The position numbers were made by a program, and so were the translations under genes. The notes beneath the pieces are model-generated. The model was not told the origin of the DNA. It searched no databases and worked only from the letters and a program-made list of their open reading frames with translations. From sequence record MT612988.1: a DNA stretch of 64,000 nucleotides. One strand, 5' to 3'. Positions within the stretch are counted from its first letter, which is position 1, and each line of letters opens with the position of its first letter. Shown here piece after piece: positions 1 to 64,000 of the stretch.

Positions 1-1213
1 AACGCTTAACGAATTTCGTGAATTTCAGCTCATCACGCGAAATTTCAGTGCCTTGACCGAAGTTGATACCACCATTTTGATCTTCTGTCGCTGCGCGTGA
101 TGTAGGAATACGCATCGCTTTGTACAACTTACGATTGAAGTACAGAACGTCTTCGATGTCACCAAGTGACTGACCGCCAGGTAGTGTGCTTACTTCTGTA
201 CCCTTCGAACCTTCTCGGCGAGGAAGATAGTAATCTTCAAGCATTGACATTGCGTTAGTCGTATTCTTGACTTTACCTGTTGATGTATCATACACAATGC
301 GGTTTTTAACGTTTTGCATGATGCCGTTTACGTATTGCTGTGCTTTCTGAGTTGGCAAGTTACCTACGTCAACATAAAACACTCGACGTTCAGGTGCACG
401 TGCTAGACGGTATATTACCAATGCGTCTTCTAGCATCTTCAACTGGTTCGCAGGTTTAATTGCGCGATCTAAGTAGCCGATAATATACGGCTCGTCAGCA
501 CATCCCTTCATTAACCCGCTGTGAGCAAATACGATAGCATCTTTCGGAATTCTGAATGATGATTGTGAGCGAGAAGAACCACTCATCCATGACGGCATTT
601 TGTAATCAGATTGCTTGTAAACGTAATACTCAAGCGTGCCCTTTACAACTTCAACACCATCAATAGTCTCTTTTTGAATTTCGCGAACTAGTTCCATTTT
701 TGTCGGGTCTAGCGGGCGCAACTCAATGATATTATCTTCTTTGTCTAGAATTTTGTGAAAGTAGATTCGAGAATCAACGTACCATTTTCGAAACCACTTG
801 TAGCCGTGCTTACGCATCTGTAGTAAGCCAACCACTCGATCAAATTCTTCGTTAATTTTAGTCTTGATATTTTCTGAGAAGTCAGTGTTGTCTAAGTTCA
901 ACCACACAACTTCTTTATCGTTTTCATAAACGATAGCCTCATCGACGATTTCTTGAATAGCATCATCGACTTCGTGATATTCTGCTAGTGCTCGATATCC
1001 CTTTATCAACTCTTTTACGGGTACTGTCCCTTGAGCAGATTGACCGTCAGTCGGGATAAAGTTAGTTCCCATTTGAGGTGCTAATAAGTTAGTATGAATC
1101 TCTTTAGCACCATCTACGTTATCTGGCGCAGAAAACGAACGGACAGGGTTTTTATCGATTTGTTGTATTTCCTGTTCTTCTTCTTTCGCCCAGAATTTCA
1201 TAAACTCTAACAT
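1..1213 (-). CDS. gp20: portal vertex protein (runs off window edge)
   Basis: ATG at 1213 gives MLEFMKFWAKEE...SFSAPDNVDGA (T4 portal APDNxDGA motif). It lies directly downstream of gp19, and no stop is reached before the edge, so it is absent from the ORF track. Confidence 0.93.
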   Translation of the reverse strand, partial: MLEFMKFWAKEEEQEIQQIDKNPVRSFSAPDNVDGAKEIHTNLLAPQMGTNFIPTDGQSAQGTVPVKELIKGYRALAEYHEVDDAIQEIVDEAIVYENDKEVVWLNLDNTDFSENIKTKINEEFDRVVGLLQMRKHGYKWFRKWYVDSRIYFHKILDKEDNIIELRPLDPTKMELVREIQKETIDGVEVVKGTLEYYVYKQSDYKMPSWMSGSSRSQSSFRIPKDAIVFAHSGLMKGCADEPYIIGYLDRAIKPANQLKMLEDALVIYRLARAPERRVFYVDVGNLPTQKAQQYVNGIMQNVKNRIVYDTSTGKVKNTTNAMSMLEDYYLPRREGSKGTEVSTLPGGQSLGDIEDVLYFNRKLYKAMRIPTSRAATEDQNGGINFGQGTEISRDELKFTKFVKR

Positions 1214-1252
1214 ATTTTTACCTCAATAAAGGGGCAATTAAGCCCCTAGTCT

Positions 1253-1753
1253 TTAGTCCATTGTGAAGTAGTCTAGGCTGAATGTTACTTCAAACGTTTC
1301 GATTTCGTTGTTTGAGTCCCAATCAAGCGCAACTTCACCGACCATTGTTGGGAAGATACCGAATACAGTTGCTGAAGTAGTCGGGTCGCCATTACGGTCT
1401 AATTGCGTGATTGTACCAGTACGCTTGTACTGATCTGGCGTCTCACCTGAAATGTCTTTACCTAAGCCTACTGCACGAGCTTGCCATGCCAAGATAGCTT
1501 TACGAATGTCGTGATTCTCATCATTGTAAACCGTAACGTTCCAATCATCGAAAGTACGATCACCTGCGATGTTGTATTTACGGTTCTGATATGAGACCTC
1601 AAGCTTTTCAACGCTGCCCGGTGGCATAGAAGAAGCTCGACATTGGAATTTAAAATTTTGTCCCAGATACGGAATCTCAACTTCGAACAAGTTTGGACGA
1701 GCGAAATCACCGTTACTGAAAGCTCTTTTAATGTTGTCTACATTAAGTGCCAT
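1253..1753 (-). CDS. gp19: tail tube protein
   Basis: GDFARPNLFEVEIP, AGDRTFDDWNVTVYND; T4 gp19 motifs and synteny. Confidence 0.97.
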   Translation of the reverse strand: MALNVDNIKRAFSNGDFARPNLFEVEIPYLGQNFKFQCRASSMPPGSVEKLEVSYQNRKYNIAGDRTFDDWNVTVYNDENHDIRKAILAWQARAVGLGKDISGETPDQYKRTGTITQLDRNGDPTTSATVFGIFPTMVGEVALDWDSNNEIETFEVTFSLDYFTMD

Positions 1754-1804
1754 TTTCTCTTACCTTATTATTTAGAGGGGCTAAAAAGCCCCTCGTGATT
1801 GCTC

Positions 1805-3820
1805 TTAGCCGATGATTTCTGCAAAGTCAGCGTCAGTTGACGTTGCTACGAAGTTCAGCGTAATGTAGTTGATTGACTTAGCAGGTTTCACGTAGATACT
1901 TGCTACAAACTCGTTTCTGTCGATGACAGACCCTGGGTTGTTTGTCTCATCACATACAACACGGAAATCGTAAATACCGCCTAGATCTTGAATGTTAGTC
2001 AAGTAAGCGTCGATTTCTGATTTGAAGCTTGAGCGTGTGAACTCATCGTTCAATTCGAATAGACGATACTTAGCAGCATCTGAGATCGCTTTCTTCAGCA
2101 AGTTGAACAGACGACGCACGTTAATGCGGTCAAATGCACTTGCTTGCTGTGTAGCAGTCTTATCACCGTATAGTACGAAGCCTTGACCTGCAAAGCCCAC
2201 TACAGGGTTAATACCGATTTGATATAGCGCATCACGGTGAGCACGACGTAGATCAACTGCTAGACGGTTTACGCCCTTGATTTGACCACGATTGAAGCCC
2301 GCTGGTGACATCCAAGGTTGAGAAACTTGGTCAGTGTAAGCACATAGACCTGCAATATCACCCGCTAGAGGAACCCAACGATTGCGATCTGAGTACTTGT
2401 CGTACTGATACTTATAGTTACCGTCAACCACTGCATAAGTCGTGCTTACGTTTAGATTGTCAGTTACAGGTTGACCGTTAGTCGGGTCGATACCCGTGCG
2501 CCAGCCTTGAATATTCGCTACTGCAACATGCGCTTGTTTGTTGATTACGTGAACACCCGGTGGCGATACGAAAACAACACAGTCTTGACGTACATTACCA
2601 ACTGAGTCAATCGCGTATTTCTGAACAGTCGATGCAATTGATAGCTCTTCTGCCGCAGCATTACCCGCAATGATCAAGTTTGTGTAAAGCACTTCTGGGT
2701 CAGATAGCATATCTAGACCAAGCATCCAGTCGTCTGCGCCAGCGTTAGCGTCGTAACCACCACCAAGATTGTATGCACCTGAGCCAGTATTCCAACCCTC
2801 TGCTATCGCAGTGATGTACGCAGAACCGCTATTTTCAAAGTACTCGTCGATGAAAATAGATTGACCGTTCACGTCTTTGTCACCTGGGTTCGTAGAAACG
2901 ATGAACGCTTCTTCAACTTCACCAGATACGCGAACAATTACAGCGTATTGGTTGCTGTTTGCAGGGCCGAAAGTGAAGTAACTAGCTAGGTTGATTGAAC
3001 GAGTACCACCATCTGGGTAGATTGGTAGATCGATGTCACCTAGTGTATGACCAGCCGCGAATGCAAATGCAGTCTGATAGTCGGAGTAGTTAATCACTTC
3101 AACAGAAATGTTGTCACCATAGCTACCAACATAACGTGCAGCAATACGAGAGAAACCTTGCTTCTCGATTAGATCAGCGTATTTCAATGCACCGCCTTCA
3201 GTTTCAATCTCTGTTAACGCACCTGTTGACAATTCGATATTAGGGAAGTATACTGAACCAGTATCGATAATTTCAATCGCAGAAAGTGCAATATCACCTT
3301 GAGTTGGTTGTAGTGTAACTGTACCCACGCCCGGGTAGTTCCCGTCAGCTTTAGCAGCCGCAACGATCTCTGCCGAAGGCAAGAAAATCTTAGTTGCTGC
3401 GTTGTTGTTACCCGCATCTACTTCAAGTACTTTACCTTTTTCAGTAAGCGGACCAACACCTGAGTAAGTAATCGTGATTTCATCACCAACAACACAGCCG
3501 TTTGATGCACCTAGCGTGTATTCAACAGCGTTGTATAATGCAGTCGCGTTCTGAGCACTTGACTCATCACAGATACGCACTAGACGTAGATCGTTACCAT
3601 ACTTCAAGAAGTTGTTCGCAGTCATGAATGATGCTGCGGTATAGTCGTTTGGACGACCGAAAATAGTAACCAAGTCGGACTCTGAAGTTACTTGAGTGAT
3701 GCTGTATGCTGGACCCCACTCAAATTTCCCCACCATAGCAGCACGCCCTGTAGACGCACGACCGATAGCACTTGCAAGGTTAATCTCTTTATTTTCGACA
3801 CCCGGAGATAAAAGAGTCAT
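1805..3820 (-). CDS. gp18: tail sheath protein
   Basis: MTLLSPGVENKE, FEWGPA, WMSPAGFNRG, FDRINVRRLF. Confidence 0.98.
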   Translation of the reverse strand: MTLLSPGVENKEINLASAIGRASTGRAAMVGKFEWGPAYSITQVTSESDLVTIFGRPNDYTAASFMTANNFLKYGNDLRLVRICDESSAQNATALYNAVEYTLGASNGCVVGDEITITYSGVGPLTEKGKVLEVDAGNNNAATKIFLPSAEIVAAAKADGNYPGVGTVTLQPTQGDIALSAIEIIDTGSVYFPNIELSTGALTEIETEGGALKYADLIEKQGFSRIAARYVGSYGDNISVEVINYSDYQTAFAFAAGHTLGDIDLPIYPDGGTRSINLASYFTFGPANSNQYAVIVRVSGEVEEAFIVSTNPGDKDVNGQSIFIDEYFENSGSAYITAIAEGWNTGSGAYNLGGGYDANAGADDWMLGLDMLSDPEVLYTNLIIAGNAAAEELSIASTVQKYAIDSVGNVRQDCVVFVSPPGVHVINKQAHVAVANIQGWRTGIDPTNGQPVTDNLNVSTTYAVVDGNYKYQYDKYSDRNRWVPLAGDIAGLCAYTDQVSQPWMSPAGFNRGQIKGVNRLAVDLRRAHRDALYQIGINPVVGFAGQGFVLYGDKTATQQASAFDRINVRRLFNLLKKAISDAAKYRLFELNDEFTRSSFKSEIDAYLTNIQDLGGIYDFRVVCDETNNPGSVIDRNEFVASIYVKPAKSINYITLNFVATSTDADFAEIIG

Positions 3821-3857
3821 TTATTTTTCCTTACCATTAAGTTGTTTGTTCATTTAA

Positions 3858-3865
3858 TATTTATA
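3858..3865 (-). promoter_or_regulatory. T4-type late promoter TATAAATA upstream of gp18
   Basis: + strand tatttata, 38 nt upstream of the gp18 start. Confidence 0.8.
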
Positions 3866-3866
3866 A

Positions 3867-6177
<2,311 letters not shown>

Positions 6178-6287
6178 ACGTTCCTCTCTAAAACGCTCTG
6201 TGAGCGTTTTTCAATAATATGAGTACAAACACTCAATACAATAGACAAACGCTGCGTACGTTAAGCACACAGCGATATAAACAGGCA

Positions 6288-6836
6288 TTAAGCGTCAGTG
6301 TCTCCACGAACAGTAATAGTTGCAGTTTCTAATGCTGCCGCTGCACCTGCATTGATAGTACGCCTAACCCAAATTGCTCGATATTCACCTGCCGCTAAAT
6401 TACCGATATCAAGACCTGATTCGAATGTCGAATGTTCACCGAATACAACCGCTGACAATTCAGTACCTGAATCAACTTCGTCATTTAGAGTGATAAGCGA
6501 ATCAACGCCGTTAAGCGCCACTGGGTCTAGACCTAGCTCGATAGTAGAATCTGCCGATGCTGTATTGGCAGACATATACACCATTGCATCATACAAAGTT
6601 AGCGATGGGTGGTTATTTTTGACGTAAATTAAGCGATACTCAACACGACCTGAAGAAGCTTCAGATGAAGGTACCGCATCGAAAAGATCATGAACTTGAC
6701 CTGAAACTAGCTCGGTAGCACTGATACCACCACCCAGTGAATCAACTTCTTGATCGTTTGTGTTGCCGTTTCCCGGCGAAGCCGCAACTACGTGCAGACT
6801 TTTATTAAATCTTAAATCACCTGTTACGATAGGCAT
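6288..6836 (-). CDS. hypothetical beta-rich protein between gp15 and gp16, probably virion-associated
   Basis: 182-aa ORF with GGAG RBS inside the late operon; no family recognised. Confidence 0.7.
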   Translation of the reverse strand: MPIVTGDLRFNKSLHVVAASPGNGNTNDQEVDSLGGGISATELVSGQVHDLFDAVPSSEASSGRVEYRLIYVKNNHPSLTLYDAMVYMSANTASADSTIELGLDPVALNGVDSLITLNDEVDSGTELSAVVFGEHSTFESGLDIGNLAAGEYRAIWVRRTINAGAAAALETATITVRGDTDA

Positions 6837-6888
6837 GATTTCTCTCCAAAAAGATAAGGACGGTCTTCATATTTAGAAGACCACCATA

Positions 6889-7950
6889 TTAGTTTTCAAT
6901 GTTGTACGTCACGTCAGTAGAGCTAATGACAGCTTCACGAGAATGATCCCAAACTACACCGTACGAGCCGCCCACTTCATCTCTGTTATACCAGTAGATG
7001 TTATAATCGCTATCAATTGTAGATCGAGTAGACCAATCAAATTCACTTGATGCGCTCACTGAACTATATGTCGAATACTCAACATCAATATTACCGCTCG
7101 TGCTGAATCGTCTCGACCAATCAACATCAAGCTCGCTGCTTATATCACTACGTGTATTCCAAACAACATCGTATGATGATTCGATTCTATAACGCCAGCT
7201 AATTGAACTAGCAGCATCGACTTGGGAACGAACGCTCCAATCAATGTCACATGAACTAGAAACAGCTTCACGCTCTGCATGAATGATTGCTTGCTCTTCG
7301 TCTTGGAAGTTCAAGTAGATTGTTCTAATCTCACCGAACTGAGCATTTGTAGGCGGGTATAACCAGCCTTTTAGTCGCAAGTTCAACGTCCATTCGATAT
7401 GTCGCATATCGCCAGCCGCGCCTTCAAATGTGGTTTCAGGTACGGCAGATTCTAAAATGATAGGAATGTCACGTTCATCGACTACTACCTCATTTTCATC
7501 AAGCTCTTTAATCATCGTGTTAAATTGAGGTTGAAAATAGGGTAGTACTTGTTCTATAATCTGATATGCATCATCTTGATGTCGCGTGTAAACACTGACT
7601 TCAAATTCGAAGTCGTAAGGAACAGGGTTGAACAGTTTGTTCGACTTCGGTCGATCTCCTGTGTAATCGCGTGTCAACTTACGGTTTGCAATATTAGTTT
7701 TTCTAGTCGCGTCATATGTACACGACACCATGTCCAAGCCAATTCTTGGTAGTAGCGTAGCTACATTAGCTACACTATTGTCGCCGTTAAGCTCTTGACT
7801 GTTCAAAGACGCAACGAATTGCTCCTTTGATGAAACTGTAATTGGCACCTTTCTATACGCATCCCCGCGAGACACGTATATGTTAGAGAACAAGTTTCCC
7901 ATCAAGAGAACGTATTTGCGTATCGATCTGTGATAGAAATACCCTTTCAC
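6889..7950 (-). CDS. gp15: tail sheath stabiliser/terminator with C-terminal repeat extension
   Basis: YFYHRSIRKYVLLMGNLFS, PVPYDFEFE, QIIEQVLPYFQP; extra ~120 aa of Trp-periodic repeats. Confidence 0.9.
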   Translation of the reverse strand: MKGYFYHRSIRKYVLLMGNLFSNIYVSRGDAYRKVPITVSSKEQFVASLNSQELNGDNSVANVATLLPRIGLDMVSCTYDATRKTNIANRKLTRDYTGDRPKSNKLFNPVPYDFEFEVSVYTRHQDDAYQIIEQVLPYFQPQFNTMIKELDENEVVVDERDIPIILESAVPETTFEGAAGDMRHIEWTLNLRLKGWLYPPTNAQFGEIRTIYLNFQDEEQAIIHAEREAVSSSCDIDWSVRSQVDAASSISWRYRIESSYDVVWNTRSDISSELDVDWSRRFSTSGNIDVEYSTYSSVSASSEFDWSTRSTIDSDYNIYWYNRDEVGGSYGVVWDHSREAVISSTDVTYNIEN

Positions 7951-7959
7951 GATGCCCCC

Positions 7960-8799
7960 TTAAAAACTATCGAATGGATTACTGTTATTTACATTAAACC
8001 CGATTGGTGCTTCTTGACGTGGGTCTGTTGGTTTAACATCACTACCCTGAGGCACAACTTGCTCAGATTCGTAGTATTTTTCAACTTCATCTTCAATTTG
8101 AGTAATTTCATCACCTTGCTCGATGCCGATGTCCCAGCGACCATCAAGTGAATTGATCTTGTCAATATCAATCATTTCGTCAGTATCTTGACCAAAGTTT
8201 AAAATGTCGTCAATCGAGTCAACAACTGCGTCTGGCTTCTCAAGATTGATTTCCTCACCAGAGTATACGAATTTCGTCATTTTCATCTTACGCATAGGCA
8301 AAACACCATTCATATACCACGGGTCTTCTCTTTCAACCCAACTAATCTCAAATAGACTGTTAGCAAGAGGGAAATATATCAAGTCACCCATTAGCGGTTG
8401 ATTGCCATCTCCTTGTTGAGCGAACAGTTTTGGGTTGATACAGACATTCATTTCATCGTTAACTTGAAAGCCGAACTTACTATACCAATCGCCGTCGCCA
8501 TCCCAGCCGTCAAATGATTCAACATACAACGCCATTCTGAAGTTCTTTGTAAATTTACTCAACGGATCTTCGCCGAATACAAGGTCGACGTTTTGCATTT
8601 CACGTCGAATGTAAACACATTCAACGCCACGGTTGATGATAGACTCTGCAACAAGCATGTCTGTTAAATTCTGTTCGTTGGTATGATTTACCCAGTTGAA
8701 ATAAGGGTTGACTAAATGATCATTGTAGATCTTGTCAAACCCTTTTTGACTTTCCAACTTAGCGAACATACCACCTGTATTGTCGTCGTATGCTCCCAT
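7960..8799 (-). CDS. gp14: neck protein
   Basis: NPYFNW, LVAESIINRG, SKFGFQVNDE, GDLIYFPLANSLFEI. Confidence 0.95.
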   Translation of the reverse strand: MGAYDDNTGGMFAKLESQKGFDKIYNDHLVNPYFNWVNHTNEQNLTDMLVAESIINRGVECVYIRREMQNVDLVFGEDPLSKFTKNFRMALYVESFDGWDGDGDWYSKFGFQVNDEMNVCINPKLFAQQGDGNQPLMGDLIYFPLANSLFEISWVEREDPWYMNGVLPMRKMKMTKFVYSGEEINLEKPDAVVDSIDDILNFGQDTDEMIDIDKINSLDGRWDIGIEQGDEITQIEDEVEKYYESEQVVPQGSDVKPTDPRQEAPIGFNVNNSNPFDSF

Positions 8800-8802
8800 A
8801 AA

Positions 8803-9732
8803 TCACCCCATGAATACGCCAAGCGGAACGGTCAGTGACATAAGTTCTTCACGTAAGCGATTCATTTCTTCTTCTGCCTCTGCGTAAATCTCTTTACCGT
8901 CTACTGTAATACCACCTGGTAATTGAAGCCCTTGGTGCTTCTTCAGAATCGTACCGTTAAGCTGTTTAACCATAGCAGTAGCCATGTCTTTAACCCAACG
9001 CACCGAATATGCGTTCTGTTCAGCGAACTGGTTAGGGTTACCGATTGTGTTATTCTGTCTTAGAATCGCATACGGGTCATCCCAACGCTCTTGCGCTGTA
9101 GTGTCTTCATATGAACCAATTGTTGCTGCTTTGTTACCGATGATACCAGTCGCAGATTCAGAAACTAACAATGCACTAGGAACATATGCTTCGACTACAA
9201 CAACTTCATTCGGTTGCAAATTGGCATTGATGCGCAATTGTTTGTTAACACCATTATACCAGTAATCGTGTTCTGGTGACATTAAGTCCATCATCAAACT
9301 TTTGTATGACATCAAGTTCCAATAATCACTTAAACCGCCACCACTACCACCTAACATACCTTGATGATACGAATTGCATGAACCTTGTCCTGCACCGCCC
9401 GCGAGACCTTGTAAAAAGTCGCTGAACCATGAGTATGTCGCAGTCCCGTCCATTGTGAAGAAGCTACTCTCACCGCGCAAAATTTTTGTGATCGCAGTCG
9501 CAGGGATATCAAGATCTATGATACCTGTTTGAGCTTGTTCTTCAGACAATGAAATGATAGAATATGTTTTGTTCACCCCGTCTGGGTGATATTCAATGTA
9601 AAGTTCTAGCGCACGTGAAATGCAGTCGTATATCTGATCTTCAGATACTTCGACATTGACAATAGGCGCACCAAGGCGCCTTAAAATCAAATCTTTCATT
9701 TCACGAGGCGATGTAGCGTTATACGCTTGCAT
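8803..9732 (-). CDS. gp13: neck protein
   Basis: ILRRLGAPIVNVEV, WVKDMATA, LPGGITVDG. Confidence 0.95.
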   Translation of the reverse strand: MQAYNATSPREMKDLILRRLGAPIVNVEVSEDQIYDCISRALELYIEYHPDGVNKTYSIISLSEEQAQTGIIDLDIPATAITKILRGESSFFTMDGTATYSWFSDFLQGLAGGAGQGSCNSYHQGMLGGSGGGLSDYWNLMSYKSLMMDLMSPEHDYWYNGVNKQLRINANLQPNEVVVVEAYVPSALLVSESATGIIGNKAATIGSYEDTTAQERWDDPYAILRQNNTIGNPNQFAEQNAYSVRWVKDMATAMVKQLNGTILKKHQGLQLPGGITVDGKEIYAEAEEEMNRLREELMSLTVPLGVFMG

Positions 9733-9742
9733 AACTTACCCC

Positions 9743-11425
9743 TTATACTTTTAGTACAAATGATTCATGGTCGATAGTAACATTAGCCGCTGTACTAGCC
9801 AATACTCGAATCTCACTCAAGTCATCTAGATTCGCAACGTTAGTGATTGTAACTGGAGTAACTTGGTTTGCACGAAGCGTACGTGTTTTCTCGATTGATG
9901 AGCTTGTGCCGTTATCATGATCGAAATCAATTCGAATCGTGATTGTAGTGTTTACTGGTGAAACAACAACCCAATGAATAGACATCGTTTTGCTCAATGA
10001 TAGACCGTTACGTGTCAATACACCACCTGCATACGTGTAACCACTCACATCTGTCTCAAGATTAAATAAACTGAATACATCTGTAGGTGTAGTTGTCAAA
10101 TCAACTGTACTCGGAGTATCAGAAGACAATAATGCATGATCCAACTGTGCTTCAAGTTCCAGAACACGAGCACGCAATGTACCCACTTCGCTATCACTCT
10201 GACCAACTACAGCCAATAGACCGTCAACGTCTGCCTGAGCAGATTCAACTAAGCCACGGTTTTCTTGAATCGTGTACCATGCAGTGAATTCAACAGGGTT
10301 TGTACGCTCACCTAGACTAGACTCAAGCTGTGACACTCTGTAAGACACTGTGCCAGTTTCTGCGTCAGTAGCCCCTAAACGACCCCACAAGCTATTGATA
10401 TCGTCGTTAAACGTCGATAGACGAGCTTTCATGCTACCCGAGTACACGTCATCTACTGCGTATGAACCGATATCAGTTGACATTTCAATAAATAAATTAG
10501 TAACGGAGCCAATTTGTGACTGATTATCTGCAATTGTAACTTCATTCGCGCTAACGCGATCAAGTAGACCTGTAGTCGGCGTTTCAACTTCCTGTTGTAA
10601 TAATGCAATATCTGATGCGTTGTCTGAAATAGAACTTTCAGCATCATCAAGACGAAGATACACTGGACGACCAGAGTCAGCATCTGCCGTTTCACCTAGT
10701 TCATCACGAATCTGATCAACAGAACCAACTTGCGAGTTTTGTTCTAGTTCGTATAAACGACCGTTGATTGAAAGCGGGATTGCGTTCTCGCCGATTTCAG
10801 CGTTGATCGTAGCTGTTTTGTTGTACAGGTCTTCGATCTGATATTTCATACCAGTCGGGTTTGTACTAGGAGATGGGTTGCCGTTGACATCGTAGTTACG
10901 GTCATTACCAATACGACGCTTGATGAAATATAGATCTTTACGAACTGTATCGTTGTTTTCAACTTCGTTTGGAATATCTAGGCTGTTACGAACACCAATA
11001 TCTGCTTCAACATCTTCGATGCCTTTATGCAGACCTGTTGCAAGTACGTCAACGCTACTCGGTACACCGATGTCATCAATGACGTTAGTCATTTGACCTT
11101 CAAGTACATCAATATCAAACTCGTTTTGTGACACACGAGAACCTAAGTTAGCGTCACCGCCACCTGTCAGTTCGTTAACAGTATCAACAAGTTCTTCAAT
11201 TGCGCTTTGCTGTGCTTTTGTGTTGTAATGAGAGTTTAGAACGTTTTCTTGAATCTGTACTCCTGCGCGGTTTAATACACCGTCTGAAGTCGTGTCACCA
11301 GAAGCACCGTTGATGCTTTCACCGTTCTTAGCCCAATTGATTCGAGTCTGATCGGGACGTTGAGAAGGATCTGGTTGACCATTTACATATCTAAGCTCTT
11401 CAATGATAGGCTTTTGAATTGTCAT
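9743..11425 (-). CDS. wac: fibritin (whisker/collar fibre)
   Basis: LRYVNGQP..Q.RINWAKNGE...GVLNRAGVQIQEN N-terminus, then segmented coiled coil. Start taken at MTIQKP (11425), which follows an AGGG RBS. Confidence 0.88.
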   Translation of the reverse strand: MTIQKPIIEELRYVNGQPDPSQRPDQTRINWAKNGESINGASGDTTSDGVLNRAGVQIQENVLNSHYNTKAQQSAIEELVDTVNELTGGGDANLGSRVSQNEFDIDVLEGQMTNVIDDIGVPSSVDVLATGLHKGIEDVEADIGVRNSLDIPNEVENNDTVRKDLYFIKRRIGNDRNYDVNGNPSPSTNPTGMKYQIEDLYNKTATINAEIGENAIPLSINGRLYELEQNSQVGSVDQIRDELGETADADSGRPVYLRLDDAESSISDNASDIALLQQEVETPTTGLLDRVSANEVTIADNQSQIGSVTNLFIEMSTDIGSYAVDDVYSGSMKARLSTFNDDINSLWGRLGATDAETGTVSYRVSQLESSLGERTNPVEFTAWYTIQENRGLVESAQADVDGLLAVVGQSDSEVGTLRARVLELEAQLDHALLSSDTPSTVDLTTTPTDVFSLFNLETDVSGYTYAGGVLTRNGLSLSKTMSIHWVVVSPVNTTITIRIDFDHDNGTSSSIEKTRTLRANQVTPVTITNVANLDDLSEIRVLASTAANVTIDHESFVLKV

Positions 11426-11465
11426 TTTTTGTTCCCTTGTATTGTAAATGAACATAGCTTACTAC

Positions 11466-11473
11466 TATTTATA
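11466..11473 (-). promoter_or_regulatory. late promoter TATAAATA upstream of wac
   Basis: + strand tatttata. Confidence 0.75.
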
Positions 11474-11555
11474 GCAATACAAAGAAACAGAGAGGGAATG
11501 TCTTTATGTGTTAATAATAGCAAGCATATTCATGGTATTAAACACGTATTTAATA

Positions 11556-11644
11556 CTAATCATACTAATACTTCTAATATCACTAAAACCACTAATACTA
11601 CTAAGATGAGACGGAATTTTTCCGCCTCTTGCCATTTCTTCGCT
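11556..11644 (-). repeat. dispersed intergenic element copy 1 (hairpin plus six TTAG units at 9-nt period)
   Basis: Homologous to 37477-37572 in inverted orientation. Confidence 0.8.
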
Positions 11645-11654
11645 GCGCTAATAC

Positions 11655-11682
11655 AAAAAAGGGTGAGAAATCAATCTCACCC
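11655..11682 (-). terminator. intrinsic terminator after gp12
   Basis: GGGTGAGA/TCTCACCC stem with a T6 tract on the - strand. Confidence 0.8.
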
Positions 11683-11722
11683 GTTTATTAGCATTGACTT
11701 TCAAGCTATAATATGCTTGTCT

Positions 11723-13150
11723 TTATGCAGTTCTTTCCCACATGTAAACAGTATAGTATGGCTGTACGTTATTATGTGGTTGACCACCACCTTCTGGTGA
11801 TGAGTAATACAAGTAGTTGTCGTTATCAGTGCGACCTGAACCTGGGTTGCTTCTACCATATTCGTATGCAACTCCAAACCCTAGTCCGTTGCCACCGTAA
11901 GTCCAACGATCACCCCAACCCGCGTGTTTGTGAGTTGGCATTGTTTCTTCAGTTAAGATAACTTCGTATTCACCACCTGTTTGTCTTACGTTGAATGTTC
12001 TACCACCATGTGTACCTTCAGATACAAGCACGCGACCTTCTGCAATTCTAGACCATGTTCCGCCGAATAGCGTAGCTGGTGATGTAGATTCAAGTGACAT
12101 GTAAATAGCACCAACAGGGTACATATTCAACATAGCTGATGATTCAATCAGACCATTTGTCATTAACTGAGTACCACTTACAGATTGAACATCGTCGATT
12201 TTCAATGTACCAGTTACTGTCCCGCCTGAAACCCCAATCTTTTCATTATTCAACTTATAACCCATTGCCGCACTTAGTGCTTGAGTCGCATCGTTTGTTG
12301 TTAGATTGTTTGCAATTTTCGCAACACCGACACGTGAGCTAGTCGCAGTGAATAAATCTAATGTACCGACTGTGACTGCATGGTCATTAGATGTACGCGC
12401 ATTTGCAACTGTTGAGTTCGGTAGATAGAAACCTGCCTTTCTCGTAGTTGTCGCTGTGCGTTCATTGAATCGATACGGTGAAATTGCTAGATTGTTTTCT
12501 GATGCTGATGTGCTGTTTACTTCAGTTGCATTTGCTAATCGAATCAACCCTTTCGTCGTTTCTGTAGCATCTGATGCGGTAGTATTCGCCCACACGTCAA
12601 GCATTTCTTTAACTCTCTGAGGGGTCATCGCTACGCTATTAGATAATGTACCTGTTGTCGTTGCTTGTGCATATGTCGCTAGCCGTACAGCACCCGGCGA
12701 AGATTCAGTTGCATAGAAACGAGTATTCAACGCGTAGTTCAATGTTTTAAGCGTGAATGCATGTTTCTGTGCTTCTTCTACTGCGGCTGTCGGGTCAATG
12801 TTATCAATCGTGCTGTTTGTAATCAGCTTCACAAAACCGTATTGAAGTTCTGTTGCAGTCGCGTGATTTTCCATCCAATAATTTAATGCAGATGGTGTCA
12901 CCGCGCTTGTGTTATTAAGCTCATCTGCGACTGCTGCATTATCACTTAACAATGTAATACCCGCGACAGATGTTGATGCTATAGGGTAATCGGGTAATGG
13001 TTGAAGTGCATGAGCTTGTACAAGCTCAAGACACGTTTGGAGATCGTTATTACCCCCAGTAAGACCATCAAAGGAAGTACCTTCGACTTCAACTGTAACC
13101 GTACCCGCATCGTCAATCACGTGATTGAAAATTTGAGTTCCTTTGCTCAT
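11723..13150 (-). CDS. gp12: short tail fibre paralogue A
   Basis: gp12-type repeats (ASTSVAGI, ATETTKGLIRLA); C-terminal PTHKHAGWG...PHNNVQPYYTVYMWER. Confidence 0.85.
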   Translation of the reverse strand: MSKGTQIFNHVIDDAGTVTVEVEGTSFDGLTGGNNDLQTCLELVQAHALQPLPDYPIASTSVAGITLLSDNAAVADELNNTSAVTPSALNYWMENHATATELQYGFVKLITNSTIDNIDPTAAVEEAQKHAFTLKTLNYALNTRFYATESSPGAVRLATYAQATTTGTLSNSVAMTPQRVKEMLDVWANTTASDATETTKGLIRLANATEVNSTSASENNLAISPYRFNERTATTTRKAGFYLPNSTVANARTSNDHAVTVGTLDLFTATSSRVGVAKIANNLTTNDATQALSAAMGYKLNNEKIGVSGGTVTGTLKIDDVQSVSGTQLMTNGLIESSAMLNMYPVGAIYMSLESTSPATLFGGTWSRIAEGRVLVSEGTHGGRTFNVRQTGGEYEVILTEETMPTHKHAGWGDRWTYGGNGLGFGVAYEYGRSNPGSGRTDNDNYLYYSSPEGGGQPHNNVQPYYTVYMWERTA

Positions 13151-14685
13151 TTAACTCGTCTCCAAATGTAAACTGGGTAGTATGGCATCATATTCTCATG
13201 CGGCTCATTACCACCAACTGCTTCGTTGTAATACATGTAATTATCACGATCAGTAGATTTCGAACCGGGATTATTACGCGAACCTGTTATACCGAATCTC
13301 CAGTAACTGACAGTATTATATTCATCACACGTATATGTTACACCATACGGGCTTCGATGAGTTTCGTAGCGAATACACCCCTCGCGTGAGCCTGTATATG
13401 CTTCACCCCAACCTGCGTGTTGGTGTTGTGGTAAATTACTCTCGTATAACTGAACACGGTCGATGTCACTGAACGAACCCGCTGCGTAATATCTGCGAGT
13501 GAACCCATCATCACCGATACCCTGCCCCATCATAGTTCGACCTGCTCTCATCTTATACCATACGCCACCGAAAATCTCATTCGGGTCAACTGATGAAGTG
13601 CAGTGAAAAATACTACCCACAGGGCGCCCTTCGAGACCGATCTTCGCGTCTAATTGGTTGTTTGGGAACATTTCTCTCTGCTCTCGCACAGTTGTGTAAT
13701 ATGTTCCACCATAGCTGCTCTGCTTTTGACGAGAAATGATGTTTGTGTAAATGTTGTCGCACTTCAAAACACCAGTAATTGTACCACCGTCTGGTCCCAA
13801 TAGTGTATTCAAATCAACACCAAGTGCAGCACTTGTGGCTTTCGTTGAGTCGTTTACATACGAGCTTGGTAGTTCAAAGAACCCGTGCTTAGTCGGTGTC
13901 GCTATTAGATTGTCAATTGTACCGGGAGTTATAGCATATTCATCTGAATCGCTTGCATTACGGTCATAGTTGTTCTGTGTTAATTTGAATGCACCACGCT
14001 TAGATGTCGTCGCTTTAACGTAATTAAGACCTTTAACTGTAATTGCAATCGAACCGTCTGATTTATACCCGTCTCGTTCTGCTACAGTACGAAGCACGCC
14101 CGTGTATGTTTCTGTCGCTTGAGCCCAAGGGTTTGGTATCTCTGCTTTAATTAAGTTCCACGTTCTAAGTGGGGAAATGAATCGATCAGGGTTATATGCT
14201 AAAGTTTCGCTTAGATTTGCAAACTCAGCAAAACCTTGTGATTCGTTTGTTGTGTCATCTGCTAGTGCATTACGAGTCGTCATCATTTCATTTAGACGGC
14301 GATATGACAGCAAACGACTTGCATCTGATGACGAATATGTTCTTGTCAAATCAGTATTACGCAATTCTTGTAGATTACCTAACTGAGTACTGGTTGCTGG
14401 TGACACGAACTGATCAACCCCGTCTAGTGACGCTGGTGTGATTACAGTTAATAAGTCGTCAAGTGCATTAGCTTCTGTTTGAGTTGCGTACTCAACAATA
14501 CCAGCCTCAGTCGTTGTCGCATACGGAAGTGACGGAAGTGGTGCTAATGCGCTATCGTCAAATAGCTCCATTATACTCTGCACATCACCGCCTGACTCAA
14601 ACGCTGAACCAGGCGATGTGAAGGGCTGTAGGTAAACATATTGCGCTGCATCACTAGCGTGCGTGAATATGTTTGTTCCTGACAT
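13147..14685 (-). CDS. gp12: short tail fibre paralogue B
   Basis: Same architecture as paralogue A (ATTTEAGIVEYAT; PQHQHAGWG...PHENMMPYYPVYIWRR). Confidence 0.75.
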   Translation of the reverse strand: MSGTNIFTHASDAAQYVYLQPFTSPGSAFESGGDVQSIMELFDDSALAPLPSLPYATTTEAGIVEYATQTEANALDDLLTVITPASLDGVDQFVSPATSTQLGNLQELRNTDLTRTYSSSDASRLLSYRRLNEMMTTRNALADDTTNESQGFAEFANLSETLAYNPDRFISPLRTWNLIKAEIPNPWAQATETYTGVLRTVAERDGYKSDGSIAITVKGLNYVKATTSKRGAFKLTQNNYDRNASDSDEYAITPGTIDNLIATPTKHGFFELPSSYVNDSTKATSAALGVDLNTLLGPDGGTITGVLKCDNIYTNIISRQKQSSYGGTYYTTVREQREMFPNNQLDAKIGLEGRPVGSIFHCTSSVDPNEIFGGVWYKMRAGRTMMGQGIGDDGFTRRYYAAGSFSDIDRVQLYESNLPQHQHAGWGEAYTGSREGCIRYETHRSPYGVTYTCDEYNTVSYWRFGITGSRNNPGSKSTDRDNYMYYNEAVGGNEPHENMMPYYPVYIWRRVK

Positions 14686-15371
14686 TATGCAATCCTTCTG
14701 TAATAATACACAGGGTCTGTGAATGTAGTTGAATCAGTGTGATATAATTCCCACTCGCCGTAACCAAGACTCGTCTGACCGTCTGATGTACCCGTGACAA
14801 CGCTTTTCGCTTGAATCCCAGTTGGTGCCCCTAAAGGGTCTAGAATGTCTGCAAACGTCGCTGTGTACGCTGTATTGTGCGGTCTTGAGCTTCGGTGCTT
14901 CAAAAGAAACGTATTTGATGGTGGTACATGATCTGTCGGAACCATGTCAAACAGATCTGATTCTAGTAACGCAGTGAACACTTTCTCTGCAATATCGTTA
15001 TCAGAATCGCCTACTTCTAGTTGAACAGGAACACCGTATAGCGTTATGTATTCAACTCCCGATGTACCGTTGTACGTAATCGTTTCATTAAATTGATTTG
15101 TGTTGAATGGGTTCGAAGCGTCAGTTGAAGCAATGATTGTCCCTACTGGCATAATTGCTGCCATAGCAAGCTGCATAATCGCAGCTTGCACGTTTGGGTC
15201 CCACGCACCGTCTTGAATCTCATCGACTGTCGAATCGCCCAATACCGCACCGCGGAAATTGAAGCGATCACCCGGGAATAATCCCGAGTCGCTAATCGCA
15301 TCTTGATCGAAAACTTTCATGCGTGAGTCATTACTCCACACTTGTGACGCATGTCTTGCTTTAGTCGTCAT
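14685..15371 (-). CDS. gp11: baseplate wedge subunit / tail pin
   Basis: Position between gp10 and gp12; IMPVGTII; GYGEWELY; TAATG coupling to the gp10 stop. Confidence 0.75.
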   Translation of the reverse strand: MTTKARHASQVWSNDSRMKVFDQDAISDSGLFPGDRFNFRGAVLGDSTVDEIQDGAWDPNVQAAIMQLAMAAIMPVGTIIASTDASNPFNTNQFNETITYNGTSGVEYITLYGVPVQLEVGDSDNDIAEKVFTALLESDLFDMVPTDHVPPSNTFLLKHRSSRPHNTAYTATFADILDPLGAPTGIQAKSVVTGTSDGQTSLGYGEWELYHTDSTTFTDPVYYYRRIA

Positions 15372-17617
15372 TATGCAGTCCTTATCCAAGTGTATGCAGT
15401 GATATATGGCTGAGTTACGTCAACCGCCTGAGCCACCTGACCATGATTGACCTTGATTGGCTCTTCTTTGTAGTAAGCTAGTGGCGTAGTGTTTTCAGGG
15501 TCGCCTAAACAACCATTCAAGTTAATGTCACCGCCTGAAGTAGCTGAACGTGCAACTAAGCTGTATTGTTCTGTGATGTTGTTAATATCACGCGAAGAAT
15601 CATTCGCGTAATCTGGGTTTGTTGTACTGATTAGCTCAGGGATATTCTCTTGAGTAAGAGTCACACCAATTGAACCACCCGTACCACCTGCTTGAACGAT
15701 ATTTTCATTGTTATTGTTTCGGTGGAACTTACCGTCGTCATTTGGGTTCCAACCCACGACTGTACGCCCCTCTGCATATCGAACCCATGTACCAAAGCCC
15801 ATATAATCGGCTGGGTTATTCGGGTTGTTTGCATTTGTGTATACCGAACCAATAGGGAAGATACTTTCAAACAGTGATGTCAGCGTACCGCCCGGTGCAA
15901 ACGTCTCAGGGTCTGGCAGAACTTCAGTTACTGCCGATGATGGGTTTTGCGGGTCGGTGTACATGATCTTGTTTGAGCGTCGTACGTCTGCCCAGTCGTC
16001 ACGTGAAACGAAAATCTCACGGGTTCTTTGTTGCAAGTTATCGTCGCCGTCATCCCACGTAAGCAATGTACCTATCACGTTGTCATACCAACGAACTGTT
16101 ACAATGTCGCTATCGATTAACGGGTCAGCGAAAACAATCGTATTCCAACGACCTTCCGAGTCTTGAATATAATCGTAATCATACTCACCGCCTGCTAGAC
16201 TATCACCATTACCTGCTGTATTCGACTTGGTTAACTGAGAACCATTGACTAATACTTCTAGTGTTTCGGTGTTAAACTGCGTATAATCAGGAAGACCGAA
16301 ATCACTCAACGTGATTTGCATGTCAGGTACGAAATCTTTACGTACGATTTGTCCCGGTGATTCGTCTACCGCGTAGTTGTTTTGGTCGATTACTTTAATT
16401 GATTTTAAAACGTAGCTACTACGGAAGCTCGACACGTCACTCAAGTATGTAATAAACGCAATTGGGTCAGCGTCATTTGCAGCCAAACGCAAACGAATCG
16501 TTCTACCGTCAAGCGGAGCTAGATCATCGTTTGTCAACTGTCTCCAACGAGAATCAGCCGTTAGATCTGTATATCCCGATGCTGATGTATGTGAAATCAA
16601 ACATTCAAATGTCTGAGAGTAACCATTGTGGTCTTGAGTTACGATATCACCAACTGCATATGCAGTACTACCCGCGTGGTCTACATACTCTGGGAAATCT
16701 GCGAATTCAGCCCATTTAGACTCTTCCCATGCGCCGATGCTGTTGTGTTCTTCTAGACATTGCCAGATGCGGTCATCACGACCTGTAACAGCGTCACCTC
16801 GTACTAAATCACCAACGTGATATGTTTCTGGGTTGTTTGATACCCATGCTTCAACAGTGTGAAGCGGGATTGAACCATAGTCGCTAAAGTCGCTAAGTTC
16901 GTCACCGAAGTATAACAAGTTACCACGACGATACACTTCTACCGCAGCTTGGTTGTATAACCCACCATTTAATTCAAGTGATACGTTGAAGTCACGCTGA
17001 TCTTGTCGTGCGATGATTGCTCGACGTAGAACACTAGGGATGTCACCGAATGTCAAACCGTTTACGTATTTCTGTGCAACATATTCCCAATGACGTGGTG
17101 GGGTGAATACAAGCTCAAGATCTTGATATGCATTCCCGAATTCCGCGCCAGAACCTAAGTCGTTTTGAGTTGAACCTGCGACACGTTTTATCGAGTCTTT
17201 AGGGTCTGGGTATACTGTTACAAGCTGCTTAGACCATGTGCCTTTAACGTCACGTAAACGAATCGCTTTACCGTAGTCTGCCTCTTCAACACCACTCGGT
17301 AGATATACATCAACTGGACCCAGTGACGTATCGATAGTCCATGATTCACCAAAACTTACGCGCAATTCAGGTCCCTGACCATCGCCGTTCTCGTCGAAAT
17401 ACAGTTCAGCGTTAGCAGGGTTGTACGATGTATCACCGTTTAGATATGTAGATGCAAATTTCCAATTGCGCCAAGCACCGGCAGCATATAATCTGCTACC
17501 GTCGCCTAATTGACTGTATATTTCGTCGAAGTTGTCACGGGTCTTAATGCCACCTACTCTTAGGTAATCACCAGTACCGTCATCAACAATTTGTCCGACG
17601 TTGATCGTCTGTTTCAT
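15371..17617 (-). CDS. gp10: baseplate wedge subunit with two inserted CBM5/12-like modules
   Basis: MKQTINVGQIVDDGTGDYLR, IFPIGSVY, NPADYMGFGTW, QPYITAYTWIRTA. Confidence 0.95.
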   Translation of the reverse strand: MKQTINVGQIVDDGTGDYLRVGGIKTRDNFDEIYSQLGDGSRLYAAGAWRNWKFASTYLNGDTSYNPANAELYFDENGDGQGPELRVSFGESWTIDTSLGPVDVYLPSGVEEADYGKAIRLRDVKGTWSKQLVTVYPDPKDSIKRVAGSTQNDLGSGAEFGNAYQDLELVFTPPRHWEYVAQKYVNGLTFGDIPSVLRRAIIARQDQRDFNVSLELNGGLYNQAAVEVYRRGNLLYFGDELSDFSDYGSIPLHTVEAWVSNNPETYHVGDLVRGDAVTGRDDRIWQCLEEHNSIGAWEESKWAEFADFPEYVDHAGSTAYAVGDIVTQDHNGYSQTFECLISHTSASGYTDLTADSRWRQLTNDDLAPLDGRTIRLRLAANDADPIAFITYLSDVSSFRSSYVLKSIKVIDQNNYAVDESPGQIVRKDFVPDMQITLSDFGLPDYTQFNTETLEVLVNGSQLTKSNTAGNGDSLAGGEYDYDYIQDSEGRWNTIVFADPLIDSDIVTVRWYDNVIGTLLTWDDGDDNLQQRTREIFVSRDDWADVRRSNKIMYTDPQNPSSAVTEVLPDPETFAPGGTLTSLFESIFPIGSVYTNANNPNNPADYMGFGTWVRYAEGRTVVGWNPNDDGKFHRNNNNENIVQAGGTGGSIGVTLTQENIPELISTTNPDYANDSSRDINNITEQYSLVARSATSGGDINLNGCLGDPENTTPLAYYKEEPIKVNHGQVAQAVDVTQPYITAYTWIRTA

Positions 17618-17626
17618 TATTGTCCC

Positions 17627-18595
17627 TTACGATAGTCTGATTGTTTCGATAGATTTGATAGCAATTGAAACATTGTCGTCGTTTGATGTAATATCAAGAA
17701 CGATGTTGCCAGCGTCAACTCGCGGTTCAATCAGAATCAAGTTACCAAAATCTTTGTCTGTATTGATTACTGAGTATTCATCAATATAAACGTCTGTTAT
17801 GTTATTTAGCAGCAACAATTCCGATGACATGCGTCGAGTAACAGCACCACCCTGTAGAGGGTCGCTATTCTCTGCATAAACCATCAATTTACATGCTGCA
17901 TACGATTGAATATCGAATAGCGGCATTGTAACTGTCACCGTGTCTGGAATTGAGTAAATCGTGTCATTAACTGGCGCACCGAAGTCACCTGCAATCGGGT
18001 TGATTTTGACACCCCACTGCGGCGTTCCTGCTAATCCCGTACCATCGTCAATGACAGTGCAGATGATATGACATCGATTTGTACGAACAATTTGAGTTCC
18101 GTTAAGTTCTGGGGCACCTACAATAGCGTCTCCTGATGATGGTGCTAGTACAATCGGGTTTGTATCTAATGTTGCTGTTGTGTTCTGAAACTCTATTCGC
18201 TCACCGCGTTTTGCCATCCCTGCTGTCGTGCCAATCTTCGGTAAATTCAACGTCATCGATGCACCGCCGCCTAATGATGACGTGTCGATGTCATATTTAC
18301 CACCTGTTACGATTGATGTCAGTAAGTTTGTATTGTTCGGACCACCCGAACCGCCCGCAGTAGAACTCGGTGGAATTCTCTGCCAATAACCACCTGCATG
18401 AGGTCTAGGTGCGATGTCATTATATGCAGGGATATAGTTTTCACCTGCATCGGTTAGCTCAAAGTCTGCATTAATATGGTAAAACTCATCTGAGTTATCA
18501 CGCAGCTTATTACCACCATTGTGAATTGTATCACCAGTACCGACCGAACCCGCCGTACCAGTTTCTAATCTATTACGTCCCATTTCTTTCTCCAA
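17627..18595 (-). CDS. gp9: baseplate tail-fibre connector
   Basis: GSVGTGDTIHNGGNKL N-terminus; position between gp8 and gp10. Confidence 0.85.
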   Translation of the reverse strand: MEKEMGRNRLETGTAGSVGTGDTIHNGGNKLRDNSDEFYHINADFELTDAGENYIPAYNDIAPRPHAGGYWQRIPPSSTAGGSGGPNNTNLLTSIVTGGKYDIDTSSLGGGASMTLNLPKIGTTAGMAKRGERIEFQNTTATLDTNPIVLAPSSGDAIVGAPELNGTQIVRTNRCHIICTVIDDGTGLAGTPQWGVKINPIAGDFGAPVNDTIYSIPDTVTVTMPLFDIQSYAACKLMVYAENSDPLQGGAVTRRMSSELLLLNNITDVYIDEYSVINTDKDFGNLILIEPRVDAGNIVLDITSNDDNVSIAIKSIETIRLS

Positions 18596-18636
18596 GAAAG
18601 GCGCATATGCGCCTTATGAGTTATTTACTGTATTTA

Positions 18637-19668
18637 TTAGAAGTTGTAGATCAGATTGAATTCTTCTACCTGGTCTAATGTTTTACGAATCGGCTGACGG
18701 TTTTCCATGTAGATAATTTGACCTGTTCCTGCTTGTATCTCATGCGGGTCGTATCTAACTTCAGTCGCTTTCGTGTCTTCGGTATCGCCTTCTTGACGAA
18801 TCAATAATGGGTTCTGAACAAGTGAAATCTGACGATACCCGTTATTCCCGGGACCGAATAAGTGAATAAAGTCAGAGCCTGCTAATTTAGCTCGGAATCG
18901 TAACTGAACTGCACCTACGTTGAAAATAGTTTCGTCGTAGTTCTCGTTGAATACGATATTCTGATCAAGACCCCACGCAACTCGATTTTCGATGATGTCG
19001 TTAGGGAACGGACAAACGATGTATTCTTTTGTCACGTTCGTTAAGACTTCATTCGGCGGGATAGTGTATAGATATTCCCATACGTAACCGTCACCTGTTT
19101 CAATCGCATTCCCTGTACCATGAGGGATATTCTCTTGGTTACCGGGTGACGACGGTGCATTCCATTCACCGCCAACTGCTACACAGTCATTTTTATTTGT
19201 GACTGTTGATATTGAACATGTACCACGAATGTTTGTGTTATTCGGGTCAGTCTCTGGAATATCGACACATCGATAAACCATATAGCCGTTCAATGCGCTC
19301 GGGTGACTGTTGATTGACATCGTATTAACTGTCACGATATCGCCAAATGTGAAACGAAGTGAATCGTTTAGGTCAGGGTCGCCCCAGTCCTTACGAGGAA
19401 TAACAGGGCGAAGCTGTGATTTTGGAATCTTAATCAGACCTAGCGCACGCGCCCAAACGTCTGCTTTCCCATCTGGGCTATCGTTTGGGTAAGGTGGCGC
19501 GAAGTTTATTTCATCTTCGCGGTCTGACCAAGGCTCGTTACGACCGAACATAAGGTAAATTGTGTTCTTGTCGTCGTCATCACCTACGTTTTCGTAGAAG
19601 TTCATCAAGTTATTAACTCGATACTCTGTTGTGATTGTTGATCTGTAAATTTTTGCCACTTTATTCAC
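18637..19668 (-). CDS. gp8: baseplate wedge subunit
   Basis: YLMFGRNEPW, PRKDWGDP, GDGYVWEYLYTIP, YRQISLVQNP. Confidence 0.95.
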   Translation of the reverse strand: MNKVAKIYRSTITTEYRVNNLMNFYENVGDDDDKNTIYLMFGRNEPWSDREDEINFAPPYPNDSPDGKADVWARALGLIKIPKSQLRPVIPRKDWGDPDLNDSLRFTFGDIVTVNTMSINSHPSALNGYMVYRCVDIPETDPNNTNIRGTCSISTVTNKNDCVAVGGEWNAPSSPGNQENIPHGTGNAIETGDGYVWEYLYTIPPNEVLTNVTKEYIVCPFPNDIIENRVAWGLDQNIVFNENYDETIFNVGAVQLRFRAKLAGSDFIHLFGPGNNGYRQISLVQNPLLIRQEGDTEDTKATEVRYDPHEIQAGTGQIIYMENRQPIRKTLDQVEEFNLIYNF

Positions 19669-22600
19669 CTATTTGTTTTTGAGTCGGCGTTACTGGGTCA
19701 TATGGGTTGCCAACGTTGTCTTTCAATCTGTAATCAGAATCTTCGTACATATCTGAAATACTCGTCGATGCTGCTGACCAGTCAAACATAAATGCAGGAG
19801 TTCGTTCGTATGCTGTCATTCCCCAATATACCGACCCGTTTGCGTCTGCTGATTGAACTTTCGCAGTTGGGTTGTAATTGGGATTCAGAACACGTTTCTT
19901 ACCGCCCCATTCATCGTTGATATCACCCGTGTCTGTTTCTATATATCGTTGCTCGTCGATAGCTGAATACTCATCTAAAGCAATCACACGATCATTAGCC
20001 CAGTAGTTGTTGTAGTCGATGATTGTAATACCCTGTGTATTAGTCAATCGATCTTGAATCGCATGATCAAGCGGGTCTTCTAGTGCTAACGGGTGTGGCT
20101 TCAATTGAAGTTCACCGAACGAGTTGTAAATTCTATCGTCGTTACCATCAAGCAATGAAGTTTCTTCAGTGAAGTTATTCCCTATACCGTTGTCATAGCG
20201 AATCAATCTGTATGAATCTACAATCGTTTCGTGGTGGTTGACTGAGATACCGTGATTGATCAATACTGTCAGCAACGTAATACCTAAGAACCCAAACCCA
20301 ATTGGGTGTACAAATCGAATTACATCATCTTTGTACTGACTAAGCTGAATCTCAGAACGAATCTTCATAACGTAGTATGATTTGCTTCGATCAAGAAATT
20401 CATTTGAATCGTAGTCGATTCGTTCACCTTGTACGCGAGTAATCGCAGTTGCAGTGAATTCCAGACCGTCGATTTCTAACGTGTCGCCGATGTTCAACTC
20501 ACCGATTAAGTTGTTCAAAGTCAATTTCCAGTAACGTTTACCTTCAATGTAATGACGGTCAACATATGTCACGTCTGCGTTGCCTGTCTCTGAATAAATT
20601 CTACGACCTACCACATCATCGGTTACGTCATTTGAGTTAACAACGATTGAATATTCAAACGTGTTAAGCGATTCTATTTCAACTTCAACATCTTCGTTGT
20701 ACAGTAACTTGAACAAGAACTTGTATGAGTCTAAAATACCTTTAGTGCTGTAAAAATCTGCACGTCGTGCCAAGAAAAATTTAACAACTGCATCACGTTT
20801 CTCTGGCTCTAGAATACGATTTCGCTCGTATACTAATTTGTGTAGATACTCAGTGTAATGGTCGTCAAGTGGGTTTTTGCTGTTAAGCAAGTTATACACG
20901 TTATTATAAGCCGTACCATCACCTTTACTGATGAAATCTAAGTAGTGCTTTGCAAAACTCTTGTAAAACCCGTCTGCATCGAGATAATTCTCTGGCATCA
21001 TCTTGTAAATCAATGGTGTCAGAGTCGGGTCGAGCATACTTGTTGGGTCTTCTTCAGGCGGCTCGATAATTACTGGAGAATAATTAGACAAACTAGCCGT
21101 GATTACACGACGCTCAGGCGACCAGCGAATTGGCGCTGTGATATCAACGCGGTATGGAAACTTGTAGTAACCTATTACCTTGTTGTCGTTCGCGCTGTGA
21201 ATGATCGCACCTGCTGCATAACCATTAAACCCGAAAATCGATAGATTAGGAGCTTCCAGTTTGTATTCACCTTCGTCAAATGTCTCTTTCCATTTATATT
21301 CGTCTAGATCTTCAAAATCGCTTCTGAAAATTGACTCTTTCTTGTAGTACATGATTTCATTTGCCCAAGATTTCCAATCACGTGTTTCAGCACGCTGCAT
21401 CCAGTTGAAATGCGCGGATCCGTAATAATCTTGCGGCTTGTAGTACCAATCATCACCGTCTTTCGTCGCGATAATCTGTGTCATCGGCTTAACGTATGTT
21501 GTAAAGAACGGTTTAGTGAACATACGAACAGCTTCGTCAACTTCATCGTTGTCTGAAACTAGATACGGGTCATCTATTGTACCGTAGTTATCACCCGCAG
21601 TTGAGTGGAAATTACCAGGTGCACCGCTAGACTCTTGACGATTGTCGTAAGCTGGGTTGCCTTCTTCACCGTAGTTCTTTGTTAGATCGTGACCTACAAT
21701 CAAATGAGTGTTGTCACGTGAAATAACTGAACGATCGTTTAGAAGTTCGCGTTCTTCTTCAATGTTTCCGTATACACGTTCCCATGTCAAGCCAGTGTAA
21801 CCAATAACGATACCATCTCTCAATGTCGCTGTGCGATTTAGTCGATAAACACCGCGAATCTCATTCGGGTCAGATGTACCGATTCGTTTACCGTTCTCGT
21901 CATGCTCCCACTCACCTATGACTAGCGCGAACATATTTCCGTCTTGATAATCGAGACCTTGCTCTGGGTCGTCGAAGTACTGAATTTTCTTAACACACAC
22001 ATCTGCTGTGTTTTCATCAAAATTAGGTCGACTCGCGTCGTTTTTCACAATCTTATCTTCAAAGTAAACAGGTTCGTTGTTTAATTCGCCCGTTGTTTCG
22101 AAAATACGTTCGCCATATAGTTCTGATAATACGTTATCGAAAATTCGCGGGATTCTGTTGTTATGCCACACGTAGGTGTTTGCGTATGTTACAACGGACA
22201 TTACATCATCAACGCCGAAAGCGTCTGCTTTGTTACGCACTTGTGGTGGTAATATAGCCAAATCTTTGAAACGCTCAACATCGAACCCAAACCCTAAGTC
22301 GAAGTCTAGTTTATCGAACGTCAAATCAACCGATGCATGTGAATATTCAAGCCCATTATCGTGCGAGTAATCAACGTCATTCGATTGTACGCCTTGAATA
22401 AGGTAATCATACCCTAGTAGGTAACTAAATGCGTTAGACTGCTTACAGATGCAATCATAGACTGGGTTCCCTAGTCTTGAGTTCGTTGCTTTATATGTCT
22501 GCCATGTTCTACCGCCGTCGTTAGACACTTTACAAACTTGTTGCCAGCGTTCGAACGCATATATAACATCGTCTATAACAACAGGGATTACGCGATCAAC

Positions 22601-23158
22601 GTTCTGACATACAGTTGGGACTTTGCCATAATTTGCACTAAAACCGGGATTTGTAACAAACCAATATGCCGCTGATTCGACGTTAAACATATTAGGGTCA
22701 AATTCAAAACCTGGTCGCACTAGGGTAGCTTGTAGGTTGTTGCGACTGTTTAGGTATTGGTCGTTGTCGTTATTCAAACGCTCTTCAATGAATGAAGATG
22801 CGGGAATGAATTCGTCTTGAGTCGTGATGTCGTAATCGTTTGTGTCCGACGTATACCCGATATCAGATGTAACCCACTCACTCGGTTCAAAACCCTTGTA
22901 AACAGAACGAATTCTCCATTGATAATAACGAACTGAACTGTTAATATTCGTAAACAACCTCGTTTCGCTAGTAAACGGGTTAGGGTATAACGCTGTGAAA
23001 CTTTGTGTTAGAAGAATTTCTGCACTAACAGCCGAACGAACATGAATCTCGTAGCGAAAGTTTTCACCTACGGTTGACCATGAAAGTTCAGCATAGTTTC
23101 GCGTCAATTTGTCAATAGACACCCCCATAATTGGAGGTGCTTGTAATACGTTTGCCAT
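19661..23158 (-). CDS. gp7: baseplate wedge initiator
   Basis: 1165 aa; FYSTKGILDSYKFLFKLLYNEDV, FVHPIGFGF. Confidence 0.93.
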   Translation of the reverse strand: MANVLQAPPIMGVSIDKLTRNYAELSWSTVGENFRYEIHVRSAVSAEILLTQSFTALYPNPFTSETRLFTNINSSVRYYQWRIRSVYKGFEPSEWVTSDIGYTSDTNDYDITTQDEFIPASSFIEERLNNDNDQYLNSRNNLQATLVRPGFEFDPNMFNVESAAYWFVTNPGFSANYGKVPTVCQNVDRVIPVVIDDVIYAFERWQQVCKVSNDGGRTWQTYKATNSRLGNPVYDCICKQSNAFSYLLGYDYLIQGVQSNDVDYSHDNGLEYSHASVDLTFDKLDFDLGFGFDVERFKDLAILPPQVRNKADAFGVDDVMSVVTYANTYVWHNNRIPRIFDNVLSELYGERIFETTGELNNEPVYFEDKIVKNDASRPNFDENTADVCVKKIQYFDDPEQGLDYQDGNMFALVIGEWEHDENGKRIGTSDPNEIRGVYRLNRTATLRDGIVIGYTGLTWERVYGNIEEERELLNDRSVISRDNTHLIVGHDLTKNYGEEGNPAYDNRQESSGAPGNFHSTAGDNYGTIDDPYLVSDNDEVDEAVRMFTKPFFTTYVKPMTQIIATKDGDDWYYKPQDYYGSAHFNWMQRAETRDWKSWANEIMYYKKESIFRSDFEDLDEYKWKETFDEGEYKLEAPNLSIFGFNGYAAGAIIHSANDNKVIGYYKFPYRVDITAPIRWSPERRVITASLSNYSPVIIEPPEEDPTSMLDPTLTPLIYKMMPENYLDADGFYKSFAKHYLDFISKGDGTAYNNVYNLLNSKNPLDDHYTEYLHKLVYERNRILEPEKRDAVVKFFLARRADFYSTKGILDSYKFLFKLLYNEDVEVEIESLNTFEYSIVVNSNDVTDDVVGRRIYSETGNADVTYVDRHYIEGKRYWKLTLNNLIGELNIGDTLEIDGLEFTATAITRVQGERIDYDSNEFLDRSKSYYVMKIRSEIQLSQYKDDVIRFVHPIGFGFLGITLLTVLINHGISVNHHETIVDSYRLIRYDNGIGNNFTEETSLLDGNDDRIYNSFGELQLKPHPLALEDPLDHAIQDRLTNTQGITIIDYNNYWANDRVIALDEYSAIDEQRYIETDTGDINDEWGGKKRVLNPNYNPTAKVQSADANGSVYWGMTAYERTPAFMFDWSAASTSISDMYEDSDYRLKDNVGNPYDPVTPTQKQIGE

Positions 23159-25116
23159 TAAGAAATACCCTCAAGAACGATATCTGTGTATTGAGGACGA
23201 AGCTCGTTCTCATATACGATCAAGCTACCGTCATCTGTGTATATATTAGATCGAGTAGGCGAAGCTGATACAATCAAATTACCAGTCACATCCCAATCTG
23301 CTGAGTTTATCCCCAAGTTGATGAAATCATAGTCCATCATACCTGATGCGTAGTTGATAGTACCAATTCGGTAGTATAAGCTGCGCGAGCCGATTACTTC
23401 ACGATCAAAGTCGTTATCAGTATAAGCACCCGTAGGCAAGCCAGTTTCTGGGTCTAGCGGGTTTGTAATATCACCGGGTGCAAATGGACCCAATAACATC
23501 GTACCGATATCTTCTTCGGTCGGTGCAGTTCGTGCGGCTGTCGTTCTGATCTGCACGTCATACCCGCCCGGTGTGAACATGATATCTTCTGATTTTACAG
23601 AACGCTCAGTAATCGGGTTTAAGAAACTATAGCCACTCATAGGCGTTTGAGCGAAATTCGCTAATTCACGAATTAAGCTAATGTCACATCTAGAACCTAG
23701 AATTGACGGGTGAGCTTCATCAACATAGCTCAACATCTTAGAAACATGGAACGATGCATTGAAGATCTCAACATCATTGTAGTAATAATCTGAAATCGCA
23801 TTGATGATTTGAGCTTTCAAATAATCAGCACCTTCAGCCAATGAACCTGTACGGTAGTTGATTCTCAGATTATGTTTTACATACAAGTAATCTGGGTCAA
23901 CGACTTTAGGTGTCACTGTAACGATATTGAATTCTTTCAAATATTCTTCGATGTCTTGTCGCGCTACTTGTGGTAGTGTCAACCCGCTCTTCGGCTTAAT
24001 CGAGATAAACACATAACCTGGCTTATCTGAGCTTCCGAACGCCTGAACAGACTGAACGATGTTACCGAACTTCTGAGAAACAAAGGTTTCATAGTCAAGT
24101 TTAGTAACACAACGACGCTGCGACTCTCTAAAAATCGGGGCTAGTTCGCGAATACGCTCTGTGCCTTCCGCATAACCACCACCAATCGAACCGACAAAGT
24201 TTTCATCGTTATTCGGGTTATCGTCGATGTTTTTATCATCTAACTGGAAGTTAGGAATGTCATCTGCCCATGTGAATCGTTTTGAGCCGTTAGCAACTGG
24301 TCCCTGTGTTTTCACATATTGAACACGAATGCGTTGACCTTCGATTGGACGCAGACCGCCGATATAACCCGGGTCGTAAGCACCACCACTTTCTACAAAG
24401 TCAGTTAGTTCGCCTTCACCGAAGTAAACCTCAGTGTAACCATCTACAGTTTCACGCAGATAGAATACGTTTGAACCGCCTGTTACATTGACTATCGATT
24501 TGTCTGTCCAGTTAGTCCATTCCGTGTTATCAACGAACACACGCACATAGTTTCGATCTAAATCTGGGTCTTTGATCGTAATCGATTCGGTTTCACTAAA
24601 TAGCGCCTCATATCGACCTAGAGTGCCTTGAACAAGGTCTATCTGGTCTTGATATACAAGCGGGCTTTGTGGATCTAATGGGTCCTGCTTTGCTCCGATT
24701 AGAATGTGAGGTTCCCACACGATGTAGCTGTAGTAATCAACCCCATCAACGTCAGCACTGAAACGAGTACCCGTACCTAGCGTAATTTCAACTGGGTTTT
24801 CAGCGTGATACGCTTTGATACCGATTGTATGTGTTGCTGCCGATAAAGAACTAGGCGCGTAACCCATATCTTGAGCGTGCTGAACTACACTGCTGTGTTT
24901 TTGAGCAGTGCGAATAAAACTCTCGAACAATGCTGCATTCGAGTAGTGCTGCATGTACATTGTGCTGTATGCAAGCAAATCTGTTAGTACGTTCAGACGA
25001 CTTCCCTTGAAGTCATAATCCTTGAACTCGTCTTGACCTTTCAGATATTGAATAAGATCTTGCTTGATTGTCTCAAACGAGCCAGAACTAACAGGCAAAT
25101 TCGAGTTAGTTGTCAT
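23158..25116 (-). CDS. gp6: baseplate wedge subunit
   Basis: DYDFKGSRLNVLTDLLAY, QRRCVTKLDY, PGYVFISIKP. Confidence 0.96.
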   Translation of the reverse strand: MTTNSNLPVSSGSFETIKQDLIQYLKGQDEFKDYDFKGSRLNVLTDLLAYSTMYMQHYSNAALFESFIRTAQKHSSVVQHAQDMGYAPSSLSAATHTIGIKAYHAENPVEITLGTGTRFSADVDGVDYYSYIVWEPHILIGAKQDPLDPQSPLVYQDQIDLVQGTLGRYEALFSETESITIKDPDLDRNYVRVFVDNTEWTNWTDKSIVNVTGGSNVFYLRETVDGYTEVYFGEGELTDFVESGGAYDPGYIGGLRPIEGQRIRVQYVKTQGPVANGSKRFTWADDIPNFQLDDKNIDDNPNNDENFVGSIGGGYAEGTERIRELAPIFRESQRRCVTKLDYETFVSQKFGNIVQSVQAFGSSDKPGYVFISIKPKSGLTLPQVARQDIEEYLKEFNIVTVTPKVVDPDYLYVKHNLRINYRTGSLAEGADYLKAQIINAISDYYYNDVEIFNASFHVSKMLSYVDEAHPSILGSRCDISLIRELANFAQTPMSGYSFLNPITERSVKSEDIMFTPGGYDVQIRTTAARTAPTEEDIGTMLLGPFAPGDITNPLDPETGLPTGAYTDNDFDREVIGSRSLYYRIGTINYASGMMDYDFINLGINSADWDVTGNLIVSASPTRSNIYTDDGSLIVYENELRPQYTDIVLEGIS

Positions 25117-25170
25117 GTTATTCCCCTGTTGGTAAAATTATGTAAATTTCGTTTCTTATATTTAATATAC

Positions 25171-25196
25171 AAAAAAGCCCACTCAATGAGCGGGCT
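25171..25196 (-). terminator. intrinsic terminator after gp25
   Basis: AGCCC-CTC/GAG-GGGCT hairpin with a T6 tract on the - strand. Confidence 0.6.
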
Positions 25197-25201
25197 ATCG
25201 T

Positions 25202-25621
25202 TTATAGACGATTTACTAGTCTAGTTGACAAGGCAAACAATCTATCGAAGTTAGTTTTTAAGTGATACTGTATAGACACGTCATACGTGTTTTCATCATA
25301 TACAGGGATGACATCAATTCGCTGAATAGCAACACGAGGTTCCCATCTTGAAATCGCATTTTCAATACTATATTTGATTGAGAACGCGCTTGCTGGAGAA
25401 ATATTCTCAAACAATTGATTGTTAATGTCACAGCCGAATTCAGGGTTGAACGGTCGTTCTCCTTTATTCGTACTCACGATACCTACGATAGATTCTTGTA
25501 TTGCTTTTAAGTCATACGATGCGCTCAAGTCATTGTTTACAACACTTTTATTAAAGTTTGCAGGGATGTCACTGAAATAGAAACTCCCTGGCTTTAACGT
25601 GTTCAACTCTGCAATTGCCAT
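25202..25621 (-). CDS. gp25: baseplate wedge subunit
   Basis: TNKGERPFNPEFGCDI, AISRWEPRV. Confidence 0.95.
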   Translation of the reverse strand: MAIAELNTLKPGSFYFSDIPANFNKSVVNNDLSASYDLKAIQESIVGIVSTNKGERPFNPEFGCDINNQLFENISPASAFSIKYSIENAISRWEPRVAIQRIDVIPVYDENTYDVSIQYHLKTNFDRLFALSTRLVNRL

Positions 25622-25644
25622 AGTTTTTTCTCCGATTTTAAATT

Positions 25645-25652
25645 TATTTATA
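25645..25652 (-). promoter_or_regulatory. late promoter TATAAATA upstream of gp25
   Basis: + strand tatttata. Confidence 0.75.
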
Positions 25653-25660
25653 GAAAAGTG

Positions 25661-25689
25661 TTGACAGGCATATCTTATTTACCTATTAT
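25661..25689 (+). promoter_or_regulatory. sigma70/early promoter for the SPFH cassette
   Basis: TTGACA-17 nt-TATTAT. Confidence 0.8.
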
Positions 25690-25763
25690 GTACTCCTCAG
25701 CGCAACGAAGCGCACAAACAAAATAGATTGTGATATTAACTTCATTAACTAAGAGAGCAAAAC

Positions 25764-26639
25764 ATGTTTAAGAAACTTGCAAAACTATTATCAGTATCTG
25801 CGCTAGGTCTAGCACTTGTAGGCTGTGGCACACCTGCTGAAATCCCAACGGGTTTCGTCGGTAAGATTCAAACGCCTAATGGCTTCAATTTAGAAGCAGA
25901 GCCGCGACAACCGTCTAAATTTCGTCTCGATTGGGCATGGCGCTACCCAGATCGTCTAGTACTTCTTGACGTATCTGACAGCTTCTACCAAATGAACTTC
26001 AACACGTTCATGCCAAAAGATGAGCTTATGCTTGCTTACTCAGTCGAAATGACAATGGCGATTGACCCTGCGAAGTACAACTTCGTATTCGCTAAAGTAC
26101 CGTTCCGAGCACAGACAGATCAGCTTGGTGTAATTGATCAGAAAGACGTGTTTAAACGTTATGCGAAAGCTAAACTAAACACGATTGTACCTAGTATTGT
26201 AGCTGAATACAGCATCAAACAGGTTGCGTCTGAACGTCAAAAACTGAACTCGTTCGTTCTTAATCGCTTGAATCAAGAGCTGAAAGATACGCCGTTCGTT
26301 CTTAAAGTCGTGGGTGTTACTAACGTAGATTATCCTAAGACAATCACAGACGCACAAATCAAATCTGCTGAACGTCGTCAAGAAGAAGACACAGTTAAAG
26401 CACAACGTAAGCTAGACTTGCTACAAATCACAACTCGTGAAGAAGTGTCAAAGCGTCAGCGTGAAATCGAACTGTACGAAGCTGAAACTAAAAAGCTAGT
26501 AGCTGACAAGCTGATGAACTCTAACGTTCGATTCATCGAAGAGCAAAAAACTCTACGTGAGCTTGCGAAGTCGAATAACAAAGTGTTCGTACCAACGAAA
26601 ATGCTTGATGATATCGCAGTACAAACACCAATCAAATAA
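25764..26639 (+). CDS. SPFH/band-7 (prohibitin-like) lipoprotein
   Basis: Signal peptide with lipobox LVGC; VVGVTNVDYPKTI followed by an A/E/R-rich coiled coil. Confidence 0.8.
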   Translation: MFKKLAKLLSVSALGLALVGCGTPAEIPTGFVGKIQTPNGFNLEAEPRQPSKFRLDWAWRYPDRLVLLDVSDSFYQMNFNTFMPKDELMLAYSVEMTMAIDPAKYNFVFAKVPFRAQTDQLGVIDQKDVFKRYAKAKLNTIVPSIVAEYSIKQVASERQKLNSFVLNRLNQELKDTPFVLKVVGVTNVDYPKTITDAQIKSAERRQEEDTVKAQRKLDLLQITTREEVSKRQREIELYEAETKKLVADKLMNSNVRFIEEQKTLRELAKSNNKVFVPTKMLDDIAVQTPIK

Positions 26640-26688
26640 TAACCACAAAGGGCAGTGAAACACTGCCCTCTCTTAAAAAGGAAACGTA

Positions 26689-27048
26689 ATGGAATTTCTT
26701 CTACCTGTTTTGCCAATTATTGGCATGTTTGTAATCTTACTTCTAATTCTAGCAGTGTCTTTCTTCATGGCGAAGATTTTCAAGCTAGACATCAAACTAC
26801 CTTACGGTAAAATCATCACTGCTGCGCTTCTACTTACAGTTGCTGCGAGTGGTTTTAAAATTGCAACATCGCCAATTACTCGTCCTACAATGAACGAAGC
26901 AGTCAACGACACAGCCAAGTACAAAGTAGACGAATTTACTGAGCTTGAAGCACCTGTACTTGAAGACAAGTCATTCAAGGCTGAAGATGTTGATGTTACT
27001 ACGCTAGACAGCGAAGAGCGTATCAAAAATCACACTAAGAACTTGTAA
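26689..27048 (+). CDS. membrane protein (2 predicted TM helices)
   Basis: Two hydrophobic stretches; GGA RBS; 3' end overlaps the PAAR gene. Confidence 0.75.
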   Translation: MEFLLPVLPIIGMFVILLLILAVSFFMAKIFKLDIKLPYGKIITAALLLTVAASGFKIATSPITRPTMNEAVNDTAKYKVDEFTELEAPVLEDKSFKAEDVDVTTLDSEERIKNHTKNL

Positions 27049-27331
27049 CCTTCCCTGCGCCTCCTGCAACCGTATCGCCACATGTTAACGTGTCACCGAT
27101 ACGGATTGCATTGCTACCCTCGATAAACACTTTCGGACTGAACGATGCTGCGCTACCTGCGTGGCAATCGTGGTTCGGAACTGTATTACAGTGCGTTACG
27201 TGAATCATGTTATCTTTTGATAATGCAGGTTTACCTTGCACTGTTACTTTCCCACTCCCACCCGTTACTACTGTTGGCGGGTATGTCCCGTGACCTGTTG
27301 TTGGTTCATCTGCACCTGCTAAAGCTGGCAT
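27035..27331 (-). CDS. gp5.4: PAAR-type spike tip protein
   Basis: TTGHGTYPP, H..THC..H, IRIGDTLTCGDTVAGG. Confidence 0.92.
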   Translation of the reverse strand: MPALAGADEPTTGHGTYPPTVVTGGSGKVTVQGKPALSKDNMIHVTHCNTVPNHDCHAGSAASFSPKVFIEGSNAIRIGDTLTCGDTVAGGAGKVTSS

Positions 27332-27816
27332 TAGTTACCTCCTGCTGCTATATAATCTCTAAGTTGCTGCGCCCATGTATCCCACTTACCTTTAACGTTC
27401 TGAGTAAATGTTTCAACGAGCTGCCGCTCTTCAATTACTCCCGGTACAAGCGGGTCTTCGTATTCGTAATCAACTGTAACTGTATATGTGTAGTCAGTTG
27501 ATAACACGCTCGGCGCTTCGAATCTATACACGTGACCATGTTCAGGGTTGTTCGGTAGATCGCTAAATCTACTCACTTCATGATCGCTATTGTCTCGTGT
27601 ATCTCTGTATTTCAGACCACTAGGTCCCAGATCAAACGAATCTTGATACTGACCGTAATATCTTGCGCCTGAGACATTAATACCCGCATTCGCTCGATGA
27701 TCAGTTATTGATATCTGAACAAGTGTCTCACCTTCGTCCATAACCGCGGAGAACGTCACATCGACGTTCTCCGCTTCTGTAATGATCGGTAAAGTGATTG
27801 GTGTAATACTAGCCAT
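27331..27816 (-). CDS. gp5.1-like conserved hypothetical protein
   Basis: Position between gp5 and 5.4; C-terminal W..WAQQLRDYI. Confidence 0.65.
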   Translation of the reverse strand: MASITPITLPIITEAENVDVTFSAVMDEGETLVQISITDHRANAGINVSGARYYGQYQDSFDLGPSGLKYRDTRDNSDHEVSRFSDLPNNPEHGHVYRFEAPSVLSTDYTYTVTVDYEYEDPLVPGVIEERQLVETFTQNVKGKWDTWAQQLRDYIAAGGN

Positions 27817-27820
27817 TCAA

Positions 27821-29038
27821 TTACCCTAGGCTCACTGTTGAACCGTCTAATGCCGCAGCTCCTGCGAGACTAAGCGTTGCGCCACCACCGTCATCACTAA
27901 TTGATGACGCCGAACGTGTATAAGACGAACTAACGCTTTCTGACATCGAGCCACCGACTGTTATTGTGTAATTACCGCTGATATTCTGCGTGTAATCGCC
28001 CGTGACGTTACTTTGAACATTCCCGCCCACAGTTTGATTAACATTCCCGTCAACGTTCTGTGTGACGTTCTGATGCACTGTCTGGCTAACATCTTTATCA
28101 ACTGTTTGAGTAACATTCATTTCAACATGCTGATCAACATTACCCTTAACATGCTGCTTCAAATCACCATCAACTTGCTGCGTGACATTTTGCTGGCAAT
28201 AGAACGTCGCGTCACCAACAACGGTTATATTCAAGTTCCCTTTGATAAAGACATTCTGATCTTTTTGAACAATCTCAAAATCATCACCAACAATCTTTGT
28301 AACTTTACTGCCGTCAGGATGAATTTCTTCAAATGTACCTGTTCGATGATACGTATGTAAACGCTCTGCACCCACAGTGTCATCAACCTCTCTGATGTGC
28401 CCAGATTCAGACTCGTGTACATGATTGAACGGGTACTGCGCTGCGTACGGCGTCTCTTTCTCGTTATAAACGGGACCGTTTTGATTATATCCCGCAATCG
28501 GAATGTCTTTCTCTTCGGCTGCGCGTTTACTAGCGATTATTTCATGTGGTCTATACACATAAGGCGCATCGCCACTATCAAAATCGCTCTGAGATTGATT
28601 TTCATCATACACATCGGGATCTACATCGTTTCGAGCTAAACGGTTTGTATCGGGCTCATTAAGTTTATCAGCTAACGGGTATTTTTCGTTTGGGTCATTA
28701 AACCCCTTACTGCCGTTAGCTAATTCTTCAGGTATACCAGGCAAAACACCCATCGCAATTGCATCTTGATGCAACTTATCTCTGAAAAAGCCGAATACCC
28801 ATGTACCTTCAACTACCCCTATTGGTGTATTACCAATCCCGTTCATCGCAGCGTTATCAAGCGACTGCATAGGGTGAACCCAAAGAAGTTCTTCAGTTCG
28901 AATACCTTGATTTGAACTTTTCTTCTCGGGGTGAAACCCAATCATTCTGACTTTAATTCTACCGAGTTTGAGTGGGTCGTTTGTTCTATCTTCAACAACA
29001 CCAGTCCACCAATCAAACCCATCTAATCCCATAAACAT
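27821..29038 (-). CDS. gp5: baseplate central spike (OB fold plus beta-helix, no lysozyme domain evident)
   Basis: WWTGVVEDR.DPLKLGRIKVR, YPFNHVHESESGH, 8-residue VxGNxxQx repeats. Confidence 0.93.
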   Translation of the reverse strand: MFMGLDGFDWWTGVVEDRTNDPLKLGRIKVRMIGFHPEKKSSNQGIRTEELLWVHPMQSLDNAAMNGIGNTPIGVVEGTWVFGFFRDKLHQDAIAMGVLPGIPEELANGSKGFNDPNEKYPLADKLNEPDTNRLARNDVDPDVYDENQSQSDFDSGDAPYVYRPHEIIASKRAAEEKDIPIAGYNQNGPVYNEKETPYAAQYPFNHVHESESGHIREVDDTVGAERLHTYHRTGTFEEIHPDGSKVTKIVGDDFEIVQKDQNVFIKGNLNITVVGDATFYCQQNVTQQVDGDLKQHVKGNVDQHVEMNVTQTVDKDVSQTVHQNVTQNVDGNVNQTVGGNVQSNVTGDYTQNISGNYTITVGGSMSESVSSSYTRSASSISDDGGGATLSLAGAAALDGSTVSLG

Positions 29039-30309
29039 TATTTCTTGCTCCCCGCAACTGCTACATTCATCGACGAATCACTTGATAATTCAAGCGTAGT
29101 AATGAATGAATTAGGCTCAACGCGATGCTTCAATTCATGAACAATCCATTTCCCTGACACATCAAGACTCGAATGGTTGTCACCAGTTACTGCGTGATAG
29201 TCAAGAAACACAACATCACCAACTGTAATGTTCGTATTACCTGGTATTTCTACAAGTATCTGTTTTGCATTCAAGTACGTTTCTTCCATTAATGAAACGC
29301 CATGAACAGACCCTAGAGGGTGTTTATTGTCATGCTCGTAAAAGCCATCGTTTGATATCAATTGAATGCTATTCAACGGTTGTTCTGTTACTGGAACTTC
29401 ACTAGGAAATTCTGATTCGCTCGTGTACATATGAGCTTTGTCATTTAAAATCCCAACCTTTTCAATATAATCACCACGACGAACATCTTTAGTCGTCAAC
29501 TTTTTGCGAATTAAACTATGAGAATATGTTCTAGAACCGAATAAACCACTAGAAATCTCATGCATATTAGACTGTTCTTTCACCACAACGCGCAATGCTG
29601 TGATTGTTTTACCGCGACCAGATGTCCATTTACCGTCACCTGTATCAGCACCTTTACGAATTATATAATCGTAATCTTTGTTTCTGATCGTACCAAGAGA
29701 CGTGAATTTAACCGAGTCCCGATCTTCGTAAAACATGAACTTACAACTGTTATTCACGTCAGTACTTGCATGGTCTACAAGACTGCTGATGATGTCGTAA
29801 GGTTTACCGATCTGCGTCACGTAATCACGTTGATAAAGAGAAGATTCAATTTCATACACGGGCTTCTCATCACCCAAATTGTCTAAAATCGTTTTGATTA
29901 TGTTCGATATACTAGTTTTCTTGAACACATACGGGCGTTTAACGTAATCATTCAATGTCAATAGATTATTAGTAAAACGAACAATTATAGTTTCGAAACC
30001 ACCAGTCGTTGACGGCATTCTTGATATGCCAGTAGCACGAAACGTTTTTCGATATACCTTATTTGCTTGCTCCCCGACATATGAAGCAAAATCAACATCG
30101 ATAGCTTCAAACCCCGTCATTCGAACAGTGTCTACGATTCCGACTGAATCTGTGAACATGAACATGCCCGAAACTAACCCGTCAAGCGACTCATAAATTT
30201 CCATGTGTGTGATTTCATTTTCAACAGCCGAGGCGAAATCAACACCACGAATGTGAATTTTGCTAACCACAAAGTTCTCAATTGGGTTAGCGGAGCGCAT
30301 TTCAAACAT
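29038..30309 (-). CDS. baseplate hub subunit (gp27-like)
   Basis: IYESLDG..SG...D..G N-terminus; IPGNTNITVGDVV, GKWIVHELKH C-terminus. Confidence 0.7.
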   Translation of the reverse strand: MFEMRSANPIENFVVSKIHIRGVDFASAVENEITHMEIYESLDGLVSGMFMFTDSVGIVDTVRMTGFEAIDVDFASYVGEQANKVYRKTFRATGISRMPSTTGGFETIIVRFTNNLLTLNDYVKRPYVFKKTSISNIIKTILDNLGDEKPVYEIESSLYQRDYVTQIGKPYDIISSLVDHASTDVNNSCKFMFYEDRDSVKFTSLGTIRNKDYDYIIRKGADTGDGKWTSGRGKTITALRVVVKEQSNMHEISSGLFGSRTYSHSLIRKKLTTKDVRRGDYIEKVGILNDKAHMYTSESEFPSEVPVTEQPLNSIQLISNDGFYEHDNKHPLGSVHGVSLMEETYLNAKQILVEIPGNTNITVGDVVFLDYHAVTGDNHSSLDVSGKWIVHELKHRVEPNSFITTLELSSDSSMNVAVAGSKK

Positions 30310-30310
30310 G

Positions 30311-30889
30311 TTATACCCCTGCTAATTTCATAAACGTGCTGATGTATGTACTAATATCGTCACGCGAAAGAATGTTAATCACGCGATTCGTTTCATTCTT
30401 ATTGAACTCAAACTCATCAACTGATACTGGAATCATAACGCCGTGATACAACAGTTCTCGAAAATCTTCCTGACCTTCTTCAGGTACATTATTTTCCCAG
30501 TCGAACTTGTTATACCAATTACGCGGGTTTTCAGGGTCTTCAATCATATCAAACCACCAACGACCTTGTTCATCGACGTGATGATGAACTTGCTCATTCC
30601 CACCAATATACTGATAACGATAAATAGCATTCTCAGCTACAGATTCATTGGGCTGAACCCAATCATAAAACGGGTCAACGCGCTGATTGAGAAGTAATAT
30701 CAACCAATACAACGACGTGTCACCGTACAATTCATATGCAATTTGTTCAGGGCGATAATCACCCCTGATTTTATACTGAATCGTCGTAAACGACGGGATG
30801 ATCTGCTTATGATAATAATTCAAATTCTTGAATATGTCCGCAGTTTCAACCCCTTGATAATCAGTCTTTTCAAATATCGAAAAAATCAT
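30311..30889 (-). CDS. gp53: baseplate wedge subunit (LysM-like)
   Basis: RPEQIAYELYGDTSLYWLILLLN..DPFYDW. Confidence 0.92.
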   Translation of the reverse strand: MIFSIFEKTDYQGVETADIFKNLNYYHKQIIPSFTTIQYKIRGDYRPEQIAYELYGDTSLYWLILLLNQRVDPFYDWVQPNESVAENAIYRYQYIGGNEQVHHHVDEQGRWWFDMIEDPENPRNWYNKFDWENNVPEEGQEDFRELLYHGVMIPVSVDEFEFNKNETNRVINILSRDDISTYISTFMKLAGV

Positions 30890-32022
30890 TTAATCAATCC
30901 CTCAATATCACCAAAGAACGAACCAGAGTTTGTATTACTACCACTAGCCGTTTTCGTTCCACTGTCATAACCTCGAACATTACTGTTAAGGTCGCGTTGA
31001 TACATAGCACGATCAAGTGGGATAAGTTCGCTAAATGTAATCTCAAGCTCAATACCCGCTGGGTCACCAGCCGTACCTCTAAATGTGCGCCAGTACTGAT
31101 CAGGTGTACGATTCAACTTCACAGATGTGATACCAGCTGGCCCGAAAATAAAGCGAGGTGTGTATCGCGTCGCGTCTGTGTCTGACACTTCTTCAATCAT
31201 CCATACAGGCGGAGTTTTCAATAACGTCGCGTATTTCGCAAAACCTGCTGCAAAACCCGAGCCTAAATTTGCTGTCCCTGTATCTAATAACTGCGAATCA
31301 ATCTGACCTTTCACTGGCAACGATAGCCCATAGAACGTCTTTATAATCTCTGCAACTACTTTCAATTCATCTAACGACTTAGGGTGGAATTGATATACCA
31401 TTGTTTGTGTACGCTGCGCTGTACCTTTATACGCAGTTACAGTCACGTTGTCTGTTACGACACTGCTGTTCTTCTCCAACTGTCCTGCTGCATTCGATTG
31501 AATGAATGAACGTTTAATCTGAGCCAGTGTTGCGCCTGCTGCTGTCGCGACTGCTCGTTTACCGCGATCAACACCTTCAGACACTGTATCTGAGCCTGCT
31601 GCTGAAGCTGCACTAGCAAGAAAGTCATTTAACACTGAAGTCGGTGTTTTATCATATTCGTGAGACACTTCTTCAACGATATTAGGCGCGTAAAGTGCAA
31701 GTGTAGCCTTCAGTTCGCTAGGAACTTCACCAGATTGTTCATTTTCAGTTTGCGCGGCAGTAAACGAACTACGCATGTCCGTATAGTGTTGTTTTGTTGT
31801 GTGTGCCAAGTCATACGCTCTAAAAATAAAGAAATTCGGGTGTCCAGACTCAGCCCCTAAATTAAGCGGGTATGTCAATGCTACATTATTCGAGTCACGA
31901 CCGAGTTTAGTAACATCTTCACCTGTCGAAAGCTCTTGTGTAGTACTTTGAACTCCTCCTGATATTGTTTCTACTAGAGTGCTACTTTTTGCAGCGATTG
32001 TACTAGTAAGATTCATTTTCAT
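30886..32022 (-). CDS. gp48: baseplate tail-tube cap
   Basis: YQFHPKSLDE...I.TF, PAGITSVKLN, ELEITFSELIPLDR. Confidence 0.8.
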   Translation of the reverse strand: MKMNLTSTIAAKSSTLVETISGGVQSTTQELSTGEDVTKLGRDSNNVALTYPLNLGAESGHPNFFIFRAYDLAHTTKQHYTDMRSSFTAAQTENEQSGEVPSELKATLALYAPNIVEEVSHEYDKTPTSVLNDFLASAASAAGSDTVSEGVDRGKRAVATAAGATLAQIKRSFIQSNAAGQLEKNSSVVTDNVTVTAYKGTAQRTQTMVYQFHPKSLDELKVVAEIIKTFYGLSLPVKGQIDSQLLDTGTANLGSGFAAGFAKYATLLKTPPVWMIEEVSDTDATRYTPRFIFGPAGITSVKLNRTPDQYWRTFRGTAGDPAGIELEITFSELIPLDRAMYQRDLNSNVRGYDSGTKTASGSNTNSGSFFGDIEGLIK

Positions 32023-32089
32023 GATCTCCTTTTTAAAAATATATATCTGTATTTAGATGCGATACTAAATATATGAAAGGAGGCGCTAC

Positions 32090-32545
32090 ATGGCATATTC
32101 TGGAAAATTTGTTCCGTCGAACAAGTCAAAATACAAAGGCAATTATCAAAAGATTGAGTATAGAAGCTCATGGGAATTGTCGTTTATGCGTTGGTGTGAC
32201 AACAACCCACACGTAGTTCGCTGGAATTCTGAAGAGATTGTAATCCCATATGTTAGTTCGGCTGACGGCGGGAAAAAACGTAGATATTTTATGGACTTTT
32301 ACGTGAAGTTCAGCGATGGGCGCGAATTCATATTTGAAATTAAACCGCACAAAGAAACGATGCCGCCTGAGAAGCCACAGAGGCTTACTGAAAAGGCTAA
32401 GAAACGTCTTTTAAAAGAAGTATATACGTTTCAAGTGAATCAAGATAAATGGGCTGCTGCGATTAAATTCGCAAAGCAGAAAGGTTGGCAATTCAAAGTC
32501 TTGACTGAACACGGACTGAGAAAATTGATAGGACTGAGAGTGTAA
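32090..32545 (+). CDS. gp4: head completion protein (PD-(D/E)xK fold)
   Basis: MAYSGKF.P.N..KY, YRSSWE, RYFMDF, EIKP, NQDKWAAA. Confidence 0.95.
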   Translation: MAYSGKFVPSNKSKYKGNYQKIEYRSSWELSFMRWCDNNPHVVRWNSEEIVIPYVSSADGGKKRRYFMDFYVKFSDGREFIFEIKPHKETMPPEKPQRLTEKAKKRLLKEVYTFQVNQDKWAAAIKFAKQKGWQFKVLTEHGLRKLIGLRV

Positions 32546-32546
32546 T

Positions 32547-33143
32547 ATGGCTAGACCAGAACGAGCAAAGAAGAAAAAGGAAAGTTTGCTTGATAGCTTC
32601 AAAGCTCAAACGCACGAGCTTGGTCGTCAACCAATCGCGAAGAATCAACGCAAATCATTAGCATGGTTCAAAAAGCGTGTTCATGATGCAATACGTAGTC
32701 GAAAAGTACAGCGACCACACAAAGGCAACATGTATGTATTCGCATATGATGCTAAACACAAAGACAAACTTCCGTATTGGGATAAATTCCCGTGTATTAT
32801 CTGTCTCGGGGTCGAAAAGGGATATATGTTAGGCTTGAACTTGCACTACATCCCACCGAAAGATCGCGAGAAGTTTTTAACAATTTTACTACGATACGCA
32901 ACTACAAAAACAGTAAGTAACACAACTCGACTATCGGTTGATTGGGGTCGAGTGAAAAACATCAAGTTCAGTAAACATATGGTTAAATTGTACATTCTAA
33001 AGCGAATTAAAGGTTCACTTGAAGAAGTCAAACCACATGATTGGTACAATGTTATTCACATGCCACTACAGCAATTCGTTGCTAAAAATGGTCGTAACAT
33101 TTCTGCTGTTCGTGCGTACGATGATCGTTATAGAAGGAGATAA
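32547..33143 (+). CDS. gp2: DNA end protector protein
   Basis: YDAKHKDKLPYWDKFP, GLNLHYIPP. Confidence 0.95.
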   Translation: MARPERAKKKKESLLDSFKAQTHELGRQPIAKNQRKSLAWFKKRVHDAIRSRKVQRPHKGNMYVFAYDAKHKDKLPYWDKFPCIICLGVEKGYMLGLNLHYIPPKDREKFLTILLRYATTKTVSNTTRLSVDWGRVKNIKFSKHMVKLYILKRIKGSLEEVKPHDWYNVIHMPLQQFVAKNGRNISAVRAYDDRYRRR

Positions 33144-33146
33144 CGA

Positions 33147-33893
33147 ATGGCAATCGGTATTGACGTTAAAAAGTTCTTATCTCAGATCAATAAGAACGAT
33201 TTAGCAAGACAAAACTTGTATGCGGTGCGTTTTGCATCGCTGCAAGATACAGCAAAGCAGTTAATGAACACTGGTGAAACGTTCTCGAATGCTGCATCGA
33301 CTAGAGTAAACGGTATCGGGGTTAAAGATGCATTAGCCTCGACTGCTGCGTTATTCGGTAGTGGGTTTGAATTCGAGCGAAACATCGGGATGATGGTTAA
33401 ATCAGTAAATATACCTGGGTCATCATACGAAACAGATATTGATAGATCGAGAAGACGTCCGCATCATGTAATCAAAACGAAAACTGATGAAACGGTAACG
33501 ATGTCGCTGTATCTTTCACCCTCACACCCTGAGCGTAAAATGCTATTAGGTTGGTTCAAACAGATTTATTCAAACGATTCTGCGCAAGTCGGGTTCTTCT
33601 CGAATTACGCACGCACTATCGAGATTTACACGTACGACCGCAACGCGAACATGGTTACTATGACCAGTTTAAAAAATGCGTTTCCTATTCGAGTCGGTGG
33701 AGTTCAGTTGGGCTATGAAAATAGCAATGCAGTTGCCGAATTCGAGGTTGAATTTGTTTACGAAAGTGCAACGTACATGACTGAAGATTTATCTAGCACA
33801 ATTGCAGACACGTTAGATATAACACAGAATTTCGAAAAAACATATAACAGCATTTACAATACTGCGGCAGAAACATTCCCAAACTTATTTTAA
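33147..33893 (+). CDS. gp54: baseplate tail-tube initiator
   Basis: gp19-like fold: DLARQNLYAVRF, SVNIPG, AFPIRVGGVQLGYE. Confidence 0.8.
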   Translation: MAIGIDVKKFLSQINKNDLARQNLYAVRFASLQDTAKQLMNTGETFSNAASTRVNGIGVKDALASTAALFGSGFEFERNIGMMVKSVNIPGSSYETDIDRSRRRPHHVIKTKTDETVTMSLYLSPSHPERKMLLGWFKQIYSNDSAQVGFFSNYARTIEIYTYDRNANMVTMTSLKNAFPIRVGGVQLGYENSNAVAEFEVEFVYESATYMTEDLSSTIADTLDITQNFEKTYNSIYNTAAETFPNLF

Positions 33894-33905
33894 GGCAAAA
33901 ATATC

Positions 33906-34754
33906 ATGACAAAACCATTTGATTTGAGCGTACTTGCTGCGCCTCAATATACTGTAAAACTACCATCTACTGGCGAAGAGATCAAGTTACGTGCCATGCT
34001 TGCAAAAGAGCATAAAACACTGTTGATCGCTAACGAATCAGATGAAAAGGTTGATGCAATCGAGCAATGTCTTGAAAACTGTATTGTTTCAGACATCAAG
34101 ATGGAAGACCTAACGGTTGGTGATGCTGAATACTTGTTCATGCACATGTATATGAACAGCAATGGCGTAACTGAAATTCAAGCGGAATACAACTGCTGTG
34201 CAGATAAGCCAGAAGAAGAACTCAAGCAGCTAGACGCACAAGAAGAAGCTGAACTTGAGAAATCTGCCGATGACTTGTTCGCAGAGATTGTTAATCAATC
34301 AAACGAAGAAGCAATCGAAGCGGTATTCGCACCTGAAAAGCGTCTATGCGGTGAACGAATCACGGCAAATATAGACCTAAACGCTGCGTTTGTGCCTGCA
34401 TTCACTGGTGAAGATACAGTTCGTGTTAACAAACAAGTATTAATCAAACTTCAACACCCGAATATTCGCGTGTATGAGAACAACGACCCTAACACACCTG
34501 AAGGTCTGTTCAATATTGCTGTTGAATCAATCAAAGAAGTTCACGTTGGTGATACTGTGTACAGCAAAGAAGAGCTTGCAGCACAAGGTCAGTTGATCAA
34601 TATCATGGGTGAACTAGACACTGCTGCATTCAAGAAAGTTCAAACTTTCGTCGATGCAGTGCCGCGAATCACCACTTATGTTGACGTTAAATGTCCTAAG
34701 TGTGGTAACGCAGAGAAAGTAACTCTACGAGGCATCGAAGATTTTTTCGTATAA
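33906..34754 (+). CDS. gp26: baseplate hub subunit
   Basis: KLPSTGEEIKLRAMLAKE, DAEYLF, KCPKCG..TLRGIEDFF. Confidence 0.9.
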   Translation: MTKPFDLSVLAAPQYTVKLPSTGEEIKLRAMLAKEHKTLLIANESDEKVDAIEQCLENCIVSDIKMEDLTVGDAEYLFMHMYMNSNGVTEIQAEYNCCADKPEEELKQLDAQEEAELEKSADDLFAEIVNQSNEEAIEAVFAPEKRLCGERITANIDLNAAFVPAFTGEDTVRVNKQVLIKLQHPNIRVYENNDPNTPEGLFNIAVESIKEVHVGDTVYSKEELAAQGQLINIMGELDTAAFKKVQTFVDAVPRITTYVDVKCPKCGNAEKVTLRGIEDFFV

Positions 34755-34921
34755 TGCTCGGTAGATACTCACTCGAAGAGTATTACAAAGAAAACTTTGC
34801 CATGATCACTCATGGCAATTTTTCGCTATACGATTTAGAGACAATGGTTCTATTCGAGCGCGAAATCTATGCCGCACAGCTTATACATCACATCAAAGAA
34901 AAGAATAAGGAACAACAATAA
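34754..34921 (+). CDS. gp51: baseplate hub assembly catalyst (55 aa, not in ORF track)
   Basis: MLGRYSLEEYYKENFAMITHGNFSLYDLETMVLFEREIY; TAATG-coupled to both neighbours. Confidence 0.85.
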   Translation: MLGRYSLEEYYKENFAMITHGNFSLYDLETMVLFEREIYAAQLIHHIKEKNKEQQ

Positions 34922-36894
34922 TGGCGGCTGATGAAAAAAAGATGAATGAGATAATCGGAAGATTAGATCATTTGATTCTCCAACAAGAAGACCGACCTGA
35001 AGTTTACACGATGCAGCGTGTGGCTCGTCATATCAACAACATTGATATAACAACGTCAACGATGCTCGAAACAATGCAATCGGTCTTCAAAACTAACGAA
35101 AAGGCAGTTGCACAACAGAAAAATCTATTTCAGCGCGTCATTGAAAACTTCGAACAGACATCAAACAGAGTCCGCGCTTCGATTATATCACTAACTGATA
35201 TCATCAAAACTACTTTAGATTTCAAAGGTCACTTGTCTAGAATTGATCGCGGTATTCAAGAGATGCGATTGACTGCAAAAATGCAGTTTGCTCGTATGCA
35301 GGAGGGGTTTACTCGATGGTTTGAACGACTGATCTTCAGAGTCAATGACATGAAGCGAATAATCGGGCTTCAGAAGACGACTGCCGACGATTTAAATAGT
35401 TTCTTGACGAACGGTGCGGGTAACAACTCTCCGCTTACTGTGGGCTTTATAAGCGCGTTATACAAGAAGATATTTGCATATCAAGTCGTTACTGATACCC
35501 GTGCTCGTAAAACTGAGCAATTTCGTTACAAAGAAAACATGAAAGTGCAACGCAATCAAGCGAGTGATCTACGTCGAATCGCGAATCACCTAACAGGCGA
35601 AAAGCTAGGATGGATTGCCAAGTTGTTTAGACTAGTTGGTGTAGGTCTAGTAATGCTAGGCGGTCAATTAGTAACGTTTTCAACATCTATGGCAGCGGCT
35701 GCATCAACGGCTAGTAAATTTGGTAAACTAGGTCGAATCGCTTCAAGCATTCTCTTAGGGTTTGGTAAGTTTAGCCAAGGGACGGGTAAAATCGTTCAAG
35801 AACTTGCAACTGACATGAGAGGCACGGTCAAAAAATGGATGTGGGCAGTTGTTCGTCAAACATTCTTAGGACTAGGTCGTATGATTTCAATCATGTTAAA
35901 CCCAATCGCATTAGCTGGTATGCTTGCGGGTTATGGCATTTACAAGTTATTTGAAGAAGAAATCGACCGAATCTTCGTTGCATTGAAGAGTATTTTCAGC
36001 GACCCCGAAAAACGGGAAATGTTGTTTAATATAGTGTCGAACTGGTTTAGCGATATGGTTCGAGGTATCGGAGAATGGTTCGGTATTGTCAGTGACAATA
36101 TTCAAGAAGCAGTACCCGAAGGTGCAGTTGATGGAATTGTATCTGGCTTCAATGCAGTGACATCTTTCGTTAAGAAAGCTTTCCGAATGTACGTTAATGC
36201 AATTAACAAAATCATAGCTGGTTGGTTATCAATTCCTGATTCGTTTAGATTGCTTATGTTAGCAATAGATGACTTGATGTTAAACGTTAAATCATTCGTA
36301 GTTGATGCATTAGATGCATTACCAGACTGGATGCGTTCAGAAGGCATGGACAAGTTCATAGCCGATGCTGACATTGAAGGTAAAAGAGCGAAACTAGATG
36401 CTGACAAAGCTGAAGTTCGTGAAAGACTCAATGCGCGTTATCAAACAGACTATCTAGGCAAAGCTGGGGATATGATCGTTGATGGGGCTAAGAATACAGC
36501 ACAAGCGGTTATAGACGGTGCTAAGAACGCTGCTGATGCTATCAAAGACCCTGCTAAGAATTTAGCAACGTCTGCCGAATCTCTTGACAAGTTCTTGCAA
36601 GCTGAAGTCGAGAAGAAGCAAATAGCAGAAGACGCAATTGTAGCGGCTGAACGTCAACGTATGATTAATGAGGGGATCATTAAGCCAATGCAAGAAGTTA
36701 AGCGTTCAATCATCTTAGAAGCTGTCGCAGCGCGAGAAGCAGCATTCCGAGCAGCACAGCAAACGAAAGAGGTTGGAACTAACTTCGTGAACAATGCGGT
36801 CAATTCAGTTCAGAATACAACGAACTTCAATAGACCGTTAAGCGTAAACAGTGAAGCGAAAGTGCCTTCACCAAATAGAAGAACGGTGAATTAA
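34921..36894 (+). CDS. tape-measure-like protein (gp29 position)
   Basis: 657 aa, helical, central hydrophobic segments, located after gp26/gp51. Confidence 0.7.
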   Translation: MAADEKKMNEIIGRLDHLILQQEDRPEVYTMQRVARHINNIDITTSTMLETMQSVFKTNEKAVAQQKNLFQRVIENFEQTSNRVRASIISLTDIIKTTLDFKGHLSRIDRGIQEMRLTAKMQFARMQEGFTRWFERLIFRVNDMKRIIGLQKTTADDLNSFLTNGAGNNSPLTVGFISALYKKIFAYQVVTDTRARKTEQFRYKENMKVQRNQASDLRRIANHLTGEKLGWIAKLFRLVGVGLVMLGGQLVTFSTSMAAAASTASKFGKLGRIASSILLGFGKFSQGTGKIVQELATDMRGTVKKWMWAVVRQTFLGLGRMISIMLNPIALAGMLAGYGIYKLFEEEIDRIFVALKSIFSDPEKREMLFNIVSNWFSDMVRGIGEWFGIVSDNIQEAVPEGAVDGIVSGFNAVTSFVKKAFRMYVNAINKIIAGWLSIPDSFRLLMLAIDDLMLNVKSFVVDALDALPDWMRSEGMDKFIADADIEGKRAKLDADKAEVRERLNARYQTDYLGKAGDMIVDGAKNTAQAVIDGAKNAADAIKDPAKNLATSAESLDKFLQAEVEKKQIAEDAIVAAERQRMINEGIIKPMQEVKRSIILEAVAAREAAFRAAQQTKEVGTNFVNNAVNSVQNTTNFNRPLSVNSEAKVPSPNRRTVN

Positions 36895-37430
36895 TGAAAA
36901 ACTTAACGATGAAGAATAATTTCCGAATCGACATCCCTGATAATAACGCAACTCAAACGTTCCAGTGGCAGATACAAACTGCCACTATCCCGGGTGTTAC
37001 GATGGAAATTGCAAGCATTACTCGTGGTCCGAAGTATGCCAAACTAGCAAATAACCATGTTGCAGGTTCTGGTACATCATATGACGATCTTTCGATTCAA
37101 TTTCTAGTCGATGAAGAAATGCGGACGTATGCCGAGCTGTATAGATGGTTGATCACAATGAATAACCCAACAGGTGCTAGTACAAGTGACGGGATTGTTC
37201 CAGTTACTATGCTTCTACATGTTCTAGACAACAACAAAGATAAAATTGTAGCAACATATCGTTTTGTCAATGCATTTCCAAAGTCACTCAGTGCTGTAGA
37301 ATGGAACTATACTGAATCTGGTGATGTTGAAGTCGTAACTTGTGATGTCGAGTTTGAATATTCATATTTTGAAATGATTCATAAAGTCGATGGCAAAGAA
37401 GAAGTAATAACACCCTATATGGGTTCATAG
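36894..37430 (+). CDS. gp3: tail tube terminator / completion protein
   Basis: QTATIPGV, YDDLSIQFLVDEEMRTY.ELYRW, AFPKSLS. Confidence 0.9.
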   Translation: MKNLTMKNNFRIDIPDNNATQTFQWQIQTATIPGVTMEIASITRGPKYAKLANNHVAGSGTSYDDLSIQFLVDEEMRTYAELYRWLITMNNPTGASTSDGIVPVTMLLHVLDNNKDKIVATYRFVNAFPKSLSAVEWNYTESGDVEVVTCDVEFEYSYFEMIHKVDGKEEVITPYMGS

Positions 37431-37440
37431 AAAGCAATTA

Positions 37441-37462
37441 AGCCCCTTACGGGGCTTTTTTT
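37441..37462 (+). terminator. intrinsic terminator after gp3
   Basis: AGCCCC-ttac-GGGGCT followed by a T tract. Confidence 0.85.
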
Positions 37463-37476
37463 GTATCTGAATCTAG

Positions 37477-37572
37477 AGCGAAGCGGCAGAATTTGGTGTG
37501 AGGCCCAAAAATTGGGCATCATCTTAGTAGTATTAGTAGTTTTAGTGAAGTTAGAGGTATTAGTAATATTAG
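37477..37572 (+). repeat. dispersed intergenic element copy 2 (hairpin plus six TTAG units at 9-nt period)
   Basis: Homologous to 11556-11644. Confidence 0.8.
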
Positions 37573-37660
37573 AGAATAGGCACCTTGTCGCATTGTTTAG
37601 AAATCACCAGATCTGTCGTATAATCGTGAGACGAAACACACTATTAATAGGTAACTCATT

Positions 37661-38305
37661 ATGATTATAGGAATCAATGGACAAAAGCGTTCAGGGAAAG
37701 ATACCCTTGCTGCTGCCATTAAAAAATCTCATAGTGATAGCACTTACATTTACAAATTTGCCGACCCGATTAAAGAAGGGTTGTTCATTGGGTTAAAAGA
37801 ATATGGCTATGATTATGCAGACATAGACGGTCAAACAGATTGTGACCGCGAAGTTCCAGTATTTACGTTAGACGAAGCAATTGAACTTGTATTGAAGTGC
37901 TGTGACTACGCAAACGTAGATGCTGATTATGATTACGTATACTTTACTCTACTTCCACACACTGGTCTTTTTAGTATTCGAGATCTCTTACAAATGACAG
38001 GTACTGATGTTGCACGTTCTCTTAACGATCAGCATTGGATCAATTATGCACGTGATAAATACAATCAGTTAGTGTTTAACAACCCCGACTTGCTCTTTAT
38101 AATTACTGATGTTCGTTTTGAAAACGAAATGAATTTAGTATATGAGCTTGGTGGCACGATGTTACAAGTTAACCGAGAAGGTTCTCTGGCATCTAATCAC
38201 ATTAGCGATACCGAATTGGGTTTTATTGAAGACGCTATTCAAATAGACAATAACGGTTCTCTTGAAGAACTGTATGAACAAATTGATAATTTAAATTTAA
38301 GGTGA
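37661..38305 (+). CDS. gp1: deoxynucleoside monophosphate kinase
   Basis: GINGQKRSGKDT P-loop, FADPIK, LQMTGTD, ITDVRFENE. Confidence 0.95.
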   Translation: MIIGINGQKRSGKDTLAAAIKKSHSDSTYIYKFADPIKEGLFIGLKEYGYDYADIDGQTDCDREVPVFTLDEAIELVLKCCDYANVDADYDYVYFTLLPHTGLFSIRDLLQMTGTDVARSLNDQHWINYARDKYNQLVFNNPDLLFIITDVRFENEMNLVYELGGTMLQVNREGSLASNHISDTELGFIEDAIQIDNNGSLEELYEQIDNLNLR

Positions 38306-38310
38306 AAAAC

Positions 38311-38577
38311 ATGTCACAACAAACTGCTGAACAAGTAATCGAACAGAAAGACGCACAAATCAAAGATCTGAAAGTGCGTACCTTTGACCTACAAGAGACT
38401 CTTCAAGAAGAACGCAACTCTTTTGGTCAGTTCGTGGGTGTACTAGCTCAACTACTCGATTTCGATCAGGCGCAAGCAAGTTCTCTACAGAACTACGTTG
38501 ACGAAATCGCAATTCTAACCGGTAAAGCTGAACGTCCTGCTGAAGGCGACGGCGAACAAGAAAAAGACGCTGAATAA
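38311..38577 (+). CDS. gp57A: tail fibre assembly chaperone
   Basis: Coiled coil with LKVRTFDLQE; position between gp1 and 57B. Confidence 0.8.
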   Translation: MSQQTAEQVIEQKDAQIKDLKVRTFDLQETLQEERNSFGQFVGVLAQLLDFDQAQASSLQNYVDEIAILTGKAERPAEGDGEQEKDAE

Positions 38578-39032
38578 TGAAACTATCTAAGTTCCTTGAA
38601 AGTCAGGGAACTTACGTTGGTATCAGATTAGACGAGGCGAGTAAGCAAGAGTTAGTTCGATTGCAGAAAACGCTTCGTCTAAAAAATCCGTTAGAACCAG
38701 ATAAATTTCACGTGACTGTGCTTTATAGTCGTAAGCAAATTGATGTACCTGTTGTCGATACCACTTTCGTTGCTACTGTTGAACATATCGACTGTTGGAA
38801 AACGCAAGACGGCAAATATGCAGTTGTTGCTAAGATGGTATGTCCAGAACTTGTAGAACGTCACGATGATCTTATCTCTATCGGTGGTACTCACGACTAC
38901 CCTGACTATACCCCTCACGTTACGTTGTCTTATGACGACGCGATCACACCTATGCCCGTCAACGCTGAAGTTCGGCTTGTTGATGAATATCTTGAACCAC
39001 TTGATTTAAATTGGGTTGATAGTAATGACTGA
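38577..39032 (+). CDS. 57B: 2H phosphoesterase, anti-CBASS nuclease Acb1 homologue
   Basis: Two HxT motifs (HVTVLYS, HVTLSY), WKTQDG, GTHDYPDYTPH, EYLEPL.LNW as in T4 gp57B/Acb1. Confidence 0.9.
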   Translation: MKLSKFLESQGTYVGIRLDEASKQELVRLQKTLRLKNPLEPDKFHVTVLYSRKQIDVPVVDTTFVATVEHIDCWKTQDGKYAVVAKMVCPELVERHDDLISIGGTHDYPDYTPHVTLSYDDAITPMPVNAEVRLVDEYLEPLDLNWVDSND

Positions 39033-39279
39033 TTTATCTACTGAAGCAGTATTAAAGAAGTACAATGAAGCTCCCGAAACTCTAACTACTGAAGAGAACG
39101 TTGTATTATTGACGTATATCATCGGTATGCAGACCGATCAGATTGCTTTACTTAAAGAGAACAACAAACTTTACGATAAAGCTATCACTGAGCTTCAACA
39201 AGCTGTATCTCAGCTTCAAATCAAGCACGCTGCGCTTGAACGAGGTGAGACAGAAAGCGGTATCATTCTTTCAGTATAA
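39025..39279 (+). CDS. hypothetical coiled-coil protein
   Basis: ORF overlapping the 57B end; heptad pattern. Confidence 0.7.
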   Translation: MTDLSTEAVLKKYNEAPETLTTEENVVLLTYIIGMQTDQIALLKENNKLYDKAITELQQAVSQLQIKHAALERGETESGIILSV

Positions 39280-39295
39280 AAACTTTCAAAAAGTT

Positions 39296-39324
39296 GTTGA
39301 CTTATTCTGAAAAGCATGTAGAAT
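39296..39324 (+). promoter_or_regulatory. T4-type early promoter P1 of the tRNA island
   Basis: A-tract, GTTGAC-17 nt-TAGAAT. Confidence 0.8.
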
Positions 39325-39388
39325 GTATTTCATCGAGTCGAGAGACAGAACACAAACTTTCAACTCGATGAAATATTTGAAAAAAGTT

Positions 39389-39417
39389 GTTGACTTACAC
39401 TGAAATGATGTTAAGAT
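39389..39417 (+). promoter_or_regulatory. T4-type early promoter P2 of the tRNA island
   Basis: A-tract, GTTGAC-17 nt-TAAGAT with TGn extension. Confidence 0.8.
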
Positions 39418-39425
39418 TAACACAG

Positions 39426-39534
39426 TTGATTAAGCGAGCTAAGTTCATCGTTCTCGCCTCTTATTGAAGATGAACAATATTGATTAAGCAGACTAAACTC
39501 ATCGTTTCTGCCTCTTCTCTGAAGATGAGTAATA
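39426..39534 (+). ncRNA. two tandem 54/55-nt repeats, each an H-type pseudoknot
   Basis: S1 GCGAG/CTCGC vs GCAGA/TCTGC; S2 GTTCATC/GATGAAC vs ACTCATC/GATGAGT; five compensated pairs. Confidence 0.8.
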
Positions 39535-39613
39535 TTTTAAATGTGCGTTAGCCGCAATGAATACATGGAGCCAGTATACGTTCTGGCGTGCAAGTAGCGC
39601 ACATTTAAAATAT
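39532..39613 (+). ncRNA. long-stem RNA with a CCGCAA variant of the helix-CWGCAA module
   Basis: 16-bp perfect IR (39532-47/39598-613) extended inward; CCGCAA at 39552. Confidence 0.5.
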
Positions 39614-39628
39614 CGAGAGTACATTGGT

Positions 39629-39751
39629 CGAGTGTTGGTGTAGTGGCAGCACACGTAGCATACTGTAATCAGACATGATTATATTCAGCAACCAATTTAC
39701 GCATATCATAGGGAGATCGTGGGAACGGTTCGATTCCGTTACACTCGACCA
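39629..39751 (+). ncRNA. tRNA-Pro(AGG)-like RNA with a 49-nt insertion between positions 28 and 29
   Basis: Acceptor CGAGTGT/ACACTCG+ACCA, D arm, CG|ATC-ATAGGGA-GATCG anticodon arm, T arm. The insert 39656-39704 holds a hairpin plus CAGCAA. Confidence 0.8.
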
Positions 39752-39784
39752 ATGTACTCTCACTAACAAAGCGAGGTGGACAAT

Positions 39785-39940
39785 TTGATTGTATATCTTC
39801 TCGCACTAGTATTCATCGTCCTCTTTGCCTTGGACATTGAAGAAGAAAAGGTGCGCATTCATACTTTTGCGCTAATCACATGCGAACGGGTCATTCATCC
39901 CGTAATTAAAGCGCACGATTCCAGATTGTGTTTTGATTAG
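39785..39940 (+). CDS. small membrane protein (TTG start)
   Basis: GAGGTGG RBS; N-terminal hydrophobic helix LIVYLLALVFIVLFAL; 51 aa. Confidence 0.5.
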   Translation: MIVYLLALVFIVLFALDIEEEKVRIHTFALITCERVIHPVIKAHDSRLCFD

Positions 39941-40010
39941 CTAAGGCAAATATAACTAGAGGATTTTTGGTGCTTGTGGTTAATCACAAGCACTCTCAAG
40001 AACATATTGA

Positions 40011-40132
40011 GCAGGGTTGGTGTAGTGGCTAGCACACGTAGCATAAACGCAAGCTGTTAAGTTTGTATTCTGCAATCAATTTAGCATATCATTTCCAAGA
40101 TCGTGACGCAGGTTCGAATCCTGCACCCTGCT
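40011..40132 (+). ncRNA. tRNA-Gly(TCC)-like RNA with a 49-nt insertion between positions 28 and 29
   Basis: GCAGGGT/ACCCTGC with U73; 8-nt loop ATTTCCAA; insert 40039-40087 holds a hairpin plus CTGCAA; no encoded CCA. Confidence 0.8.
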
Positions 40133-40150
40133 CAATATGTTTTTACATTG

Positions 40151-40264
40151 GTGAAGTTAGTTCAGTTGGTTAGAATGCCGGCCAAAAAAAACGAAGTCTG
40201 ATAAGATTTCATTCTGCATTCACATGCACGCCGGAGGTCGCAGGTTCGAGTCCTGCACTTCACC
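40151..40264 (+). ncRNA. tRNA-Asp-like body with ~43 nt inserted in the anticodon loop
   Basis: GTGAAGT/ACTTCAC, Asp-type D arm, CCGGC/GCCGG stem, T arm; insert has GAAGTC-TGATAA-GATTTC hairpin plus CTGCAT. Confidence 0.75.
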
Positions 40265-40274
40265 TTCAAATTCT

Positions 40275-40399
40275 GGAGAGTTAGCTCAGTCTGGTAGAGC
40301 AAAAGAATGTTAAAGAATACTGACAAGCATTCATGCTGCAAACCTTAATAACTAGGTAAATCTTTTTGTCACGCGGTTCAAATCCCGTACTCTCCACCA
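40275..40399 (+). ncRNA. tRNA-like RNA with an expanded anticodon loop
   Basis: GGAGAGT/ACTCTCC+ACCA, D arm, AAAGA/TCTTT stem enclosing GAATAC-TGACAA-GCATTC plus CTGCAA. Confidence 0.75.
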
Positions 40400-40413
40400 A
40401 TTTTCGAGGGTTT

Positions 40414-40782
40414 ATGAATAAGTTTAATGACATAAATGACGAACTTGATTGTATATTGCATCGTTGTGAGATTGTAAAGCGCAATCTTCGAAAATATTGT
40501 ACATTTGCTGTTGAAATGCAGTATAGACTTATGATAAACTTCATTGGCATGGGTTGCTATCAACAAGTTCTGCCGATATTAGACAATCTAAATTATCACC
40601 CTGATACAAGTCAGTTTGATAATATTGAGATTATGCAAACTATAAAAGAATTGATGAAATGTGCAGATAAGCTCGATTTGCTGCATCAACAAGACGCATT
40701 TCATCAAATTAAATCGACTGCTCGTATTACAGAAGAAGCAAACATCTTCGCTGCGAAAGTTGGTCGATTTCTAGAGAAATGA
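40414..40782 (+). CDS. hypothetical protein
   Basis: GAGGG RBS before ATG 40414; the track start overlaps a tRNA-like RNA. Confidence 0.7.
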   Translation: MNKFNDINDELDCILHRCEIVKRNLRKYCTFAVEMQYRLMINFIGMGCYQQVLPILDNLNYHPDTSQFDNIEIMQTIKELMKCADKLDLLHQQDAFHQIKSTARITEEANIFAAKVGRFLEK

Positions 40783-40783
40783 T

Positions 40784-40861
40784 GGCCCTATAGCTCAACA
40801 CGGTTAGAGCAACCGACTCATAATCGGTAGGTTACAGGTTCGAGTCCTGTTGGGGTCACCA
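40784..40861 (+). tRNA. tRNA-CAT (Ile2/lysidine type most likely)
   Basis: Cloverleaf, loop CTCATAA, GGCCC acceptor, CCA. Confidence 0.9.
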
Positions 40862-40881
40862 AAATAAATTGAAAAAAGTTG

Positions 40882-40910
40882 TTGACAGACGTTTCATCAA
40901 CGTGTAGTAT
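40882..40910 (+). promoter_or_regulatory. early/sigma70 promoter
   Basis: TTGACA-17 nt-TAGTAT. Confidence 0.8.
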
Positions 40911-40940
40911 ACACATTATCAACTACACGAGGAAAACATT

Positions 40941-41171
40941 ATGTCACATAAATTGCTAGTTATCACATCAATGCACGGTTGCTACGTCGATTACGATTTC
41001 AGAACTGAAATGTTTGACAGATACATGTGTGATGTTGTGATTCCGAACGACTCTGTTGTTTTGTACTCGGGTACAGTTTCAATAGATGAAATTCAAGCAG
41101 TTGCGAACGAATGTTACGCTGACATCAAGATTGAAGAAGTCAGTGATGATGTTTTTGACAGCTATCTTTAA
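40941..41171 (+). CDS. hypothetical acidic protein
   Basis: GAGG RBS, downstream of a promoter. Confidence 0.75.
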   Translation: MSHKLLVITSMHGCYVDYDFRTEMFDRYMCDVVIPNDSVVLYSGTVSIDEIQAVANECYADIKIEEVSDDVFDSYL

Positions 41172-41175
41172 AAAT

Positions 41176-41415
41176 GCCGCTAACTGGCGTACAATACACA
41201 GTGTATTCCCAACATTAGTGCAGACGTAGGCTCGCAACCTACGTTGGTACCGAATCACTGGGACCGAGTAGAAAGTGCATGTGAGATGTCGAAGTCTTGT
41301 ATGTAGAAATAACGCTCGGCTGCTCTGAAATGCTGATTAGCTCTTACTTCGAAACTCTAATTGGGTGGAAGAGGTGTTGTGTTTGACGTGTGTTCGATTC
41401 ACACGAGCGGCGCCA
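41176..41415 (+). ncRNA. 240-nt RNA with tmRNA-like tRNA termini
   Basis: GCCGCT/AGCGGC acceptor + GCCA, T arm GTGTG-TTCGATT-CACAC preceded by GAC, stemless D loop, helix ACAATAC/GTGTTGT. Confidence 0.7.
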
Positions 41416-41428
41416 AGAGGAAATTATA

Positions 41429-41950
41429 ATGAAACCATTGAAGTTCGTTGAAGCGTTCTCTAAAGAAGAACGTGCTGCTATGACGATTGAAGAACGTAGC
41501 AGACTTCGTAAAATATATAACGAACGCTATCAAGAGTATGTTGATAAGTACATCAATGTATTCACTCGAAAAGACTTTCGAAGAGAGCGTTGCTGGGTTA
41601 TTCTTGCACGATGTAAAAAGACTGGTGAAATCATCGGTCGAATTGAAAATAGTTTTAGTATGGGATGGTCTAAAGAGCGTGTTCGTGTTATTCGACCGTA
41701 TCTAAACGGTAATTTCACGGGCGATGACCGCTTCTCTAAAGCTGAGTACAACAAAGCGTGTGCTGAGTACATAACTCATCATGAGAAACAAGTAAAGTCT
41801 CTCAGAGAAGCTTACAAAGACACTCACGACGTTTTCTTATCTCGTGTGGGTAGTAAGAACTGTCCTGTTTCTATTGATTGGGATACGTATTACAGTAAAA
41901 AAGACAAACGAAACTTTGAATATCGAAATTTGAAATTCAAAGTTAAATAA
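41429..41950 (+). CDS. hypothetical basic protein
   Basis: GAGG RBS before ATG 41429. Confidence 0.75.
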   Translation: MKPLKFVEAFSKEERAAMTIEERSRLRKIYNERYQEYVDKYINVFTRKDFRRERCWVILARCKKTGEIIGRIENSFSMGWSKERVRVIRPYLNGNFTGDDRFSKAEYNKACAEYITHHEKQVKSLREAYKDTHDVFLSRVGSKNCPVSIDWDTYYSKKDKRNFEYRNLKFKVK

Positions 41951-41955
41951 TTCAT

Positions 41956-42071
41956 AGTCGGGTAGCTCAGTGGTAGAGCACGAAGAATGATACTGACAAG
42001 TATCGCTCCAGCACTCCTTCAATTGCCTGTTAAGCACGTGGTCGCTGGTTCGAATCCAGCCCCGACTACCA
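41956..42071 (+). ncRNA. tRNA-Asn(GTT)-like RNA with a 41-nt insertion between positions 28 and 29
   Basis: AGTCGGG/CCCGACT+ACCA; CG|TGC-CTGTTAA-GCACG; insert 41983-42023 has GATAC-TGACAA-GTATC plus CAGCAC. Confidence 0.82.
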
Positions 42072-42097
42072 TTTTTGATAAACTAGTGAGGTATAAC

Positions 42098-42334
42098 ATG
42101 AGCGGAACATTTAATATCAACAAAACGTTACTGACTCCGAAACAATTGCGCAATCTAACAGATGAGCGTCTGAATGAATATCGCAAGTCGTTTCGTAAGC
42201 CTCTTGGGTTTTTGAAGCATCTGAACGATACAAACGAATTGACTTCAGATCAGCACAAGAAATTCGTTGAGCTTAATAAGCACTACAACGACGAAATTCT
42301 TGCTGAAATGAACAAGCGAAAACACTTAGGTTAA
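42098..42334 (+). CDS. hypothetical protein
   Basis: GAGGT RBS before ATG 42098. Confidence 0.7.
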   Translation: MSGTFNINKTLLTPKQLRNLTDERLNEYRKSFRKPLGFLKHLNDTNELTSDQHKKFVELNKHYNDEILAEMNKRKHLG

Positions 42335-42604
42335 TAAAATCGCAGAAAATTGAAAAAAATTATCAATTTTCTGCGAAAATACCGCAAATCGTCAGATTTA
42401 GTGTTATAAGTACTATAAAGAAACAAAACAAATTTTAATTTTTATTTCAAGAGAGCATTCAATGACGCATTCGTTTACACATTCATCTGAGACATTACGC
42501 AGCGATTTTTTGCGCTCAGAATTCGTGTATCTAGCGAATCCGATTGCGAACCAGAAGTGGGATACCCTCTTGTAGTCCGATAGTATAACATAGAAGTATA
42601 CTTG

Positions 42605-42628
42605 AGGACGCAAATAGCGTCCTTTTTT
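42605..42628 (+). terminator. intrinsic terminator
   Basis: AGGACGC/GCGTCCT followed by a T tract. Confidence 0.8.
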
Positions 42629-42705
42629 ATGGGCGTAAGAAAGTTAAGAAATTTTGTTTAACGTACTTTGATTACAGAGTATGATAAACAAAGTTAAAGA
42701 ACAAA

Positions 42706-42779
42706 CGGGACGTGGCGTAAAGGTAGCGTTCATGCTTTGGGAGCATGTGGTAAGAGTTCGAGTCTCTTCGTCCCGACCA
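42706..42779 (+). tRNA. tRNA-Pro(TGG)
   Basis: Cloverleaf, loop TTTGGGA, CCA. Confidence 0.93.
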
Positions 42780-42788
42780 ATTTAAAAT

Positions 42789-42865
42789 CCGTGACTAGCT
42801 CAATCTGGTAGAGTACTCCGTTTGGGGCGGAGAAGTTAAGCGTTCGAATCGCTTGTCACGGACCA
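42789..42865 (+). tRNA. tRNA-Pro(TGG), second copy
   Basis: Cloverleaf, loop TTTGGGG, CCA. Confidence 0.93.
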
Positions 42866-42872
42866 GTTTAAT

Positions 42873-42948
42873 GCCCGATTAGCTCAATTGGAAGAGCAGC
42901 GCCCTACGAAGGCGAAGGTTACAAGTTCGAATCTTGTATTGGGTGCCA
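42873..42948 (+). tRNA. tRNA-Arg(ACG)
   Basis: Cloverleaf, loop CTACGAA, CCA. Confidence 0.93.
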
Positions 42949-43150
42949 GTTAGTGTTGTTTGATTGAAGCTCGCTTTCGCACATTCCCGAAACTGCTTCT
43001 ACGAATTGATACGCTTAGGACCGTATCTCGTTAAGTACTGTCGAGATGATAGAATTTAACGAACTTTTCATAAATTAGTGTTTATGATGTCTTGAGCGAG
43101 TGTTAATATTAACACATAGAAAATGAAAACGTTAAGTTCTTCAAAATAAA

Positions 43151-43283
43151 TTCAAAAAGATGTTTACAACGATATAAACATCGTGTACAATGAAGAAAAG
43201 CGAAACATCATTCAAAATCGAATGAAAAGTTTTTCAAAAAAGATGTTTACAACGATAAAAACATCATGTACAATGAAGAAAAG
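43151..43283 (+). promoter_or_regulatory. duplicated early promoters (two ~50-bp direct repeats)
   Basis: TTTACA-17 nt-TACAAT at 43163-43191 and 43246-43274. Confidence 0.85.
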
Positions 43284-43301
43284 AAGTTTACAAAATTTAA
43301 T

Positions 43302-43378
43302 GCGCAAGTAGCCCAATTGGCAGAGGCACTGGTCTTAGAAACCAGAAGTTAAGAGTTCGAATCTCTTCTTGCGTACCA
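43302..43378 (+). tRNA. tRNA-Leu(TAG), short variable loop
   Basis: Cloverleaf, loop CTTAGAA. Confidence 0.9.
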
Positions 43379-43379
43379 A

Positions 43380-43454
43380 GCACCCTTAGCTTATCAGGAA
43401 AAGCGGCGGATTGAAGTCCCGCAGTGCTCGGTTCGATTCCGAGGGGGTGCACCA
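43380..43454 (+). tRNA. tRNA-Phe(GAA)
   Basis: Cloverleaf, loop TTGAAGT. Confidence 0.88.
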
Positions 43455-43543
43455 TATTATAGCTTGTTTGTAAGAGTTAAATCAAGCAAGGGGTTTTAGT
43501 TTTGGGTTATTTAGCAAACGCTCTTAACGTGAAAATCAAATCT

Positions 43544-43618
43544 GGGTCGTTCGTATAACGGTAGTACATCTGGCTTTTAACCAGAACGGTGAGAGTTCGA
43601 ATCTCTTGCGACCCACCA
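43544..43618 (+). tRNA. tRNA-Lys(TTT)
   Basis: Cloverleaf, loop CTTTTAA. Confidence 0.92.
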
Positions 43619-43629
43619 GATTTTATAAT

Positions 43630-43706
43630 GCGTCGGTAGCTCATCATGGAAGAGCAGGGAGCTTTTAACTCTCAGGTGTCTGGTTCGAGTCCAGGGCGGC
43701 GTACCA
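43630..43706 (+). tRNA. tRNA-Lys(TTT), second copy
   Basis: Cloverleaf, loop CTTTTAA. Confidence 0.9.
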
Positions 43707-43769
43707 AATTAGATACATTGTGTATCGCTTTGCAAGTTAGATAGCTTGCAAATCAATATACAATTTAAT

Positions 43770-43844
43770 TCTCCCGTGGACTAACGGTAGGTCATCACCC
43801 TTTCAAGGTGAAGTGCGCGAGTTCGAATCTCGTCGGGAGAACCA
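43770..43844 (+). tRNA. tRNA-Glu(TTC)
   Basis: Cloverleaf, loop CTTTCAA. Confidence 0.92.
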
Positions 43845-43850
43845 AATTAC

Positions 43851-43936
43851 GGAGCGTACGTCTCAAGGTGAGACAGGGGACTGTAAATCCCTGACCCTTA
43901 ACGGGTAGAGAGGTTCGATTCCTCTACGCTCCACCA
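43851..43936 (+). tRNA. tRNA-Tyr(GTA)
   Basis: Loop CTGTAAA, long variable arm. Confidence 0.92.
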
Positions 43937-43941
43937 GTTTT

Positions 43942-44028
43942 AGCTTGCATACTGCAATTTAACTTAATCTATTGATCGCTCGGCGAACTCAGTTCAGACA
44001 GCGATAAACAGACCAAAGAACGCAAGCT
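43942..44028 (+). ncRNA. free-standing helix-CTGCAA RNA
   Basis: AGCTTGC/GCAAGCT closing helix, ATA-CTGCAA, inner ATCGCT/AGCGAT hairpin. Confidence 0.65.
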
Positions 44029-44038
44029 GTTGAATAAT

Positions 44039-44115
44039 TGCGGGGTAGAGAAGTGGTCATCTCGTCGGTCTCATAAGCCGGAGAACGCTGGTTCGAATCC
44101 AGCCCCACGCAACCA
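44039..44115 (+). tRNA. tRNA-fMet(CAT)-like, bulged acceptor stem
   Basis: TGCGGGG/CCC(A)CGCA-ACCA, loop CTCATAA. Confidence 0.8.
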
Positions 44116-44161
44116 AATTTATTTCGACTAAATATTGTTTTACGCAATAAGGAAAATTACA

Positions 44162-44404
44162 ATGAAAACATTTGATGAATTCATTACCGAGTCGAAAGAT
44201 GTTACTTTCGGAGTTTCTGGCTCACTTTTTAGTGGTGCAATGGATAGAGAGAGACATCGAAACATGATGCAAAAACTTGGCGCTGTTAGAGACACCAAAT
44301 CAAAATCACAAGATAATGTTTGGGTTGTCAGTCAAGCGAATGCTGATGCAGTTGAAGAATATCTTAGTCAGTTTGATAAGCTGATGTGGGGTAGACACAA
44401 ATAA
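44162..44404 (+). CDS. candidate internal head protein (capsid-targeting sequence)
   Basis: MKTFDEFITE|S; late-promoter-like ACTAAATA at 44127. Confidence 0.75.
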   Translation: MKTFDEFITESKDVTFGVSGSLFSGAMDRERHRNMMQKLGAVRDTKSKSQDNVWVVSQANADAVEEYLSQFDKLMWGRHK

Positions 44405-44410
44405 TTAATT

Positions 44411-44509
44411 GGAAGGCTTAGCCGAGAGATTCTGGGTAGCGGCAACGGTCTTGAAAACCGTCGGTCACCGGGAGGTGATGTTAGGGTTCGAATCCCTAGT
44501 CTTCCGCCA
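44411..44509 (+). tRNA. tRNA-Ser(TGA), enlarged D loop
   Basis: Loop CTTGAAA, long variable arm. Confidence 0.88.
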
Positions 44510-44573
44510 ATTAGTTAACCGGTAAGTTTAGTCACTTAACCGATTAACACGAGCACTGAAATGTGCTCACTTT

Positions 44574-44647
44574 AGTCCCTTAGCTCAACGGTAGAGCGTG
44601 CGACCGATAATCGCTTGGTAAGAGTTCGATTCTCTTAGGGACTACCA
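44574..44647 (+). tRNA. tRNA-Ile(GAT)
   Basis: Loop CCGATAA. Confidence 0.9.
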
Positions 44648-44653
44648 AATTTT

Positions 44654-44727
44654 AGGGGCATGATGTAAAGGCAGCATGACGGATTCCAAACCCGTTCGTT
44701 AGAGTTCGAATCTCTATGCCCCTGCCA
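44654..44727 (+). tRNA. tRNA-Trp(CCA)
   Basis: Loop TTCCAAA, G73. Confidence 0.9.
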
Positions 44728-44732
44728 GTTTA

Positions 44733-44790
44733 AGTAATCTTACAGCAAACAATACAAAACTTTTATTTGGAAAAAGCAAAAAGGATTACT
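44733..44790 (+). ncRNA. free-standing helix-CAGCAA RNA
   Basis: AGTAATCT/GGATTACT helix, TA-CAGCAA, inner CTTTT-ATTTGGA-AAAAG anticodon-like hairpin. Confidence 0.65.
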
Positions 44791-44802
44791 GTTTAAATTC
44801 AA

Positions 44803-44877
44803 GGGTGTGTAACTCAGAGGCAGAGTAGCAAGCTGTTAACTTGCAAGTCGAGATTTCGAAATTCTCCACGCCCGCCA
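44803..44877 (+). tRNA. tRNA-Asn(GTT), atypical T stem
   Basis: Loop CTGTTAA. Confidence 0.85.
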
Positions 44878-44878
44878 C

Positions 44879-44954
44879 GCTTCATTAACTCAGTTGGTAG
44901 AGTGTCTGACTGTTAATCAGAGAGTCGTTGGTTCGAGTCCAACATGAAGCGCCA
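44879..44954 (+). tRNA. tRNA-Asn(GTT), second copy
   Basis: Loop CTGTTAA. Confidence 0.93.
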
Positions 44955-45023
44955 AATTCGGAGAGTCACTACCGTTAAGTGTGAACTTGAAAAAACAAAG
45001 CAACTAATTTAAGTTGTCTTTGG

Positions 45024-45099
45024 GGAGCCGAGGTGTAAAAGGTTGCATGTCTCCCTGTCACGGAGAAGGTAGCGGGTTCGAAACCCGTCGGTTCCGCCA
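45024..45099 (+). tRNA. tRNA-Asp(GTC)
   Basis: Loop CTGTCAC. Confidence 0.92.
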
Positions 45100-45118
45100 A
45101 AGATAATTTAAGAACAAT

Positions 45119-45192
45119 TGGGGATTGGTGTAAAGGCAGCATAACGTACTTTGAATGCGTTGGTATCAGTTCGAATCTGTTATCCCCAGCCA
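45119..45192 (+). tRNA. tRNA-Gln(TTG)
   Basis: Loop CTTTGAA, U1-A72. Confidence 0.92.
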
Positions 45193-45201
45193 AATACCAT
45201 A

Positions 45202-45315
45202 GAGTGTTTTCAGCAAACAATTTACTAATATTCTTCTGATGAAAAGAAAAGTTCGAGGTTCGATTCCTCTTCAGTGTCGGTATCACTGGTCTGGACGACG
45301 CTAGTAATAACACTC
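45202..45315 (+). ncRNA. circularly permuted tRNA mimic (YrlA-like topology) with CAGCAA
   Basis: GAGTGTT/AACACTC closing helix; order is CAGCAA, anticodon-like hairpin, T arm, loop-capped stem CAGTG/CACTG, D-like GTC-TGGAC-GAC. Confidence 0.75.
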
Positions 45316-45321
45316 AGTTAC

Positions 45322-45396
45322 GCTCCTGAAGCATTGATGGCGATGCAGCGGTCTTGTAAACCGCAGAATTCGGTTCGATTCCGAACGGGAGCACCA
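45322..45396 (+). tRNA. tRNA-Thr(TGT)
   Basis: Loop CTTGTAA. Confidence 0.92.
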
Positions 45397-45421
45397 TATT
45401 GATTAGAAAGTGTTATCATGA

Positions 45422-45429
45422 TATAAATA
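45422..45429 (+). promoter_or_regulatory. late promoter TATAAATA
   Basis: Exact consensus, 31 nt upstream of the 45460 ORF. Confidence 0.8.
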
Positions 45430-45459
45430 GTCATGTAACTACATTTTAGAGGTAATAAC

Positions 45460-45735
45460 ATGTCTATTAAAACATTTTCTGAATATCTTAACGAAGCAAA
45501 GCATCGTGGGTCTGGCGTAGACACTCATGACGGTAAGATTCCGTATGTATACGCTGACAGTAAAGACGCTGCTGCATTTGCTGATTTCGTATCGTCAATA
45601 GGTATGAAGCTTGATTCGAACGGTGAATTGAAGCTTTCTACACGAGATAAAGTACGAAAGTTCTTCTCAGAGCTTGATCAAGAAGCAACTAATTTCATGC
45701 TTCATGGCAACTTTGATATTATTGAATATATGTAA
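45460..45735 (+). CDS. candidate internal head protein (capsid-targeting sequence)
   Basis: MSIKTFSEYLNE|A; late promoter and GAGG RBS. Confidence 0.78.
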   Translation: MSIKTFSEYLNEAKHRGSGVDTHDGKIPYVYADSKDAAAFADFVSSIGMKLDSNGELKLSTRDKVRKFFSELDQEATNFMLHGNFDIIEYM

Positions 45736-45750
45736 AAATTGGTGATTGTA

Positions 45751-45960
45751 ATGGTATATATTTCTGTATGGTGTGAATATGACATTGGTGGGGATTTCGG
45801 TGGCAACAATAACGAAGATGTTTTTTCCGTTAGTGAAGAATTATCTAATGAAGAAGTTGAAGCAAAAGTTGCTGAATATATTTCTGACATTGTTGGTGAG
45901 CCGATTGAAGAACTTGAAGGTTTATACGGTTGGGAATATATTTCAATCACACAGTTGTAA
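45751..45960 (+). CDS. hypothetical acidic protein
   Basis: GGTG RBS before ATG 45751. Confidence 0.65.
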   Translation: MVYISVWCEYDIGGDFGGNNNEDVFSVSEELSNEEVEAKVAEYISDIVGEPIEELEGLYGWEYISITQL

Positions 45961-45967
45961 AAAATAT

Positions 45968-46042
45968 GGGCCGTTAGCTTAATTGGGAAAGCGCCTCACT
46001 TGCAATGAGGAAGATAGGGTTCGACTCCCTGCGTGTCCACCA
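45968..46042 (+). tRNA. tRNA-Ala(TGC), irregular acceptor stem
   Basis: Loop CTTGCAA, G3-U70. Confidence 0.82.
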
Positions 46043-46116
46043 AATTTCGAACACATGAGCGTAGACTCTCTTTACTACCATCGTCTACACTAGTTCATGG
46101 TTCGAATCTTTTCAAT

Positions 46117-46192
46117 GCGCTGTTAGCTCAATTGGAAGAGCACGTCCCTTCTAAGGATGGGGTTATGAGTTCGAATCTCATACGGCGTGCCA
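46117..46192 (+). tRNA. tRNA-Arg(TCT)
   Basis: Loop CTTCTAA. Confidence 0.93.
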
Positions 46193-46204
46193 TATTAAGC
46201 TCTT

Positions 46205-46715
46205 ATCATGCGACGAATGATACTTTGCTTCGGCATATCACGAGCATGGTGAGAGAGACAATATACAGCAAACAATTGAAATTACTTAAAAGAAGTGATG
46301 ATCTTAACCTGGGCTGATTTTAACCTGAGCTTGCTTAGGCGCAGCTTGAAAGGAAAGATTCTCTCTGTCTAGAAATAGTCAGATAGGCGCGTCGCTGAAA
46401 CAGACGATATTTGCTTGTTGAGAATCAATAAGCTAGTCAACTCCGATTTATGCAAAAGACGAAAAAACACTTCGGTATTGTCTGTACTTAATTCGTCGGA
46501 AACGACACTGTAGCCGAAAGGCAAGATACGCTAACTTAGATGTTAGCAGCGATATAGGATGTATCGCGTGGCATTATTATGAACGTTTCTAGTCATCGTC
46601 ATGTAAAACAATCAAAACTAAGCAGAGGTAACAGTACCCACTATGTGGTTCCTCACTCAGACCATGAATATATGGTGTCAGCCAGTGTGCGATTAAATGA
46701 GTTAATTACTGCAAT
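46205..46715 (+). ncRNA. ~500-nt highly structured non-coding region containing a helix-CAGCAA module (46252-46366)
   Basis: Many stable hairpins (C-UUCG-G and GAAA tetraloops); no RBS-led ORF. Confidence 0.6.
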
Positions 46716-46716
46716 T

Positions 46717-46792
46717 GGTGATGTAGCTCAAGTGGCAGAGCAACGCTTTCATACGGCGTAAGATCCGATTTCGAGTATCGGTGTCACCTCCA
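46717..46792 (+). tRNA. tRNA-Met(CAT), atypical (U73, T stem lacks G53-C61)
   Basis: Cloverleaf, loop TTCATAC. Confidence 0.75.
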
Positions 46793-46812
46793 AATTCAAA
46801 AACAAAGAGGTT

Positions 46813-46977
46813 ACGAAGCATGACTACTTTACACTAAGCAAGGGCAACATACGCGATAAAATTCGATATGTTGAAAAATGTCTCGCGAATGAGACCAACC
46901 CGTTCTTTATAAGAACACTTACTGTAGAGCTTACGAATCTACGTGCAATACGTGATTTGTTCGACGCTTCAGATTAA
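46813..46977 (+). pseudogene. 54-codon open frame beginning ACG after a GAGG RBS
   Basis: KHDYFTLSKGNIRDKIRYVEKCL...; no ATG in frame. Confidence 0.4.
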
Positions 46978-46981
46978 CAAT

Positions 46982-47055
46982 GCGGGTATGATGTAATGGT
47001 AGCATGACGTCCTTCCAAGTCGTTCGTCTCGGTTCGAGTCCGTGTACCCGCTCCA
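46982..47055 (+). tRNA. tRNA-Gly(TCC)
   Basis: Loop CTTCCAA, U73. Confidence 0.9.
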
Positions 47056-47061
47056 AATTTT

Positions 47062-47135
47062 GGTCCCTTAGTATAATGGCAGTACGTCTCTTTTACACAG
47101 AGAAAGAAGTGGCTCGATTCCACTAGGGACTACCA
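47062..47135 (+). tRNA. tRNA-Val(TAC)
   Basis: Loop TTTACAC. Confidence 0.88.
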
Positions 47136-47158
47136 TTCTTTATGATGAGAAATAAATT

Positions 47159-47398
47159 ATGACGCCTGCATTACTTGAAACTCATGAATACGTAAACCAC
47201 AACCAAATCGAAAAGCTACAGCAAATGGACAGACTTATGTTTGATTGTTGGCGTGCTGGGTATAAACGTGGCAAGATTTTAGAGCTTGCATTGTCGATTG
47301 AGTCTTCAACAACCGAAGCAGACATCGAAATTTATTTCAAAAATATGTTTACAAGAGAACTATCGGCTGATAGTATCTACTTAAAGAAAACTGTATGA
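47159..47398 (+). CDS. hypothetical protein
   Basis: 79-aa ORF between tRNAs, GAG RBS. Confidence 0.65.
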   Translation: MTPALLETHEYVNHNQIEKLQQMDRLMFDCWRAGYKRGKILELALSIESSTTEADIEIYFKNMFTRELSADSIYLKKTV

Positions 47399-47550
47399 CG
47401 GAGTAGTGCTCCGACCGAATGACACACGCAAATGAGTCCGGTTGACAAACGTTATATGTCCCAAAGTATTGCAGGTAGCGACGGCGGTGTTGCTAGTAGA
47501 TTTATCTATTTCTCCAAGACATAATGCAAGCTTTTAAAGTGTACTTTGGT

Positions 47551-47627
47551 GTGGCAGTGGGTGAAGTGGAAATACCCCCGGGTTGTGATTCCGGAAGATG
47601 CGGGTTCGATCCCCGTCTGTCACCCCA
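47551..47627 (+). tRNA. tRNA-His(GTG)
   Basis: Loop TTGTGAT, C73. Confidence 0.9.
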
Positions 47628-47639
47628 AAGTACATTTAT

Positions 47640-47713
47640 GCTCGAATCGTATAATGGAAGTATGACGGATTGCAAATCCGCAGGTCAGGGTTCGATTCCC
47701 TGTTCGAGCTCCA
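47640..47713 (+). tRNA. tRNA-Cys(GCA)
   Basis: Loop TTGCAAA, U73. Confidence 0.9.
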
Positions 47714-47715
47714 AT

Positions 47716-47792
47716 GCGCACGTGGTCCAATTGGCAGAGGCATGAGGCTTAAAATCTCAGGGATGGCGGTTCGAATCCGCCCGTGCGTACCA
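47716..47792 (+). tRNA. tRNA-Leu(TAA), short variable loop
   Basis: Loop CTTAAAA. Confidence 0.9.
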
Positions 47793-47908
47793 AATTCTAG
47801 CATAAGCCGCGTTCTATACGAAGCTAGACTACCGCCGTTGAAAAACGGTCTCAGCCGAGCGAAAGCTGACAGGTGTTAGGGATTAAAGAGTCGCGGCAGT
47901 TTATTCAA

Positions 47909-47985
47909 GCCCAACTAGTCCAATTGGCAGAGGCACTAGTTTCAAACACTAGGAGTTCCGAGTTCGAATCTCGGGTTGGGCACCA
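47909..47985 (+). tRNA. tRNA-Leu(CAA), short variable loop
   Basis: Loop TTCAAAC. Confidence 0.9.
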
Positions 47986-48153
47986 AATTCACTTAGCAAC
48001 GCGAATCGAAAGAGAGTGGATAGACCTGCTAAGAGTCCCGCTAGGTCTTTAAATTATCTAAAGTGGATCTGCGAAGCGCGTGGCACACGTCAGCAATAAG
48101 AGCAAATATGTGTCTGAGCATGAGAGCAGCATGCCATTAATTGATGAGACGTT

Positions 48154-48242
48154 GGAAGCATGGTCTAAAGGTATGACAGCACCCTGCTAAGGTGTCGGAC
48201 GTTAATAGCGTTCTCTGGGTTCGATTCCCAGTGCTTCCGCCA
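48154..48242 (+). tRNA. tRNA-Ser(GCT)
   Basis: Loop CTGCTAA, long variable arm. Confidence 0.92.
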
Positions 48243-48247
48243 AATTC

Positions 48248-48507
48248 GCAATAAGACATTGTACAGCAATCATTACAAAATCAAAGCAAACTTTAATAGT
48301 AATGAGGCGCACTAGCTGCTTTCTCAGTGATGACGTGAGCCTGTCGCATTCTCATGGTAGGAAATGACCATTAAGACGGTGTTCGTACTGTCAAACGAAA
48401 TAGGACTCATGCCGAATCATGAGTATTTTTCCGATGAGAAACATCGTTATAGTCAATTGAGATTTAAGGAAAGACGATAAAACATTTCTCGAATGTCTGT
48501 GTATTGC
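48248..48507 (+). ncRNA. ~260-nt helix-CAGCAA RNA at the end of the tRNA operon
   Basis: GCAATA-AGACATT/AATGTCT-TATTGC closing helices, GTA-CAGCAA, multiple internal hairpins, terminator immediately after. Confidence 0.7.
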
Positions 48508-48514
48508 ACATTAG

Positions 48515-48538
48515 AACCTGCCTTGAGCAGGTTTTTTT
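48515..48538 (+). terminator. intrinsic terminator ending the tRNA operon
   Basis: AACCTGC/GCAGGTT followed by a T tract. Confidence 0.85.
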
Positions 48539-48628
48539 GTTTATGGCGTTTGATAATTGATATAGTCTAAAGAAACAGTTAGATATGATTCTAAATACAG
48601 ATGAACTCAAATCAATTGGAGAAATGTC

Positions 48629-48835
48629 ATGAGTGATAAAACATTCGATAAGTTCATGTTAGAACTAGAAGAACAAAAGCCAGAAGATAAAAAGAAAAAG
48701 AAACGTTCAGTAAAAGATCGTGTCAAGTCTGGTGCAAAGAAAGCTGGTAAAGCTGCGAAAACTGGTGCTAAAGTAGCCGCTGGTGCTGCTGCGGTAGGTC
48801 TTGCAACTCAAGTAACAAAGAAATCTAACGAATAA
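48629..48835 (+). CDS. Lys/Ala-rich candidate internal head protein
   Basis: MSDKTFDKFMLELEE; TCTAAATA at 48590; highly basic body. Confidence 0.65.
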   Translation: MSDKTFDKFMLELEEQKPEDKKKKKRSVKDRVKSGAKKAGKAAKTGAKVAAGAAAVGLATQVTKKSNE

Positions 48836-49062
48836 TGAAGAACATTCATCAAAAGTCTCATGCTCGTGAAGGGCGTGGTTCTGGTAATGGGCACAATGAA
48901 AATTGGCGCAATGCACCTCTTTGGAAGAACATTGGTCCCAATGCTGAAAAGATTAAAAAGGAAGCAGAAGCCGCAGAGAAAGACGAAGAGATTGATAAAC
49001 CCAATCTCGATGAGTTATCGCAGCGTGAGCGTATGCGCCGTTTACAAAGCATAGCGCATTAA
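48835..49062 (+). CDS. hypothetical protein
   Basis: TAATG-coupled to the upstream ORF. Confidence 0.65.
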   Translation: MKNIHQKSHAREGRGSGNGHNENWRNAPLWKNIGPNAEKIKKEAEAAEKDEEIDKPNLDELSQRERMRRLQSIAH

Positions 49063-49086
49063 TCTGAATTGGCGTAACTTCTCAGT

Positions 49087-49131
49087 GGGAGATATGTGGT
49101 CAAGGCAATAGGTTCGATTCCTGTGTCTCCC
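49087..49131 (+). ncRNA. 45-nt minimal tRNA-like element (acceptor, D-like loop, T arm; no anticodon arm)
   Basis: GGGAGAT/GTCTCCC, ATAGG-TTCGATT-CCTGT. Confidence 0.5.
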
Positions 49132-49160
49132 GTATTCTATTAACTAAGAGGTGAGCAATC

Positions 49161-49373
49161 ATGGAAATACTTTCTGAAGAAACACTAAAAAGCATGGAAT
49201 TGTCTGAAGTTTGCAAAGTACGCAAAACGCTTAATAAATTTATTGCACGTCTGCGCAAAGATTTTCGAGACTTTCAATGTAACCGAGTTGATGAGAAATA
49301 TTATAAAGAACATCTTATGTACTCCACGATTGTAGATCGAATGATCGAAAAAAAGTTACGCCATTCACACTAA
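49161..49373 (+). CDS. hypothetical protein
   Basis: GAGGTG RBS. Confidence 0.75.
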   Translation: MEILSEETLKSMELSEVCKVRKTLNKFIARLRKDFRDFQCNRVDEKYYKEHLMYSTIVDRMIEKKLRHSH

Positions 49374-49374
49374 C

Positions 49375-49400
49375 AAAAAAGCCCCAATTAAGGGGCTTTT
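49375..49400. terminator. bidirectional terminator
   Basis: A6-GCCCC/GGGGC-T4 between convergent ORFs. Confidence 0.8.
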
Positions 49401-49404
49401 ATTT

Positions 49405-49776
49405 TTATAGCTTATGTTGAATCATTAGCTCATGTAAACCTTCAACTGCAAAATCATTCAGCCTATCTAGCTCGACATCTAACTTGTCCATTGCCATTCT
49501 TAGTTCATCACTAATACCTTTCTTATAGCGTAGCTTATTGATCAGCCTCTTCGCGTCTAACACGTTCATCTTGATGTGTTCGTAATTATATCGCACTGCT
49601 TCATATCGATATTTGTTTTGCTTGGCTTTCTGTTCGATATGCAACAATTTAGTGTGCATCTTGGCTAGTTTCTTAATGCTGCGCGAGTCAGCCCCTGCTT
49701 TGTATCTAGACCATTGTCTTTCAAACCAACCTTCGTTTAGGTACTCTTCAAAAGATTTTATTTTTTCGTCATTCAT
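49405..49776 (-). CDS. candidate internal head protein (capsid-targeting sequence)
   Basis: MNDEKIKSFEEYLNE|G; GATAAATA late-like promoter at 49810-49817 on the - strand. Confidence 0.75.
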   Translation of the reverse strand: MNDEKIKSFEEYLNEGWFERQWSRYKAGADSRSIKKLAKMHTKLLHIEQKAKQNKYRYEAVRYNYEHIKMNVLDAKRLINKLRYKKGISDELRMAMDKLDVELDRLNDFAVEGLHELMIQHKL

Positions 49777-49841
49777 GTGTTGACTTCCTGTTGTTAAACC
49801 TGTATCATGTATTTATCGGAAATAACTAACGAGAATTTACT

Positions 49842-50189
49842 ATGTTTGTAATGATTGATGATATGCGTGATATCGATAAGTTCACTGCGCCTGAAATTTC
49901 CGCAGATCAGAAGCTTGTTTTGCGTACGTATGAAGACGGTATGAAATTCGTCAAACATACGAATCTTACAGATATTACTTTATTCATGGACAATGATCTA
50001 GGCGGTGCTCTTGGTCATGAGGGATATGATATTCTCTCTCATGCAATTGATCATCGTAACTTCCCACGCACAGTTGTTCTAGTAACGAGTAACCCTGTTG
50101 CTCACTCTAAGATGACTATGATGTTGATGGGTACACTTCAATATAAACGTGTGGGTTCTATCTTTATGAGGCAAGATACATGCACTTAA
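49842..50189 (+). CDS. cyclic-phosphate-processing receiver-domain protein
   Basis: IDDMR...FMDNDLG...GYDIL...TSNPV matches the LDDxR/LDHDLG/GYD/SxNPxG signature. Confidence 0.75.
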   Translation: MFVMIDDMRDIDKFTAPEISADQKLVLRTYEDGMKFVKHTNLTDITLFMDNDLGGALGHEGYDILSHAIDHRNFPRTVVLVTSNPVAHSKMTMMLMGTLQYKRVGSIFMRQDTCT

Positions 50190-50545
50190 ACGTAATTTCT
50201 GCTGCTGCAAATGCAATTAGAGTCACTTTACCAAATGGCGAAGAGAGGGATATTGTTGTTGCAGATAGCTGCCATTTTGGTCGAAACATGCAAGGCGTGT
50301 TTAAGCTATTGAAAGAACTTGGCTGTACATATGAACATCGAAGCGAACTTGGTGATCGTGGGCAGGGATTCATCAATTATTGTGGTGAATACTTCAATCG
50401 CGCTGATGCTTATGAACTCGCGAAAGAAAGCGGTCAACCATTCAATGATGGGTACACGCTACCAGATATTGACGGTGATGGTCGTCTGCGTCTCGATAGT
50501 TCATGCATTCGACATTTTTCAAAACCAATTAAGGAATATCTATGA
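50180..50545 (+). CDS. conserved phage hypothetical protein
   Basis: HF..M...QGFINYCGEYFNRADAYELAKESGQ motif. Confidence 0.75.
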   Translation: MHLNVISAAANAIRVTLPNGEERDIVVADSCHFGRNMQGVFKLLKELGCTYEHRSELGDRGQGFINYCGEYFNRADAYELAKESGQPFNDGYTLPDIDGDGRLRLDSSCIRHFSKPIKEYL

Positions 50546-50877
50546 GCAATCTATATGATATTTTAACTCAACGAGTCAAGCAGAATCGTTCAAAACGCGA
50601 AGAATTGTTCGTCGTTGAAATGCGTAAATCAATTGAGCGTAAGATCGGTGGTGTTTCGGGATTTCAGTTCCCGATTACGATTCAAGTTAATCTTGAACGA
50701 AATGAATGTTGTGATGAAATGATGACTCTCATCAAGAGTGTCATGCGACGTGAGGGATTTCACAATTTCGATGCACAGTTCGGTCATTATTCTGGCGACC
50801 CTCGTGATGTGAGAGACTATTCATATTCTTTTGTGAAATTGACAATTCGAGAAAATAAACAAGCGGGGTTTCAATGA
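50542..50877 (+). CDS. hypothetical protein
   Basis: ATGA overlap with upstream ORF. Confidence 0.7.
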   Translation: MSNLYDILTQRVKQNRSKREELFVVEMRKSIERKIGGVSGFQFPITIQVNLERNECCDEMMTLIKSVMRREGFHNFDAQFGHYSGDPRDVRDYSYSFVKLTIRENKQAGFQ

Positions 50878-51188
50878 TGCTTAGTCATGACGAACTTTCA
50901 AAACAAATTAATCAACGAGAGCAAATAGCTCGTAAAGTTCTTAGCGAACATTATAATGGTGAATGTGAAAAAGAATTCACACATGCAGTTGAAAACGGGG
51001 CTTTTTTCCCGATTAAAATCAAAGTACCAATTCACATTAGTGATTGTGATAAGAAAGGTTCTGGTTTCATTCGTGCATTCTTCGAACAGCATGGCTACCG
51101 AAATTTACGCACTTGCTATGAATCTGGTGGTTATGTATCTGTTGAAATATTCAAAAATGGTACGAATATCAGTCGTCATTATCGATAA
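50874..51188 (+). CDS. hypothetical protein, weakly similar to 50542-50877 (FPI.I.V motif)
   Basis: ATGA overlap; similar length and motif. Confidence 0.7.
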   Translation: MMLSHDELSKQINQREQIARKVLSEHYNGECEKEFTHAVENGAFFPIKIKVPIHISDCDKKGSGFIRAFFEQHGYRNLRTCYESGGYVSVEIFKNGTNISRHYR

Positions 51189-51200
51189 ATTAAAAAAAGT

Positions 51201-51229
51201 GTTTACATGCATTAAAATTCGCGTATAAT
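51201..51229 (+). promoter_or_regulatory. T4-type early promoter of the TROVE/vWA gene
   Basis: A-tract, GTTTAC-17 nt-TATAAT. Confidence 0.85.
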
Positions 51230-51241
51230 CACTTCATCAAA

Positions 51242-51282
51242 GACATTTTACAGCAATTAATTATGAGGAAATGAACAATGTC
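51242..51282 (+). promoter_or_regulatory. leader helix-CAGCAA module enclosing the RBS and start codon
   Basis: GACATT (51242-47) pairs with AATGTC (51277-82), which includes ATG 51278; TTA-CAGCAA at 51248-56; RBS GAGG in the loop. Confidence 0.75.
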
Positions 51283-52714
51283 AGTATTTATGAACGCAAT
51301 GCAAACAAACGATTCACGCACAGCAAACGGTGCAGTTACTCACAGCACTTCAGGTAACGAGTGTCTAAACTTGTTCTTCGGTATTGCTGCTATGCGTGGC
51401 AACGATCAGTCTAAAACACTGTTCGGTCGTGCGTTTGCAGAAAACCCAGAACTAGCGACTCGCATTCTTTTGTGGTCTCGTGATGTTCGAGGTGGTGCGG
51501 GTGAACGTGGTACTTTCCGTACTCTATTCACTAAACTTTGTAATGAACAGCCTGACGTAGCTCGTGCTGTAATGTCGAAAATTCCAGAACTAGGTCGTTA
51601 CGATGACTTGATTTCTGCTTTCGGTACACGTCTTGAAAAAGATGCGATTACAATGTGGTCGAACGCAATTGTCAATGACAAGAATGGTCTTGCTGCGAAG
51701 TGGTTCCCACGTGAAAACAGCAAAAACGGTCATGTGTTCAAGCGCACAATCAAGTCTCTTGGCGTAACTGCGAAGCAGTGGCGTAAGATTCTGTCGCTTC
51801 TGTCTGACACTGTTGAGCAGAAGATGTGTGCGCAAAAATGGGATGCAATCGACTTCGGTAAGTTGCCTTCTGTAGCGTCTGCTCGTTATCAACAAGCATT
51901 CGGTCGTAACGCTTCAACACGTTACACAAACTACATCGAGTCACTTCAAAAAGGTGAAGCGAAGATCAACGCTGGCGCATTGTTCCCATACGATGTCGTT
52001 AAGAGCGTTAGTCACGGTAATGCGTCTGTAGCGAACGAGCAATGGAAAGCTCTGCCAAACTACATGGAAGGTTCTGATGAACGCATCATCCCTGTTGTTG
52101 ACGTGTCTGGCTCTATGAGCACGCCAATTAACGCAGGTACAGACCGTTCAGGTGTGACTTGTAAGCAAGTTGCAATGTCTCTTGGGATTTATGTTGCTGA
52201 ACGCAATGAAGGCATCTTCAAAGATCAGTTCATTTCGTTCTCAAGCGACCCGCACTTCCACCAGTTGCGCGGCTCTTCATTGAAAGAGCGTCTTGATAAC
52301 ATGAATCGTTCAGGCGAAGACATGAGCACGAACATCGGTAAGTGCTTTGATGTTCTGTTAGAACGTGCGAAGCGTGCAAATCTTTCACAAGAAGATATGC
52401 CAACCAAGTTGCTTATCATGAGTGACATGGAATTCGATCAAGCAAACACTGGTGGTGGTTGGTACGGTCGCGGTGAACCTGCGAACTTCGATGCAATCAA
52501 AGCCAAGTACGCACGTGCTGGTTATGAAATGCCACAACTGGTCTTCTGGAACATTCGTGGTCGTCTTGGCAACGTTCCGGTTAAAGCTGGTGAAGCGGGT
52601 ACTGCACTGGTATCTGGTTGTAGCCCATCTATCTTGACTTCACTGTTGGGTGGTGAGCTTGAGCCAATCAAGATCATGATGAAAACTGTAGGCGTCGAAC
52701 GCTACAGCTTTTAA
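51278..52714 (+). CDS. TROVE-like + vWA domain protein (Ro60/Rsr-related, DUF2828-like)
   Basis: N-terminal T.NGA..H.TSGN.CL.LFF, RDVRGGAGER, GRYDDL, AAKWFPRE helical region; vWA MIDAS DVSGSMS; SDMEFD; LVFWN. Confidence 0.88.
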   Translation: MSVFMNAMQTNDSRTANGAVTHSTSGNECLNLFFGIAAMRGNDQSKTLFGRAFAENPELATRILLWSRDVRGGAGERGTFRTLFTKLCNEQPDVARAVMSKIPELGRYDDLISAFGTRLEKDAITMWSNAIVNDKNGLAAKWFPRENSKNGHVFKRTIKSLGVTAKQWRKILSLLSDTVEQKMCAQKWDAIDFGKLPSVASARYQQAFGRNASTRYTNYIESLQKGEAKINAGALFPYDVVKSVSHGNASVANEQWKALPNYMEGSDERIIPVVDVSGSMSTPINAGTDRSGVTCKQVAMSLGIYVAERNEGIFKDQFISFSSDPHFHQLRGSSLKERLDNMNRSGEDMSTNIGKCFDVLLERAKRANLSQEDMPTKLLIMSDMEFDQANTGGGWYGRGEPANFDAIKAKYARAGYEMPQLVFWNIRGRLGNVPVKAGEAGTALVSGCSPSILTSLLGGELEPIKIMMKTVGVERYSF

Positions 52715-52723
52715 ATAAGTGAT

Positions 52724-52750
52724 AAGGGCGGCATTGTGCTGCCCTTTTTT
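52724..52750 (+). terminator. intrinsic terminator
   Basis: AAGGGCGGCA/TGCTGCCCTT followed by a T tract. Confidence 0.8.
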
Positions 52751-52757
52751 GTAAGAG

Positions 52758-53288
52758 GTGAAAATGTTCGATTGGGAAGCGATAGAAACAGCTATCAATA
52801 ACAGTCATCCAAATAGCACAATATACGTTGGGTGTGATAGTAAGCGTAAAAGTGACATGATTAGTTACGCGACTGTGATCATAATTCATCTTGAAGGTAG
52901 TAAAGGTGCTCAAGTGTTTAAAGCAGTTGAGACTGAACCTGCATACTTATCATGTAAAGATGGTATCAGAAGTCGATTGATGAATGAAGTATACAAAGCG
53001 GGTGAAACTGCACTAATGGTTAAGCCAATGTGCGGTACTAGAGGCTTTGAAGTTCACGTTGACATCAACCCTGACCCTACACACAAATCTCACGTTGCCT
53101 ATAACGAAGCTAAAGGCACGATCATGGGATATGTTGGTCAAGAGCCCGTGTTCAAACCTGATGCGTTTGCTGCGTCTTGTGCTGCTGATTATGACGCAGT
53201 TCGAAGAGCAGATAAAATCGCTAAACGAAAAGAACTTAGACGGGCTAAACGAAAAGCAAAGAAACAAAAAACAAAAGGGCGCAAATAG
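52758..53288 (+). CDS. RNase H-fold protein (DUF458-like) with basic C-tail
   Basis: IYVGCDS, RLMNEV, EVHVDIN, ASCAAD acidic residues; GTG start with GAGG RBS. Confidence 0.75.
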   Translation: MKMFDWEAIETAINNSHPNSTIYVGCDSKRKSDMISYATVIIIHLEGSKGAQVFKAVETEPAYLSCKDGIRSRLMNEVYKAGETALMVKPMCGTRGFEVHVDINPDPTHKSHVAYNEAKGTIMGYVGQEPVFKPDAFAASCAADYDAVRRADKIAKRKELRRAKRKAKKQKTKGRK

Positions 53289-53299
53289 CGCCCTTTTTT
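53275..53299 (+). terminator. intrinsic terminator
   Basis: AAGGGCGC/GCGCCCTT followed by a T tract. Confidence 0.8.
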
Positions 53300-53355
53300 A
53301 CGGCTATACTAAATACTGTCATATATTCTAATTTCACATACATGGAATAACGCTA

Positions 53356-54894
53356 ATGGCAGAATTAAGATCAACTACCGCAATCGGCGGTAAACTAGTT
53401 TGGCACGGAGGTAATTTACGATTTGACCCACAAGGTGAAACTGTTCTTTACAACGGCTACAAAATTTATACAGAACATGACAAGCCAGACCCGCATACCG
53501 ATTTAACCGAATCTGTTGTTAAGCGTGCTGGTGATTCAATGTCGGGTGAATTGAAAGTTAATGCACTCGGCGAAGTAATGAGATTTGATGGTGGTTACTC
53601 GGATGGTCAAGGTGACAATCTTGGGGGCGCTGACGCATGGATTTATATAGGTAATAATGCATATGCGTGGAATTTGAAATATCGTGGTACTTCATCTGGC
53701 AATGATGGCAACGAATTCATGATTGAATCTGATCAATCAGGTAGATACTGGTCGTTTGATCATCTCGGTAATATGGAATATTACGATGGTTCAACTCATC
53801 GAACTATGCTGCATACCGGGAATCAGTCTTTACTTGACGGTCGATTTATAAATGCGTCTGGTGATTCAATGACGGGTGTTTTCAATACGTTGACTGCGCC
53901 AGAGACTAACGAAGGGTCTAGACAACTTCGTTTCCCTTCATCTAGACCGTGGAACTTTCAGACTCGCGGTATCGGTGCTGGGGCGGTGTTATATCTTTCA
54001 AGTGAAAGTACCGACAAAGCATTCAAAATCGAAGATAGTAGTCAGATAACTGCATTGACAGTTGGTGTTGGTGCAAATTCATATGTGGACGCTGAACGTG
54101 AATTGAGGGAACGAGGTAATCGAGTATTCAGCCCAAATAACAGAAACATCACTGACTCGGTTAGCACAACAAGCTCGACTGTATATGCATCTGCGACTGC
54201 CGCTAAGACAGCAAATGATAACGCGAATACTCGTGTTCTTAAATCAGGTGATACGATGTCTGGGCATTTATTGTTTGATGTGGGATTTGGTATTCGTCGA
54301 ACAAGCGAGTACTTCTTAGATTTCAATAGTACTGATATTCACATGTCATCTATTGGTGACATTACAATTGAAGCTGACTCAAACGACAATGAAACGACTC
54401 GTCATTTGAACTTGATTGCAGGGTTAAACTCGTTGACTATTGATGGTGGTTCTCAGAACAGTGCAAGCGCATTGAAATTCAACGATAACGTTGTACTACA
54501 CACTGGAAACTTCACGACGAATCTAGACGGTCGTTACGTAAACGCCGCAGGTGATTCGATGACGGGTAACTTGACGATGAATGGTAATCTCATCTACGGT
54601 TCATCTACAAGTCGCTATCTGAAGTTAAGTAGTGACACTGAACTTGTTACTCCTGCAAGCGTGTTTGTTTCAGCGGATACCGACTCTAGTAGCACTGTAG
54701 AAGCGGTTAATTTAGAAGCGGGTGTTAACATATTAAAAATCAAGTCAAACGCTGCTGCGACGCATACAGACAATATAACGTATAACGGTAGCGTAGTTCA
54801 GCACGATGGTCGAAGTGAAATGAAATTCGACGACGGTGCAGCGTCGATTGTGTATAACTCAACGAGTGAATCAATCGACTTTATTTTCTCATAA
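53356..54894 (+). CDS. tail fibre-related protein
   Basis: Repeated RYVN..GD.MTG.L fibre motifs; N-terminus shared with the 60196 ORF. Confidence 0.8.
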   Translation: MAELRSTTAIGGKLVWHGGNLRFDPQGETVLYNGYKIYTEHDKPDPHTDLTESVVKRAGDSMSGELKVNALGEVMRFDGGYSDGQGDNLGGADAWIYIGNNAYAWNLKYRGTSSGNDGNEFMIESDQSGRYWSFDHLGNMEYYDGSTHRTMLHTGNQSLLDGRFINASGDSMTGVFNTLTAPETNEGSRQLRFPSSRPWNFQTRGIGAGAVLYLSSESTDKAFKIEDSSQITALTVGVGANSYVDAERELRERGNRVFSPNNRNITDSVSTTSSTVYASATAAKTANDNANTRVLKSGDTMSGHLLFDVGFGIRRTSEYFLDFNSTDIHMSSIGDITIEADSNDNETTRHLNLIAGLNSLTIDGGSQNSASALKFNDNVVLHTGNFTTNLDGRYVNAAGDSMTGNLTMNGNLIYGSSTSRYLKLSSDTELVTPASVFVSADTDSSSTVEAVNLEAGVNILKIKSNAAATHTDNITYNGSVVQHDGRSEMKFDDGAASIVYNSTSESIDFIFS

Positions 54895-54905
54895 GGTGAA
54901 TTTAT

Positions 54906-57900
54906 ATGTCATTAATTGCATGGTACCCTTTACATAAAGATCTTAAAGACTGGAGTGGTAATGAAAACCACTTGAGTCTTTATAACGATAGCGGTGCAAT
55001 CGTAGATAGTCAAGGTAAATTGGGTATGTGTCAAGAGCGCACAGTTTACAATACTACTGACCATCTACGAAGTGAGCGCAAAGTTAATCTAAACAAAGAT
55101 TTCACGTTGGCTGCGTGGATCAGACCAATGGGGAATTATCATCTTTCAACTGCGAATGGTATAGTTACTCTGCATAGCCACTCCGACGACACAGGGCCCG
55201 GGTTGACGCTTAAATGTGATAGTGTCACTTCTGCTTTGTTGAGTTGTAATACAGGTAATGGTACGTCGCGAACATATCACACGTACTACGGTACGACTAA
55301 TATGCACTTGAAATGGCATCACTGTGTTATGAGATATGCTGATGGCGTCGTGACACTATGGGTTGATGGCGTAGTTGAGAGAACTTTCTCGTATGACATG
55401 GCATATCAAGAAGATTACATTGCTCTATTCGCATGGTCTACTACATACCTAGGTGCGAGTAATTATCGACCGACGTGTAAGCTGAATGATGTTCGAGTGT
55501 ATGACCACGCGCTTTCGACTGCTGAAATCAAAGAACTTGCACGTGGTCTTCAGGTGCATTATACATTTGACGATCTAGAACCGGGATTTGAAAACCGTAT
55601 TGTGAATAGCTCATTGTTAGGTGCAGTTCCGTTTGACCCGTTAGTGCATACAAACATCGGCTGGAATCCCGACTTGCATGAAGACGCGCTAATCGTACCG
55701 GGTTGGTCTAGTGGTTGGAACGGTGGCTCAGACCCCGACAATAATCGTATTCATGCACACTTTAAAGAGTTTCAAGGTGAAACTGTCGGGTATGCGAATA
55801 ACATTGATGGTGGTTGGCTTGGGTTAACACACACGACCCTTAATAATGAATTACTAGACCCTGGTTTAGAAACTGACCCGAATGGTTCGCCTAATGATCG
55901 TCGTATCGGTCGTAAGATGATTTTATCACTTGACGTTTATACTGAAGACGTTGGTAGTGGTATTCCGTATTGGGATATCGGATTATATCGACCAGTGATC
56001 GGCGGCAATCGTTCGTTTGCGAAGCGTATGTACGTAAGACCAACTCGCTCCAAAGCATGGGAACGAATTCAAGTTGAATTCGAAATCGACGCTCAATGGG
56101 ACTGGGAATCAAATTCAAGCGCGACTATTTACTTTTACGGGCATTACGGGCCGACAGGACCAAAATACTTCAAGAATGTTCAGCTTGAATTGATGACAGA
56201 TCGTGCAAATGATTATAAGGTATCAAATACTACGGGTCGTTTCATCAATCCTGCTCAGTATGATCTACACGATGCATCTGGGTTGAATCACGACGCTGAG
56301 TATATCATTCACCCCGACGTTGAGGCTAGGGATTACACTTCAGTTTCTTATTCTCATATGTCGATTAATAACACAAAACAGCCAGTAGTTTATAACGTTT
56401 TTGATGAAAGAGATATCAAACCATCTCCCGTAGGTCACACTGTATACTGGGCACCGGGTAGTGACGCAATATGGTATAGTTCTAATGGTTACGATATGAC
56501 TCAAGGCGAACCGGGAGCGTGGGTTGTTGACGGGTACGTTCCGCCAGAAGATAGCTTCACGTGGATGGCATGGATCAATAAACGAAATCAACGCGCTCGC
56601 GATTCAGTTCTAGTATCGTGTGGTGGTGGATGGGATACATCAAGTGGGTTTGAAATCGGCTATGGTTGGGGAGATTCGAACTACGCCGGGATTGCAGGTG
56701 AGCGTGTTGCATCTGGCGGTGCTGCTGGATTTCCTGGGTCTGTTAATGAATGGAGTCACTGTGCTCTAGTGTTCGATGGTGAAACTGGTATCACTAAATG
56801 GTACGTAAATGGCGTTGTGACTAAAACTCATAGCGGATCGCCTCGTGACATCGGTTTCGGTTTTGGATATCTTAAAGTTCTCAATACCGGTGCGTTTAGA
56901 AATTCTATTAGTGATGGGTTCTACGGTGGCGTTGCTGATTATAAGATTTATGCGAAAGCACTTGAACAATCTGAGATTCAAGAGTTAATGAACATCAAAA
57001 CAAGCATCGACAATAAAGGTCAGCTTAATAGCTCGCGTTTAGTCGAGGGTTGGGATGATTCTGCTGAAACTGAGATTCAAATTCGTTCGAGTTCTGAGTC
57101 ATTTGATGACGGTACAGCCACGTTCATTGATGGTGTTAAACAAGGAGCCATGTTATCAAGACGCGGGTTAAATTTCTGTATCTTTGATCATGGTATGAAT
57201 CTGCGTGGGTTTGGTAACCTCGACACTTATGCTGGTACTGTTGTATCTCAGTATTATGAATTTGACGGTGAGGTTTATGTATCAACCGGTGATGATGTAA
57301 CAGACGCACAAGACGCGCATAATTGGGTCAAACACGCCATTGATAAAATGGAAGATGGGTGGTTATTGAGTATTGCACGGTGTGATGCATCTTCAGCGCA
57401 AGATGGTACGCTAGATGAGTACTTCAAAACGTACTTCAGTGCAGATTATGCACCAAGTGAAATCATTACACGTGGTACATGGTCATTGATTGCTTTCAAG
57501 AATGGTCAGAAACTACTCGAAGAAAAGGAAGGTCGTCGATATAACGAACAAGGTGTTCGTATTAATTATACTCGTACGTCGTTTTTGCGTGGTAGCTTCA
57601 ATACTCCAAATGTCAACAAGGATGGTACAACGTATGCAGGTGTGTTTGATGAAGTAGGTAATACAGATTCGCTTTATGCATATCTTGATTTTACTGATGT
57701 AGAACCATTTGAAGACAAATCATTGTCGCGAACTTCGATAACACAGTTCAACAATCCAATGATTGATAAAGGCGGATTGTATACTGACGGTACGTTAGCT
57801 GCGAATGGTGGTGTATTCATCGACAACTCATTAGATGTAACATTCAGTGATGTTAATTGGGATACGAGTGAGTTCACTATGACTGTTTTGTGTACATCGT

Positions 57901-58364
57901 TATCGAATACGCAAGACGCTGAAGCATTGATTATGGCGAGCCGTGGGTTTCATACGGGTATCGTTGCAAACAATGGTCGCTATGACGCTCGCATTTCAGT
58001 ATCAGAAACATCGGGTGATCGATGGTATACGCTTGCAGGTTCTCCTCATACAATGAACGAAATGACTGTCATATCTCTAGTTAAAAAGGCTAAAGAGTTT
58101 AGATTGTATGTGAATGGTTCATTACTAGATACTGCGACACTAGATGATGATTTCATAGAATTTAAATCTGATCATGATATTTCATTCGGGTATAGTTCAT
58201 CAACGAGCGAAGATTTTCGATTTAATGGCGTGACTCATAAAGGCAAATTGCATACAAAGGCATTAAGTAATATTGAAATTGAGCGCGAACACAAGCTGTT
58301 TCTTGAGTCTGCGAGTTTCAATAAAAATGGTGCAGTGTCTGTGGTAGAACTGAGTGAATCATAA
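54906..58364 (+). CDS. large multi-LamG (concanavalin A-like) domain protein, probable tail/receptor-binding component
   Basis: LIAWYPL...D.SGN, FTLAAWI, WHHC...LWVDG, LNDVRVYDHALS; about three LamG repeats. Confidence 0.8.
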   Translation: MSLIAWYPLHKDLKDWSGNENHLSLYNDSGAIVDSQGKLGMCQERTVYNTTDHLRSERKVNLNKDFTLAAWIRPMGNYHLSTANGIVTLHSHSDDTGPGLTLKCDSVTSALLSCNTGNGTSRTYHTYYGTTNMHLKWHHCVMRYADGVVTLWVDGVVERTFSYDMAYQEDYIALFAWSTTYLGASNYRPTCKLNDVRVYDHALSTAEIKELARGLQVHYTFDDLEPGFENRIVNSSLLGAVPFDPLVHTNIGWNPDLHEDALIVPGWSSGWNGGSDPDNNRIHAHFKEFQGETVGYANNIDGGWLGLTHTTLNNELLDPGLETDPNGSPNDRRIGRKMILSLDVYTEDVGSGIPYWDIGLYRPVIGGNRSFAKRMYVRPTRSKAWERIQVEFEIDAQWDWESNSSATIYFYGHYGPTGPKYFKNVQLELMTDRANDYKVSNTTGRFINPAQYDLHDASGLNHDAEYIIHPDVEARDYTSVSYSHMSINNTKQPVVYNVFDERDIKPSPVGHTVYWAPGSDAIWYSSNGYDMTQGEPGAWVVDGYVPPEDSFTWMAWINKRNQRARDSVLVSCGGGWDTSSGFEIGYGWGDSNYAGIAGERVASGGAAGFPGSVNEWSHCALVFDGETGITKWYVNGVVTKTHSGSPRDIGFGFGYLKVLNTGAFRNSISDGFYGGVADYKIYAKALEQSEIQELMNIKTSIDNKGQLNSSRLVEGWDDSAETEIQIRSSSESFDDGTATFIDGVKQGAMLSRRGLNFCIFDHGMNLRGFGNLDTYAGTVVSQYYEFDGEVYVSTGDDVTDAQDAHNWVKHAIDKMEDGWLLSIARCDASSAQDGTLDEYFKTYFSADYAPSEIITRGTWSLIAFKNGQKLLEEKEGRRYNEQGVRINYTRTSFLRGSFNTPNVNKDGTTYAGVFDEVGNTDSLYAYLDFTDVEPFEDKSLSRTSITQFNNPMIDKGGLYTDGTLAANGGVFIDNSLDVTFSDVNWDTSEFTMTVLCTSLSNTQDAEALIMASRGFHTGIVANNGRYDARISVSETSGDRWYTLAGSPHTMNEMTVISLVKKAKEFRLYVNGSLLDTATLDDDFIEFKSDHDISFGYSSSTSEDFRFNGVTHKGKLHTKALSNIEIEREHKLFLESASFNKNGAVSVVELSES

Positions 58365-58394
58365 ATATTATAAAACAACTAATAGGAATATGAA

Positions 58395-60125
58395 ATGGCA
58401 AAATTAGGTCCTACTAACGTTTTCGGTACATTGAATGTATCGTCAACAGCTAAGGTTGGGAGTCTAGTTGTTGATACTGAGCTTTTTGCACAAAACACGC
58501 AAAAGGTGTTTCATGATGCCTATCACCCAAATGCAGATAAATGGACTACCGCTCGTACGTTGAATTTAAGCGGCGACGCGAGTGGTAGCGTCTCTTGGGA
58601 TGGTAGTTCAGATGTTACATTGAATGTCACAGTGGCAGACGACTCACATACACACGAAACGCAATACATTAGTAAAACTCAATCATACAATAATAATATT
58701 CTAGCCGGGGCAATTGGTGGTCAAGACGGAAAACCTTTACTACAAGTTATCGGAAATGATGCGTATTTAGGATCGACTGGGCGAGCGGGATTGCAACTCG
58801 CGTCAAGCGTCAATCCTGAGTGGATTAGCAGTGCTGGTACATATAAGCTATTCAATGACGCTTATCACCCAAATGCAGATAAATGGACTACCGCTCGTAC
58901 GTTGACATTGAGTGGGGATTTGAGTGGGTCAGTTTCTATTGATGGTAGTTCTAACGTAACGTTATCAGCCTCAGTTGCTAATGACTCACATACCCACGAT
59001 GGTAGATATTATACTGAATCTGAAGCAGACTCTAGGTTTGCAAATGTATCAGGTGATACGTTCACTGGCGACGTTTATATAAACGCTGCATTGATGATGA
59101 GGGTAGGTACAACTCCTGCTATACAGCGAGCTGATGCTAGAGTCGATGATACCAATTACTCTAGATTGCATTGGTATGGTCGAAATAATACTGGGGCGAC
59201 TAGCAACTTTCGACATGCTTGGTATGATGGGTCTGATTACATTAATGTCAGTGCATCATCTAGTAGCGTGAACTTCGATAGAGTTAGTGGAACTGCAATC
59301 ATGCGACTTCAAGGGAATCGCGTATTTGCTGACAATTATCATCCAAATGCAGATCGATGGACTACGTCTCGTACACTAACCTTGAATGGCGATGCAAGTG
59401 GATCAGTTTCAATTAACGGTAGTTCTAATGTAACATTAACAGTTGCTGTTGCCAACGATTCTCATACGCATGATGGTCGTTATTACACAGAATCTGAATC
59501 CAATTCGAGATACGTGTATAAATCTGGCGATACGATGACCGGCGAATTGAAACTAAAGGCAGGTTCGCACGCAGGCGCGTCGATTAAAGCATTGGACGGT
59601 GGAGTCAATGGTACGAACTTGATTATAACGTCAGGTGGTAACACCGTAATTGCATCGGGTGAGACGACCGCTGCAAATGCAGTATTGTCGGGAAATACAA
59701 GCGAAGATCTTCATGTTGGTTCCGATGGTACGATATACATGTACACTAATGCTCAATCATGGGGTAGTCGCAAAACGTTCACATTATCTACGGGTGGTAA
59801 TTTCACTGCGCCGGGCAATATCACTGCGTATTCTGATATAAGAATCAAAACTGATATTAAGCGCATTGTTAACCCTCTTGAAAAGATTGACATGCTGAAT
59901 GGTTATACGTATGAGCGTACTGACATAGACACACCGCGTCAAACTGGTGTAATTGCTCAAGAAGTAATTGAAGTTCTACCAGAAGCAGTCGTTGAGCAAA
60001 ACAACATGTATTCTGTTTCATACGGGAACATGGTTGGTTTGTTGATCGAAGGTATCAAGGAAGAGAAGAGAAAACGCGAAGATCTTGAAAAACGACTTGA
60101 AAAACTAGAAAAACTACTTAATTAA
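58395..60125 (+). CDS. tail fibre protein with C-terminal intramolecular chaperone (peptidase S74)
   Basis: YSDIRIKTDI...GVIAQEV..VLPEAV...SVSYGNMVGLLIEGIKE; three YHPNADKWTTART repeats. Confidence 0.9.
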   Translation: MAKLGPTNVFGTLNVSSTAKVGSLVVDTELFAQNTQKVFHDAYHPNADKWTTARTLNLSGDASGSVSWDGSSDVTLNVTVADDSHTHETQYISKTQSYNNNILAGAIGGQDGKPLLQVIGNDAYLGSTGRAGLQLASSVNPEWISSAGTYKLFNDAYHPNADKWTTARTLTLSGDLSGSVSIDGSSNVTLSASVANDSHTHDGRYYTESEADSRFANVSGDTFTGDVYINAALMMRVGTTPAIQRADARVDDTNYSRLHWYGRNNTGATSNFRHAWYDGSDYINVSASSSSVNFDRVSGTAIMRLQGNRVFADNYHPNADRWTTSRTLTLNGDASGSVSINGSSNVTLTVAVANDSHTHDGRYYTESESNSRYVYKSGDTMTGELKLKAGSHAGASIKALDGGVNGTNLIITSGGNTVIASGETTAANAVLSGNTSEDLHVGSDGTIYMYTNAQSWGSRKTFTLSTGGNFTAPGNITAYSDIRIKTDIKRIVNPLEKIDMLNGYTYERTDIDTPRQTGVIAQEVIEVLPEAVVEQNNMYSVSYGNMVGLLIEGIKEEKRKREDLEKRLEKLEKLLN

Positions 60126-60129
60126 AAGG

Positions 60130-60150
60130 GCTCCTTCGGGAGCTTTTTTT
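60130..60150 (+). terminator. intrinsic terminator
   Basis: GCTCC-TTCG-GGAGC followed by T7. Confidence 0.88.
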
Positions 60151-60195
60151 ATACATGATAAATAAATGATAAAACGTACTCAATGAGAGAATAAC

Positions 60196-63100
60196 ATGGC
60201 AGAACTAAGATCAACTACCGCAATTGGTGGTAACATAGTTTGGCACGGAGGGAATCTTCGCTTTGACCCGCAAGGCGAGACAATTCGCTACCAAGGCCAC
60301 AAAATTTATACAGAACATGATACACCACTACCAGGCGAATTAGGTAACGGTGGGCCGACTTCTGCATTCACGAAAGCTGAATCTGATGATCGTTTTGCTC
60401 CGATTGCTGTCGGCGGCTACGTGAAGAAAACCGGCGATACAATGTCAGGTAAATTGACAAACACGGCAAACGAAATTGAGATCAACGGGGCATCGCCACG
60501 TCTGTTGTTGCGCGACAACGACAACTCAAAAAACTGGTACATTATGAACTCGACTGATAGTTTCAGTATTCGAGAAAATGATGTAGTCACTACTCGCTTC
60601 AGAATTGATGCTACTGCTGCCGACTTTTCTGTTGATAGTATTGATATCAACATGAAAACAGCATTGCGTGGGTTTGATGATTGGTTGAGAATCAATGATC
60701 AGAATGAGTTTGCGTCTGGGGTTTATTACGGAAGCTCTCTATTACGTACAGACGGAACGTTGCAAATCGGCAACAATGGTTCAACTCTGAGTGTAAACGG
60801 CTCTGCGTTCACGTATGAAGGTAATAACGTCTTCACTGAAGCATATCACCCAAATGCGGACAAATGGACATCTGCACGCACTCTTACAACGACTCTAACG
60901 GGCGATGTAAGCGGTTCTGCGTCTATGACTATTGATGGATCGGCTAATGCGACCGTGACTGTTACAGCGACTGTAGCGAACGATTCACACACACATGACG
61001 GTAGGTACTACACTGAAGCTGAATCTGATGCGCGATTTGCAAATGTTACAGGCGATACATTTACGGGAAACGTTGCGATCAGCAAAGCAGGTGCGCGTTT
61101 AAGCTTCAACGAGACTCTATATGCAACCGAAAACTCAGGTATTAACTGGATTACGGGTGCGAATCAGAATCTGGAATTAATTCATGAGATTAGTGATGTT
61201 GACATCAACACTGATGGTGGTAACGGTCAAGCGTTGATCATTCGTGATAATGGTTCAACTGCATCGGTTGCAGGTCTTGAAGTACAAGGTGAAATTTTCG
61301 CGAAAGTTAATCAGCGTGTGTTTCACGATGCTTATCACCCAAATGCTGATAAGTGGACTACTGCTCGTACAATCACACTAGGCGGTGATTTAACAGGTTC
61401 GGTTTCAATTGATGGTACTTCAAACGTCACGTTGAATGCATCTGTCCCGTCACTATCAAACTATCCGACATTTGCTGAAGTTGGTATACGCGCAGATCAG
61501 CCGAATTACTTAGCAACTGGTCGAACAATGTCAGGTGTTGATACTACAGTTGATTGGGATACGTTGACACAAGGTGGTTTCTACTACAAGTTATCACAAG
61601 GTACAAATAGACCAAGTGGCTTTACTGGTTACTGGTATGTTCAGAACATGACATATGGTTCAACTTCGAATACTACTCAAGTTGCATACCCTTACGGTCT
61701 AGCTGGAAATACCGGTACAATGGCGATGCGTACTCGTTATAGTGAAGTATGGGAAGACTGGGTATACATGTACCATACAGATTACCACCCATATGCAGAC
61801 AAATGGACAACTGCACGTTCATTATCTCTTGGTAATGAATTGAGTGGTTCGGTGTCTATTGATGGTAGTTCGAATGTTACTCTAAACGCATCGGTTGACC
61901 ATATCGACAACGTATTGAACATCAATCGCGTTGGCGAATCTAACCCGTCTATTCTGTTGAACAATGATACAGGGGAAACTCGTGGTAACATTTACTGGAA
62001 TCGCGTTGATGGATCGTTACAATTCAGACTAAACGGATCTGATGGAACTACGGCTGAAAACATAATATCAATGTACTCAGATCGTACAGTGTTTACTGAT
62101 CAAATTCATACAAGTACATTGTTAAATGATGCAAACACTGAACAAGGATTGTTAATGTTCAGTGGCGGTACTACTCGCTTGGGTGGTAGTGGTGCAAGTG
62201 CTATGTATTTCTGTCCGCTTGGTGTTAATTCAAACGCGTCGAGTGATTTTGCAGCATCGCTCAACACGTCTGGTGTAATGTCATTGAATGCATCATCATC
62301 GACGCCGCTTTCTGTACATCGAGTTGAAGAGTCTTCAGTCCCGAACGTTAATATTCGATTCCAAGGAAAGAGTACTGACGGAAATGCACTAGGTGAGGCG
62401 TGGTATGCAGGTTCGTTCACTAACGGGGCCGGGTTTGGTATTGGTACAAATGCAGACTTATCCACAGCATCGAATCGATTGTTCGAAGTTGGTGGCGCAG
62501 GAGCAGTTGTGCGCAGAGAAGGTTCTGGTGCAACGAGTCTGACAGTTCAAGGTACTGACCCGTTCTTGTTGTTTGACCAAACAGATATTGGCAAATCTGG
62601 TTACATTGGGATGGACGGTTCGGGTGTTGATTCGCTTTATGTTCGTACCCCGGACGATTCTACAAGACGCAGTATTTACCATGAATCGAATAAACCAACT
62701 GCGAATGATGTAGTCAATAACGTAATCAGTCTAGATGGTTTAGATGCTACTAAGTTCTATCCAGTTGTTTTTGATGCAAACAATACTGCTGGTTATACGT
62801 GTGAATTTACACTGTCTGTTGGTTCAGGACAAGGCAGCTCACCATATAACAACAACACTATAACTGGTGTTGCACGTGGCGGCGGTTGGTCAGATCACAA
62901 TGCATATTATGACTTGATTGTGCAGAAGTATGTTGATTCAGAAACAAACATACATTCAATATGGGAAGGGACTCAGGGATTCACGGGTGTTGTTATCTAC
63001 GTTCGCGGTGGTCAGAGTATAAATCTGCGTAGTAACTCTCGCGCTCAAGTGTATACTTCAGACTACTCATTCGGTGGGTCGGTTTTCCCTGCGGGGATTT

Positions 63101-64000
63101 CAAATCCATTGGGTGCTGCAACTAATGCTACTATGTTTGCGTACTTCTCACAGTCTGGTAGATATACATCAAGTTCAGCGACTCGTTACAAGCTGAATAC
63201 AGGGGAGATGAATTTAGCGTCTGGTTCAAATCACGGTTTGTTTAAAATTGAAACTGATGCGAACTACGATTCTATAATTCGAATGTCAGAAGATGGGGCT
63301 GCTCATGGTGGGTTTATTCACTATCTAGGGGCTACGACCAATGAATTTAAAATTGGTACACGTCAGAGTGATGTAGATACTACTGCACTGACAATCCCTC
63401 GTGGTACTTCTAATGTGTTCGTTGGCGGGAATCTGTATGCTAACGGTGGTACAGTTCAGTTGGCATCGAAGATTAACTTGACTTATGATTCGACTAGAGT
63501 GTTAACTGTTTACAACGGTAATAATAGTAAATCTGCATGGTTCGGTTGTCGTAATTCGTCATATGCTCACATGGAGACTAATGCAACTAATGGGTTCTAT
63601 TCATACAGTAAATTCAACTTCGGCTCGGATGTTGATGTATTATTAAACAAAGACCTTCGATTAGGTGGAAAGAGGGCTTTCAGGAACAATGAAGGCGCGT
63701 GGTTGAGATTGAACCCATATGCTGATTTCAGCTCTGGTATTTATTGTGGTAGTTCATTGCTACGTACAGATGGTCAAATCACTTCAGGTTCGTGGTCTGG
63801 CTCGAATAAATCAGCTAGAGTTGCTAGTAACTTTTACGACTCTACGTGGGCGGGTAACGGTACTGCTGCATTCAGTGTAAACAACCCAGATACGGCTGGT
63901 GCTCACTGGGCATTTGCTTCTTTCTACAACGGTAGTAACATTCGTTCGGGTATTCAGATTCTATCGAACTCTGATGGTCGTATGCGATTCTATACTAACC
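60196..64000 (+). CDS. long tail fibre protein (partial, runs off window)
   Basis: ATG 60196 with GAGAG RBS; MAELRSTTAIGG...; frame checked at several points up to the edge; three YHP.ADKWT.AR repeats. Confidence 0.88.
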   Translation, partial: MAELRSTTAIGGNIVWHGGNLRFDPQGETIRYQGHKIYTEHDTPLPGELGNGGPTSAFTKAESDDRFAPIAVGGYVKKTGDTMSGKLTNTANEIEINGASPRLLLRDNDNSKNWYIMNSTDSFSIRENDVVTTRFRIDATAADFSVDSIDINMKTALRGFDDWLRINDQNEFASGVYYGSSLLRTDGTLQIGNNGSTLSVNGSAFTYEGNNVFTEAYHPNADKWTSARTLTTTLTGDVSGSASMTIDGSANATVTVTATVANDSHTHDGRYYTEAESDARFANVTGDTFTGNVAISKAGARLSFNETLYATENSGINWITGANQNLELIHEISDVDINTDGGNGQALIIRDNGSTASVAGLEVQGEIFAKVNQRVFHDAYHPNADKWTTARTITLGGDLTGSVSIDGTSNVTLNASVPSLSNYPTFAEVGIRADQPNYLATGRTMSGVDTTVDWDTLTQGGFYYKLSQGTNRPSGFTGYWYVQNMTYGSTSNTTQVAYPYGLAGNTGTMAMRTRYSEVWEDWVYMYHTDYHPYADKWTTARSLSLGNELSGSVSIDGSSNVTLNASVDHIDNVLNINRVGESNPSILLNNDTGETRGNIYWNRVDGSLQFRLNGSDGTTAENIISMYSDRTVFTDQIHTSTLLNDANTEQGLLMFSGGTTRLGGSGASAMYFCPLGVNSNASSDFAASLNTSGVMSLNASSSTPLSVHRVEESSVPNVNIRFQGKSTDGNALGEAWYAGSFTNGAGFGIGTNADLSTASNRLFEVGGAGAVVRREGSGATSLTVQGTDPFLLFDQTDIGKSGYIGMDGSGVDSLYVRTPDDSTRRSIYHESNKPTANDVVNNVISLDGLDATKFYPVVFDANNTAGYTCEFTLSVGSGQGSSPYNNNTITGVARGGGWSDHNAYYDLIVQKYVDSETNIHSIWEGTQGFTGVVIYVRGGQSINLRSNSRAQVYTSDYSFGGSVFPAGISNPLGAATNATMFAYFSQSGRYTSSSATRYKLNTGEMNLASGSNHGLFKIETDANYDSIIRMSEDGAAHGGFIHYLGATTNEFKIGTRQSDVDTTALTIPRGTSNVFVGGNLYANGGTVQLASKINLTYDSTRVLTVYNGNNSKSAWFGCRNSSYAHMETNATNGFYSYSKFNFGSDVDVLLNKDLRLGGKRAFRNNEGAWLRLNPYADFSSGIYCGSSLLRTDGQITSGSWSGSNKSARVASNFYDSTWAGNGTAAFSVNNPDTAGAHWAFASFYNGSNIRSGIQILSNSDGRMRFYTN

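Follow-up and report, generated by a model that had tools for sequence, protein, structure and literature searches.

The stretch of DNA analyzed here (the window; 64,000 nucleotides of record MT612988.1) is 100% identical to Vibrio phage vB_ValM_R10Z and 85 to 88% identical to KVP40 over the two loci of interest, and it therefore comes from a KVP40-like (Schizotequatrovirus) T4-type Vibrio myovirus. Two look-alike intergenic elements lie in it, one between the short-tail-fibre gene gp12 and the fibritin gene wac and the other between gp3 and gene 1 (Table 1). A sequence-only reading had described these as a duplicated element with TTAG repeats at a 9-nt period and a covarying hairpin, in inverted copies 26 kb apart, each just downstream of an intrinsic terminator. 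We confirmed this observation. TTAG recurs six times at an exact 9-nt period in each copy, and a four-unit periodic pattern gave 6 hits in the window, all in these two places, against 0.00 expected in 100 shuffles. Over the 53 nt from CATC to the last TTAG we counted 6 differences (about 89% identity, compared to the 85% first estimated). The hairpin just 5' of each array, first drawn with an AAAAATT loop and different stems (CGG/CCG versus GCCC/GGGC), is better described as a 9-bp stem with an AAA loop in which two adjacent pairs are flipped (GG/CC versus CC/GG) while the loop is unchanged. A further short motif, first read as AGCGAAG, takes the form GCGCAGC in copy 1 and GCGAAGC in copy 2, 12 to 15 nt 5' of the hairpin. 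The copies are 25.9 kb apart and inverted, and each follows an intrinsic terminator. Three features lay beyond what the window alone could show: there are six copies per genome, a conserved promoter follows each of these two copies, and the element also occurs in bacterial islands.

Table 1. Features of the two element-bearing loci in the window
Feature	Positions	Strand	Detail
wac (fibritin)	9743-11455	-	Gene downstream of copy 1
Late promoter motif	11466-11473	-	T4-type, TATAAATA, in front of wac; surrounding block invariant in four phages
Promoter-like site	11514-11541	-	Early-type, sigma-70, directly after the array; GTTTAA partially conserved in the relatives
Copy 1, whole element	11556-11648	-	
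TTAG array, copy 1	11556-11604	-	Six units, 9-nt period, no C on the sense strand
Hairpin, copy 1	11608-11628	-	9-bp stem, AAA loop; one G.T wobble on the gene-sense strand
Mini-hairpin motif, copy 1	11642-11648	-	GCGCAGC
Intrinsic terminator of gp12	11661-11682	-	8-bp stem, 5 G-C pairs, T-rich tail; followed by a T run
gp12 (short tail fibre)	11723-13150	-	Gene upstream of copy 1
gp3 (tail completion protein)	36894-37430	+	Gene upstream of copy 2
Intrinsic terminator of gp3	37440-37457	+	Followed by a T run
Copy 2, whole element	37478-37572	+	
Mini-hairpin motif, copy 2	37478-37484	+	GCGAAGC
Hairpin, copy 2	37500-37520	+	Two stem pairs flipped (CC/GG), loop unchanged
TTAG array, copy 2	37524-37572	+	Six units, 9-nt period, no C
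Early-type promoter of gene 1	37596-37624	+	TTTAGA, 17 nt, TATAAT; both hexamers invariant in five diverged phages while spacer and flanks vary
Gene 1 (dNMP kinase)	37661-38305	+	Gene downstream of copy 2

To test whether the element is conserved in relatives, a criterion set out beforehand, we searched related genomes for further copies. The near-identical genome of phage VH7D holds six copies. A BLAST search found the element in all 51 KVP40-like records, mostly in six places each, and in no other phage. It was absent from the plasmid collection searched, and a scan of IMG/VR returned only KVP40 and VH7D. A pattern scan of one genome per prokaryote species gave 31 hits, all of them chance matches or unrelated perfect tandem repeats and none from Vibrio; these included perfect tandem arrays of a 9-bp unit, TTAGTTATC, which occur several times per genome in gut Bacteroidales MAGs, lack a hairpin, and bear no relation to the phage element. 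The sites are syntenic in KVP40, nt-1, 6E35.1a, 1.081.O, K566, F86, and VH7D: gp3 to gene 1, gp12 to wac, gp35 to uvsY, in front of nrdH-24-55, in front of a methyltransferase cluster, and in front of a lipoprotein-like ORF. These are six different gene neighborhoods with no shared adjacent gene, and every copy points the same way as its flanking genes. Phage 1.081.O is an outlier, with two tandem copies of the whole element about 165 bp apart between gp3 and gene 1 and roughly eight copies in all. In the sister clade, represented by Aeromonas phage phiAS5, gp3 and gene 1 are only 7 nt apart, so there is no analogous cassette at that site.

We next aligned 39 copies to define the anatomy of the element. 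Read along the strand of the flanking genes, it consists of an optional GCG-N1-2-AGC mini-hairpin motif, a 9-bp hairpin with an AAA loop, an ATC linker, and five to seven units of consensus TTAGTRRTA at an exact 9-nt period, about 100 bases in total. Positions 6 and 7 of the unit are purines in 90 to 99% of units, and TCATC before the first unit is almost invariant. C makes up 1.9% of spacer positions against 19% expected (P about 1e-62), while G is at its normal 23%, indicating that the array is strand asymmetric and not simply A+T-rich. Within the window, only one other stretch of 49 nt or more lacks C on the plus strand (45712-45763). The hairpin pairs in 87.5% of cells, with G.U or U.G wobbles on the sense strand only; however, covariation rests on a single compensatory event, the two adjacent flipped pairs in three sequences, so that support is real but thin. 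The GCG-N1-2-AGC motif (GCGAAGC, GCGCAGC, GCGTCAGC, GCGTTAGC) is present in 24 of 35 phage copies, 13 ± 2 nt before the hairpin, against 1.8% expected by chance. In all the variants the outer GC/GC and the inner G...A are kept, which matches the very stable d(GCGAAGC)-type DNA mini-hairpins. At the lipoprotein and methyltransferase sites (loci L004 and L006 in our numbering, and the corresponding KVP40, nt-1, and 6E35 loci), the GCGAAGCG motif forms the last codons (…KSEA…) of the upstream gene, and the element therefore supplies that gene's C-terminus and stop codon.

The sequence-only reading had stated that no annotated feature explains the element, and this holds. Short hypothetical ORFs are annotated across it in nt-1, 6E35.1a, and K566, but only 4 to 5 of 36 copies have an upstream ATG in either open frame, and copy 2 has an in-frame TGA before the array; starts and stops are not conserved, and we therefore regard these ORFs as spurious. 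An Rfam 15 scan of copy 1 returned a best hit of 17.6 bits against a 45-bit threshold, with E ≥ 0.5 for all hits. The array is predicted to fold back on itself as RNA because UUAG pairs with UUAG through wobble, but counting across the 39 copies showed no covariation and mostly unpaired spacer pairs, and we treat this fold as a by-product of the repeats. A role as an RNA element, in which the hairpin and the unstructured C-free UUAG repeats would act as a protein-binding platform, a processing site, or a translation enhancer, is nevertheless compatible with the strict co-orientation with transcription, the tolerated G.U pairs, and the lipoprotein site, where the element is the whole intercistronic region and its last unit carries AGGAG directly before the start codon. 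In the bacterial islands described below, a promoter-like site also lies about 10 nt upstream of the element. On the other hand, at least three of the six copies (gene 1, wac, and nrdH, with uvsY read by eye) lie just behind an intrinsic terminator, five of the six lie before the next promoter, and the hairpin decays in island copies while the array stays intact. No public RNA run was found to hold the locus. We therefore consider an RNA role improbable. Similar reasoning applies to the antitermination signal that had been proposed: a lambda-type nut site comprises boxA/boxB RNA downstream of a promoter and upstream of the terminators it overrides, with an essential hairpin, whereas most copies here lie after a terminator and before the next promoter, and the hairpin is degraded in several island copies. 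This reading fits poorly.

At five of the six sites a sigma-70 early-type promoter follows the array within 0 to 30 nt. Its hexamers (GTTTAG/A, about 17 nt, TATAAT; or TTGACA ... TACTAT) are invariant across diverged phages while the spacer and flanks vary, so these promoters are real and are true phylogenetic footprints, although at the wac site conservation of GTTTAA was partial. The wac gene is preceded by both an early-type promoter-like site and a strongly conserved late promoter, and in 6E35.1a a second TATAAATA abuts the last TTAG unit at this site. The lipoprotein-site copy has no promoter after it. Given this context, it is possible, though less likely than the reading we favor, that the element is a promoter-upstream regulatory array, coated by a phage DNA-binding protein that switches the adjacent promoter on or off during the early-to-middle transition, and that the islands copy it to sense infection. 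KVP40 and nt-1 have AsiA but no recognizable MotA (PMC2988021; PMC1524935), and an unknown middle-mode regulator is therefore expected. The downstream genes include uvsY and gene 1, which have middle promoters in T4. In the VH7D genome (90326-91525; 10326-11525 of locus L120), a conserved 66- to 73-aa ORF is followed by a 243- to 271-aa ORF and then by asiA (PF09010, E = 4e-46); the middle ORF is a positional candidate for the missing MotA analogue. The sequence pattern of the small ORF looks ribbon-helix-helix-like, and proteins of that fold bind tandem short repeats off the helical period; the ORF is 43% identical to a 60-aa ORF that precedes the big gene in some islands. However, this assignment is only our reading of the sequence pattern, since the AF2 model had a pLDDT of 66 and searches of the 68-aa phage ORF against Pfam, PDB sequences, and Foldseek gave no match. 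In addition, the distance from the last TTAG to the -10 hexamer is 25, 32, 36, 48, or 50 nt, with no fixed phase, and only six of the many early promoters carry the array (22 loose, uncurated matches to an early-promoter pattern in one genome). A duplex-binding site predicts neither the exclusion of C from one strand nor wobble on that same strand, and the even spacing around the genome remains unexplained in this view.

Copies are 80 to 85% identical between any two genomes, even though nt-1 and KVP40 are reported to be only about 66% identical overall (PMC4122927). In the two most divergent genomes, K566 and 1.081.O, the copies cluster by genome: the four K566 copies aligned share TTCG in units 3 and 4, and the 1.081.O copies share their own unit variants, indicating gene conversion among copies or co-evolution with a common partner. 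The nt-1 lipoprotein-site copy, at about 51.3 kb, lies at the edge of the 51- to 56-kb segment reported as heavily rearranged, and a different gene follows it. These data could also fit a recombination cassette, in which the element is part of a PeSL-type mobile terminator-promoter cassette kept uniform by gene conversion and is carried by islands only as homology that lets the recombination-dependent replication of the phage copy them into concatemers. The terminator-plus-early-promoter context matches PeSLs as described for nt-1/KVP40 (PMC4122927), plasmids that bear a T4 origin or merely homology to T4 replicate as concatemers in infected cells (PMC3016281), and only 85 to 95 nt are shared between island and phage. 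This reading could explain what the islands gain, but not the internal 9-nt periodicity, the TTAGTRRTA consensus, and the exclusion of C, which are under selection in their own right. Moreover, copy number is six in most genomes, the sites are syntenic, the element shows little sign of spreading outside 1.081.O, and it is conserved across otherwise diverged genomes. We consider a pure recombination cassette about as improbable as an RNA role.

To ask whether the arrays have distinctive physical properties, we calculated duplex stability across a whole genome. The arrays, which are 74 to 76% A+T, fall in the 0.04 to 0.43% least stable 50-bp windows (z = 2.8 to 3.6), although 81 loci in the genome are at least as easily melted as the weakest array. 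Four of the seven C-free or G-free runs of 45 nt or more in the VH7D genome are arrays. The six sites are 26 to 55 kb apart; for six random points on the circle, the probability of a minimum gap of 26 kb or more is 0.007, but this statistic rests on one syntenic arrangement rather than on independent genomes. In a packaging reading, the small terminase or another DNA-condensing protein would recognize the repeats, and the islands would copy them so as to be packaged. Repeated short motifs and even spacing would suit packaging entry sites, and satellites of other phages typically copy the helper's pac or cos site. However, T4-type headful packaging has no known sequence requirement, and there are six sites rather than one, none beside the terminase genes. 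The packaging role suggested by the sequence-only reading is thus neither excluded nor supported, and we rank it, together with a role in genome organization, as the least likely of the readings considered.

A search for bacterial carriers through clamp homologues found only other T4-like phages and one unrelated contig. In contrast, a metagenome pattern scan returned two contigs in which a complete array lies among Thoeris and restriction-modification genes. The uncharacterized 382-aa protein encoded next to the array has close homologues annotated in V. alginolyticus, V. parahaemolyticus, V. cholerae, V. vulnificus, V. fluvialis, V. cyclitrophicus, V. splendidus, and Photobacterium. The loci (numbered here L110, positions 3400 to 15000; L111; L112; L113/L114, positions 2600 to 18200; L131; L132; L101; and L102) belong to a family of chromosomal islands of about 15 kb bounded by a 529-aa large serine recombinase, which in two cases split a Peptidase_M32 gene. 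They have a small resolvase, a conserved small-gene operon, 22-bp-spaced iterons (ACAACTACG) before a 332- to 382-aa gene, and variable cargo (Thoeris, restriction-modification, TIR, clamp, clamp-loader-like AAA). Nine of the ten loci examined hold one copy of the element; a divergent subtype does not within the 7 kb examined. The element sits in the roughly 1.3-kb noncoding region, co-oriented with the big gene, between two promoter-like repeats, and about 500 bp upstream of the iterons. In the two metagenomic copies scored, the array is 96 to 98% identical to phage copies, and the other copies, read by eye, look as close. The V. cyclitrophicus island carries a unit (TTAGTGATA) that, among the aligned copies, was seen only at the gene 1 site of 6E35.1a, a phage of a related host group. 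The hairpin is partly degraded in several islands. The element is the only DNA similarity between a whole island and any phage record. Nevertheless, the islands show other links to T4-type phages: TATAAATA recurs at conserved places in front of their operons, some encode a clamp 44% identical to phage gp45, and one encodes a gp44-like AAA protein. A 349-aa island protein gave an AF2 model with a pLDDT of 72.6, no PDB fold match, and no profile similarity to the phage ORF next to asiA. A 52-aa island ORF matching sigma-70 region 4 (PF04545, E = 9e-6; L114, positions 8690 to 8845) lies directly after a TATAAATA motif; since AsiA targets region 4 of sigma-70, it could, speculatively, be an AsiA decoy. 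The islands look like satellites or defense islands tuned to T4-type phages, and neither PICMI satellites nor a published jumbo-phage island proved related. We found no description of the element or of these islands in the literature searched, although a mention of the repeat in the KVP40 genome paper cannot be excluded.

Together, these analyses establish a strand-oriented, noncoding module, mostly six copies per genome, that among phages was found only in KVP40-like Vibrio myoviruses and that is shared with chromosomal islands; a module so maintained and copied must be a cis-acting signal read by machinery present in the infected cell. What that machinery does is our inference. We tentatively favor, at a probability of roughly 0.4, a site where the duplex opens easily and a phage-specified protein assembly is loaded on the C-free strand, most probably a replication-initiation site that works together with transcription from the adjacent promoter. 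The origin or protein-loading interpretation first offered for the two copies, one of several, is thus partly supported. The evidence is indirect: six dispersed syntenic copies, an easily melted array whose strand asymmetry and sense-strand wobbles point to action at the single-strand level, flanking single-strand hairpin motifs, adjacency to promoters as at T4 origins (including one copy at uvsY), and copying into the origin region of Vibrio islands. In this view, the element would be the KVP40-clade counterpart of the five or more promoter-linked origins of T4, and islands wired to T4-type late transcription would copy the array so that the infecting phage's machinery recognizes or replicates them. 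Several points argue against it. There is no direct evidence of initiation. The array lies upstream rather than downstream of the phage promoters and behind a terminator, so that opening would have to come from read-through transcripts or from negative supercoiling behind the divergently moving polymerase, both of which are inference. T4 origins share no motif with each other, one site lacks a promoter, no initiator protein was identified, and the islands, having their own iterons and an adjacent uncharacterized gene, may not need a borrowed origin. If the module is a sequence-defined initiation or loading site, it would be the first shared origin motif known in a T4-type phage. The fuller scenario, in which a previously undescribed island family also parasitizes or senses these virulent phages by copying the module together with T4-type late promoters and, in some islands, a phage-type sliding clamp, is not excluded but is doubtful on present evidence. 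How T4-type phages choose where to start replication is only partly understood even in T4, and how KVP40-type phages run their middle program without MotA is an open question in the literature; a short, sequence-defined element that can be cloned, mutated, and used as bait gives a direct handle on one of these questions. The islands, with their defense cargo, point to an undescribed class of elements that sense or exploit virulent T4-like phages in Vibrio species important in aquaculture and phage therapy.

Comparison with known systems places these features in context. The T4 origins oriF (at uvsY) and oriG are units of about 100 bp in which a promoter is joined to an A+T-rich unwinding element and primed by an R-loop (PMC3016281). 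The phage element resembles them in size, in its A+T-rich, easily melted segment, in its tight linkage to a sigma-70-type promoter, in having one copy at uvsY, and in occurring several times per genome. However, in T4 the unwinding element lies downstream of a MotA-dependent middle promoter that transcribes into it, and the origins share no sequence motif, whereas here a defined repeat module lies upstream of an early-type promoter, behind a terminator or a coding sequence, in a phage without MotA; only in the islands does a promoter-like site precede the element. T4 oriE likewise combines evenly spaced short direct repeats, also of unproven function, with an early-mode promoter inside a late-gene region (PMC3016281), but it is a single locus with 12-nt units, no flanking hairpins, and no sequence similarity to the six dispersed 9-nt arrays described here. 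The evenly spaced repeats are also those of an iteron-type origin, yet the 9-bp period is not a multiple of the helical turn and no cognate initiator gene lies beside the six sites, in contrast to the islands' own 22-bp-spaced iterons, which do sit in front of a conserved gene. PeSL (promoter-early stem-loop) cassettes of T4-type phages, including nt-1/KVP40, are intergenic composites of a terminator stem-loop, an early promoter, and a Shine-Dalgarno site implicated in recombination between related phages (PMC4122927), a context seen at the gene 1, wac, uvsY, and nrdH sites. PeSLs are numerous and concentrated in hyperplastic regions, and their description does not mention a hairpin-plus-TTAG module, whereas here an extra module of roughly 100 nt lies between terminator and promoter, and the module has six fixed sites, several of them in the conserved core. 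Finally, phage satellites carry helper-derived cis sites such as cos or pac sites and helper-activated promoters. As in those systems, a chromosomal island here carries a short, near-identical copy of a phage noncoding site alongside helper-type late promoter motifs, but the helper would be a virulent T4-type phage, and the copied site is neither a known packaging site nor a known promoter.

Follow-up and report, generated by a model that had tools for sequence, protein, structure and literature searches.

Two tandem units of 54 and 55 nt, located on the + strand just behind an early promoter of a KVP40-like Vibrio phage, are each an H-type pseudoknot whose fold is proven by compensating mutations. 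The motif is new relative to Rfam 15, is found at no other place in the phage genome, exposes a set of invariant unpaired bases, and is linked to tRNA-type transcription units in two unrelated phage lineages. With a probability of about 40%, the units are a small stable RNA, cut from an early precursor, that recognises a protein and acts via its invariant single-stranded face. Large T4-type phages have tRNA clusters with odd stable RNAs, of which the non-tRNA members have no assigned function. The present motif is one that is supported by covariation, absent from Rfam, and better conserved between unrelated phages than the neighbouring tRNA; judged from its placement right after an early promoter, it would be made first in infection.

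Setting and anatomy of the two units

The window, that is the whole stretch of 64,000 nucleotides analysed (record MT612988.1), derives from a KVP40-like Vibrio myovirus (Straboviridae, Schizotequatrovirus). Its segment 39200-39900 is 100% identical to phage vB_ValM_R10Z in one piece and 100% identical to R11Z in two pieces, and the region is present in 50 phage records, at 80-100% identity. Genes 1 (dNMP kinase) and 57B lie upstream of the pseudoknot region; downstream come odd tRNA-like RNAs, then 28 tRNA genes. The features around the units are the following.

39297..39324, + strand: early promoter P1 (TTGACT, 16 nt, TAGAAT), 10/12 matches, 93 nt upstream of P2
39326..39375, + strand: hairpin of 19 bp with which the P1 transcript begins (inverted repeat I4, 89% complementary), kept in relatives
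39390..39417, + strand: early promoter P2 (TTGACT, 16 nt, TG-TAAGAT), conserved in all aligned relatives
39426..39479, + strand: pseudoknot unit 1 (direct repeat, descriptor, covariation)
39480..39536, + strand: pseudoknot unit 2 (direct repeat, descriptor, covariation, covariance model R1 at 86.8 bits)
39532..39613, + strand: 19-bp stem closing a variable RNA module, directly 3' of unit 2 (inverted repeat I3; fold)
39615..39761, + strand: tRNA-like RNA that has a D-arm, a T-arm and a terminal stem of 21 bp (inverted repeat I1, 100% complementary; fold z-score -7.15)

P1 belongs to a 35-nt duplication shared with P2 (repeat family D2). The P2 -10 box, TAAGAT, occupies 39412-39417, and unit 1 starts 9 nt downstream, at 39426. 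Both units are built in the same order: a tail (UUGAUUAA), S1 (5 bp), L1 (CUAA), S2 (7 bp), L2 (GUU), S1', L3 (11-12 nt) and S2'. Their parts are positioned as follows.

Unit 1: tail UUGAUUAA, 39426-39433; S1 GCGAG/CUCGC, 39434-39438 with 39453-39457; L1 39439-39442; S2 GUUCAUC/GAUGAAC, 39443-39449 with 39469-39475; L2 GUU, 39450-39452; L3 CUCUUAUUGAA, 39458-39468; linker AAUA
Unit 2: tail UUGAUUAA, 39480-39487; S1 GCAGA/UCUGC, 39488-39492 with 39507-39511; L1 39493-39496; S2 ACUCAUC/GAUGAGU, 39497-39503 with 39524-39530; L2 39504-39506; L3 CUCUUCUCUGAA, 39512-39523; then AAUAUU

The hexamer AAUAUU stands directly 3' of both units. The two form a direct repeat with 54-nt spacing and 76% identity. 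Three stem pairs in S1 and two in S2 are not the same in both copies, and 5/5 of these differences are compensated. Both helices are stable by themselves, with energies of -4.9 (S1) and -7.7 kcal/mol (S2) in unit 1, and of -4.3 and -7.9 kcal/mol in unit 2. An earlier note on this DNA had described two direct repeats of 54/55 nt about 9 nt past the P2 -10 box, each made of S1 (5 bp), CTAA, S2 (7 bp), GTT and a long L3, with full compensation of the five stem differences, an AATATT junction after each copy and an early promoter just 5'. All of this is borne out, the promoter being the sigma-70-type P2 (TTGACT-16-TAAGAT).

The units are followed by an untranslated cluster, in the order 19-bp-stem module, two tRNA-like RNAs of 147 nt, two tRNA-like RNAs with anticodon-loop insertions, a 122-aa ORF, and tRNA-Met. 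The stem at 39532..39613 would be processed by RNase III. Compared with other records (L001, L004), the module that it closes is a short variant, a much longer insert being present in KVP40, phi-Grn1 and others; in phi-Grn1 this longer insert is annotated as an extra tRNA-OTHER. The two 147-nt RNAs (39615-39761 and 39998-40144; fold z-scores -7.15 and -5.29) have a D-arm, a T-arm and perfect 20-21-bp terminal stems, with a region of about 65 nt replacing the anticodon arm, and neither ARAGORN nor Rfam calls them as tRNA. The next two (40151-40264 and 40275-40396) are Rfam tRNA matches of 53.6 and 50.1 bits, with anticodon-loop insertions of 46 and 49 nt. The KVP40 annotation names their counterparts tRNA-Pseudo-5 and -4, that of phi-Grn1 lists them as intron-bearing tRNAs, and a weak Y-RNA-like (YrlA) match of 32 bits overlaps them; they may be unexplained small stable RNAs of T4-type tRNA clusters.

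The 122-aa ORF (40414-40782), which lies within the RNA cluster, is found only in KVP40-like phages (phrog_27428). It is predicted to be an all-helical five-helix bundle (pLDDT 92.8), and has no significant Pfam, PADLOC or PDB fold match; as a toxin or partner of the units it was therefore rejected. More generally, the ORFs near the units have no significant match in Pfam or PADLOC, in agreement with the earlier remark that no toxin gene is adjacent. The annotation of R11Z (L262, L264, L265) contains a complete preQ1 pathway, QueC, QueF, FolE, a QueD-like protein and QueE. A CCA-adding enzyme, two RNA ligases and a polynucleotide kinase are also annotated there, and together with the preQ1 genes they constitute a toolkit by which the phage could make, modify and repair its own tRNAs. 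Literature searches found no transcriptome of any KVP40-like phage.

No terminator-like site was found on the + strand between 39400 and 41000; the next + strand candidates are at 41848 (weak) and at 42604, which is the next strong one. Tandem duplicated promoter pairs, about 83-93 nt apart, precede stable-RNA units at 39297-39417 and 43163-43274 of the window, and at 10500-10800 of a marine contig (L148). The other tRNA transcription units of the window have promoters of their own, and covariance model R1 detects no pseudoknot in them; the unit behind the tandem promoters at 43163 and 43246 is one example.

The arrangement of tandem promoters, structured leader and long untranslated stable-RNA unit, with long stems around the mature RNAs, resembles that of an rrn operon, and tandemly duplicated promoters occur likewise in the marine contig. 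The units do lie in the promoter-proximal leader of an untranslated stable-RNA operon, and a role in cis would also be compatible with their position, which in both lineages is near the promoter and 5' of tRNA-type genes. They could accordingly be read as a cis-acting leader similar to that of rrn operons, which recruits a host Nus/BoxA-like factor to the polymerase or guides processing. YUCUU is present in the S1'-L3 segment of every unit, and copy 2 of F86 and of D480 reads UGCUCUUUA, which is the rrn boxA 9-mer (PMC2724277). This string lies in their S1'-L3 segment (L002 1778-1841, L025 1588-1651), where other units have one extra C. Copy 2 of K566 matches positions 1-8 of the gamma-proteobacterial consensus GYTCTTTAANA (PMC5725501), and these three copies are the only ones matched at boxA positions 1-8.

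However, the extra C breaks the boxA match in the window and in most relatives. The units of the window agree with GYTCTTTAANA (PMC5725501) at only 6-7/10 positions in ungapped comparison, a chance level, and the best scores against this 11-nt consensus, 6-8/10, are reached about half the time by random 64-mers of the same composition. The consensus is not enriched in the window either (17 matches versus 12 expected, none of them in the leader), and half of the box-like segment is paired in S1. The boxA reading was rejected, as it stays at chance level in most units against the published consensus strings. Given also that other tRNA units of the phage, such as that of the 43163/43246 promoters, lack the element, we regard a cis-acting leader as unlikely.

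Covariation and invariant unpaired bases

The homologous region was taken from 12 relatives, and the single units of phage 1.081.O and of the marine contig were added, which gave 17 distinct units (alignment A3). Every stem position is paired (201/201), and two-sided changes are seen at 7 of the 12 pairs, 4/5 in S1 and 3/7 in S2. New pair types appear per lineage, for example GCGAA/UUCGC, ACAGA/UCUGU, GCACA/UGUGC, UCUUAUC/GAUAAGA and GAUUAUC/GAUAAUC. None of 500 shuffles reached the observed covariation score or the observed percentage of paired positions, and when the 3' partners were slid by 1-3 columns as a control, pairing fell to 25-56%. A sequence-free pseudoknot descriptor gave 15 and 6 matches on the two strands of the window, and 4-21 per strand in shuffles. 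Because descriptor matches are this common by chance, a single pseudoknot proves nothing; the significance comes from the tandem, in-register arrangement together with the covariation.

The + strand is the functional one, as deduced from the orientation of the promoters and from phage 1.081.O, in which one S1 pair is G-U, where the opposite strand would have a C-A mismatch. A coding role of the units was rejected, since the small ORFs are unconserved and indels shift every frame across the units. An apparent degenerate third copy around 39800-39850 was discarded as well, its local alignment score (22) being below the background maxima (25-27). No further copy was detected by covariance model R1 when it was run over the window and over the full R11Z genome (247 kb).

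In the 17 units, some 24 unpaired positions never vary. They comprise the tail (U)UGAUUAA (UUGAUUAA in the window), L1 CUAR, L2 GUU and, in L3, CUCUU-N2-3-UGAA, and the inner five S2 pairs are also among the conserved positions of alignment A3. L3 is pyrimidine-rich, the CUCUU-N2-3-UGAA pattern being found in 17/17 units. The tail is quasi-palindromic, and the palindrome is broken in F86 and in nt-1. Invariant loops of this kind could equally serve as a ligand pocket or as a catalytic core.

Searches of Rfam 15 with 3 kb and with 131 nt, which included the ToxI, riboswitch and ribozyme models, returned no match on the units at E values up to 10. Small ribozymes occur in phage tRNA clusters, and the size of the units, their pseudoknot, their invariant core and their proximity to tRNAs are reminiscent of them; a new self-cleaving ribozyme would cut at the unit junctions. 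No Rfam ribozyme model matches, however, and there is no room for extra HDV-like helices, because only 3 nt separate S2 from S1'. The CU-rich L3 (CCUCUU...) is complementary to purine-rich ribosome-binding sites, as would befit a regulatory RNA acting by base pairing, but no conserved complementary target is found nearby; nor is any conserved complement to the tail or to L3 present in the nearby sequence. A base-pairing or self-cleaving RNA is the least probable of the explanations considered here.

Distribution and the marine element

Both units are present in 49 phage records, and a single one in phage 1.081.O. The motif is fixed in the related phages (50/50), the hosts of which are several Vibrio species. 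Pattern scans of IMG/VR detected, among the matches listed and besides chance matches, KVP40 and VH7D only. A scan of a genome collection gave at least 120 matches, of which, among those listed, one was a true match after a stem-complementarity filter. This match (L130; GenBank PBMB01000011.1) is a 75-kb contig binned as a Chloroflexota MAG, and a specific metagenome scan yielded two Tara contigs that carry the same element. BLAST of the units against 72,556 plasmids found no match, and neither did BLAST against E. coli genomes.

Despite its Chloroflexota MAG label, the 75-kb contig is probably a phage-like element that was wrongly binned, because its GC content is about 30% and because the marine contigs (L130, L147, L148) have AT-rich sigma-70-like promoters and almost no annotatable proteins. 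The ORFs of L148 have no significant PHROG or Pfam match, and the L130 locus that overlaps it contains only DUF4942 and Metallophos. No protein similarity was found between the marine element and the window, and their GC contents differ (30% versus 42%). Apart from a few marginal short matches, the DNA that they share amounts to the pseudoknot (81% identity over 47 nt) and tRNA-Asn (73.5%), the pseudoknot being more alike between the two lineages than the tRNA (81% versus 73.5%).

The marine unit is single, as is that of 1.081.O; these two are the single-copy lineages. Of the two tandemly duplicated promoters upstream of the marine unit, the second is about 150 nt away; a stem-enclosed RNA module precedes the unit, and tRNA-Asn follows it at a distance of 9 nt. 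The setting of the motif is, in every case, an untranslated early transcription unit of tRNAs or tRNA-like RNAs.

The earlier note had proposed, as an alternative, that the units form an exonuclease-blocking cap for the tRNA operon. A passive 5' structure that stabilises the transcript, by blocking an exonuclease or RNase E, would accord with the start of the units some 3-10 nt from the predicted P2 start, and P1 transcripts also begin with a hairpin. This proposal fared poorly. The unit is internal in the marine contig, processing stems (in the marine contig, the tRNA 5' end) separate the downstream RNAs from the units, and other tRNA units have no pseudoknot. A cap, moreover, needs neither 24 invariant unpaired bases nor 81% identity between unrelated phages, so that the conserved loops would be superfluous; we consider it very unlikely.

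Equally improbable, in our estimate, are tandem small-molecule aptamers that would form a new riboswitch-like class. Pseudoknot riboswitches are typically small H-type folds in which the stems covary and the loops do not change; they stand directly 3' of a promoter, in some cases as tandem copies, and the units share this usual look. A 7-deazapurine could be the ligand, because the phage makes preQ1 according to its annotated pathway (QueC, QueF, FolE, QueD, QueE), and the marine unit precedes tRNA-Asn, a tRNA of the queuosine family. However, no Rfam riboswitch model matches the 131-nt segment at E values up to 10. An expression platform is absent too: neither unit is followed by a terminator, a ribosome-binding site or a conserved ORF, and in the marine contig a tRNA is found 9 nt downstream of the unit.

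Candidate function and comparison with known systems

A small stable RNA with a conserved partner fits these data best, because of the invariant face, the uniqueness of the motif in the genome, its predicted early expression and its placement among stable RNAs. On this reading, both units encode a new, conserved RNA with an H-type pseudoknot fold; the tandem early promoters would drive them on the + strand, at the head of a stable-RNA (tRNA-like) transcription unit that is not translated. Cleavage of the precursor by host RNases, in the single-stranded, AU-rich junctions and in the long stems on either side, would free large amounts of pseudoknot RNA, about 55 nt in size (about 115 nt for a dimer), during the opening minutes of infection. 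That the RNA is released as a separate molecule is suggested by the AU-rich junctions and the long stems, and we infer protein binding as well. The freed RNAs would act in trans, the tail UUGAUUAA, CUAR, GUU and CUCUU..UGAA binding a putative conserved protein, for which the RNA would be a sponge or decoy. The most concrete candidate partner is a TenpN-like type III toxin, another being a conserved host RNA-handling protein. More tentatively, the motif could be the founding member of a new class of marine-phage pseudoknot RNAs: an aptamer (e.g. for 7-deazapurines), a catalytic RNA for maturation of the tRNA cluster, or a genus-wide decoy for a TenpN-like toxin.

Mimicry of a type III antitoxin would be a specific sub-case of the protein-recognising stable RNA, and its most concrete version. 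Produced as infection begins, an orphan TenpI-like mimic would engage a host endoribonuclease of the TenpN/ToxN type as the host antitoxin decays. In its favour, TenpI repeats measure 39-57 nt and occur in 1.9-3.0 copies (PMC3401426, Table 2), ranges that include two copies of 54/55 nt; for type III antitoxins as a whole, tandem repeats of 31-62 nt in about 1.9-5.6 copies are the rule, and the units conform to it. They conform also to the rule of one H-type pseudoknot per repeat with single-stranded tails, as seen from the covariation in both helices and from the conservation of the unpaired tail and linker. TenpI repeats may differ by up to 35% (PMC12283969) and may be two non-identical pseudoknots whose single-stranded tails bind the toxin, and a functional TenpI of this two-repeat, non-identical type with single-stranded tails is documented (PMC13682666). 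Furthermore, tenpIN loci are listed for Vibrionales and Alteromonadales (PMC3401426), strong early promoters drive the units, an orphan mimic would be expected to lack an adjacent toxin gene and terminator, as is the case here, and pseudo-ToxI of phage PhiTE provides a precedent for a decoy (PMC3475682).

Against it, CUCUU..UGAA stands in the place of the A-rich long loop that is the hallmark of CptI and TenpI; neither such a loop, with its A-minor contacts, nor the triplex core of ToxI is found. L1 is longer (4 nt against 1 nt), and the stems are separated by 3 nt. No Rho-independent terminator follows the repeats directly 3' (+ strand, 39400-41000), and the nearby ORFs include no downstream endoribonuclease toxin gene in the operon. 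There is no Rfam match, ToxI included, and neither plasmids nor E. coli genomes, which carry tenpIN, contain similar DNA; the true matches of the genome and metagenome scans, among the matches listed, are phage-like contigs only. Pseudo-ToxI matches its cognate at most positions, whereas no such cognate of the units was found in a comparison that covered Rfam 15, plasmids and E. coli genomes. In 1.081.O and in the marine contig, the motif is present in single copy. Finally, it is fixed in 50/50 relatives, while type III loci have a patchy distribution and rapidly diverging antitoxins (PMC12283969). This fixation, and the near-constancy of the motif in an unrelated marine element, where it adjoins a tRNA, would suit a core function better than a response to a toxin of patchy occurrence.

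In the likeness to type III antitoxins that the earlier note had drawn, the geometry (unit length, copy number, non-identical pseudoknot repeats) was upheld, whereas the loop, L1 and the terminator were not, and no bacterial sequence relative was detected in Rfam 15, plasmids or E. coli genomes; we judge the mimic rather unlikely. Should the protein-recognising RNA nevertheless be a type III toxin decoy, it would provide the first example of an RNA anti-defence element naturally fixed throughout a phage genus, and antitoxin-like RNAs would gain in structural range. If a host core factor or a metabolite were bound instead, phages would possess a new way to control the expression of stable RNAs.

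Compared with TenpI, the units are alike in being about two tandem H-type pseudoknots of about 50-55 nt, possibly non-identical, with covarying stems and tails, located 3' of a promoter (PMC3401426; PMC12283969; PMC13682666). Unlike TenpI, they have neither terminator nor toxin gene, their loop is pyrimidine-rich rather than A-rich, and L1 has 4 nt versus 1. They also differ in sitting in a cluster of tRNA-like RNAs of a lytic phage, in being single-copy in two lineages, and in having no detected bacterial sequence relative. Pseudo-ToxI of the Pectobacterium phage PhiTE resembles them as a set of phage-encoded non-coding repeats that could mimic an antitoxin pseudoknot (PMC3475682). Its repeats, however, are 36 nt long, match ToxI at most positions, vary in copy number under selection and lie between protein genes, whereas the present units have no known cognate, keep a stable copy number and are fixed across the phage group.

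With the aptamers of the preQ1 class, the units share a compact promoter-near H-type pseudoknot with invariant loops, sometimes in tandem, and the phage encodes the preQ1 pathway; they differ in lacking a covariance-model match and an expression platform, in loop lengths and composition, and in being followed by stable RNAs, not by a regulated ORF. The operator of T4 gene 32, too, consists of a T4-type phage pseudoknot with AU-rich single-stranded sequence on its 3' side (PMC3014915), but the units are not upstream of gene 32 and control no translation start. A gene 32 operator reading was rejected, since the gene of the ssDNA-binding protein is annotated elsewhere and R1 finds no copy there. 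As for the leader of rRNA operons (boxB-boxA-boxC) and the lambda nut sites, the window misses the consensus, the match is at chance level, the segment is partly paired and other tRNA units have no such element; what the units have in common with these leaders is the tandem promoters, the structured leader, the untranslated stable RNAs, the YUCUU core and the rrn boxA 9-mer, which two relatives contain without mismatch in copy 2.

What the first reader, a model, noticed from the sequence alone, without database searches (positions are those of the whole stretch)
39629..42071. Three tRNAs (Pro-AGG, Gly-TCC, Asn-GTT) carry an extra arm at the identical position 28/29
Seen: removing 39656-39704 (49 nt), 40039-40087 (49 nt) or 41983-42023 (41 nt) restores a cloverleaf with an intact anticodon stem (CG|ATC..GATCG, CG|ATC..GATCG, CG|TGC..GCACG). 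The first two also keep appropriate identity elements (C1-G72/A73 for Pro; G1-C72, C2-G71, U73 for Gly). All inserts hold a hairpin plus CWGCA. The inserts are far too short for group I/II introns. A shared insertion site in different isotypes argues against random decay into pseudo-tRNAs. Inference: they are either protein-binding arms on anticodon-displaying decoys, or short introns removed by cleavage and ligation.
Basis: partly seen in the sequence, partly recalled or inferred. Interest (0 to 1): 0.86.

Follow-up and report, generated by a model that had tools for sequence, protein, structure and literature searches.

The report
Ro60-docking arms built into phage tRNAs
The extra arms in these vibriophage tRNAs are real and conserved, and they look like docking platforms for a phage Ro60-like protein rather than introns; the same platform occurs widely in phages and closely resembles the Class I RNAs of social amoebae.

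Summary
The window is Vibrio phage vB_ValM_R10Z, a KVP40-like phage. Five tRNA-like genes, not three, carry the same 40-56 nt module: a covarying hairpin capped C-U-[GNYA]-A-G, exactly 8 nt, then CNGCA. The junction is 28/29 in three of them. One of those (B) has an 8-nt "anticodon" loop. In the other two the module replaces the anticodon loop or follows it.

The module is not specific to this phage. The same platform sits inside tRNAs in about 90 unrelated viral contigs. It also occurs as free-standing ~65-nt units that display a small anticodon-like hairpin, or a permuted tRNA body. One free-standing unit lies in the window at 44732-44791.

These RNAs are genetically tied to a DUF2828/DUF7788 protein (window 51278-52714). 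Its predicted fold matches Ro60/TROVE+vWA. In 64 of 75 loci chosen by that protein, a unit lies directly beside the gene. In the window a copy of the motif sits in the gene's own 5' UTR and can pair over the start codon.

Best reading: these are tRNA/Y-RNA chimeras that dock a Ro60-like protein next to an anticodon arm. They are probably not introns or decayed pseudogenes. The architecture matches dictyostelid Class I RNAs. Protein binding and biological role are inferred, not shown.

The parts
39615..39761 (+). Element A. tRNA-like body 39629-39751 (AGG loop 39708-39714). The platform is inserted at 28/29 (39656-39704): hairpin 39665-39682 with a GACA loop, and CAGCA at 39686-39690. The leader 39615-39628 pairs with the trailer 39748-39761 and extends the acceptor helix by 14 bp.
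   Evidence: Sequence read. 96-98% identical in KVP40, nt-1 and VS2, whose surrounding region is only 80-87% identical. In K566 the hairpin (CTTAC/GTAAG against TAATC/GATTA), the acceptor stem and the leader/trailer helix all change by compensation, and the anticodon becomes TAG.
40001..40141 (+). Element B. tRNA-like body 40011-40132. Platform at 28/29 (40039-40087): hairpin 40050-40065 with a GTTA loop, and CTGCA at 40070-40074. The 8-nt loop ATTTCCAA is at 40091-40098. There is no CCA. Leader 40001-40010 pairs with trailer 40132-40141.
   Evidence: The acceptor and leader/trailer helices covary between R10Z and KVP40 (TTGA/TCAA against TAGT/ACTA). Loop length and sequence differ between orthologues.
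40150..40264 (+). Element C. tRNA-like body with G-1 opposite C73 and an intact anticodon stem (40178-40182 with 40230-40234). Its loop is replaced by an A-rich linker, hairpin 40193-40210 (GATA loop) and CTGCA at 40214-40218. No anticodon-like loop is present.
   Evidence: Rfam tRNA 53.6 bits across the insert. Exact module match. Conserved in KVP40, nt-1 and V09. Annotated tRNA-Pseudo-5 in KVP40.
40275..40400 (+). Element D. tRNA-like body with stem AAAGA/TCTTT and an intact ATGTTAA loop (40307-40313, GTT), followed by the platform: hairpin 40315-40332 (GACA loop) and CTGCA at 40336-40340, then a weak small hairpin. CCA is encoded.
   Evidence: Rfam tRNA 50.1 bits. Exact module match. Orthologues. 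Annotated tRNA-Pseudo-4 in KVP40.
41956..42071 (+). Element E. tRNA-like body with the platform at 28/29 (41983-42023): hairpin 41989-42004 (GACA loop) and CAGCA at 42009-42013. Local anticodon hairpin TGC-CTGTTAA-GCA at 42024-42036. CCA is encoded.
   Evidence: Rfam tRNA 49.8 bits. Exact module match. 96-99% identical in KVP40, nt-1 and VS2. Annotated tRNA-Pseudo-3 in KVP40.
44732..44791 (+). Free-standing Class-I-like unit between tRNA-Trp and tRNA-Asn: AAG, TAATC, TTACAGCAA, an A-rich linker, hairpin CAAA-ACTTTTA-TTTG (a UUU loop), an A-rich linker, GATTA, then CTG.
   Evidence: Rfam RF01414 at 31.8 bits, E=0.008, full model length. Sequence. Found independently by the closing-helix search. 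The KVP40 copy appears (L057).
51240..51282 (+). Copy of the platform in the 5' UTR of the Ro60-like gene: AAG, ACATT, TTACAGCAA, the SD GAGGA, then AATGT-C overlapping the ATG at 51278. A promoter-like TTTACA-16-TATAAT lies at 51202-51229.
   Evidence: Conserved in KVP40, nt-1, D525, F86 and 1.081.O. There is no covariation to test, because the 3' strand is the start of the coding sequence.
51278..52714 (+). Ro60-like protein gene (478 aa; DUF2828 plus DUF7788/vWA with a MIDAS motif DVSGS). It is the proposed partner of the platform.
   Evidence: Pfam E=2e-29 and 2e-46. AlphaFold pLDDT 84.8 and pTM 0.86. The Foldseek top 11 hits are all Ro60/TROVE, probability 1.0, TM 0.5-0.63.
52758..53288 (+). 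YkuK-type RNase H-like protein gene directly downstream. It recurs near the RNA module in other phages.
   Evidence: Pfam PF04308 E=2e-17. A homologue is present in 7 of the module-selected loci.
49842..50189 (+). cREC gene (cyclic-phosphate-processing receiver-like), in the same gene block.
   Evidence: Pfam PF20274 E=9e-15. The family is linked to RNA repair in PMC7824862 and PMC9503650.
48253..48268 (+). Possible further copy of the 5' half of the platform (AAG-ACATTG-TACAGCA), just after the last tRNA of the array.
   Evidence: Pattern match. No convincing closing helix, and the fold z-score is -0.43. Membership is uncertain.

Best explanation
The insert is a protein-docking platform that belongs to a large, so far uncurated family of phage Y-RNA-like RNAs. 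It is not an intron.

The platform is a 5-7 bp helix. One end is closed by C-G and U-A pairs around a GNYA tetraloop. In free-standing units that end is instead left open as 5'-AAG...CUG-3'. On the other end the 3' strand of the hairpin runs straight into a single-stranded (N)NCAGCA(A) motif, then an 8-14 nt A/U-rich linker, then an anticodon-type stem-loop.

In the window this platform has been built into the upper anticodon stem or the loop of five tRNA-like genes. This gives tRNA/Y-RNA chimeras.

The proposed partner is the phage's Ro60-like protein (51278-52714). It would bind the helix plus the CAGCAA strand, much as Ro60 binds the stem and the GNCGAA/GGUCCGA strand of Y RNAs. That would hold a tRNA body or a bare anticodon arm on the protein ring. 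The copy in its own 5' UTR would let the protein repress its own translation.

The likely role is in the tRNA-centred conflict of infection. The RNP would present anticodon-arm mimics as bait or tether for enzymes that recognise anticodon loops (host anticodon nucleases, repair or modification enzymes), or gate the Ro-like ring in tRNA quality control.

Shown: the RNA architecture, its covariation, its spread, the gene-RNA linkage and the protein fold.
Inferred: physical binding, autoregulation, retention of the arm in the mature RNA, and the decoy/tether role.
For: 1. Fixed geometry well beyond chance: 4 exact matches against 0.04 expected.
2. Helix covariation: 22 distinct stems among 46 unique copies, 99 double-sided changes against 29 +/- 4.5 in shuffles, covariation score 0.78 against 0.17.
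3. The same module lies upstream of a T-loop in 94 diverse IMG/VR stretches.
4. Free-standing units: 152 close with a helix of at least 5 bp followed by CUG, against 21 in the control. Median length is 65 nt. Their payload is a hairpin with a CU-NNN-AA loop.
5. In chain arrays the helix has the same flanks but is closed on the payload side. So the platform exists without any exons.
6. Linkage from the RNA side: a DUF2828 gene lies within a 15-kb-or-shorter locus in 19 of about 94 module-selected loci.
7. Linkage from the protein side: 64 of 75 DUF2828-selected loci have a unit beside the gene on the same strand, at 1.77 per kb against 0.26-0.28 per kb elsewhere.
8. Units also lie next to the gene or the tRNA array in FelixO1, mycobacteriophage Lumos, Listeria P100 and Campylobacter CPX.
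9. The protein fold matches Ro60/TROVE+vWA. Ro60 genes with adjacent tRNA-mimicking Y RNAs are established (PMC4201824, PMC12135203).
10. A conserved UTR copy can pair over the AUG.
11. The window elements are 96-99% conserved while the anticodon loops vary (AGG/TAG, and 7- against 8-nt loops). One Glu-like body carries TTC, GTC, TCT or GTT in different contigs.
Against: - No expression, end-mapping or binding data exist for any of these RNAs.
- In the window the five embedded copies lie 9-11 kb from the protein gene. Only the UTR copy is adjacent.
- About 80% of module-selected loci show no DUF2828 gene in the short stretch held, so co-occurrence at the genome level is untested for them.
- The covariation set was pre-selected for pairing at four positions.
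- The UTR helix cannot covary, so autoregulation rests on conservation alone.
- Deleting the insert does restore a good cloverleaf with CCA in A, D and E, so removal of the arm cannot be excluded.
- Nothing distinguishes decoy, tether and quality-control roles.
Confidence: 0.62

Rival explanations
1. Short introns. The arm is excised from the pre-tRNA by a protein endonuclease and the halves are rejoined by a phage or host RNA ligase. This would give ordinary Pro, Asn and other tRNAs used in translation.
For: - In-silico deletion restores a canonical cloverleaf with a 7-nt loop and an encoded CCA in A, D and E.
- The insert point clusters at 26-29.
- The phage carries RNA-end-processing genes, cREC and a YkuK-type nuclease.
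- Some annotation pipelines call these genes long tRNAs (phi-Grn1).
Against: - The same platform occurs as free-standing and chained units with nothing to splice.
- B and many relatives would be left with 8-11-nt loops.
- C has no anticodon loop at all.
- Anticodons do not match the identity of the body (A is TAG in K566 without a long variable arm; Glu-like bodies carry GTC, TCT or GTT).
- The acceptor ends of A and B are buried in 10-14 bp leader/trailer helices that covary.
- No bulge-helix-bulge can be drawn at the junctions of A, B or E (inspection).
- The inserts are far too short for group I or II introns, and Rfam finds no ribozyme.
Confidence: 0.12
2. Processing signal. The C-U-G-A-Y-A-A-G element is a cleavage site for an endonuclease, possibly the linked YkuK-type RNase H-like protein or a host RNase. 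Cutting it would release the chained units as ~60-nt RNAs with AAG...CUG ends. In the embedded copies it would open the tetraloop, giving two-piece tRNAs held together by the helix. This can coexist with the best explanation.
For: - In chain arrays CUGAYAAG is the only linker between consecutive units.
- Isolated units keep only AAG at the 5' side and CUG at the 3' side. These are the mature ends reported for dictyostelid Class I RNAs (PMC7919456).
- A YkuK-type gene recurs near the RNAs.
Against: No end-mapping data exist. The tetraloop reading (C-G and U-A closing GNYA) explains the conservation equally well without cleavage. No nuclease has been tied to the site.
Confidence: 0.15
3. Decayed pseudo-tRNAs. 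These would be tRNA genes disrupted by insertion of a small mobile or repeated DNA element and no longer functional, as the KVP40 annotation implies.
For: - KVP40 labels C, D and E 'tRNA-Pseudo'.
- ARAGORN does not call any of them.
- The phi-pp2 paper reports three low-scoring pseudo-forms.
- The similar inserts in different tRNAs suggest spread of a common element.
Against: - The elements are more conserved than their surroundings (96-99% against 80-87%).
- Helices in the insert, the tRNA body and the flanks are kept by compensatory changes.
- The arrangement recurs in about 90 unrelated viral contigs with fixed geometry.
Confidence: 0.04

Closest known systems
Bacterial and phage Y RNAs (YrlA type) with Ro60/Rsr
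   Same: - A ring-shaped TROVE+vWA-type protein gene has one or more small RNA genes beside it on the same strand.
- The RNAs have a terminal helix with a conserved single-stranded motif on the 5' strand side.
- They carry tRNA mimicry. Some chain units have the YrlA topology (T-arm, closed acceptor, D-arm) and are hit by the YrlA model over its full length.
   Different: - The protein is DUF2828/DUF7788, not Pfam TROVE. It has 10-16% identity to solved Ro60s.
- The motif is ACAGCAA, not GNCGAA/GGUCCGA.
- YrlA scores are 24-39 bits against a gathering score of 69.
- Many units carry only a mini anticodon arm.
- In the window the platform sits inside complete tRNAs whose ends are in the acceptor stem, a topology not described for Y RNAs.
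Dictyostelid Class I RNAs (Rfam RF01414)
   Same: - About 60 nt long.
- A 6-bp terminal stem kept by compensatory changes.
- A conserved motif (CCUUACAGCAA) directly after the 5' stem strand.
- Conserved ends, AAG at the start and CUG(U) at the end.
- A variable A-rich interior (PMC7919456).
- The Dictyostelium-built model aligns end-to-end with phage units that were defined independently. Some phage copies carry the exact 11-mer.
   Different: - Scores of 29-34 bits are below the gathering score of 41.5.
- The eukaryotic promoter element DUSE does not apply.
- The known Dictyostelium partner is the RRM protein Rnp1A, not a Ro-like protein.
- Whether dictyostelids encode a DUF2828 protein was not established here.
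- The resemblance could be convergent.
Archaeal/eukaryal tRNA introns at non-canonical positions (bulge-helix-bulge type)
   Same: Short inserts (tens of nucleotides) in tRNA genes, sometimes in the anticodon stem. Deleting them restores a cloverleaf.
   Different: No bulge-helix-bulge at the junctions. No splicing endonuclease gene was noted. The same sequence module also exists outside tRNAs. Restored loops are often non-canonical.
Phage tRNAs and tRNA repair as counter-defence to anticodon nucleases (T4 Pnkp/Rnl1 against PrrC; phage tRNAs against PARIS and retron nucleases)
   Same: The setting is a large phage tRNA cluster beside RNA-end-processing genes. The RNAs display anticodon loops, including UUU (Lys), a classic nuclease target (PMC12409363 abstract).
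   Different: Those systems use ordinary tRNAs or enzymes. A protein-docked anticodon-arm mimic has not been described, and no nuclease sensitivity was tested here.

Membership tests
Y RNA / Ro60 RNP | RNA gene lies within a few kb of a Ro60-type protein gene, on the same strand | tested here: met
   64 of 75 DUF2828-selected loci have a unit within -300 to +450 nt of the gene on the same strand. In the window the UTR copy is adjacent, and the embedded copies lie 9-11 kb upstream on the same strand.
Y RNA / Ro60 RNP | Partner protein has the Ro60 ring fold (HEAT-repeat TROVE plus vWA with MIDAS) | tested here: met
   AlphaFold model with pLDDT 84.8. The Foldseek top 11 hits are all Ro60/TROVE, full length, probability 1.0. 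The Pfam TROVE model itself does not hit; Pfam gives DUF2828 and DUF7788.
Y RNA / Ro60 RNP | Conserved Ro-binding motif GNCGAA(N)G or GGUCCGA in the stem or bulge | tested here: not met
   The motif here is (N)NCAGCA(A). The GNCGAA definition is taken from PMC4201824.
Y RNA / Ro60 RNP | Rfam YrlA gathering score (69 bits) | tested here: not met
   Best scores are 24-39 bits, and only on units that carry a permuted tRNA body. The window elements A-E are not hit.
Y RNA / Ro60 RNP | Physical association of the RNA with the protein | not testable with these tools
   Needs RIP/CLIP or EMSA.
Dictyostelid Class I RNA (RF01414) | ~60 nt RNA with a 6-bp terminal stem kept by compensatory changes | tested here: met
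   152 units against 21 in the control, median 65 nt. Stems vary widely.
Dictyostelid Class I RNA (RF01414) | Conserved 11-nt motif next to the 5' stem strand, with conserved AAG start and CUG(U) end | tested here: met
   The flanks AAG and CTG and the motif (T/A)ACAGCAA recur. The exact CCTTACAGCAA is present in L103 and L106. The definition is from PMC7919456.
Dictyostelid Class I RNA (RF01414) | Rfam gathering score (41.5 bits) | tested here: not met
   17-34 bits, always over the full model length and on independently defined units.
Dictyostelid Class I RNA (RF01414) | Shared protein partner or common descent | tested here: inconclusive
   No named dictyostelid DUF2828 homologue surfaced in the top lists. 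The literature search gives DUF2828 only in plant and tardigrade contexts.
tRNA intron (bulge-helix-bulge type) | Two 3-nt bulges separated by a 4-bp helix at the exon-intron junctions | tested here: not met
   By inspection of the junction sequences of A, B and E, the intron ends cannot form the central helix. This was not tested with a dedicated program.
tRNA intron (group I, bacterial) | Intron of more than 200 nt with a group I core, inserted in the anticodon loop | tested here: not met
   The inserts are 41-56 nt and there is no Rfam ribozyme or intron hit at E<=1.
Canonical elongator tRNA | Continuous 5-bp anticodon stem, 7-nt loop, and an anticodon consistent with the identity elements of the body | tested here: not met
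   All five are interrupted. B has an 8-nt loop and C has no loop. The anticodon changes between orthologues on the same body. ARAGORN calls none of them.

The most novel reading that the evidence does not exclude
The phage RNAs and the dictyostelid Class I RNAs are one RNA class: a terminal helix with AAG/CUG ends plus an ACAGCAA strand. Its ancestral and general partner would be a DUF2828-type Ro60-like protein. In phages the class would be used to display anticodon arms or whole tRNAs on that protein, as bait or tether in the conflict over tRNA cleavage and repair. If so, Class I RNAs, reported as unique to social amoebae and of unknown mechanism, would be Y-RNA analogues with testable partners. 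Phage tRNA clusters would then contain a hidden layer of non-translational tRNA chimeras.
Probability: 0.3. Interest if true: 0.92.

Novelty: new variant of a known kind. Interest (0 to 1): 0.8.

Why it matters
- It gives a function-linked explanation for the 'pseudo-tRNAs' that have been in the KVP40 annotation since 2003.
- It shows that tRNA counts in large phages include RNAs that are probably not adaptors.
- It assigns a candidate RNA partner and a recognisable binding platform to DUF2828. That family has more than 7,000 members and occurs in 710 cultured phage genomes, including FelixO1, P100-like Listeria phages and Campylobacter phages used in biocontrol.
- It extends the Ro60/Y-RNA principle to a second, much more phage-rich protein family, in a new topology where the platform is grafted into the anticodon stem of a tRNA.
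- It links a eukaryotic RNA class of unknown mechanism (dictyostelid Class I RNAs) to a prokaryotic virus system where genetics is easy.
- If the RNPs act on anticodon nucleases or tRNA repair, they would be a new kind of phage counter-defence.

Tried and rejected
- **Self-cleaving ribozyme or known intron.** The Rfam scan at E<=1 over 38.5-49 kb of the window and over several chain loci gave no ribozyme or intron family.
- **Hammerhead reading.** The resemblance of CUGAUAAG to CUGAUGAG was rejected. The essential G is replaced, there is no GAAA strand, and Rfam gives no hit.
- **In-silico deletion scan with ARAGORN to locate the junction.** It was too permissive, because it accepts deletions reaching into the D-arm. 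I replaced it with a direct T-loop-anchored parse.
- **Very relaxed helix+CNGCA detector over the window.** It gave hundreds of chance hits on both strands and was discarded.
- **Consensus promoter/terminator scan around A-E.** Nothing decisive.
- **Folding of 48246-48436 and 41183-41428.** The z-scores were -0.43 and -1.43, which is not significant.
- **Literature.** Searches for phage tRNA mini-introns and split or permuted tRNAs gave no relevant paper. The KVP40 genome paper is not held.
- **Search for eukaryotic or dictyostelid DUF2828 proteins.** Querying with the protein concatenated to itself shifted the length window. It returned only longer metagenomic and bacterial homologues, so it was uninformative.
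- **Rfam YrlA hit at 40236-40300 in the window.** It simply spans the T-arm of C and the 5' part of D, so it is not a separate RNA.

Full report
**What the window is.** The region is 100% identical to Vibrio phage vB_ValM_R10Z, a KVP40-like schizo-T4 phage. ARAGORN finds 28 tRNAs at 40784-48242 but none of the claimed genes. Rfam's tRNA model bridges three interrupted genes, at 40151-40264, 40275-40396 and 41956-42068. KVP40's own record calls these three 'tRNA-Pseudo-5/-4/-3'. The phi-Grn1 record calls all five as 113-122-nt tRNAs of assorted isotypes.

**The observation.** Reading the sequence confirms elements A (39629-39751) and E (41956-42071). Removing 39656-39704 or 41983-42023 restores a 5-bp anticodon stem, a 7-nt loop (AGG or GTT) and an encoded CCA.

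Element B (40011-40132) regains the stem, but its loop has 8 nt and it has no CCA. Two further genes carry the same insert elsewhere. In C (40150-40264) it replaces the whole anticodon loop. In D (40275-40400) it follows an intact ATGTTAA loop.

All five inserts share a fixed geometry: a helix, C-T-G-N-Y-A-A-G, exactly 8 nt, then C-N-G-C-A. There are four exact matches against 0.04 expected. Element A has the same geometry with the U-A pair flipped to A-U. The C-G and U-A pairs close a GNYA tetraloop.

**Conservation.** A and E are 96-99% identical in KVP40, nt-1 and VS2, although the surrounding region is only 80-87% identical. In the more distant K566 three helices change by compensation:
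- the insert hairpin of A (TAATC/GATTA becomes CTTAC/GTAAG);
- its acceptor stem;
- a 14-bp leader/trailer helix that extends the acceptor stem.

Element B has a similar covarying 10-bp extension.

The 'anticodon' loops, in contrast, are not conserved. A is AGG in R10Z and TAG in K566, with no long variable arm. B is ATTTCCAA, ATTCATAA, ATTCTAA or ATTTCAA in different phages.

**Spread.** A scan of IMG/VR for the module followed by a T-loop found 94 stretches in very diverse contigs. Most are tRNAs with the module in the upper anticodon stem. A T-loop-anchored parse of 70 unique copies puts the junction at 28/29 in 29, at 27/28 in 19 and at 26/27 in 6, with 16 other layouts. The linker from CAGCA to the local anticodon hairpin is 8-14 nt.

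One Glu-like tRNA body (D-stem GTCT/GGAC) carries TTC, GTC, TCT or GTT in different contigs. Other contigs with the same TTCC/GGAAG anticodon stem show TGA, CAT or an 8-nt loop. Among 46 unique hairpins there are 22 different stems. Double-sided changes number 99, against 29 +/- 4.5 in shuffles. That set was selected for pairing, so only the variety of pairs is informative.

**The second arrangement.** In about 15 loci the strand after one CTGAYAAG pairs with the strand before the next one. The helix has the same flanks as in the hairpin. One strand runs A-rich linker, strand, CUG. The other runs AAG, strand, NN-CAGCAA. Here, however, the helix is closed on the payload side. This defines a free-standing unit.

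There are 152 units with a closing helix of at least 5 bp followed by CUG, against 21 in a control with a shuffled 5' strand. Median length is 65 nt, and they occur in 65 loci.

The payload is usually a 4-6 bp hairpin with a 7-nt loop of anticodon type: CU-UGU-AA, CU-UUU-AA, CU-GAU-AA or CU-GUU-AA. Some units instead carry a permuted tRNA body with T-arm, closed acceptor and D-arm. The window has one free-standing unit at 44732-44791, showing a UUU loop. Because the platform exists without exons, an intron reading is unlikely.

**Known families that resemble it.** Rfam's only matches to the units, all below the gathering scores, are these:
- RF01414, Dictyostelium Class I RNA: 17-34 bits against 41.5, always over the full model length;
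- YrlA, for the units with a tRNA body: 24-39 bits against 69.

Kjellin et al. describe Class I RNAs as about 60 nt long. They have a 6-bp terminal stem kept by compensatory changes, an 11-nt motif next to the 5' stem strand, a conserved AAG start and a conserved CUGU end. The authors found no evidence for the class outside Dictyostelia (PMC7919456). The phage units have every one of these structural features, and some carry the exact CCUUACAGCAA.

**The protein partner.** A further copy of the motif lies at 51240-51256, in a 5' UTR downstream of a sigma-70-like promoter. Its helix strand pairs with AATGTC, which overlaps the ATG at 51278, and the Shine-Dalgarno sequence lies in the enclosed loop. 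This UTR is conserved in KVP40, nt-1, D525, F86 and 1.081.O.

The gene encodes a 478-aa DUF2828+DUF7788 protein with a MIDAS motif. It is flanked by a cREC gene and a YkuK-type RNase H-like gene. Its AlphaFold model (pLDDT 84.8, pTM 0.86) matches Ro60/TROVE proteins over the full length. The matches include Xenopus Ro60, Deinococcus Rsr and Thermus phage Ro60, at probability 1.0 and TM 0.5-0.63, and they fill the top 11 places.

Linkage holds in both directions:
- 19 of about 94 module-selected loci of 15 kb or less contain a DUF2828 homologue, and 7 contain the YkuK-type gene.
- Among 80 loci selected by DUF2828 homology, the half-motif occurs 55 times against 7 in shuffles. Nearly all copies are on the gene strand, and most lie just downstream of the stop codon.
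- With a structure-aware detector, 64 of 75 loci have a unit beside the gene, at 1.77 per kb against 0.26-0.28 per kb elsewhere.

The protein family has more than 7,400 members and occurs in 710 cultured phage records. In FelixO1, mycobacteriophage Lumos (where it is annotated 'Ro-like RNA binding protein'), Listeria P100 and Campylobacter CPX, the gene sits next to tRNA genes and to unannotated units of this kind.

**Relation to published Y RNAs.** Chen et al. found YrlA RNAs with a GNCGAA motif next to Pfam-TROVE genes in 254 bacteria and 22 phages (PMC4201824). A Thermus phage Ro60 binds two adjacent Y-like RNAs that carry a CGAA bulge (PMC12135203). The present family follows the same principle but differs in four ways: a different protein family, a different motif (ACAGCAA), mini anticodon-arm payloads, and, in the window, insertion into complete tRNAs. 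I found no paper describing it. DUF2828 appears only in unrelated plant and tardigrade papers.

**Interpretation.** The best-supported reading is that the arms are docking platforms for the Ro60-like protein, which makes A-E tRNA/Y-RNA chimeras. The mechanism beyond that is inferred. I propose three steps:
- the protein binds the helix and the CAGCAA strand;
- the UTR copy gives translational autoregulation;
- the RNP presents anticodon arms or tRNA bodies to enzymes that recognise them.

The neighbourhood (cREC, a YkuK-type nuclease, a 28-tRNA array) fits such a role. So does the known tie between Ro60/Y RNA operons and tRNA damage (abstract of PMC7790460; PMC7824862). The free variation of the displayed anticodons also fits a bait or tether role in the conflict over tRNA cleavage and repair. 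None of this has been tested.

Three alternatives remain. Splicing is unlikely but not excluded. Cleavage at the CUG/AAG joint could coexist with the main reading. Pseudogene decay is contradicted by the conservation and covariation.

**Limits.**
- There are no expression or binding data for any of these RNAs.
- Co-occurrence was measured on short loci, not on whole genomes.
- The Class I resemblance could be convergent.
- Whether dictyostelids encode a DUF2828 protein could not be determined.

Noticed in passing
window 41185-41428 (+): An intergenic stretch of about 240 nt begins GCCGCT and ends with a T-arm (CGTGTG-TTCGATT-CACACG), AGCGGC, G, CCA. It looks like an acceptor/T-arm mini-helix enclosing about 190 nt, somewhat like a tmRNA. 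It has no G3:U70. ARAGORN and Rfam do not hit it, and the fold z-score is only -1.43. The annotated GTG start at 41390 of the next ORF overlaps it; ATG 41430 with its own SD looks like the more likely start.
   Followed up: partly
window 39540-39608 (+): A 9-bp inverted repeat (AAATGTGCG...CGCACATTT) encloses TTAG-CCGCAAT and a small hairpin, directly upstream of element A. It may be a variant unit with a CCGCAA core. The stretch is missing from most KVP40-like relatives, whose alignments start at query position 86.
   Followed up: no
window 48253-48268 (+): AAG-ACATTG-TACAGCA lies right after the last tRNA (Ser). Its helix strand is nearly identical to that of the UTR copy at 51240. No closing strand was found nearby. 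It is followed by a terminator-like hairpin at about 48400-48432.
   Followed up: partly
window 45968-46039 (+): Rfam's tRNA model scores 44.9 bits here, but ARAGORN lists no gene. This may be an additional or unusual tRNA in the array.
   Followed up: no
window 49842-53288 (+): Gene block of a cREC protein, three small unknown ORFs, the Ro60-like protein and a YkuK-type RNase H-like protein, just upstream of the tail-fibre genes. KVP40 annotates the second ORF of the block (locus L181 1494-1868; the window counterpart is 50180-50545) as similar to T4 arn.3.
   Followed up: partly
L035 1-337 (-), and the arrays in L061, L084 and L023: In several metagenomic phages the chained units sit next to a tmRNA gene (52 bits in L035) or within tRNA arrays. 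Single arrays mix mini anticodon-arm units with permuted tRNA-body units.
   Followed up: partly
L185 (Vibrio phage D480), upstream of the DUF2828 gene: A homing endonuclease gene has replaced the usual promoter/UTR region. A different CTTACAGCA copy abuts the ATG directly.
   Followed up: no
window 40784-40861 (+): ARAGORN calls the CAT-anticodon tRNA here Met, whereas KVP40 annotates it as tRNA-Ile-2. It may be a lysidine-type Ile tRNA.
   Followed up: no

What the first reader, a model, noticed from the sequence alone, without database searches (positions are those of the whole stretch)
40151..40399. Two adjacent tRNA bodies whose anticodon loop is replaced by the module
Seen: 40151-40264 (Asp-like D arm and CCGGC/GCCGG stem) and 40275-40399 (AAAGA/TCTTT stem, CCA end) keep acceptor, D and T arms. 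Their loops hold a hairpin with a TGA(T/C)AA loop followed by CTGCA. The same TGACAA loop occurs in the Asn-like RNA at 41994. Such RNAs cannot decode, but they retain the elbow, as YrlA does.
Basis: partly seen in the sequence, partly recalled or inferred. Interest (0 to 1): 0.72.

Follow-up and report, generated by a model that had tools for sequence, protein, structure and literature searches.

The report
Module-bearing tRNA mimics of phages
The two adjacent genes are conserved, folded tRNA-shaped RNAs of a Vibrio phage whose anticodon loop is replaced by a fixed hairpin-plus-CNGCA module, and they belong to an undescribed RNA class found only in phages, inside tRNA gene clusters and sometimes beside a phage Ro60-like protein gene, so they are probably working tRNA mimics rather than dead tRNA genes.

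Summary
Window 40151-40264 (C) and 40275-40399 (D) are complete tRNA bodies: Rfam tRNA 53.6 and 50.1 bits, with 46- and 49-nt inserts in the anticodon loop. Each insert holds a hairpin capped by U[GNNA]A, with C-N-G-C-A exactly 10 nt downstream. Three more copies lie at 39626, 40009 and 41956. The window is Vibrio phage R10Z (KVP40-like), and KVP40 annotates these loci as pseudo-tRNAs. They are not pseudogenes. Every helix shows compensatory changes (0/500 shuffles reach the observed covariation), and the RNAs are more conserved than flanking genes. The design occurs in at least 21 unrelated viral lineages, always inside tRNA clusters. It was not found in 596 Gb of cellular genomes (0/36 pattern hits pass the structural filter, against 49/90 viral hits). 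C is a bacterial-type tRNA-Asp body lacking U33-G34-U35, so it cannot decode or be cleanly spliced. Sister members keep canonical anticodon loops, mostly Tyr/Asn/Asp/His/Glu, which duplicate ordinary phage tRNAs and switch quickly. In Cronobacter phage S13 and three uncultured lineages, module RNAs lie within 0.15-2.5 kb of that gene. These RNAs fail YrlA membership. Best reading: a new class of phage tRNA mimics, possibly Ro60 partners. Function is unproven.

The parts
40151..40264 (+). RNA C: tRNA-Asp-type body with the module in place of U33-G34-U35. No encoded CCA; KVP40 'tRNA-Pseudo-5'.
   Evidence: Rfam tRNA 53.6 bits with a 46-nt insert. Aligned with E. coli aspU. Covariation: 98.1% of cells paired, 9 pairs with double changes, 0/500 shuffles. 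89.5-95.6% identity against 65-90% for adjacent CDS and IGR.
40193..40210 (+). C module, hairpin P1: 7 bp including the U-A closing pair, GAUA tetraloop at 40200-40203.
   Evidence: P1 covaries in all families.
40214..40218 (+). C module, conserved C-U-G-C-A motif. The GCA starts 10 nt after the loop-closing G. It also forms the 5' strand of the local hairpin P2 at 40215-40228.
   Evidence: P2 is not kept in the D479 and L072 orthologues.
40275..40399 (+). RNA D: tRNA body with an intact AAAGA/UCUUU stem, AUGUUAA (Asn-like) directly after the 5' strand, then the module. CCA is encoded; KVP40 'tRNA-Pseudo-4'.
   Evidence: Rfam tRNA 50.1 bits with a 49-nt insert. 93.9% of cells paired, 0/500 shuffles. 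94.4% identity in KVP40/V09/V07 and 85-87% in K566/F86, where neighbouring CDS are 45-70%. Orthologues in L072 and phage S13.
40315..40332 (+). D module, hairpin P1 (GAAUACU / AGCAUUC), GACA tetraloop at 40322-40325.
   Evidence: Compensatory stem swap in 1.081.O and K566.
40336..40340 (+). D module, conserved C-U-G-C-A motif. It is followed by P2 (40342-40357) and the conserved UAACUARGUAAA.
41956..42071 (+). RNA E: module inserted between nt 28 and 29 of the anticodon stem. An intact 3-bp inner stem and the canonical Asn loop CUGUUAA follow. CCA is encoded; KVP40 'tRNA-Pseudo-3'.
   Evidence: Rfam 49.8 bits. 99.5% of cells paired, 12 pairs with double changes. U29-A41 changes to A29-U41 in D479. 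97-100% identical across KVP40-like phages.
39626..39751 (+). RNA A: same design (insert at 28/29), loop AUAGGGA, sitting on a conserved long stem (~39613-39764).
   Evidence: (122 bits to R1).
40009..40135 (+). RNA B: paralogue of A, 8-nt loop AUUUCCAA, sitting on a conserved long stem followed by a U run.
   Evidence: (135 bits).
51278..52714 (+). Ro60-like protein gene (TROVE-like helical ring plus vWA/MIDAS; Pfam DUF2828+DUF7788). Candidate protein partner.
   Evidence: Pfam. PHROG 850 'RNA-binding protein'. AF2 pLDDT 80.7. Foldseek top 13 hits all Ro60/Rsr, E 4e-9 to 2e-6.
52758..53288 (+). PF04308 RNaseH-like protein gene adjacent to the Ro60-like gene. It recurs near module RNAs in another lineage (possible accessory; weak).

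Best explanation
C and D are functional, non-decoding tRNA mimics. They belong to a phage-specific RNA class in which a 40-55-nt module is grafted onto the anticodon arm of an otherwise complete tRNA.

The module has four parts, in order:
- an A-rich linker;
- a 6-8-bp hairpin capped by a U-A-closed GNNA tetraloop;
- C-N-G-C-A at a fixed 10-nt offset;
- a G-poor linker or second hairpin.

The RNAs are transcribed with the tRNA cluster from early-type promoters. They offer normal tRNA ends and an elbow to tRNA-processing enzymes. The invariant geometry of the module, which does not depend on which tRNA body carries it, is best explained as a docking site for a protein.

The best candidate is the phage's own Ro60-like (TROVE+vWA) protein. 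That would make these RNAs Y-RNA analogues in which the Ro-binding element sits where YrlA has its Ro-binding stem (the anticodon-arm end of the L), but on an unpermuted tRNA.

The bodies and anticodon loops carried by the class suggest the RNP acts in the phage-host conflict over tRNAs. C is Asp-type, D and E are Asn-type, and other members are mostly Tyr/Asp/Asn/His/Glu/Lys. From general knowledge, these are classic anticodon-nuclease targets. The RNP might act as bait, decoy or repair platform.

Shown here: structure, selection, distribution, the protein's fold, and gene adjacency in some lineages.
Inferred: expression and processing, protein binding, and the biological role.
For: - Structure: tRNA model hits. 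Covariation beats all shuffles and all slid registers in four family alignments and in a 141-sequence cross-lineage alignment.
- Selection: the RNAs are more conserved than their flanks. C-type and D-type orthologues exist in unrelated lineages.
- Class: 49/90 IMG/VR pattern hits pass the structural filter. They fall in 21 lineages, and the CM adds more.
- Phage-only: 0/36 pattern hits in cellular genomes pass the filter.
- Module regularity: the loop is UGACAA or UGAUAA in 43/55, CNGCA is present in 53/55, and the offset is 10 in 52/55.
- C cannot regenerate an anticodon.
- Anticodon spectrum and duplication: GUA x11, GUU, GUC, GUG, UUC and others; 12 duplicates against 4 new in well-sampled clusters. 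Near-identical bodies carry UUC, GUC, UCU or GUU.
- The protein is Ro60-like.
- Adjacency: the order is RNA-RNA-gene in lineage 1, and gene-RNA-RNA in L045/L124 and Cronobacter phage S13. L164 and L092 have the RNA within 0.7-2.5 kb. DUF2828 is the only family recurring in 5 or more of the 21 lineages.
- In mycobacteriophage Lumos, a YrlA-like RNA occupies the equivalent position beside the same protein family.
- No conventional Y RNA is detectable near the window's Ro60-like gene.
Against: - In the window the Ro60-like gene is 9-11 kb from the RNAs.
- Only 2 of 80 Ro60-anchored IMG/VR loci carry the module within 10 kb.
- 710 cultured phages have the protein, but module RNAs were found among cultured phages only in KVP40-like vibriophages and S13.
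- tRNAs are no closer to the gene than random placement within the same loci. Co-location could reflect a shared 'RNA island' in large lytic phages.
- The YrlA Ro-site motif is absent.
- No expression, binding or phenotype data were available.
- The intact canonical anticodon loops and CCA ends of E-type members are not needed by a pure protein-tether model.
Confidence: 0.45

Rival explanations
1. They are anticodon-nuclease decoys or nuclease-shielded spare tRNAs that act without Ro60. The tRNA body, and where present the authentic anticodon loop, baits a host tRNA-cleaving defence enzyme. The module then blocks cleavage, blocks product release, or keeps the RNA off the ribosome. This is compatible with, and may be one half of, the best explanation.
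For: - The loops reproduce whole canonical isoacceptor loops, judged from my memory of E. coli tRNAs: CUGUAAA, CUGUUAA, CUGUCAC, CUUUCAC, CUUUUAA.
- The anticodons are dominated by N-U-N.
- They mostly duplicate an ordinary tRNA of the same cluster.
- The anticodon switches among UUC, GUC, UCU and GUU on near-identical chassis.
- C is a host-type tRNA-Asp lacking exactly U33-G34-U35.
- The class is restricted to phages.
Against: - No nuclease has been identified, and there are no experimental data.
- A stoichiometric decoy is a weak answer to a catalytic nuclease.
- This reading does not explain why the hairpin loop, the CNGCA motif and their spacing are so invariant.
- Some loops are 8-9 nt or non-canonical (AUAGGGA).
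Confidence: 0.25
2. They are intron-containing tRNA genes. The module would be a short intervening sequence recognised and excised by a phage or host nuclease. The nick left in the anticodon stem would then be sealed, for example by a phage nick-sealing RNA ligase, to give functional tRNAs.
For: - In E, A, B and most relatives, removing the insert between nt 28 and 29 restores a perfect 5-bp anticodon stem and a 7-nt loop with U33, A37 and A38. The split stem covaries.
- Most members encode CCA.
- They lie inside tRNA clusters.
- An RNaseH-like gene lies beside the Ro60-like gene.
Against: - C has no anticodon to restore.
- Distant D-type members lack AUGUUAA.
- 9 of 48 parsed loops are 8-9 nt.
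- The anticodons mostly duplicate ordinary tRNAs of the same cluster.
- Ser anticodons occur without the long variable arm.
- No insert-less alleles exist in 2.6 Mb.
- There is no group I intron signal in the region and, by inspection, no bulge-helix-bulge.
- No bacterial or phage machinery for such excision is known to me.
Confidence: 0.15
3. They are decaying tRNA pseudogenes, as annotated in KVP40: relics with junk insertions and no function.
For: KVP40 and several other records label them pseudo or tRNA-OTHER. ARAGORN does not call them.
Against: - Compensatory changes occur in every helix, including the insert hairpin.
- Conservation is higher than in neighbouring genes.
- The same module recurs at the same site in 21 or more unrelated phage lineages.
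Confidence: 0.02

Closest known systems
YrlA-type bacterial and phage Y RNAs (Rfam RF02553; Chen et al. 2014, PMC4201824)
   Same: - Non-coding RNAs that mimic the tRNA D arm, T arm and acceptor.
- Associated with a Ro60 orthologue.
- The non-tRNA element sits at the anticodon-arm end of the L.
- Some YrlA RNAs are cleaved by RNase P and receive CCA.
- In mycobacteriophage Lumos a YrlA-like RNA lies beside the same protein family.
   Different: - YrlA is a permuted tRNA: closed acceptor arm, with the 5' and 3' ends forming the Ro-binding stem that carries GNCGAA(N)G.
- The RNAs here keep normal tRNA topology with an open acceptor and often CCA.
- They lack that motif (1/65).
- They carry a different conserved module.
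- They often keep a full anticodon stem-loop.
- They do not reach the Rfam threshold.
Phage T4 stable RNAs rnaC and rnaD (species 1 and 2)
   Same: Small RNAs of unknown function encoded in the syntenic tRNA region of a related phage (gene order gp3, gp1, 57A, 57B, then tRNAs). They are of similar size, 119-139 nt.
   Different: The T4 RNAs do not match the tRNA model and show no P1/CNGCA module on reading. No homology was detected.
Intron-containing tRNAs (bacterial group I introns in anticodon loops; archaeal introns at non-canonical positions)
   Same: An intervening sequence interrupts the anticodon arm. In the E type, the flanking halves would form a canonical tRNA.
   Different: - The insert is 40-55 nt with no group I signature.
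- No bulge-helix-bulge is visible.
- The position is 28/29 in the stem, or it replaces the anticodon itself.
- C-type members cannot yield a tRNA.
tmRNA and engineered 'tRNA scaffold' RNAs
   Same: A tRNA-like frame (acceptor and T arm) carries a foreign functional RNA domain in place of the anticodon arm.
   Different: ARAGORN finds no tmRNA and no mRNA-like tag. Unlike tmRNA, the D arm is complete. The scaffold analogy is conceptual only.
Phage-encoded tRNAs proposed to counter host anticodon nucleases
   Same: Extra phage copies of tRNAs with nuclease-targeted anticodons, in the tRNA clusters of lytic phages.
   Different: Those are ordinary 72-90-nt tRNAs. Here a conserved 40-55-nt domain is built into the anticodon arm. 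This comparison rests on my general knowledge of that literature, not on a test here.

Membership tests
tRNA (Rfam RF00005) | Score at or above the curated gathering threshold (29 bits), with full-length alignment | tested here: met
   C 53.6, D 50.1, E 49.8 bits, model positions 1-71/71. A and B are not hit.
tRNA (Rfam RF00005) | 7-bp acceptor, 4-bp D stem with GG loop, 5-bp T stem with TTCRANY loop | tested here: met
   Alignments and covariation. D has a one-base bulge in its T stem in the window.
tRNA (Rfam RF00005) | 5-bp anticodon stem closing a 7-nt loop with U33 and an anticodon | tested here: not met
   C and D: the stem encloses 47-54 nt, and C lacks U33-G34-U35. E, A and B: the loop is present but the stem is interrupted after nt 28 by about 41-55 nt.
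tRNA (Rfam RF00005) | Aminoacylation and decoding | not testable with these tools
   Needs acid-gel Northern blots or tRNA-seq.
YrlA / Y RNA (Rfam RF02553) | Score at or above the gathering threshold (69 bits) | tested here: not met
   The only hit is 32 bits, over model positions 27-81, at 40236-40300. It bridges the T arm of C and the D arm of D, so it is a dimeric-tRNA artefact.
YrlA / Y RNA (Rfam RF02553) | 5' and 3' ends pair into a long stem bearing the Ro60 site with GNCGAA(N)G | tested here: not met
   The motif is present in 1/65 module RNAs. The ends form a normal acceptor stem.
YrlA / Y RNA (Rfam RF02553) | Permuted tRNA-like domain in the order T arm, closed acceptor arm, D arm | tested here: not met
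   The order here is acceptor, D, module, T, acceptor. Compare Lumos YrlA.
YrlA / Y RNA (Rfam RF02553) | Encoded next to a Ro60 orthologue | tested here: inconclusive
   In the window the distance is 9-11 kb. The RNAs are directly adjacent in S13, L045/L124, L164 and lineage 1, but only 2/80 Ro60-anchored loci carry the module.
YrlA / Y RNA (Rfam RF02553) | Bound by Ro60 in vivo | not testable with these tools
   Needs immunoprecipitation or EMSA.
Ro60 / TROVE protein (for window 51278-52714) | Ring of helical repeats plus a C-terminal vWA domain with MIDAS | tested here: met
   AF2 pLDDT 80.7, pTM 0.79. Foldseek top 13 hits are all Ro60/Rsr/TROVE, with TM up to 0.63 over the full length. An invariant D-x-S-x-S motif is present. 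Sequence-level evidence is only marginal: E=0.009 over the MIDAS stretch.
Group I intron in tRNA | Match to the Rfam Intron_gpI model / catalytic core | tested here: not met
   No hit in 39900-42150 at E<=1. The model does detect a real one in L114.
Spliced tRNA (any mechanism) | Excision of the insert restores a canonical tRNA | tested here: inconclusive
   E, A and B: yes by sequence. D in the window: possible, but not in distant D-type members. C: no. ARAGORN's intron mode gives arbitrary answers.
T4 rnaC/rnaD | Sequence or structure homology | tested here: not met
   The T4 RNAs do not match the tRNA model, and no module is seen. Only the synteny of the region is shared.

The most novel reading that the evidence does not exclude
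These RNAs would define a new kind of viral ribonucleoprotein. Complete tRNAs are fused through a dedicated docking module to a phage Ro60 orthologue. These tRNAs have a CCA end and authentic anticodon loops that switch rapidly among nuclease-targeted identities. The phage would thereby display real tRNA anticodon arms as bait to intercept, neutralise or repair damage from host anticodon nucleases. Anticodon-less members such as C and D would act as uncleavable inhibitors. This would give the large, uncharacterised DUF2828 Ro60 family of phages a function and a ligand. The family is present in 710 cultured phages, including FelixO1, P100-like and mycobacteriophages.
Probability: 0.2. Interest if true: 0.9.

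Novelty: new variant of a known kind. Interest (0 to 1): 0.78.

Why it matters
Loci written off since 2003 as tRNA pseudogenes, or given arbitrary 'intron-containing tRNA-X' labels, turn out to be members of a conserved, phage-only RNA class with a precisely built inserted domain. That matters in three ways.

1. Annotation. tRNA counts and codon-usage arguments for KVP40-like and many uncultured phages include or exclude these genes at random.
2. RNA biology. The class is a natural 'tRNA scaffold' carrying a defined module. It is a second, independently built solution to what YrlA does, namely putting a tRNA-shaped handle on another functional element.
3. Phage-host conflict. Three things make a concrete hypothesis testable in ordinary Vibrio and Cronobacter phage systems: the anticodon spectrum, the rapid anticodon switching, and the link to a Ro60 orthologue found in hundreds of cultured phages. 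The hypothesis is that phage Ro60 RNPs act on tRNA-targeting defences.

Tried and rejected
- ARAGORN, default and intron mode, plus exhaustive in-silico deletion: too permissive and inconsistent to define an anticodon.
- T4 rnaC/rnaD as homologues: no tRNA-model hit and no module.
- IMG/VR search from the neighbouring 122-aa ORF: only VH7D and KVP40 were found.
- Loop-loop pairing between the P1 tetraloop and the anticodon-like loop, and pairing of CNGCA with a fixed partner: no covariation on inspection. RNAalifold's GC/GC pairing in A/B is not kept in other families.
- RNAalifold's alternative local stem (CAU/GUG) versus the tRNA-like 27-28/42-43 pairs: the D479 and D482 variants favour the latter.
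- Hammerhead or other small ribozymes, riboswitches and CRISPR-repeat mimics: no Rfam hit at E<=1, and no resemblance on reading.
- Bodies as recent copies of the phage's own tRNAs: best identity is 72-78%, which is background.
- Insert-less alleles: none.
- Cultured relatives of the Tyr-type and L049-type RNAs: none in GenBank phages.
- Taxonomy of the uncultured lineages from PHROGs: uninformative.
- Conserved neighbours of the Ro60-like gene (ClpP, DnaJ, RNase HII, NUDIX): lineage synteny, not an RNA-repair cassette.
- Other recurrent neighbours of the RNAs: HNH and other homing endonucleases.
- BLAST of C against E. coli genomes: no hit, because the arms are too short for that database. 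Replaced by direct alignment.
- The KVP40 genome paper could not be read.
- One MAFFT run timed out and was replaced by a BLAST-based comparison.
Full report
WHAT THE WINDOW IS. Window 39900-42100 is 100% identical to Vibrio phage vB_ValM_R10Z (MT612988.1). It is 85-89% identical to KVP40 and its relatives, which are T4-related Schizotequatrovirus phages of about 245 kb. The gene order upstream (gp3, gp1, 57A, 57B, then the tRNA region) matches T4's tRNA locus. ARAGORN finds 28 ordinary tRNAs at 40784-48242.

THE OBSERVATION. The Rfam tRNA model aligns end to end with three interrupted RNAs:
- 40151-40264 (C): 53.6 bits, 46-nt insert.
- 40275-40396 (D): 50.1 bits, 49-nt insert.
- 41956-42068 (E): 49.8 bits, 54-nt insert.
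ARAGORN calls none of them. Two further copies, A (39626-39751) and B (40009-40135), are paralogues of each other that the tRNA model misses. KVP40 annotates C, D and E as tRNA-Pseudo-5, -4 and -3. phi-Grn1 calls B, C, D and E tRNA-Cys, -Phe, -Asn and -Val, and calls A a pseudo-tRNA. ARAGORN's intron mode says SeC, Asp, Val and Gly. These labels are arbitrary. The 'Asp-like' remark is correct: outside the insert, C matches E. coli aspU almost base for base and does not resemble the phage's own tRNA-Asp.

ANATOMY. All five RNAs share one plan. It runs: tRNA body, base stem, A-rich linker, hairpin P1, 2-4 nt, C-N-G-C-A, a linker and/or a second hairpin, then the 3' strand of the base stem.
- P1's stem sequence is replaced completely between relatives yet stays paired.
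- P1's 'UGNNAA loop' is a GNNA tetraloop closed by a U-A pair that swaps to A-U in family A. The two middle bases are free to vary.
- Across 55 parsed members, the loop is UGACAA or UGAUAA in 43, CNGCA is present in 53, and the GC(A/G) starts exactly 10 nt after the loop-closing G in 52.

Two subtypes exist.
- In C and D the 5-bp anticodon stem is intact and the module lies inside the loop.
- In A, B, E and most relatives the module is inserted between nt 28 and 29 of the 5' strand of the anticodon stem. An intact 3-bp inner stem and a 7-nt (sometimes 8-9-nt) loop follow.
The split stem is supported by coordinated double changes. Examples are U29-A41 to A29-U41 in E, and all three inner pairs plus G28-C42 to C28-G42 in the D479 copies of B.

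REAL, SELECTED RNAS. Covariation results per family:
- A+B: 97.0% of cells paired, 21/32 pairs with double changes.
- D: 93.9% paired.
- C: 98.1% paired, 9 pairs with double changes.
- E: 99.5% paired, 12 pairs with double changes.
In every case 0/500 shuffles reach the observed covariation score, and slid registers fall to 26-50% paired. A 141-sequence cross-lineage alignment gives 92.8% paired against 57% for shuffles; that alignment was fitted to the model. C is 89.5-95.6% identical in relatives, and D is 94.4%. D remains 85-87% identical in K566 and F86, where adjacent genes are 45-70% identical. A and E are 97-100% identical. C and D are each absent from some relatives: nt-1 and QD01 have C only, while CZ01, PVA8, phi-ST2 and K566 have D only. 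Recognisable C-type and D-type orthologues nevertheless exist in an unrelated uncultured lineage (L072) and in Cronobacter phage S13. The pseudogene reading is untenable.

A WIDESPREAD, PHAGE-ONLY CLASS. I scanned IMG/VR with a pattern encoding the module geometry plus a T loop. It returned 79 loci.
- 49 of 90 matches pass an independent filter: P1 stem, T stem and acceptor pairing.
- A covariance model built from A+B then showed that almost all of the loci contain long members, sometimes several in tandem; L072 has five.
- They fall in at least 21 lineages.
- They are always embedded in dense clusters of ordinary tRNAs, with up to 44 in an 11-kb locus.
- The same pattern in 596 Gb of bacterial and archaeal genomes gave 36 hits, and none pass the filter.
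- No insert-less alleles exist in 2.6 Mb of fetched DNA.
- None of the window's five bodies is a recent copy of one of the phage's own tRNAs.
- I found no description of these RNAs in the searchable literature, beyond 'pseudo-forms' in genome papers.

WHAT THE LOOPS SAY. The 28/29-type members carry loops with U33, A37 and A38 that reproduce whole canonical isoacceptor loops. I judged this from my memory of E. coli tRNAs. The loops seen are CUGUAAA (11 times), CUGUUAA, CUGUCAC, CUUUCAC, CUUUUAA and others. About half of the 7-nt loops are G-U-N, and about two thirds have U35. Nine of 48 parsed loops are 8-9 nt.
- In loci with at least 15 ordinary tRNAs, the anticodon usually duplicates one already present: 12 duplicates against 4 new.
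- Near-identical bodies from related contigs carry UUC, GUC, UCU or GUU.
- Ser anticodons occur without a long variable arm.
These RNAs therefore do not fill decoding gaps. Their anticodon identity evolves fast, and it is biased toward the tRNAs that anticodon nucleases classically target (established knowledge, not tested here). C is a host-type tRNA-Asp with U33-G34-U35 replaced by the module. It therefore cannot decode, and no clean excision can convert it into a tRNA. By parsimony, the module is a retained functional domain and not an intron.

THE TROVE PROTEIN. Window 51278-52714 encodes a DUF2828+DUF7788 protein, assigned to PHROG 850, 'RNA-binding protein'.
- Sequence searches link it to TROVE proteins only marginally.
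- A 37-sequence alignment gave a confident AlphaFold model: pLDDT 80.7, pTM 0.79.
- The model's 13 best PDB matches are all Ro60/Rsr/TROVE, with E from 4e-9 to 2e-6 and TM up to 0.63 over the full length. They include D. radiodurans Rsr and the Ro60 of Thermus phage phiLo. The next matches are isolated vWA domains.
- The protein is therefore a Ro60 orthologue.
- The family occurs in 710 cultured phages, including mycobacteriophage 'Ro-like RNA binding proteins'.

IS IT THE PARTNER? Evidence for:
- It is the only protein family recurring near module RNAs in 5 or more of the 21 lineages. KVP40-like phages add a further lineage.
- In lineage 1 the order is RNA, RNA, gene on one strand, with gaps of 0.15-0.7 kb.
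- In L045/L124 and in Cronobacter phage S13, two module RNAs follow the gene by 0.5 kb. In L164 one module RNA precedes the gene by 0.7 kb.
- This mirrors phiLo, where Yrl1 and Yrl2 lie just upstream of Ro60. It also mirrors mycobacteriophage Lumos, where a YrlA-like RNA (39 bits, full-length, E 3e-5) lies 130 nt downstream of the same protein family.
- The window has no conventional Y RNA near its gene.

Evidence against:
- Only 2 of 80 protein-anchored loci carry the module within 10 kb.
- In FelixO1 the gene simply heads an ordinary tRNA cluster.
- tRNAs are no nearer to the gene than random placement within the same loci.
- In the window the distance is 9-11 kb.
The link is suggestive but not established.

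NOT YrlA. According to Chen et al. 2014, YrlA has a stem formed by its 5' and 3' ends that carries GNCGAA(N)G, and a permuted tRNA-like domain with a closed acceptor arm. Here the topology is that of a normal tRNA, and the motif occurs in 1/65 members. The only Rfam YrlA hit (32 bits against a gathering score of 69) bridges the T arm of C and the D arm of D. That paper warns about exactly this dimeric-tRNA false positive. The functional analogy survives: a tRNA-shaped handle with the non-tRNA element at the anticodon-arm end. Membership does not.

MECHANISM, AND HOW SURE.
- Shown: fold, selection, distribution, the module's regularity, the protein's fold, and adjacency in some lineages.
- Inferred, step 1: co-transcription with the tRNA cluster. 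Early-type promoters lie at 39297 and 39390, and C and D have none of their own. Processing would be by tRNA enzymes.
- Inferred, step 2: the module is a protein-docking site, most likely for the Ro60-like protein.
- Inferred, step 3: the RNP acts on tRNA-directed host defences.
I put about 0.95 on 'functional structured RNA' and about 0.7 on 'C and D do not decode'. I put about 0.4 on 'Ro60 partner', about 0.15 on 'spliced intron' and 0.02 on 'pseudogene'.

VERDICT. The finding opens onto an undescribed, phage-restricted class of module-bearing tRNA mimics. I rate it a new variant of a known kind (tRNA-like non-coding RNAs / Y-RNA-like partners), with interest 0.78.

Noticed in passing
window 39613-39764 and 39995-40147: RNAs A and B sit on top of conserved long helices, about 18 bp beyond the acceptor core. 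The helices show compensatory changes in every relative. B's helix is followed by a U run. C, D and E lack this. It looks like an RNase III-type processing stem or a terminator-like clamp.
   Followed up: partly
window 41175-41418: An unannotated 244-nt RNA-like element with a tRNA-like acceptor stem, a T arm (GUGUG UUCGAUU CACAC) and a GCCA end, lying between two small ORFs. It is 92% conserved in KVP40, V09 and V07, and it has no Rfam match. It is reminiscent of T4's large stable RNAs.
   Followed up: partly
window 39280-39620: This stretch holds two strong early-type promoters (39297, 39390). It also holds two ~55-nt direct repeats beginning GATTAAGC (about 39427-39540) and a long hairpin (about 39541-39615), just upstream of RNA A. 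These may be further small RNAs or regulatory elements.
   Followed up: no
window 45968-46039: A tRNA with loop CUUGCAA (Ala UGC) is found by Rfam at 44.9 bits but missed by ARAGORN. With it, the phage's ordinary tRNAs cover all 20 amino acids.
   Followed up: no
window 38577-39032: gp57B is an Acb1-family anti-CBASS phosphodiesterase (Pfam PF23474, E 8e-46). Several GenBank records annotate it as 'RNA ligase'.
   Followed up: no
window 51278-53288; L045:7462-7935: The Ro60-like gene is followed on the same strand by a PF04308 'RNaseH-like' gene (PHROG 11311). The same family recurs a few kb from module RNAs in the S13-like contig.
   Followed up: partly
L218 (Salmonella phage FelixO1) 9001-17063; L217 (Mycobacterium phage Lumos) 4570-4678: The DUF2828-type Ro60 family is present in 710 cultured phages. 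In FelixO1 it sits 166 nt upstream of the first gene of the 22-tRNA cluster. In Lumos a sub-threshold YrlA-like RNA lies 130 nt downstream of it.
   Followed up: partly
L219 (Cronobacter phage S13) 11893-12018 and 12023-12140: A cultured phage outside Vibrio carries two module RNAs directly downstream of its Ro60-like gene. They are annotated tRNA-Ser (121 nt) and tRNA-OTHER (113 nt). This gives a convenient experimental system.
   Followed up: yes
L072:268-941 (uncultured, IMGVR_UViG_3300033696_000004): Five module RNAs lie in tandem, including C-type and D-type orthologues. ARAGORN calls no ordinary tRNA in the 12-kb locus.
   Followed up: partly
L114:19404-19595 and neighbouring loci L117, L121: Other unusual tRNA-like genes occur near Ro60-like genes in uncultured phages. 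These include a group I intron (Rfam 58.6 bits) in a tRNA cluster and 110-150-nt Leu/Ser-like RNAs with different inserts.
   Followed up: no
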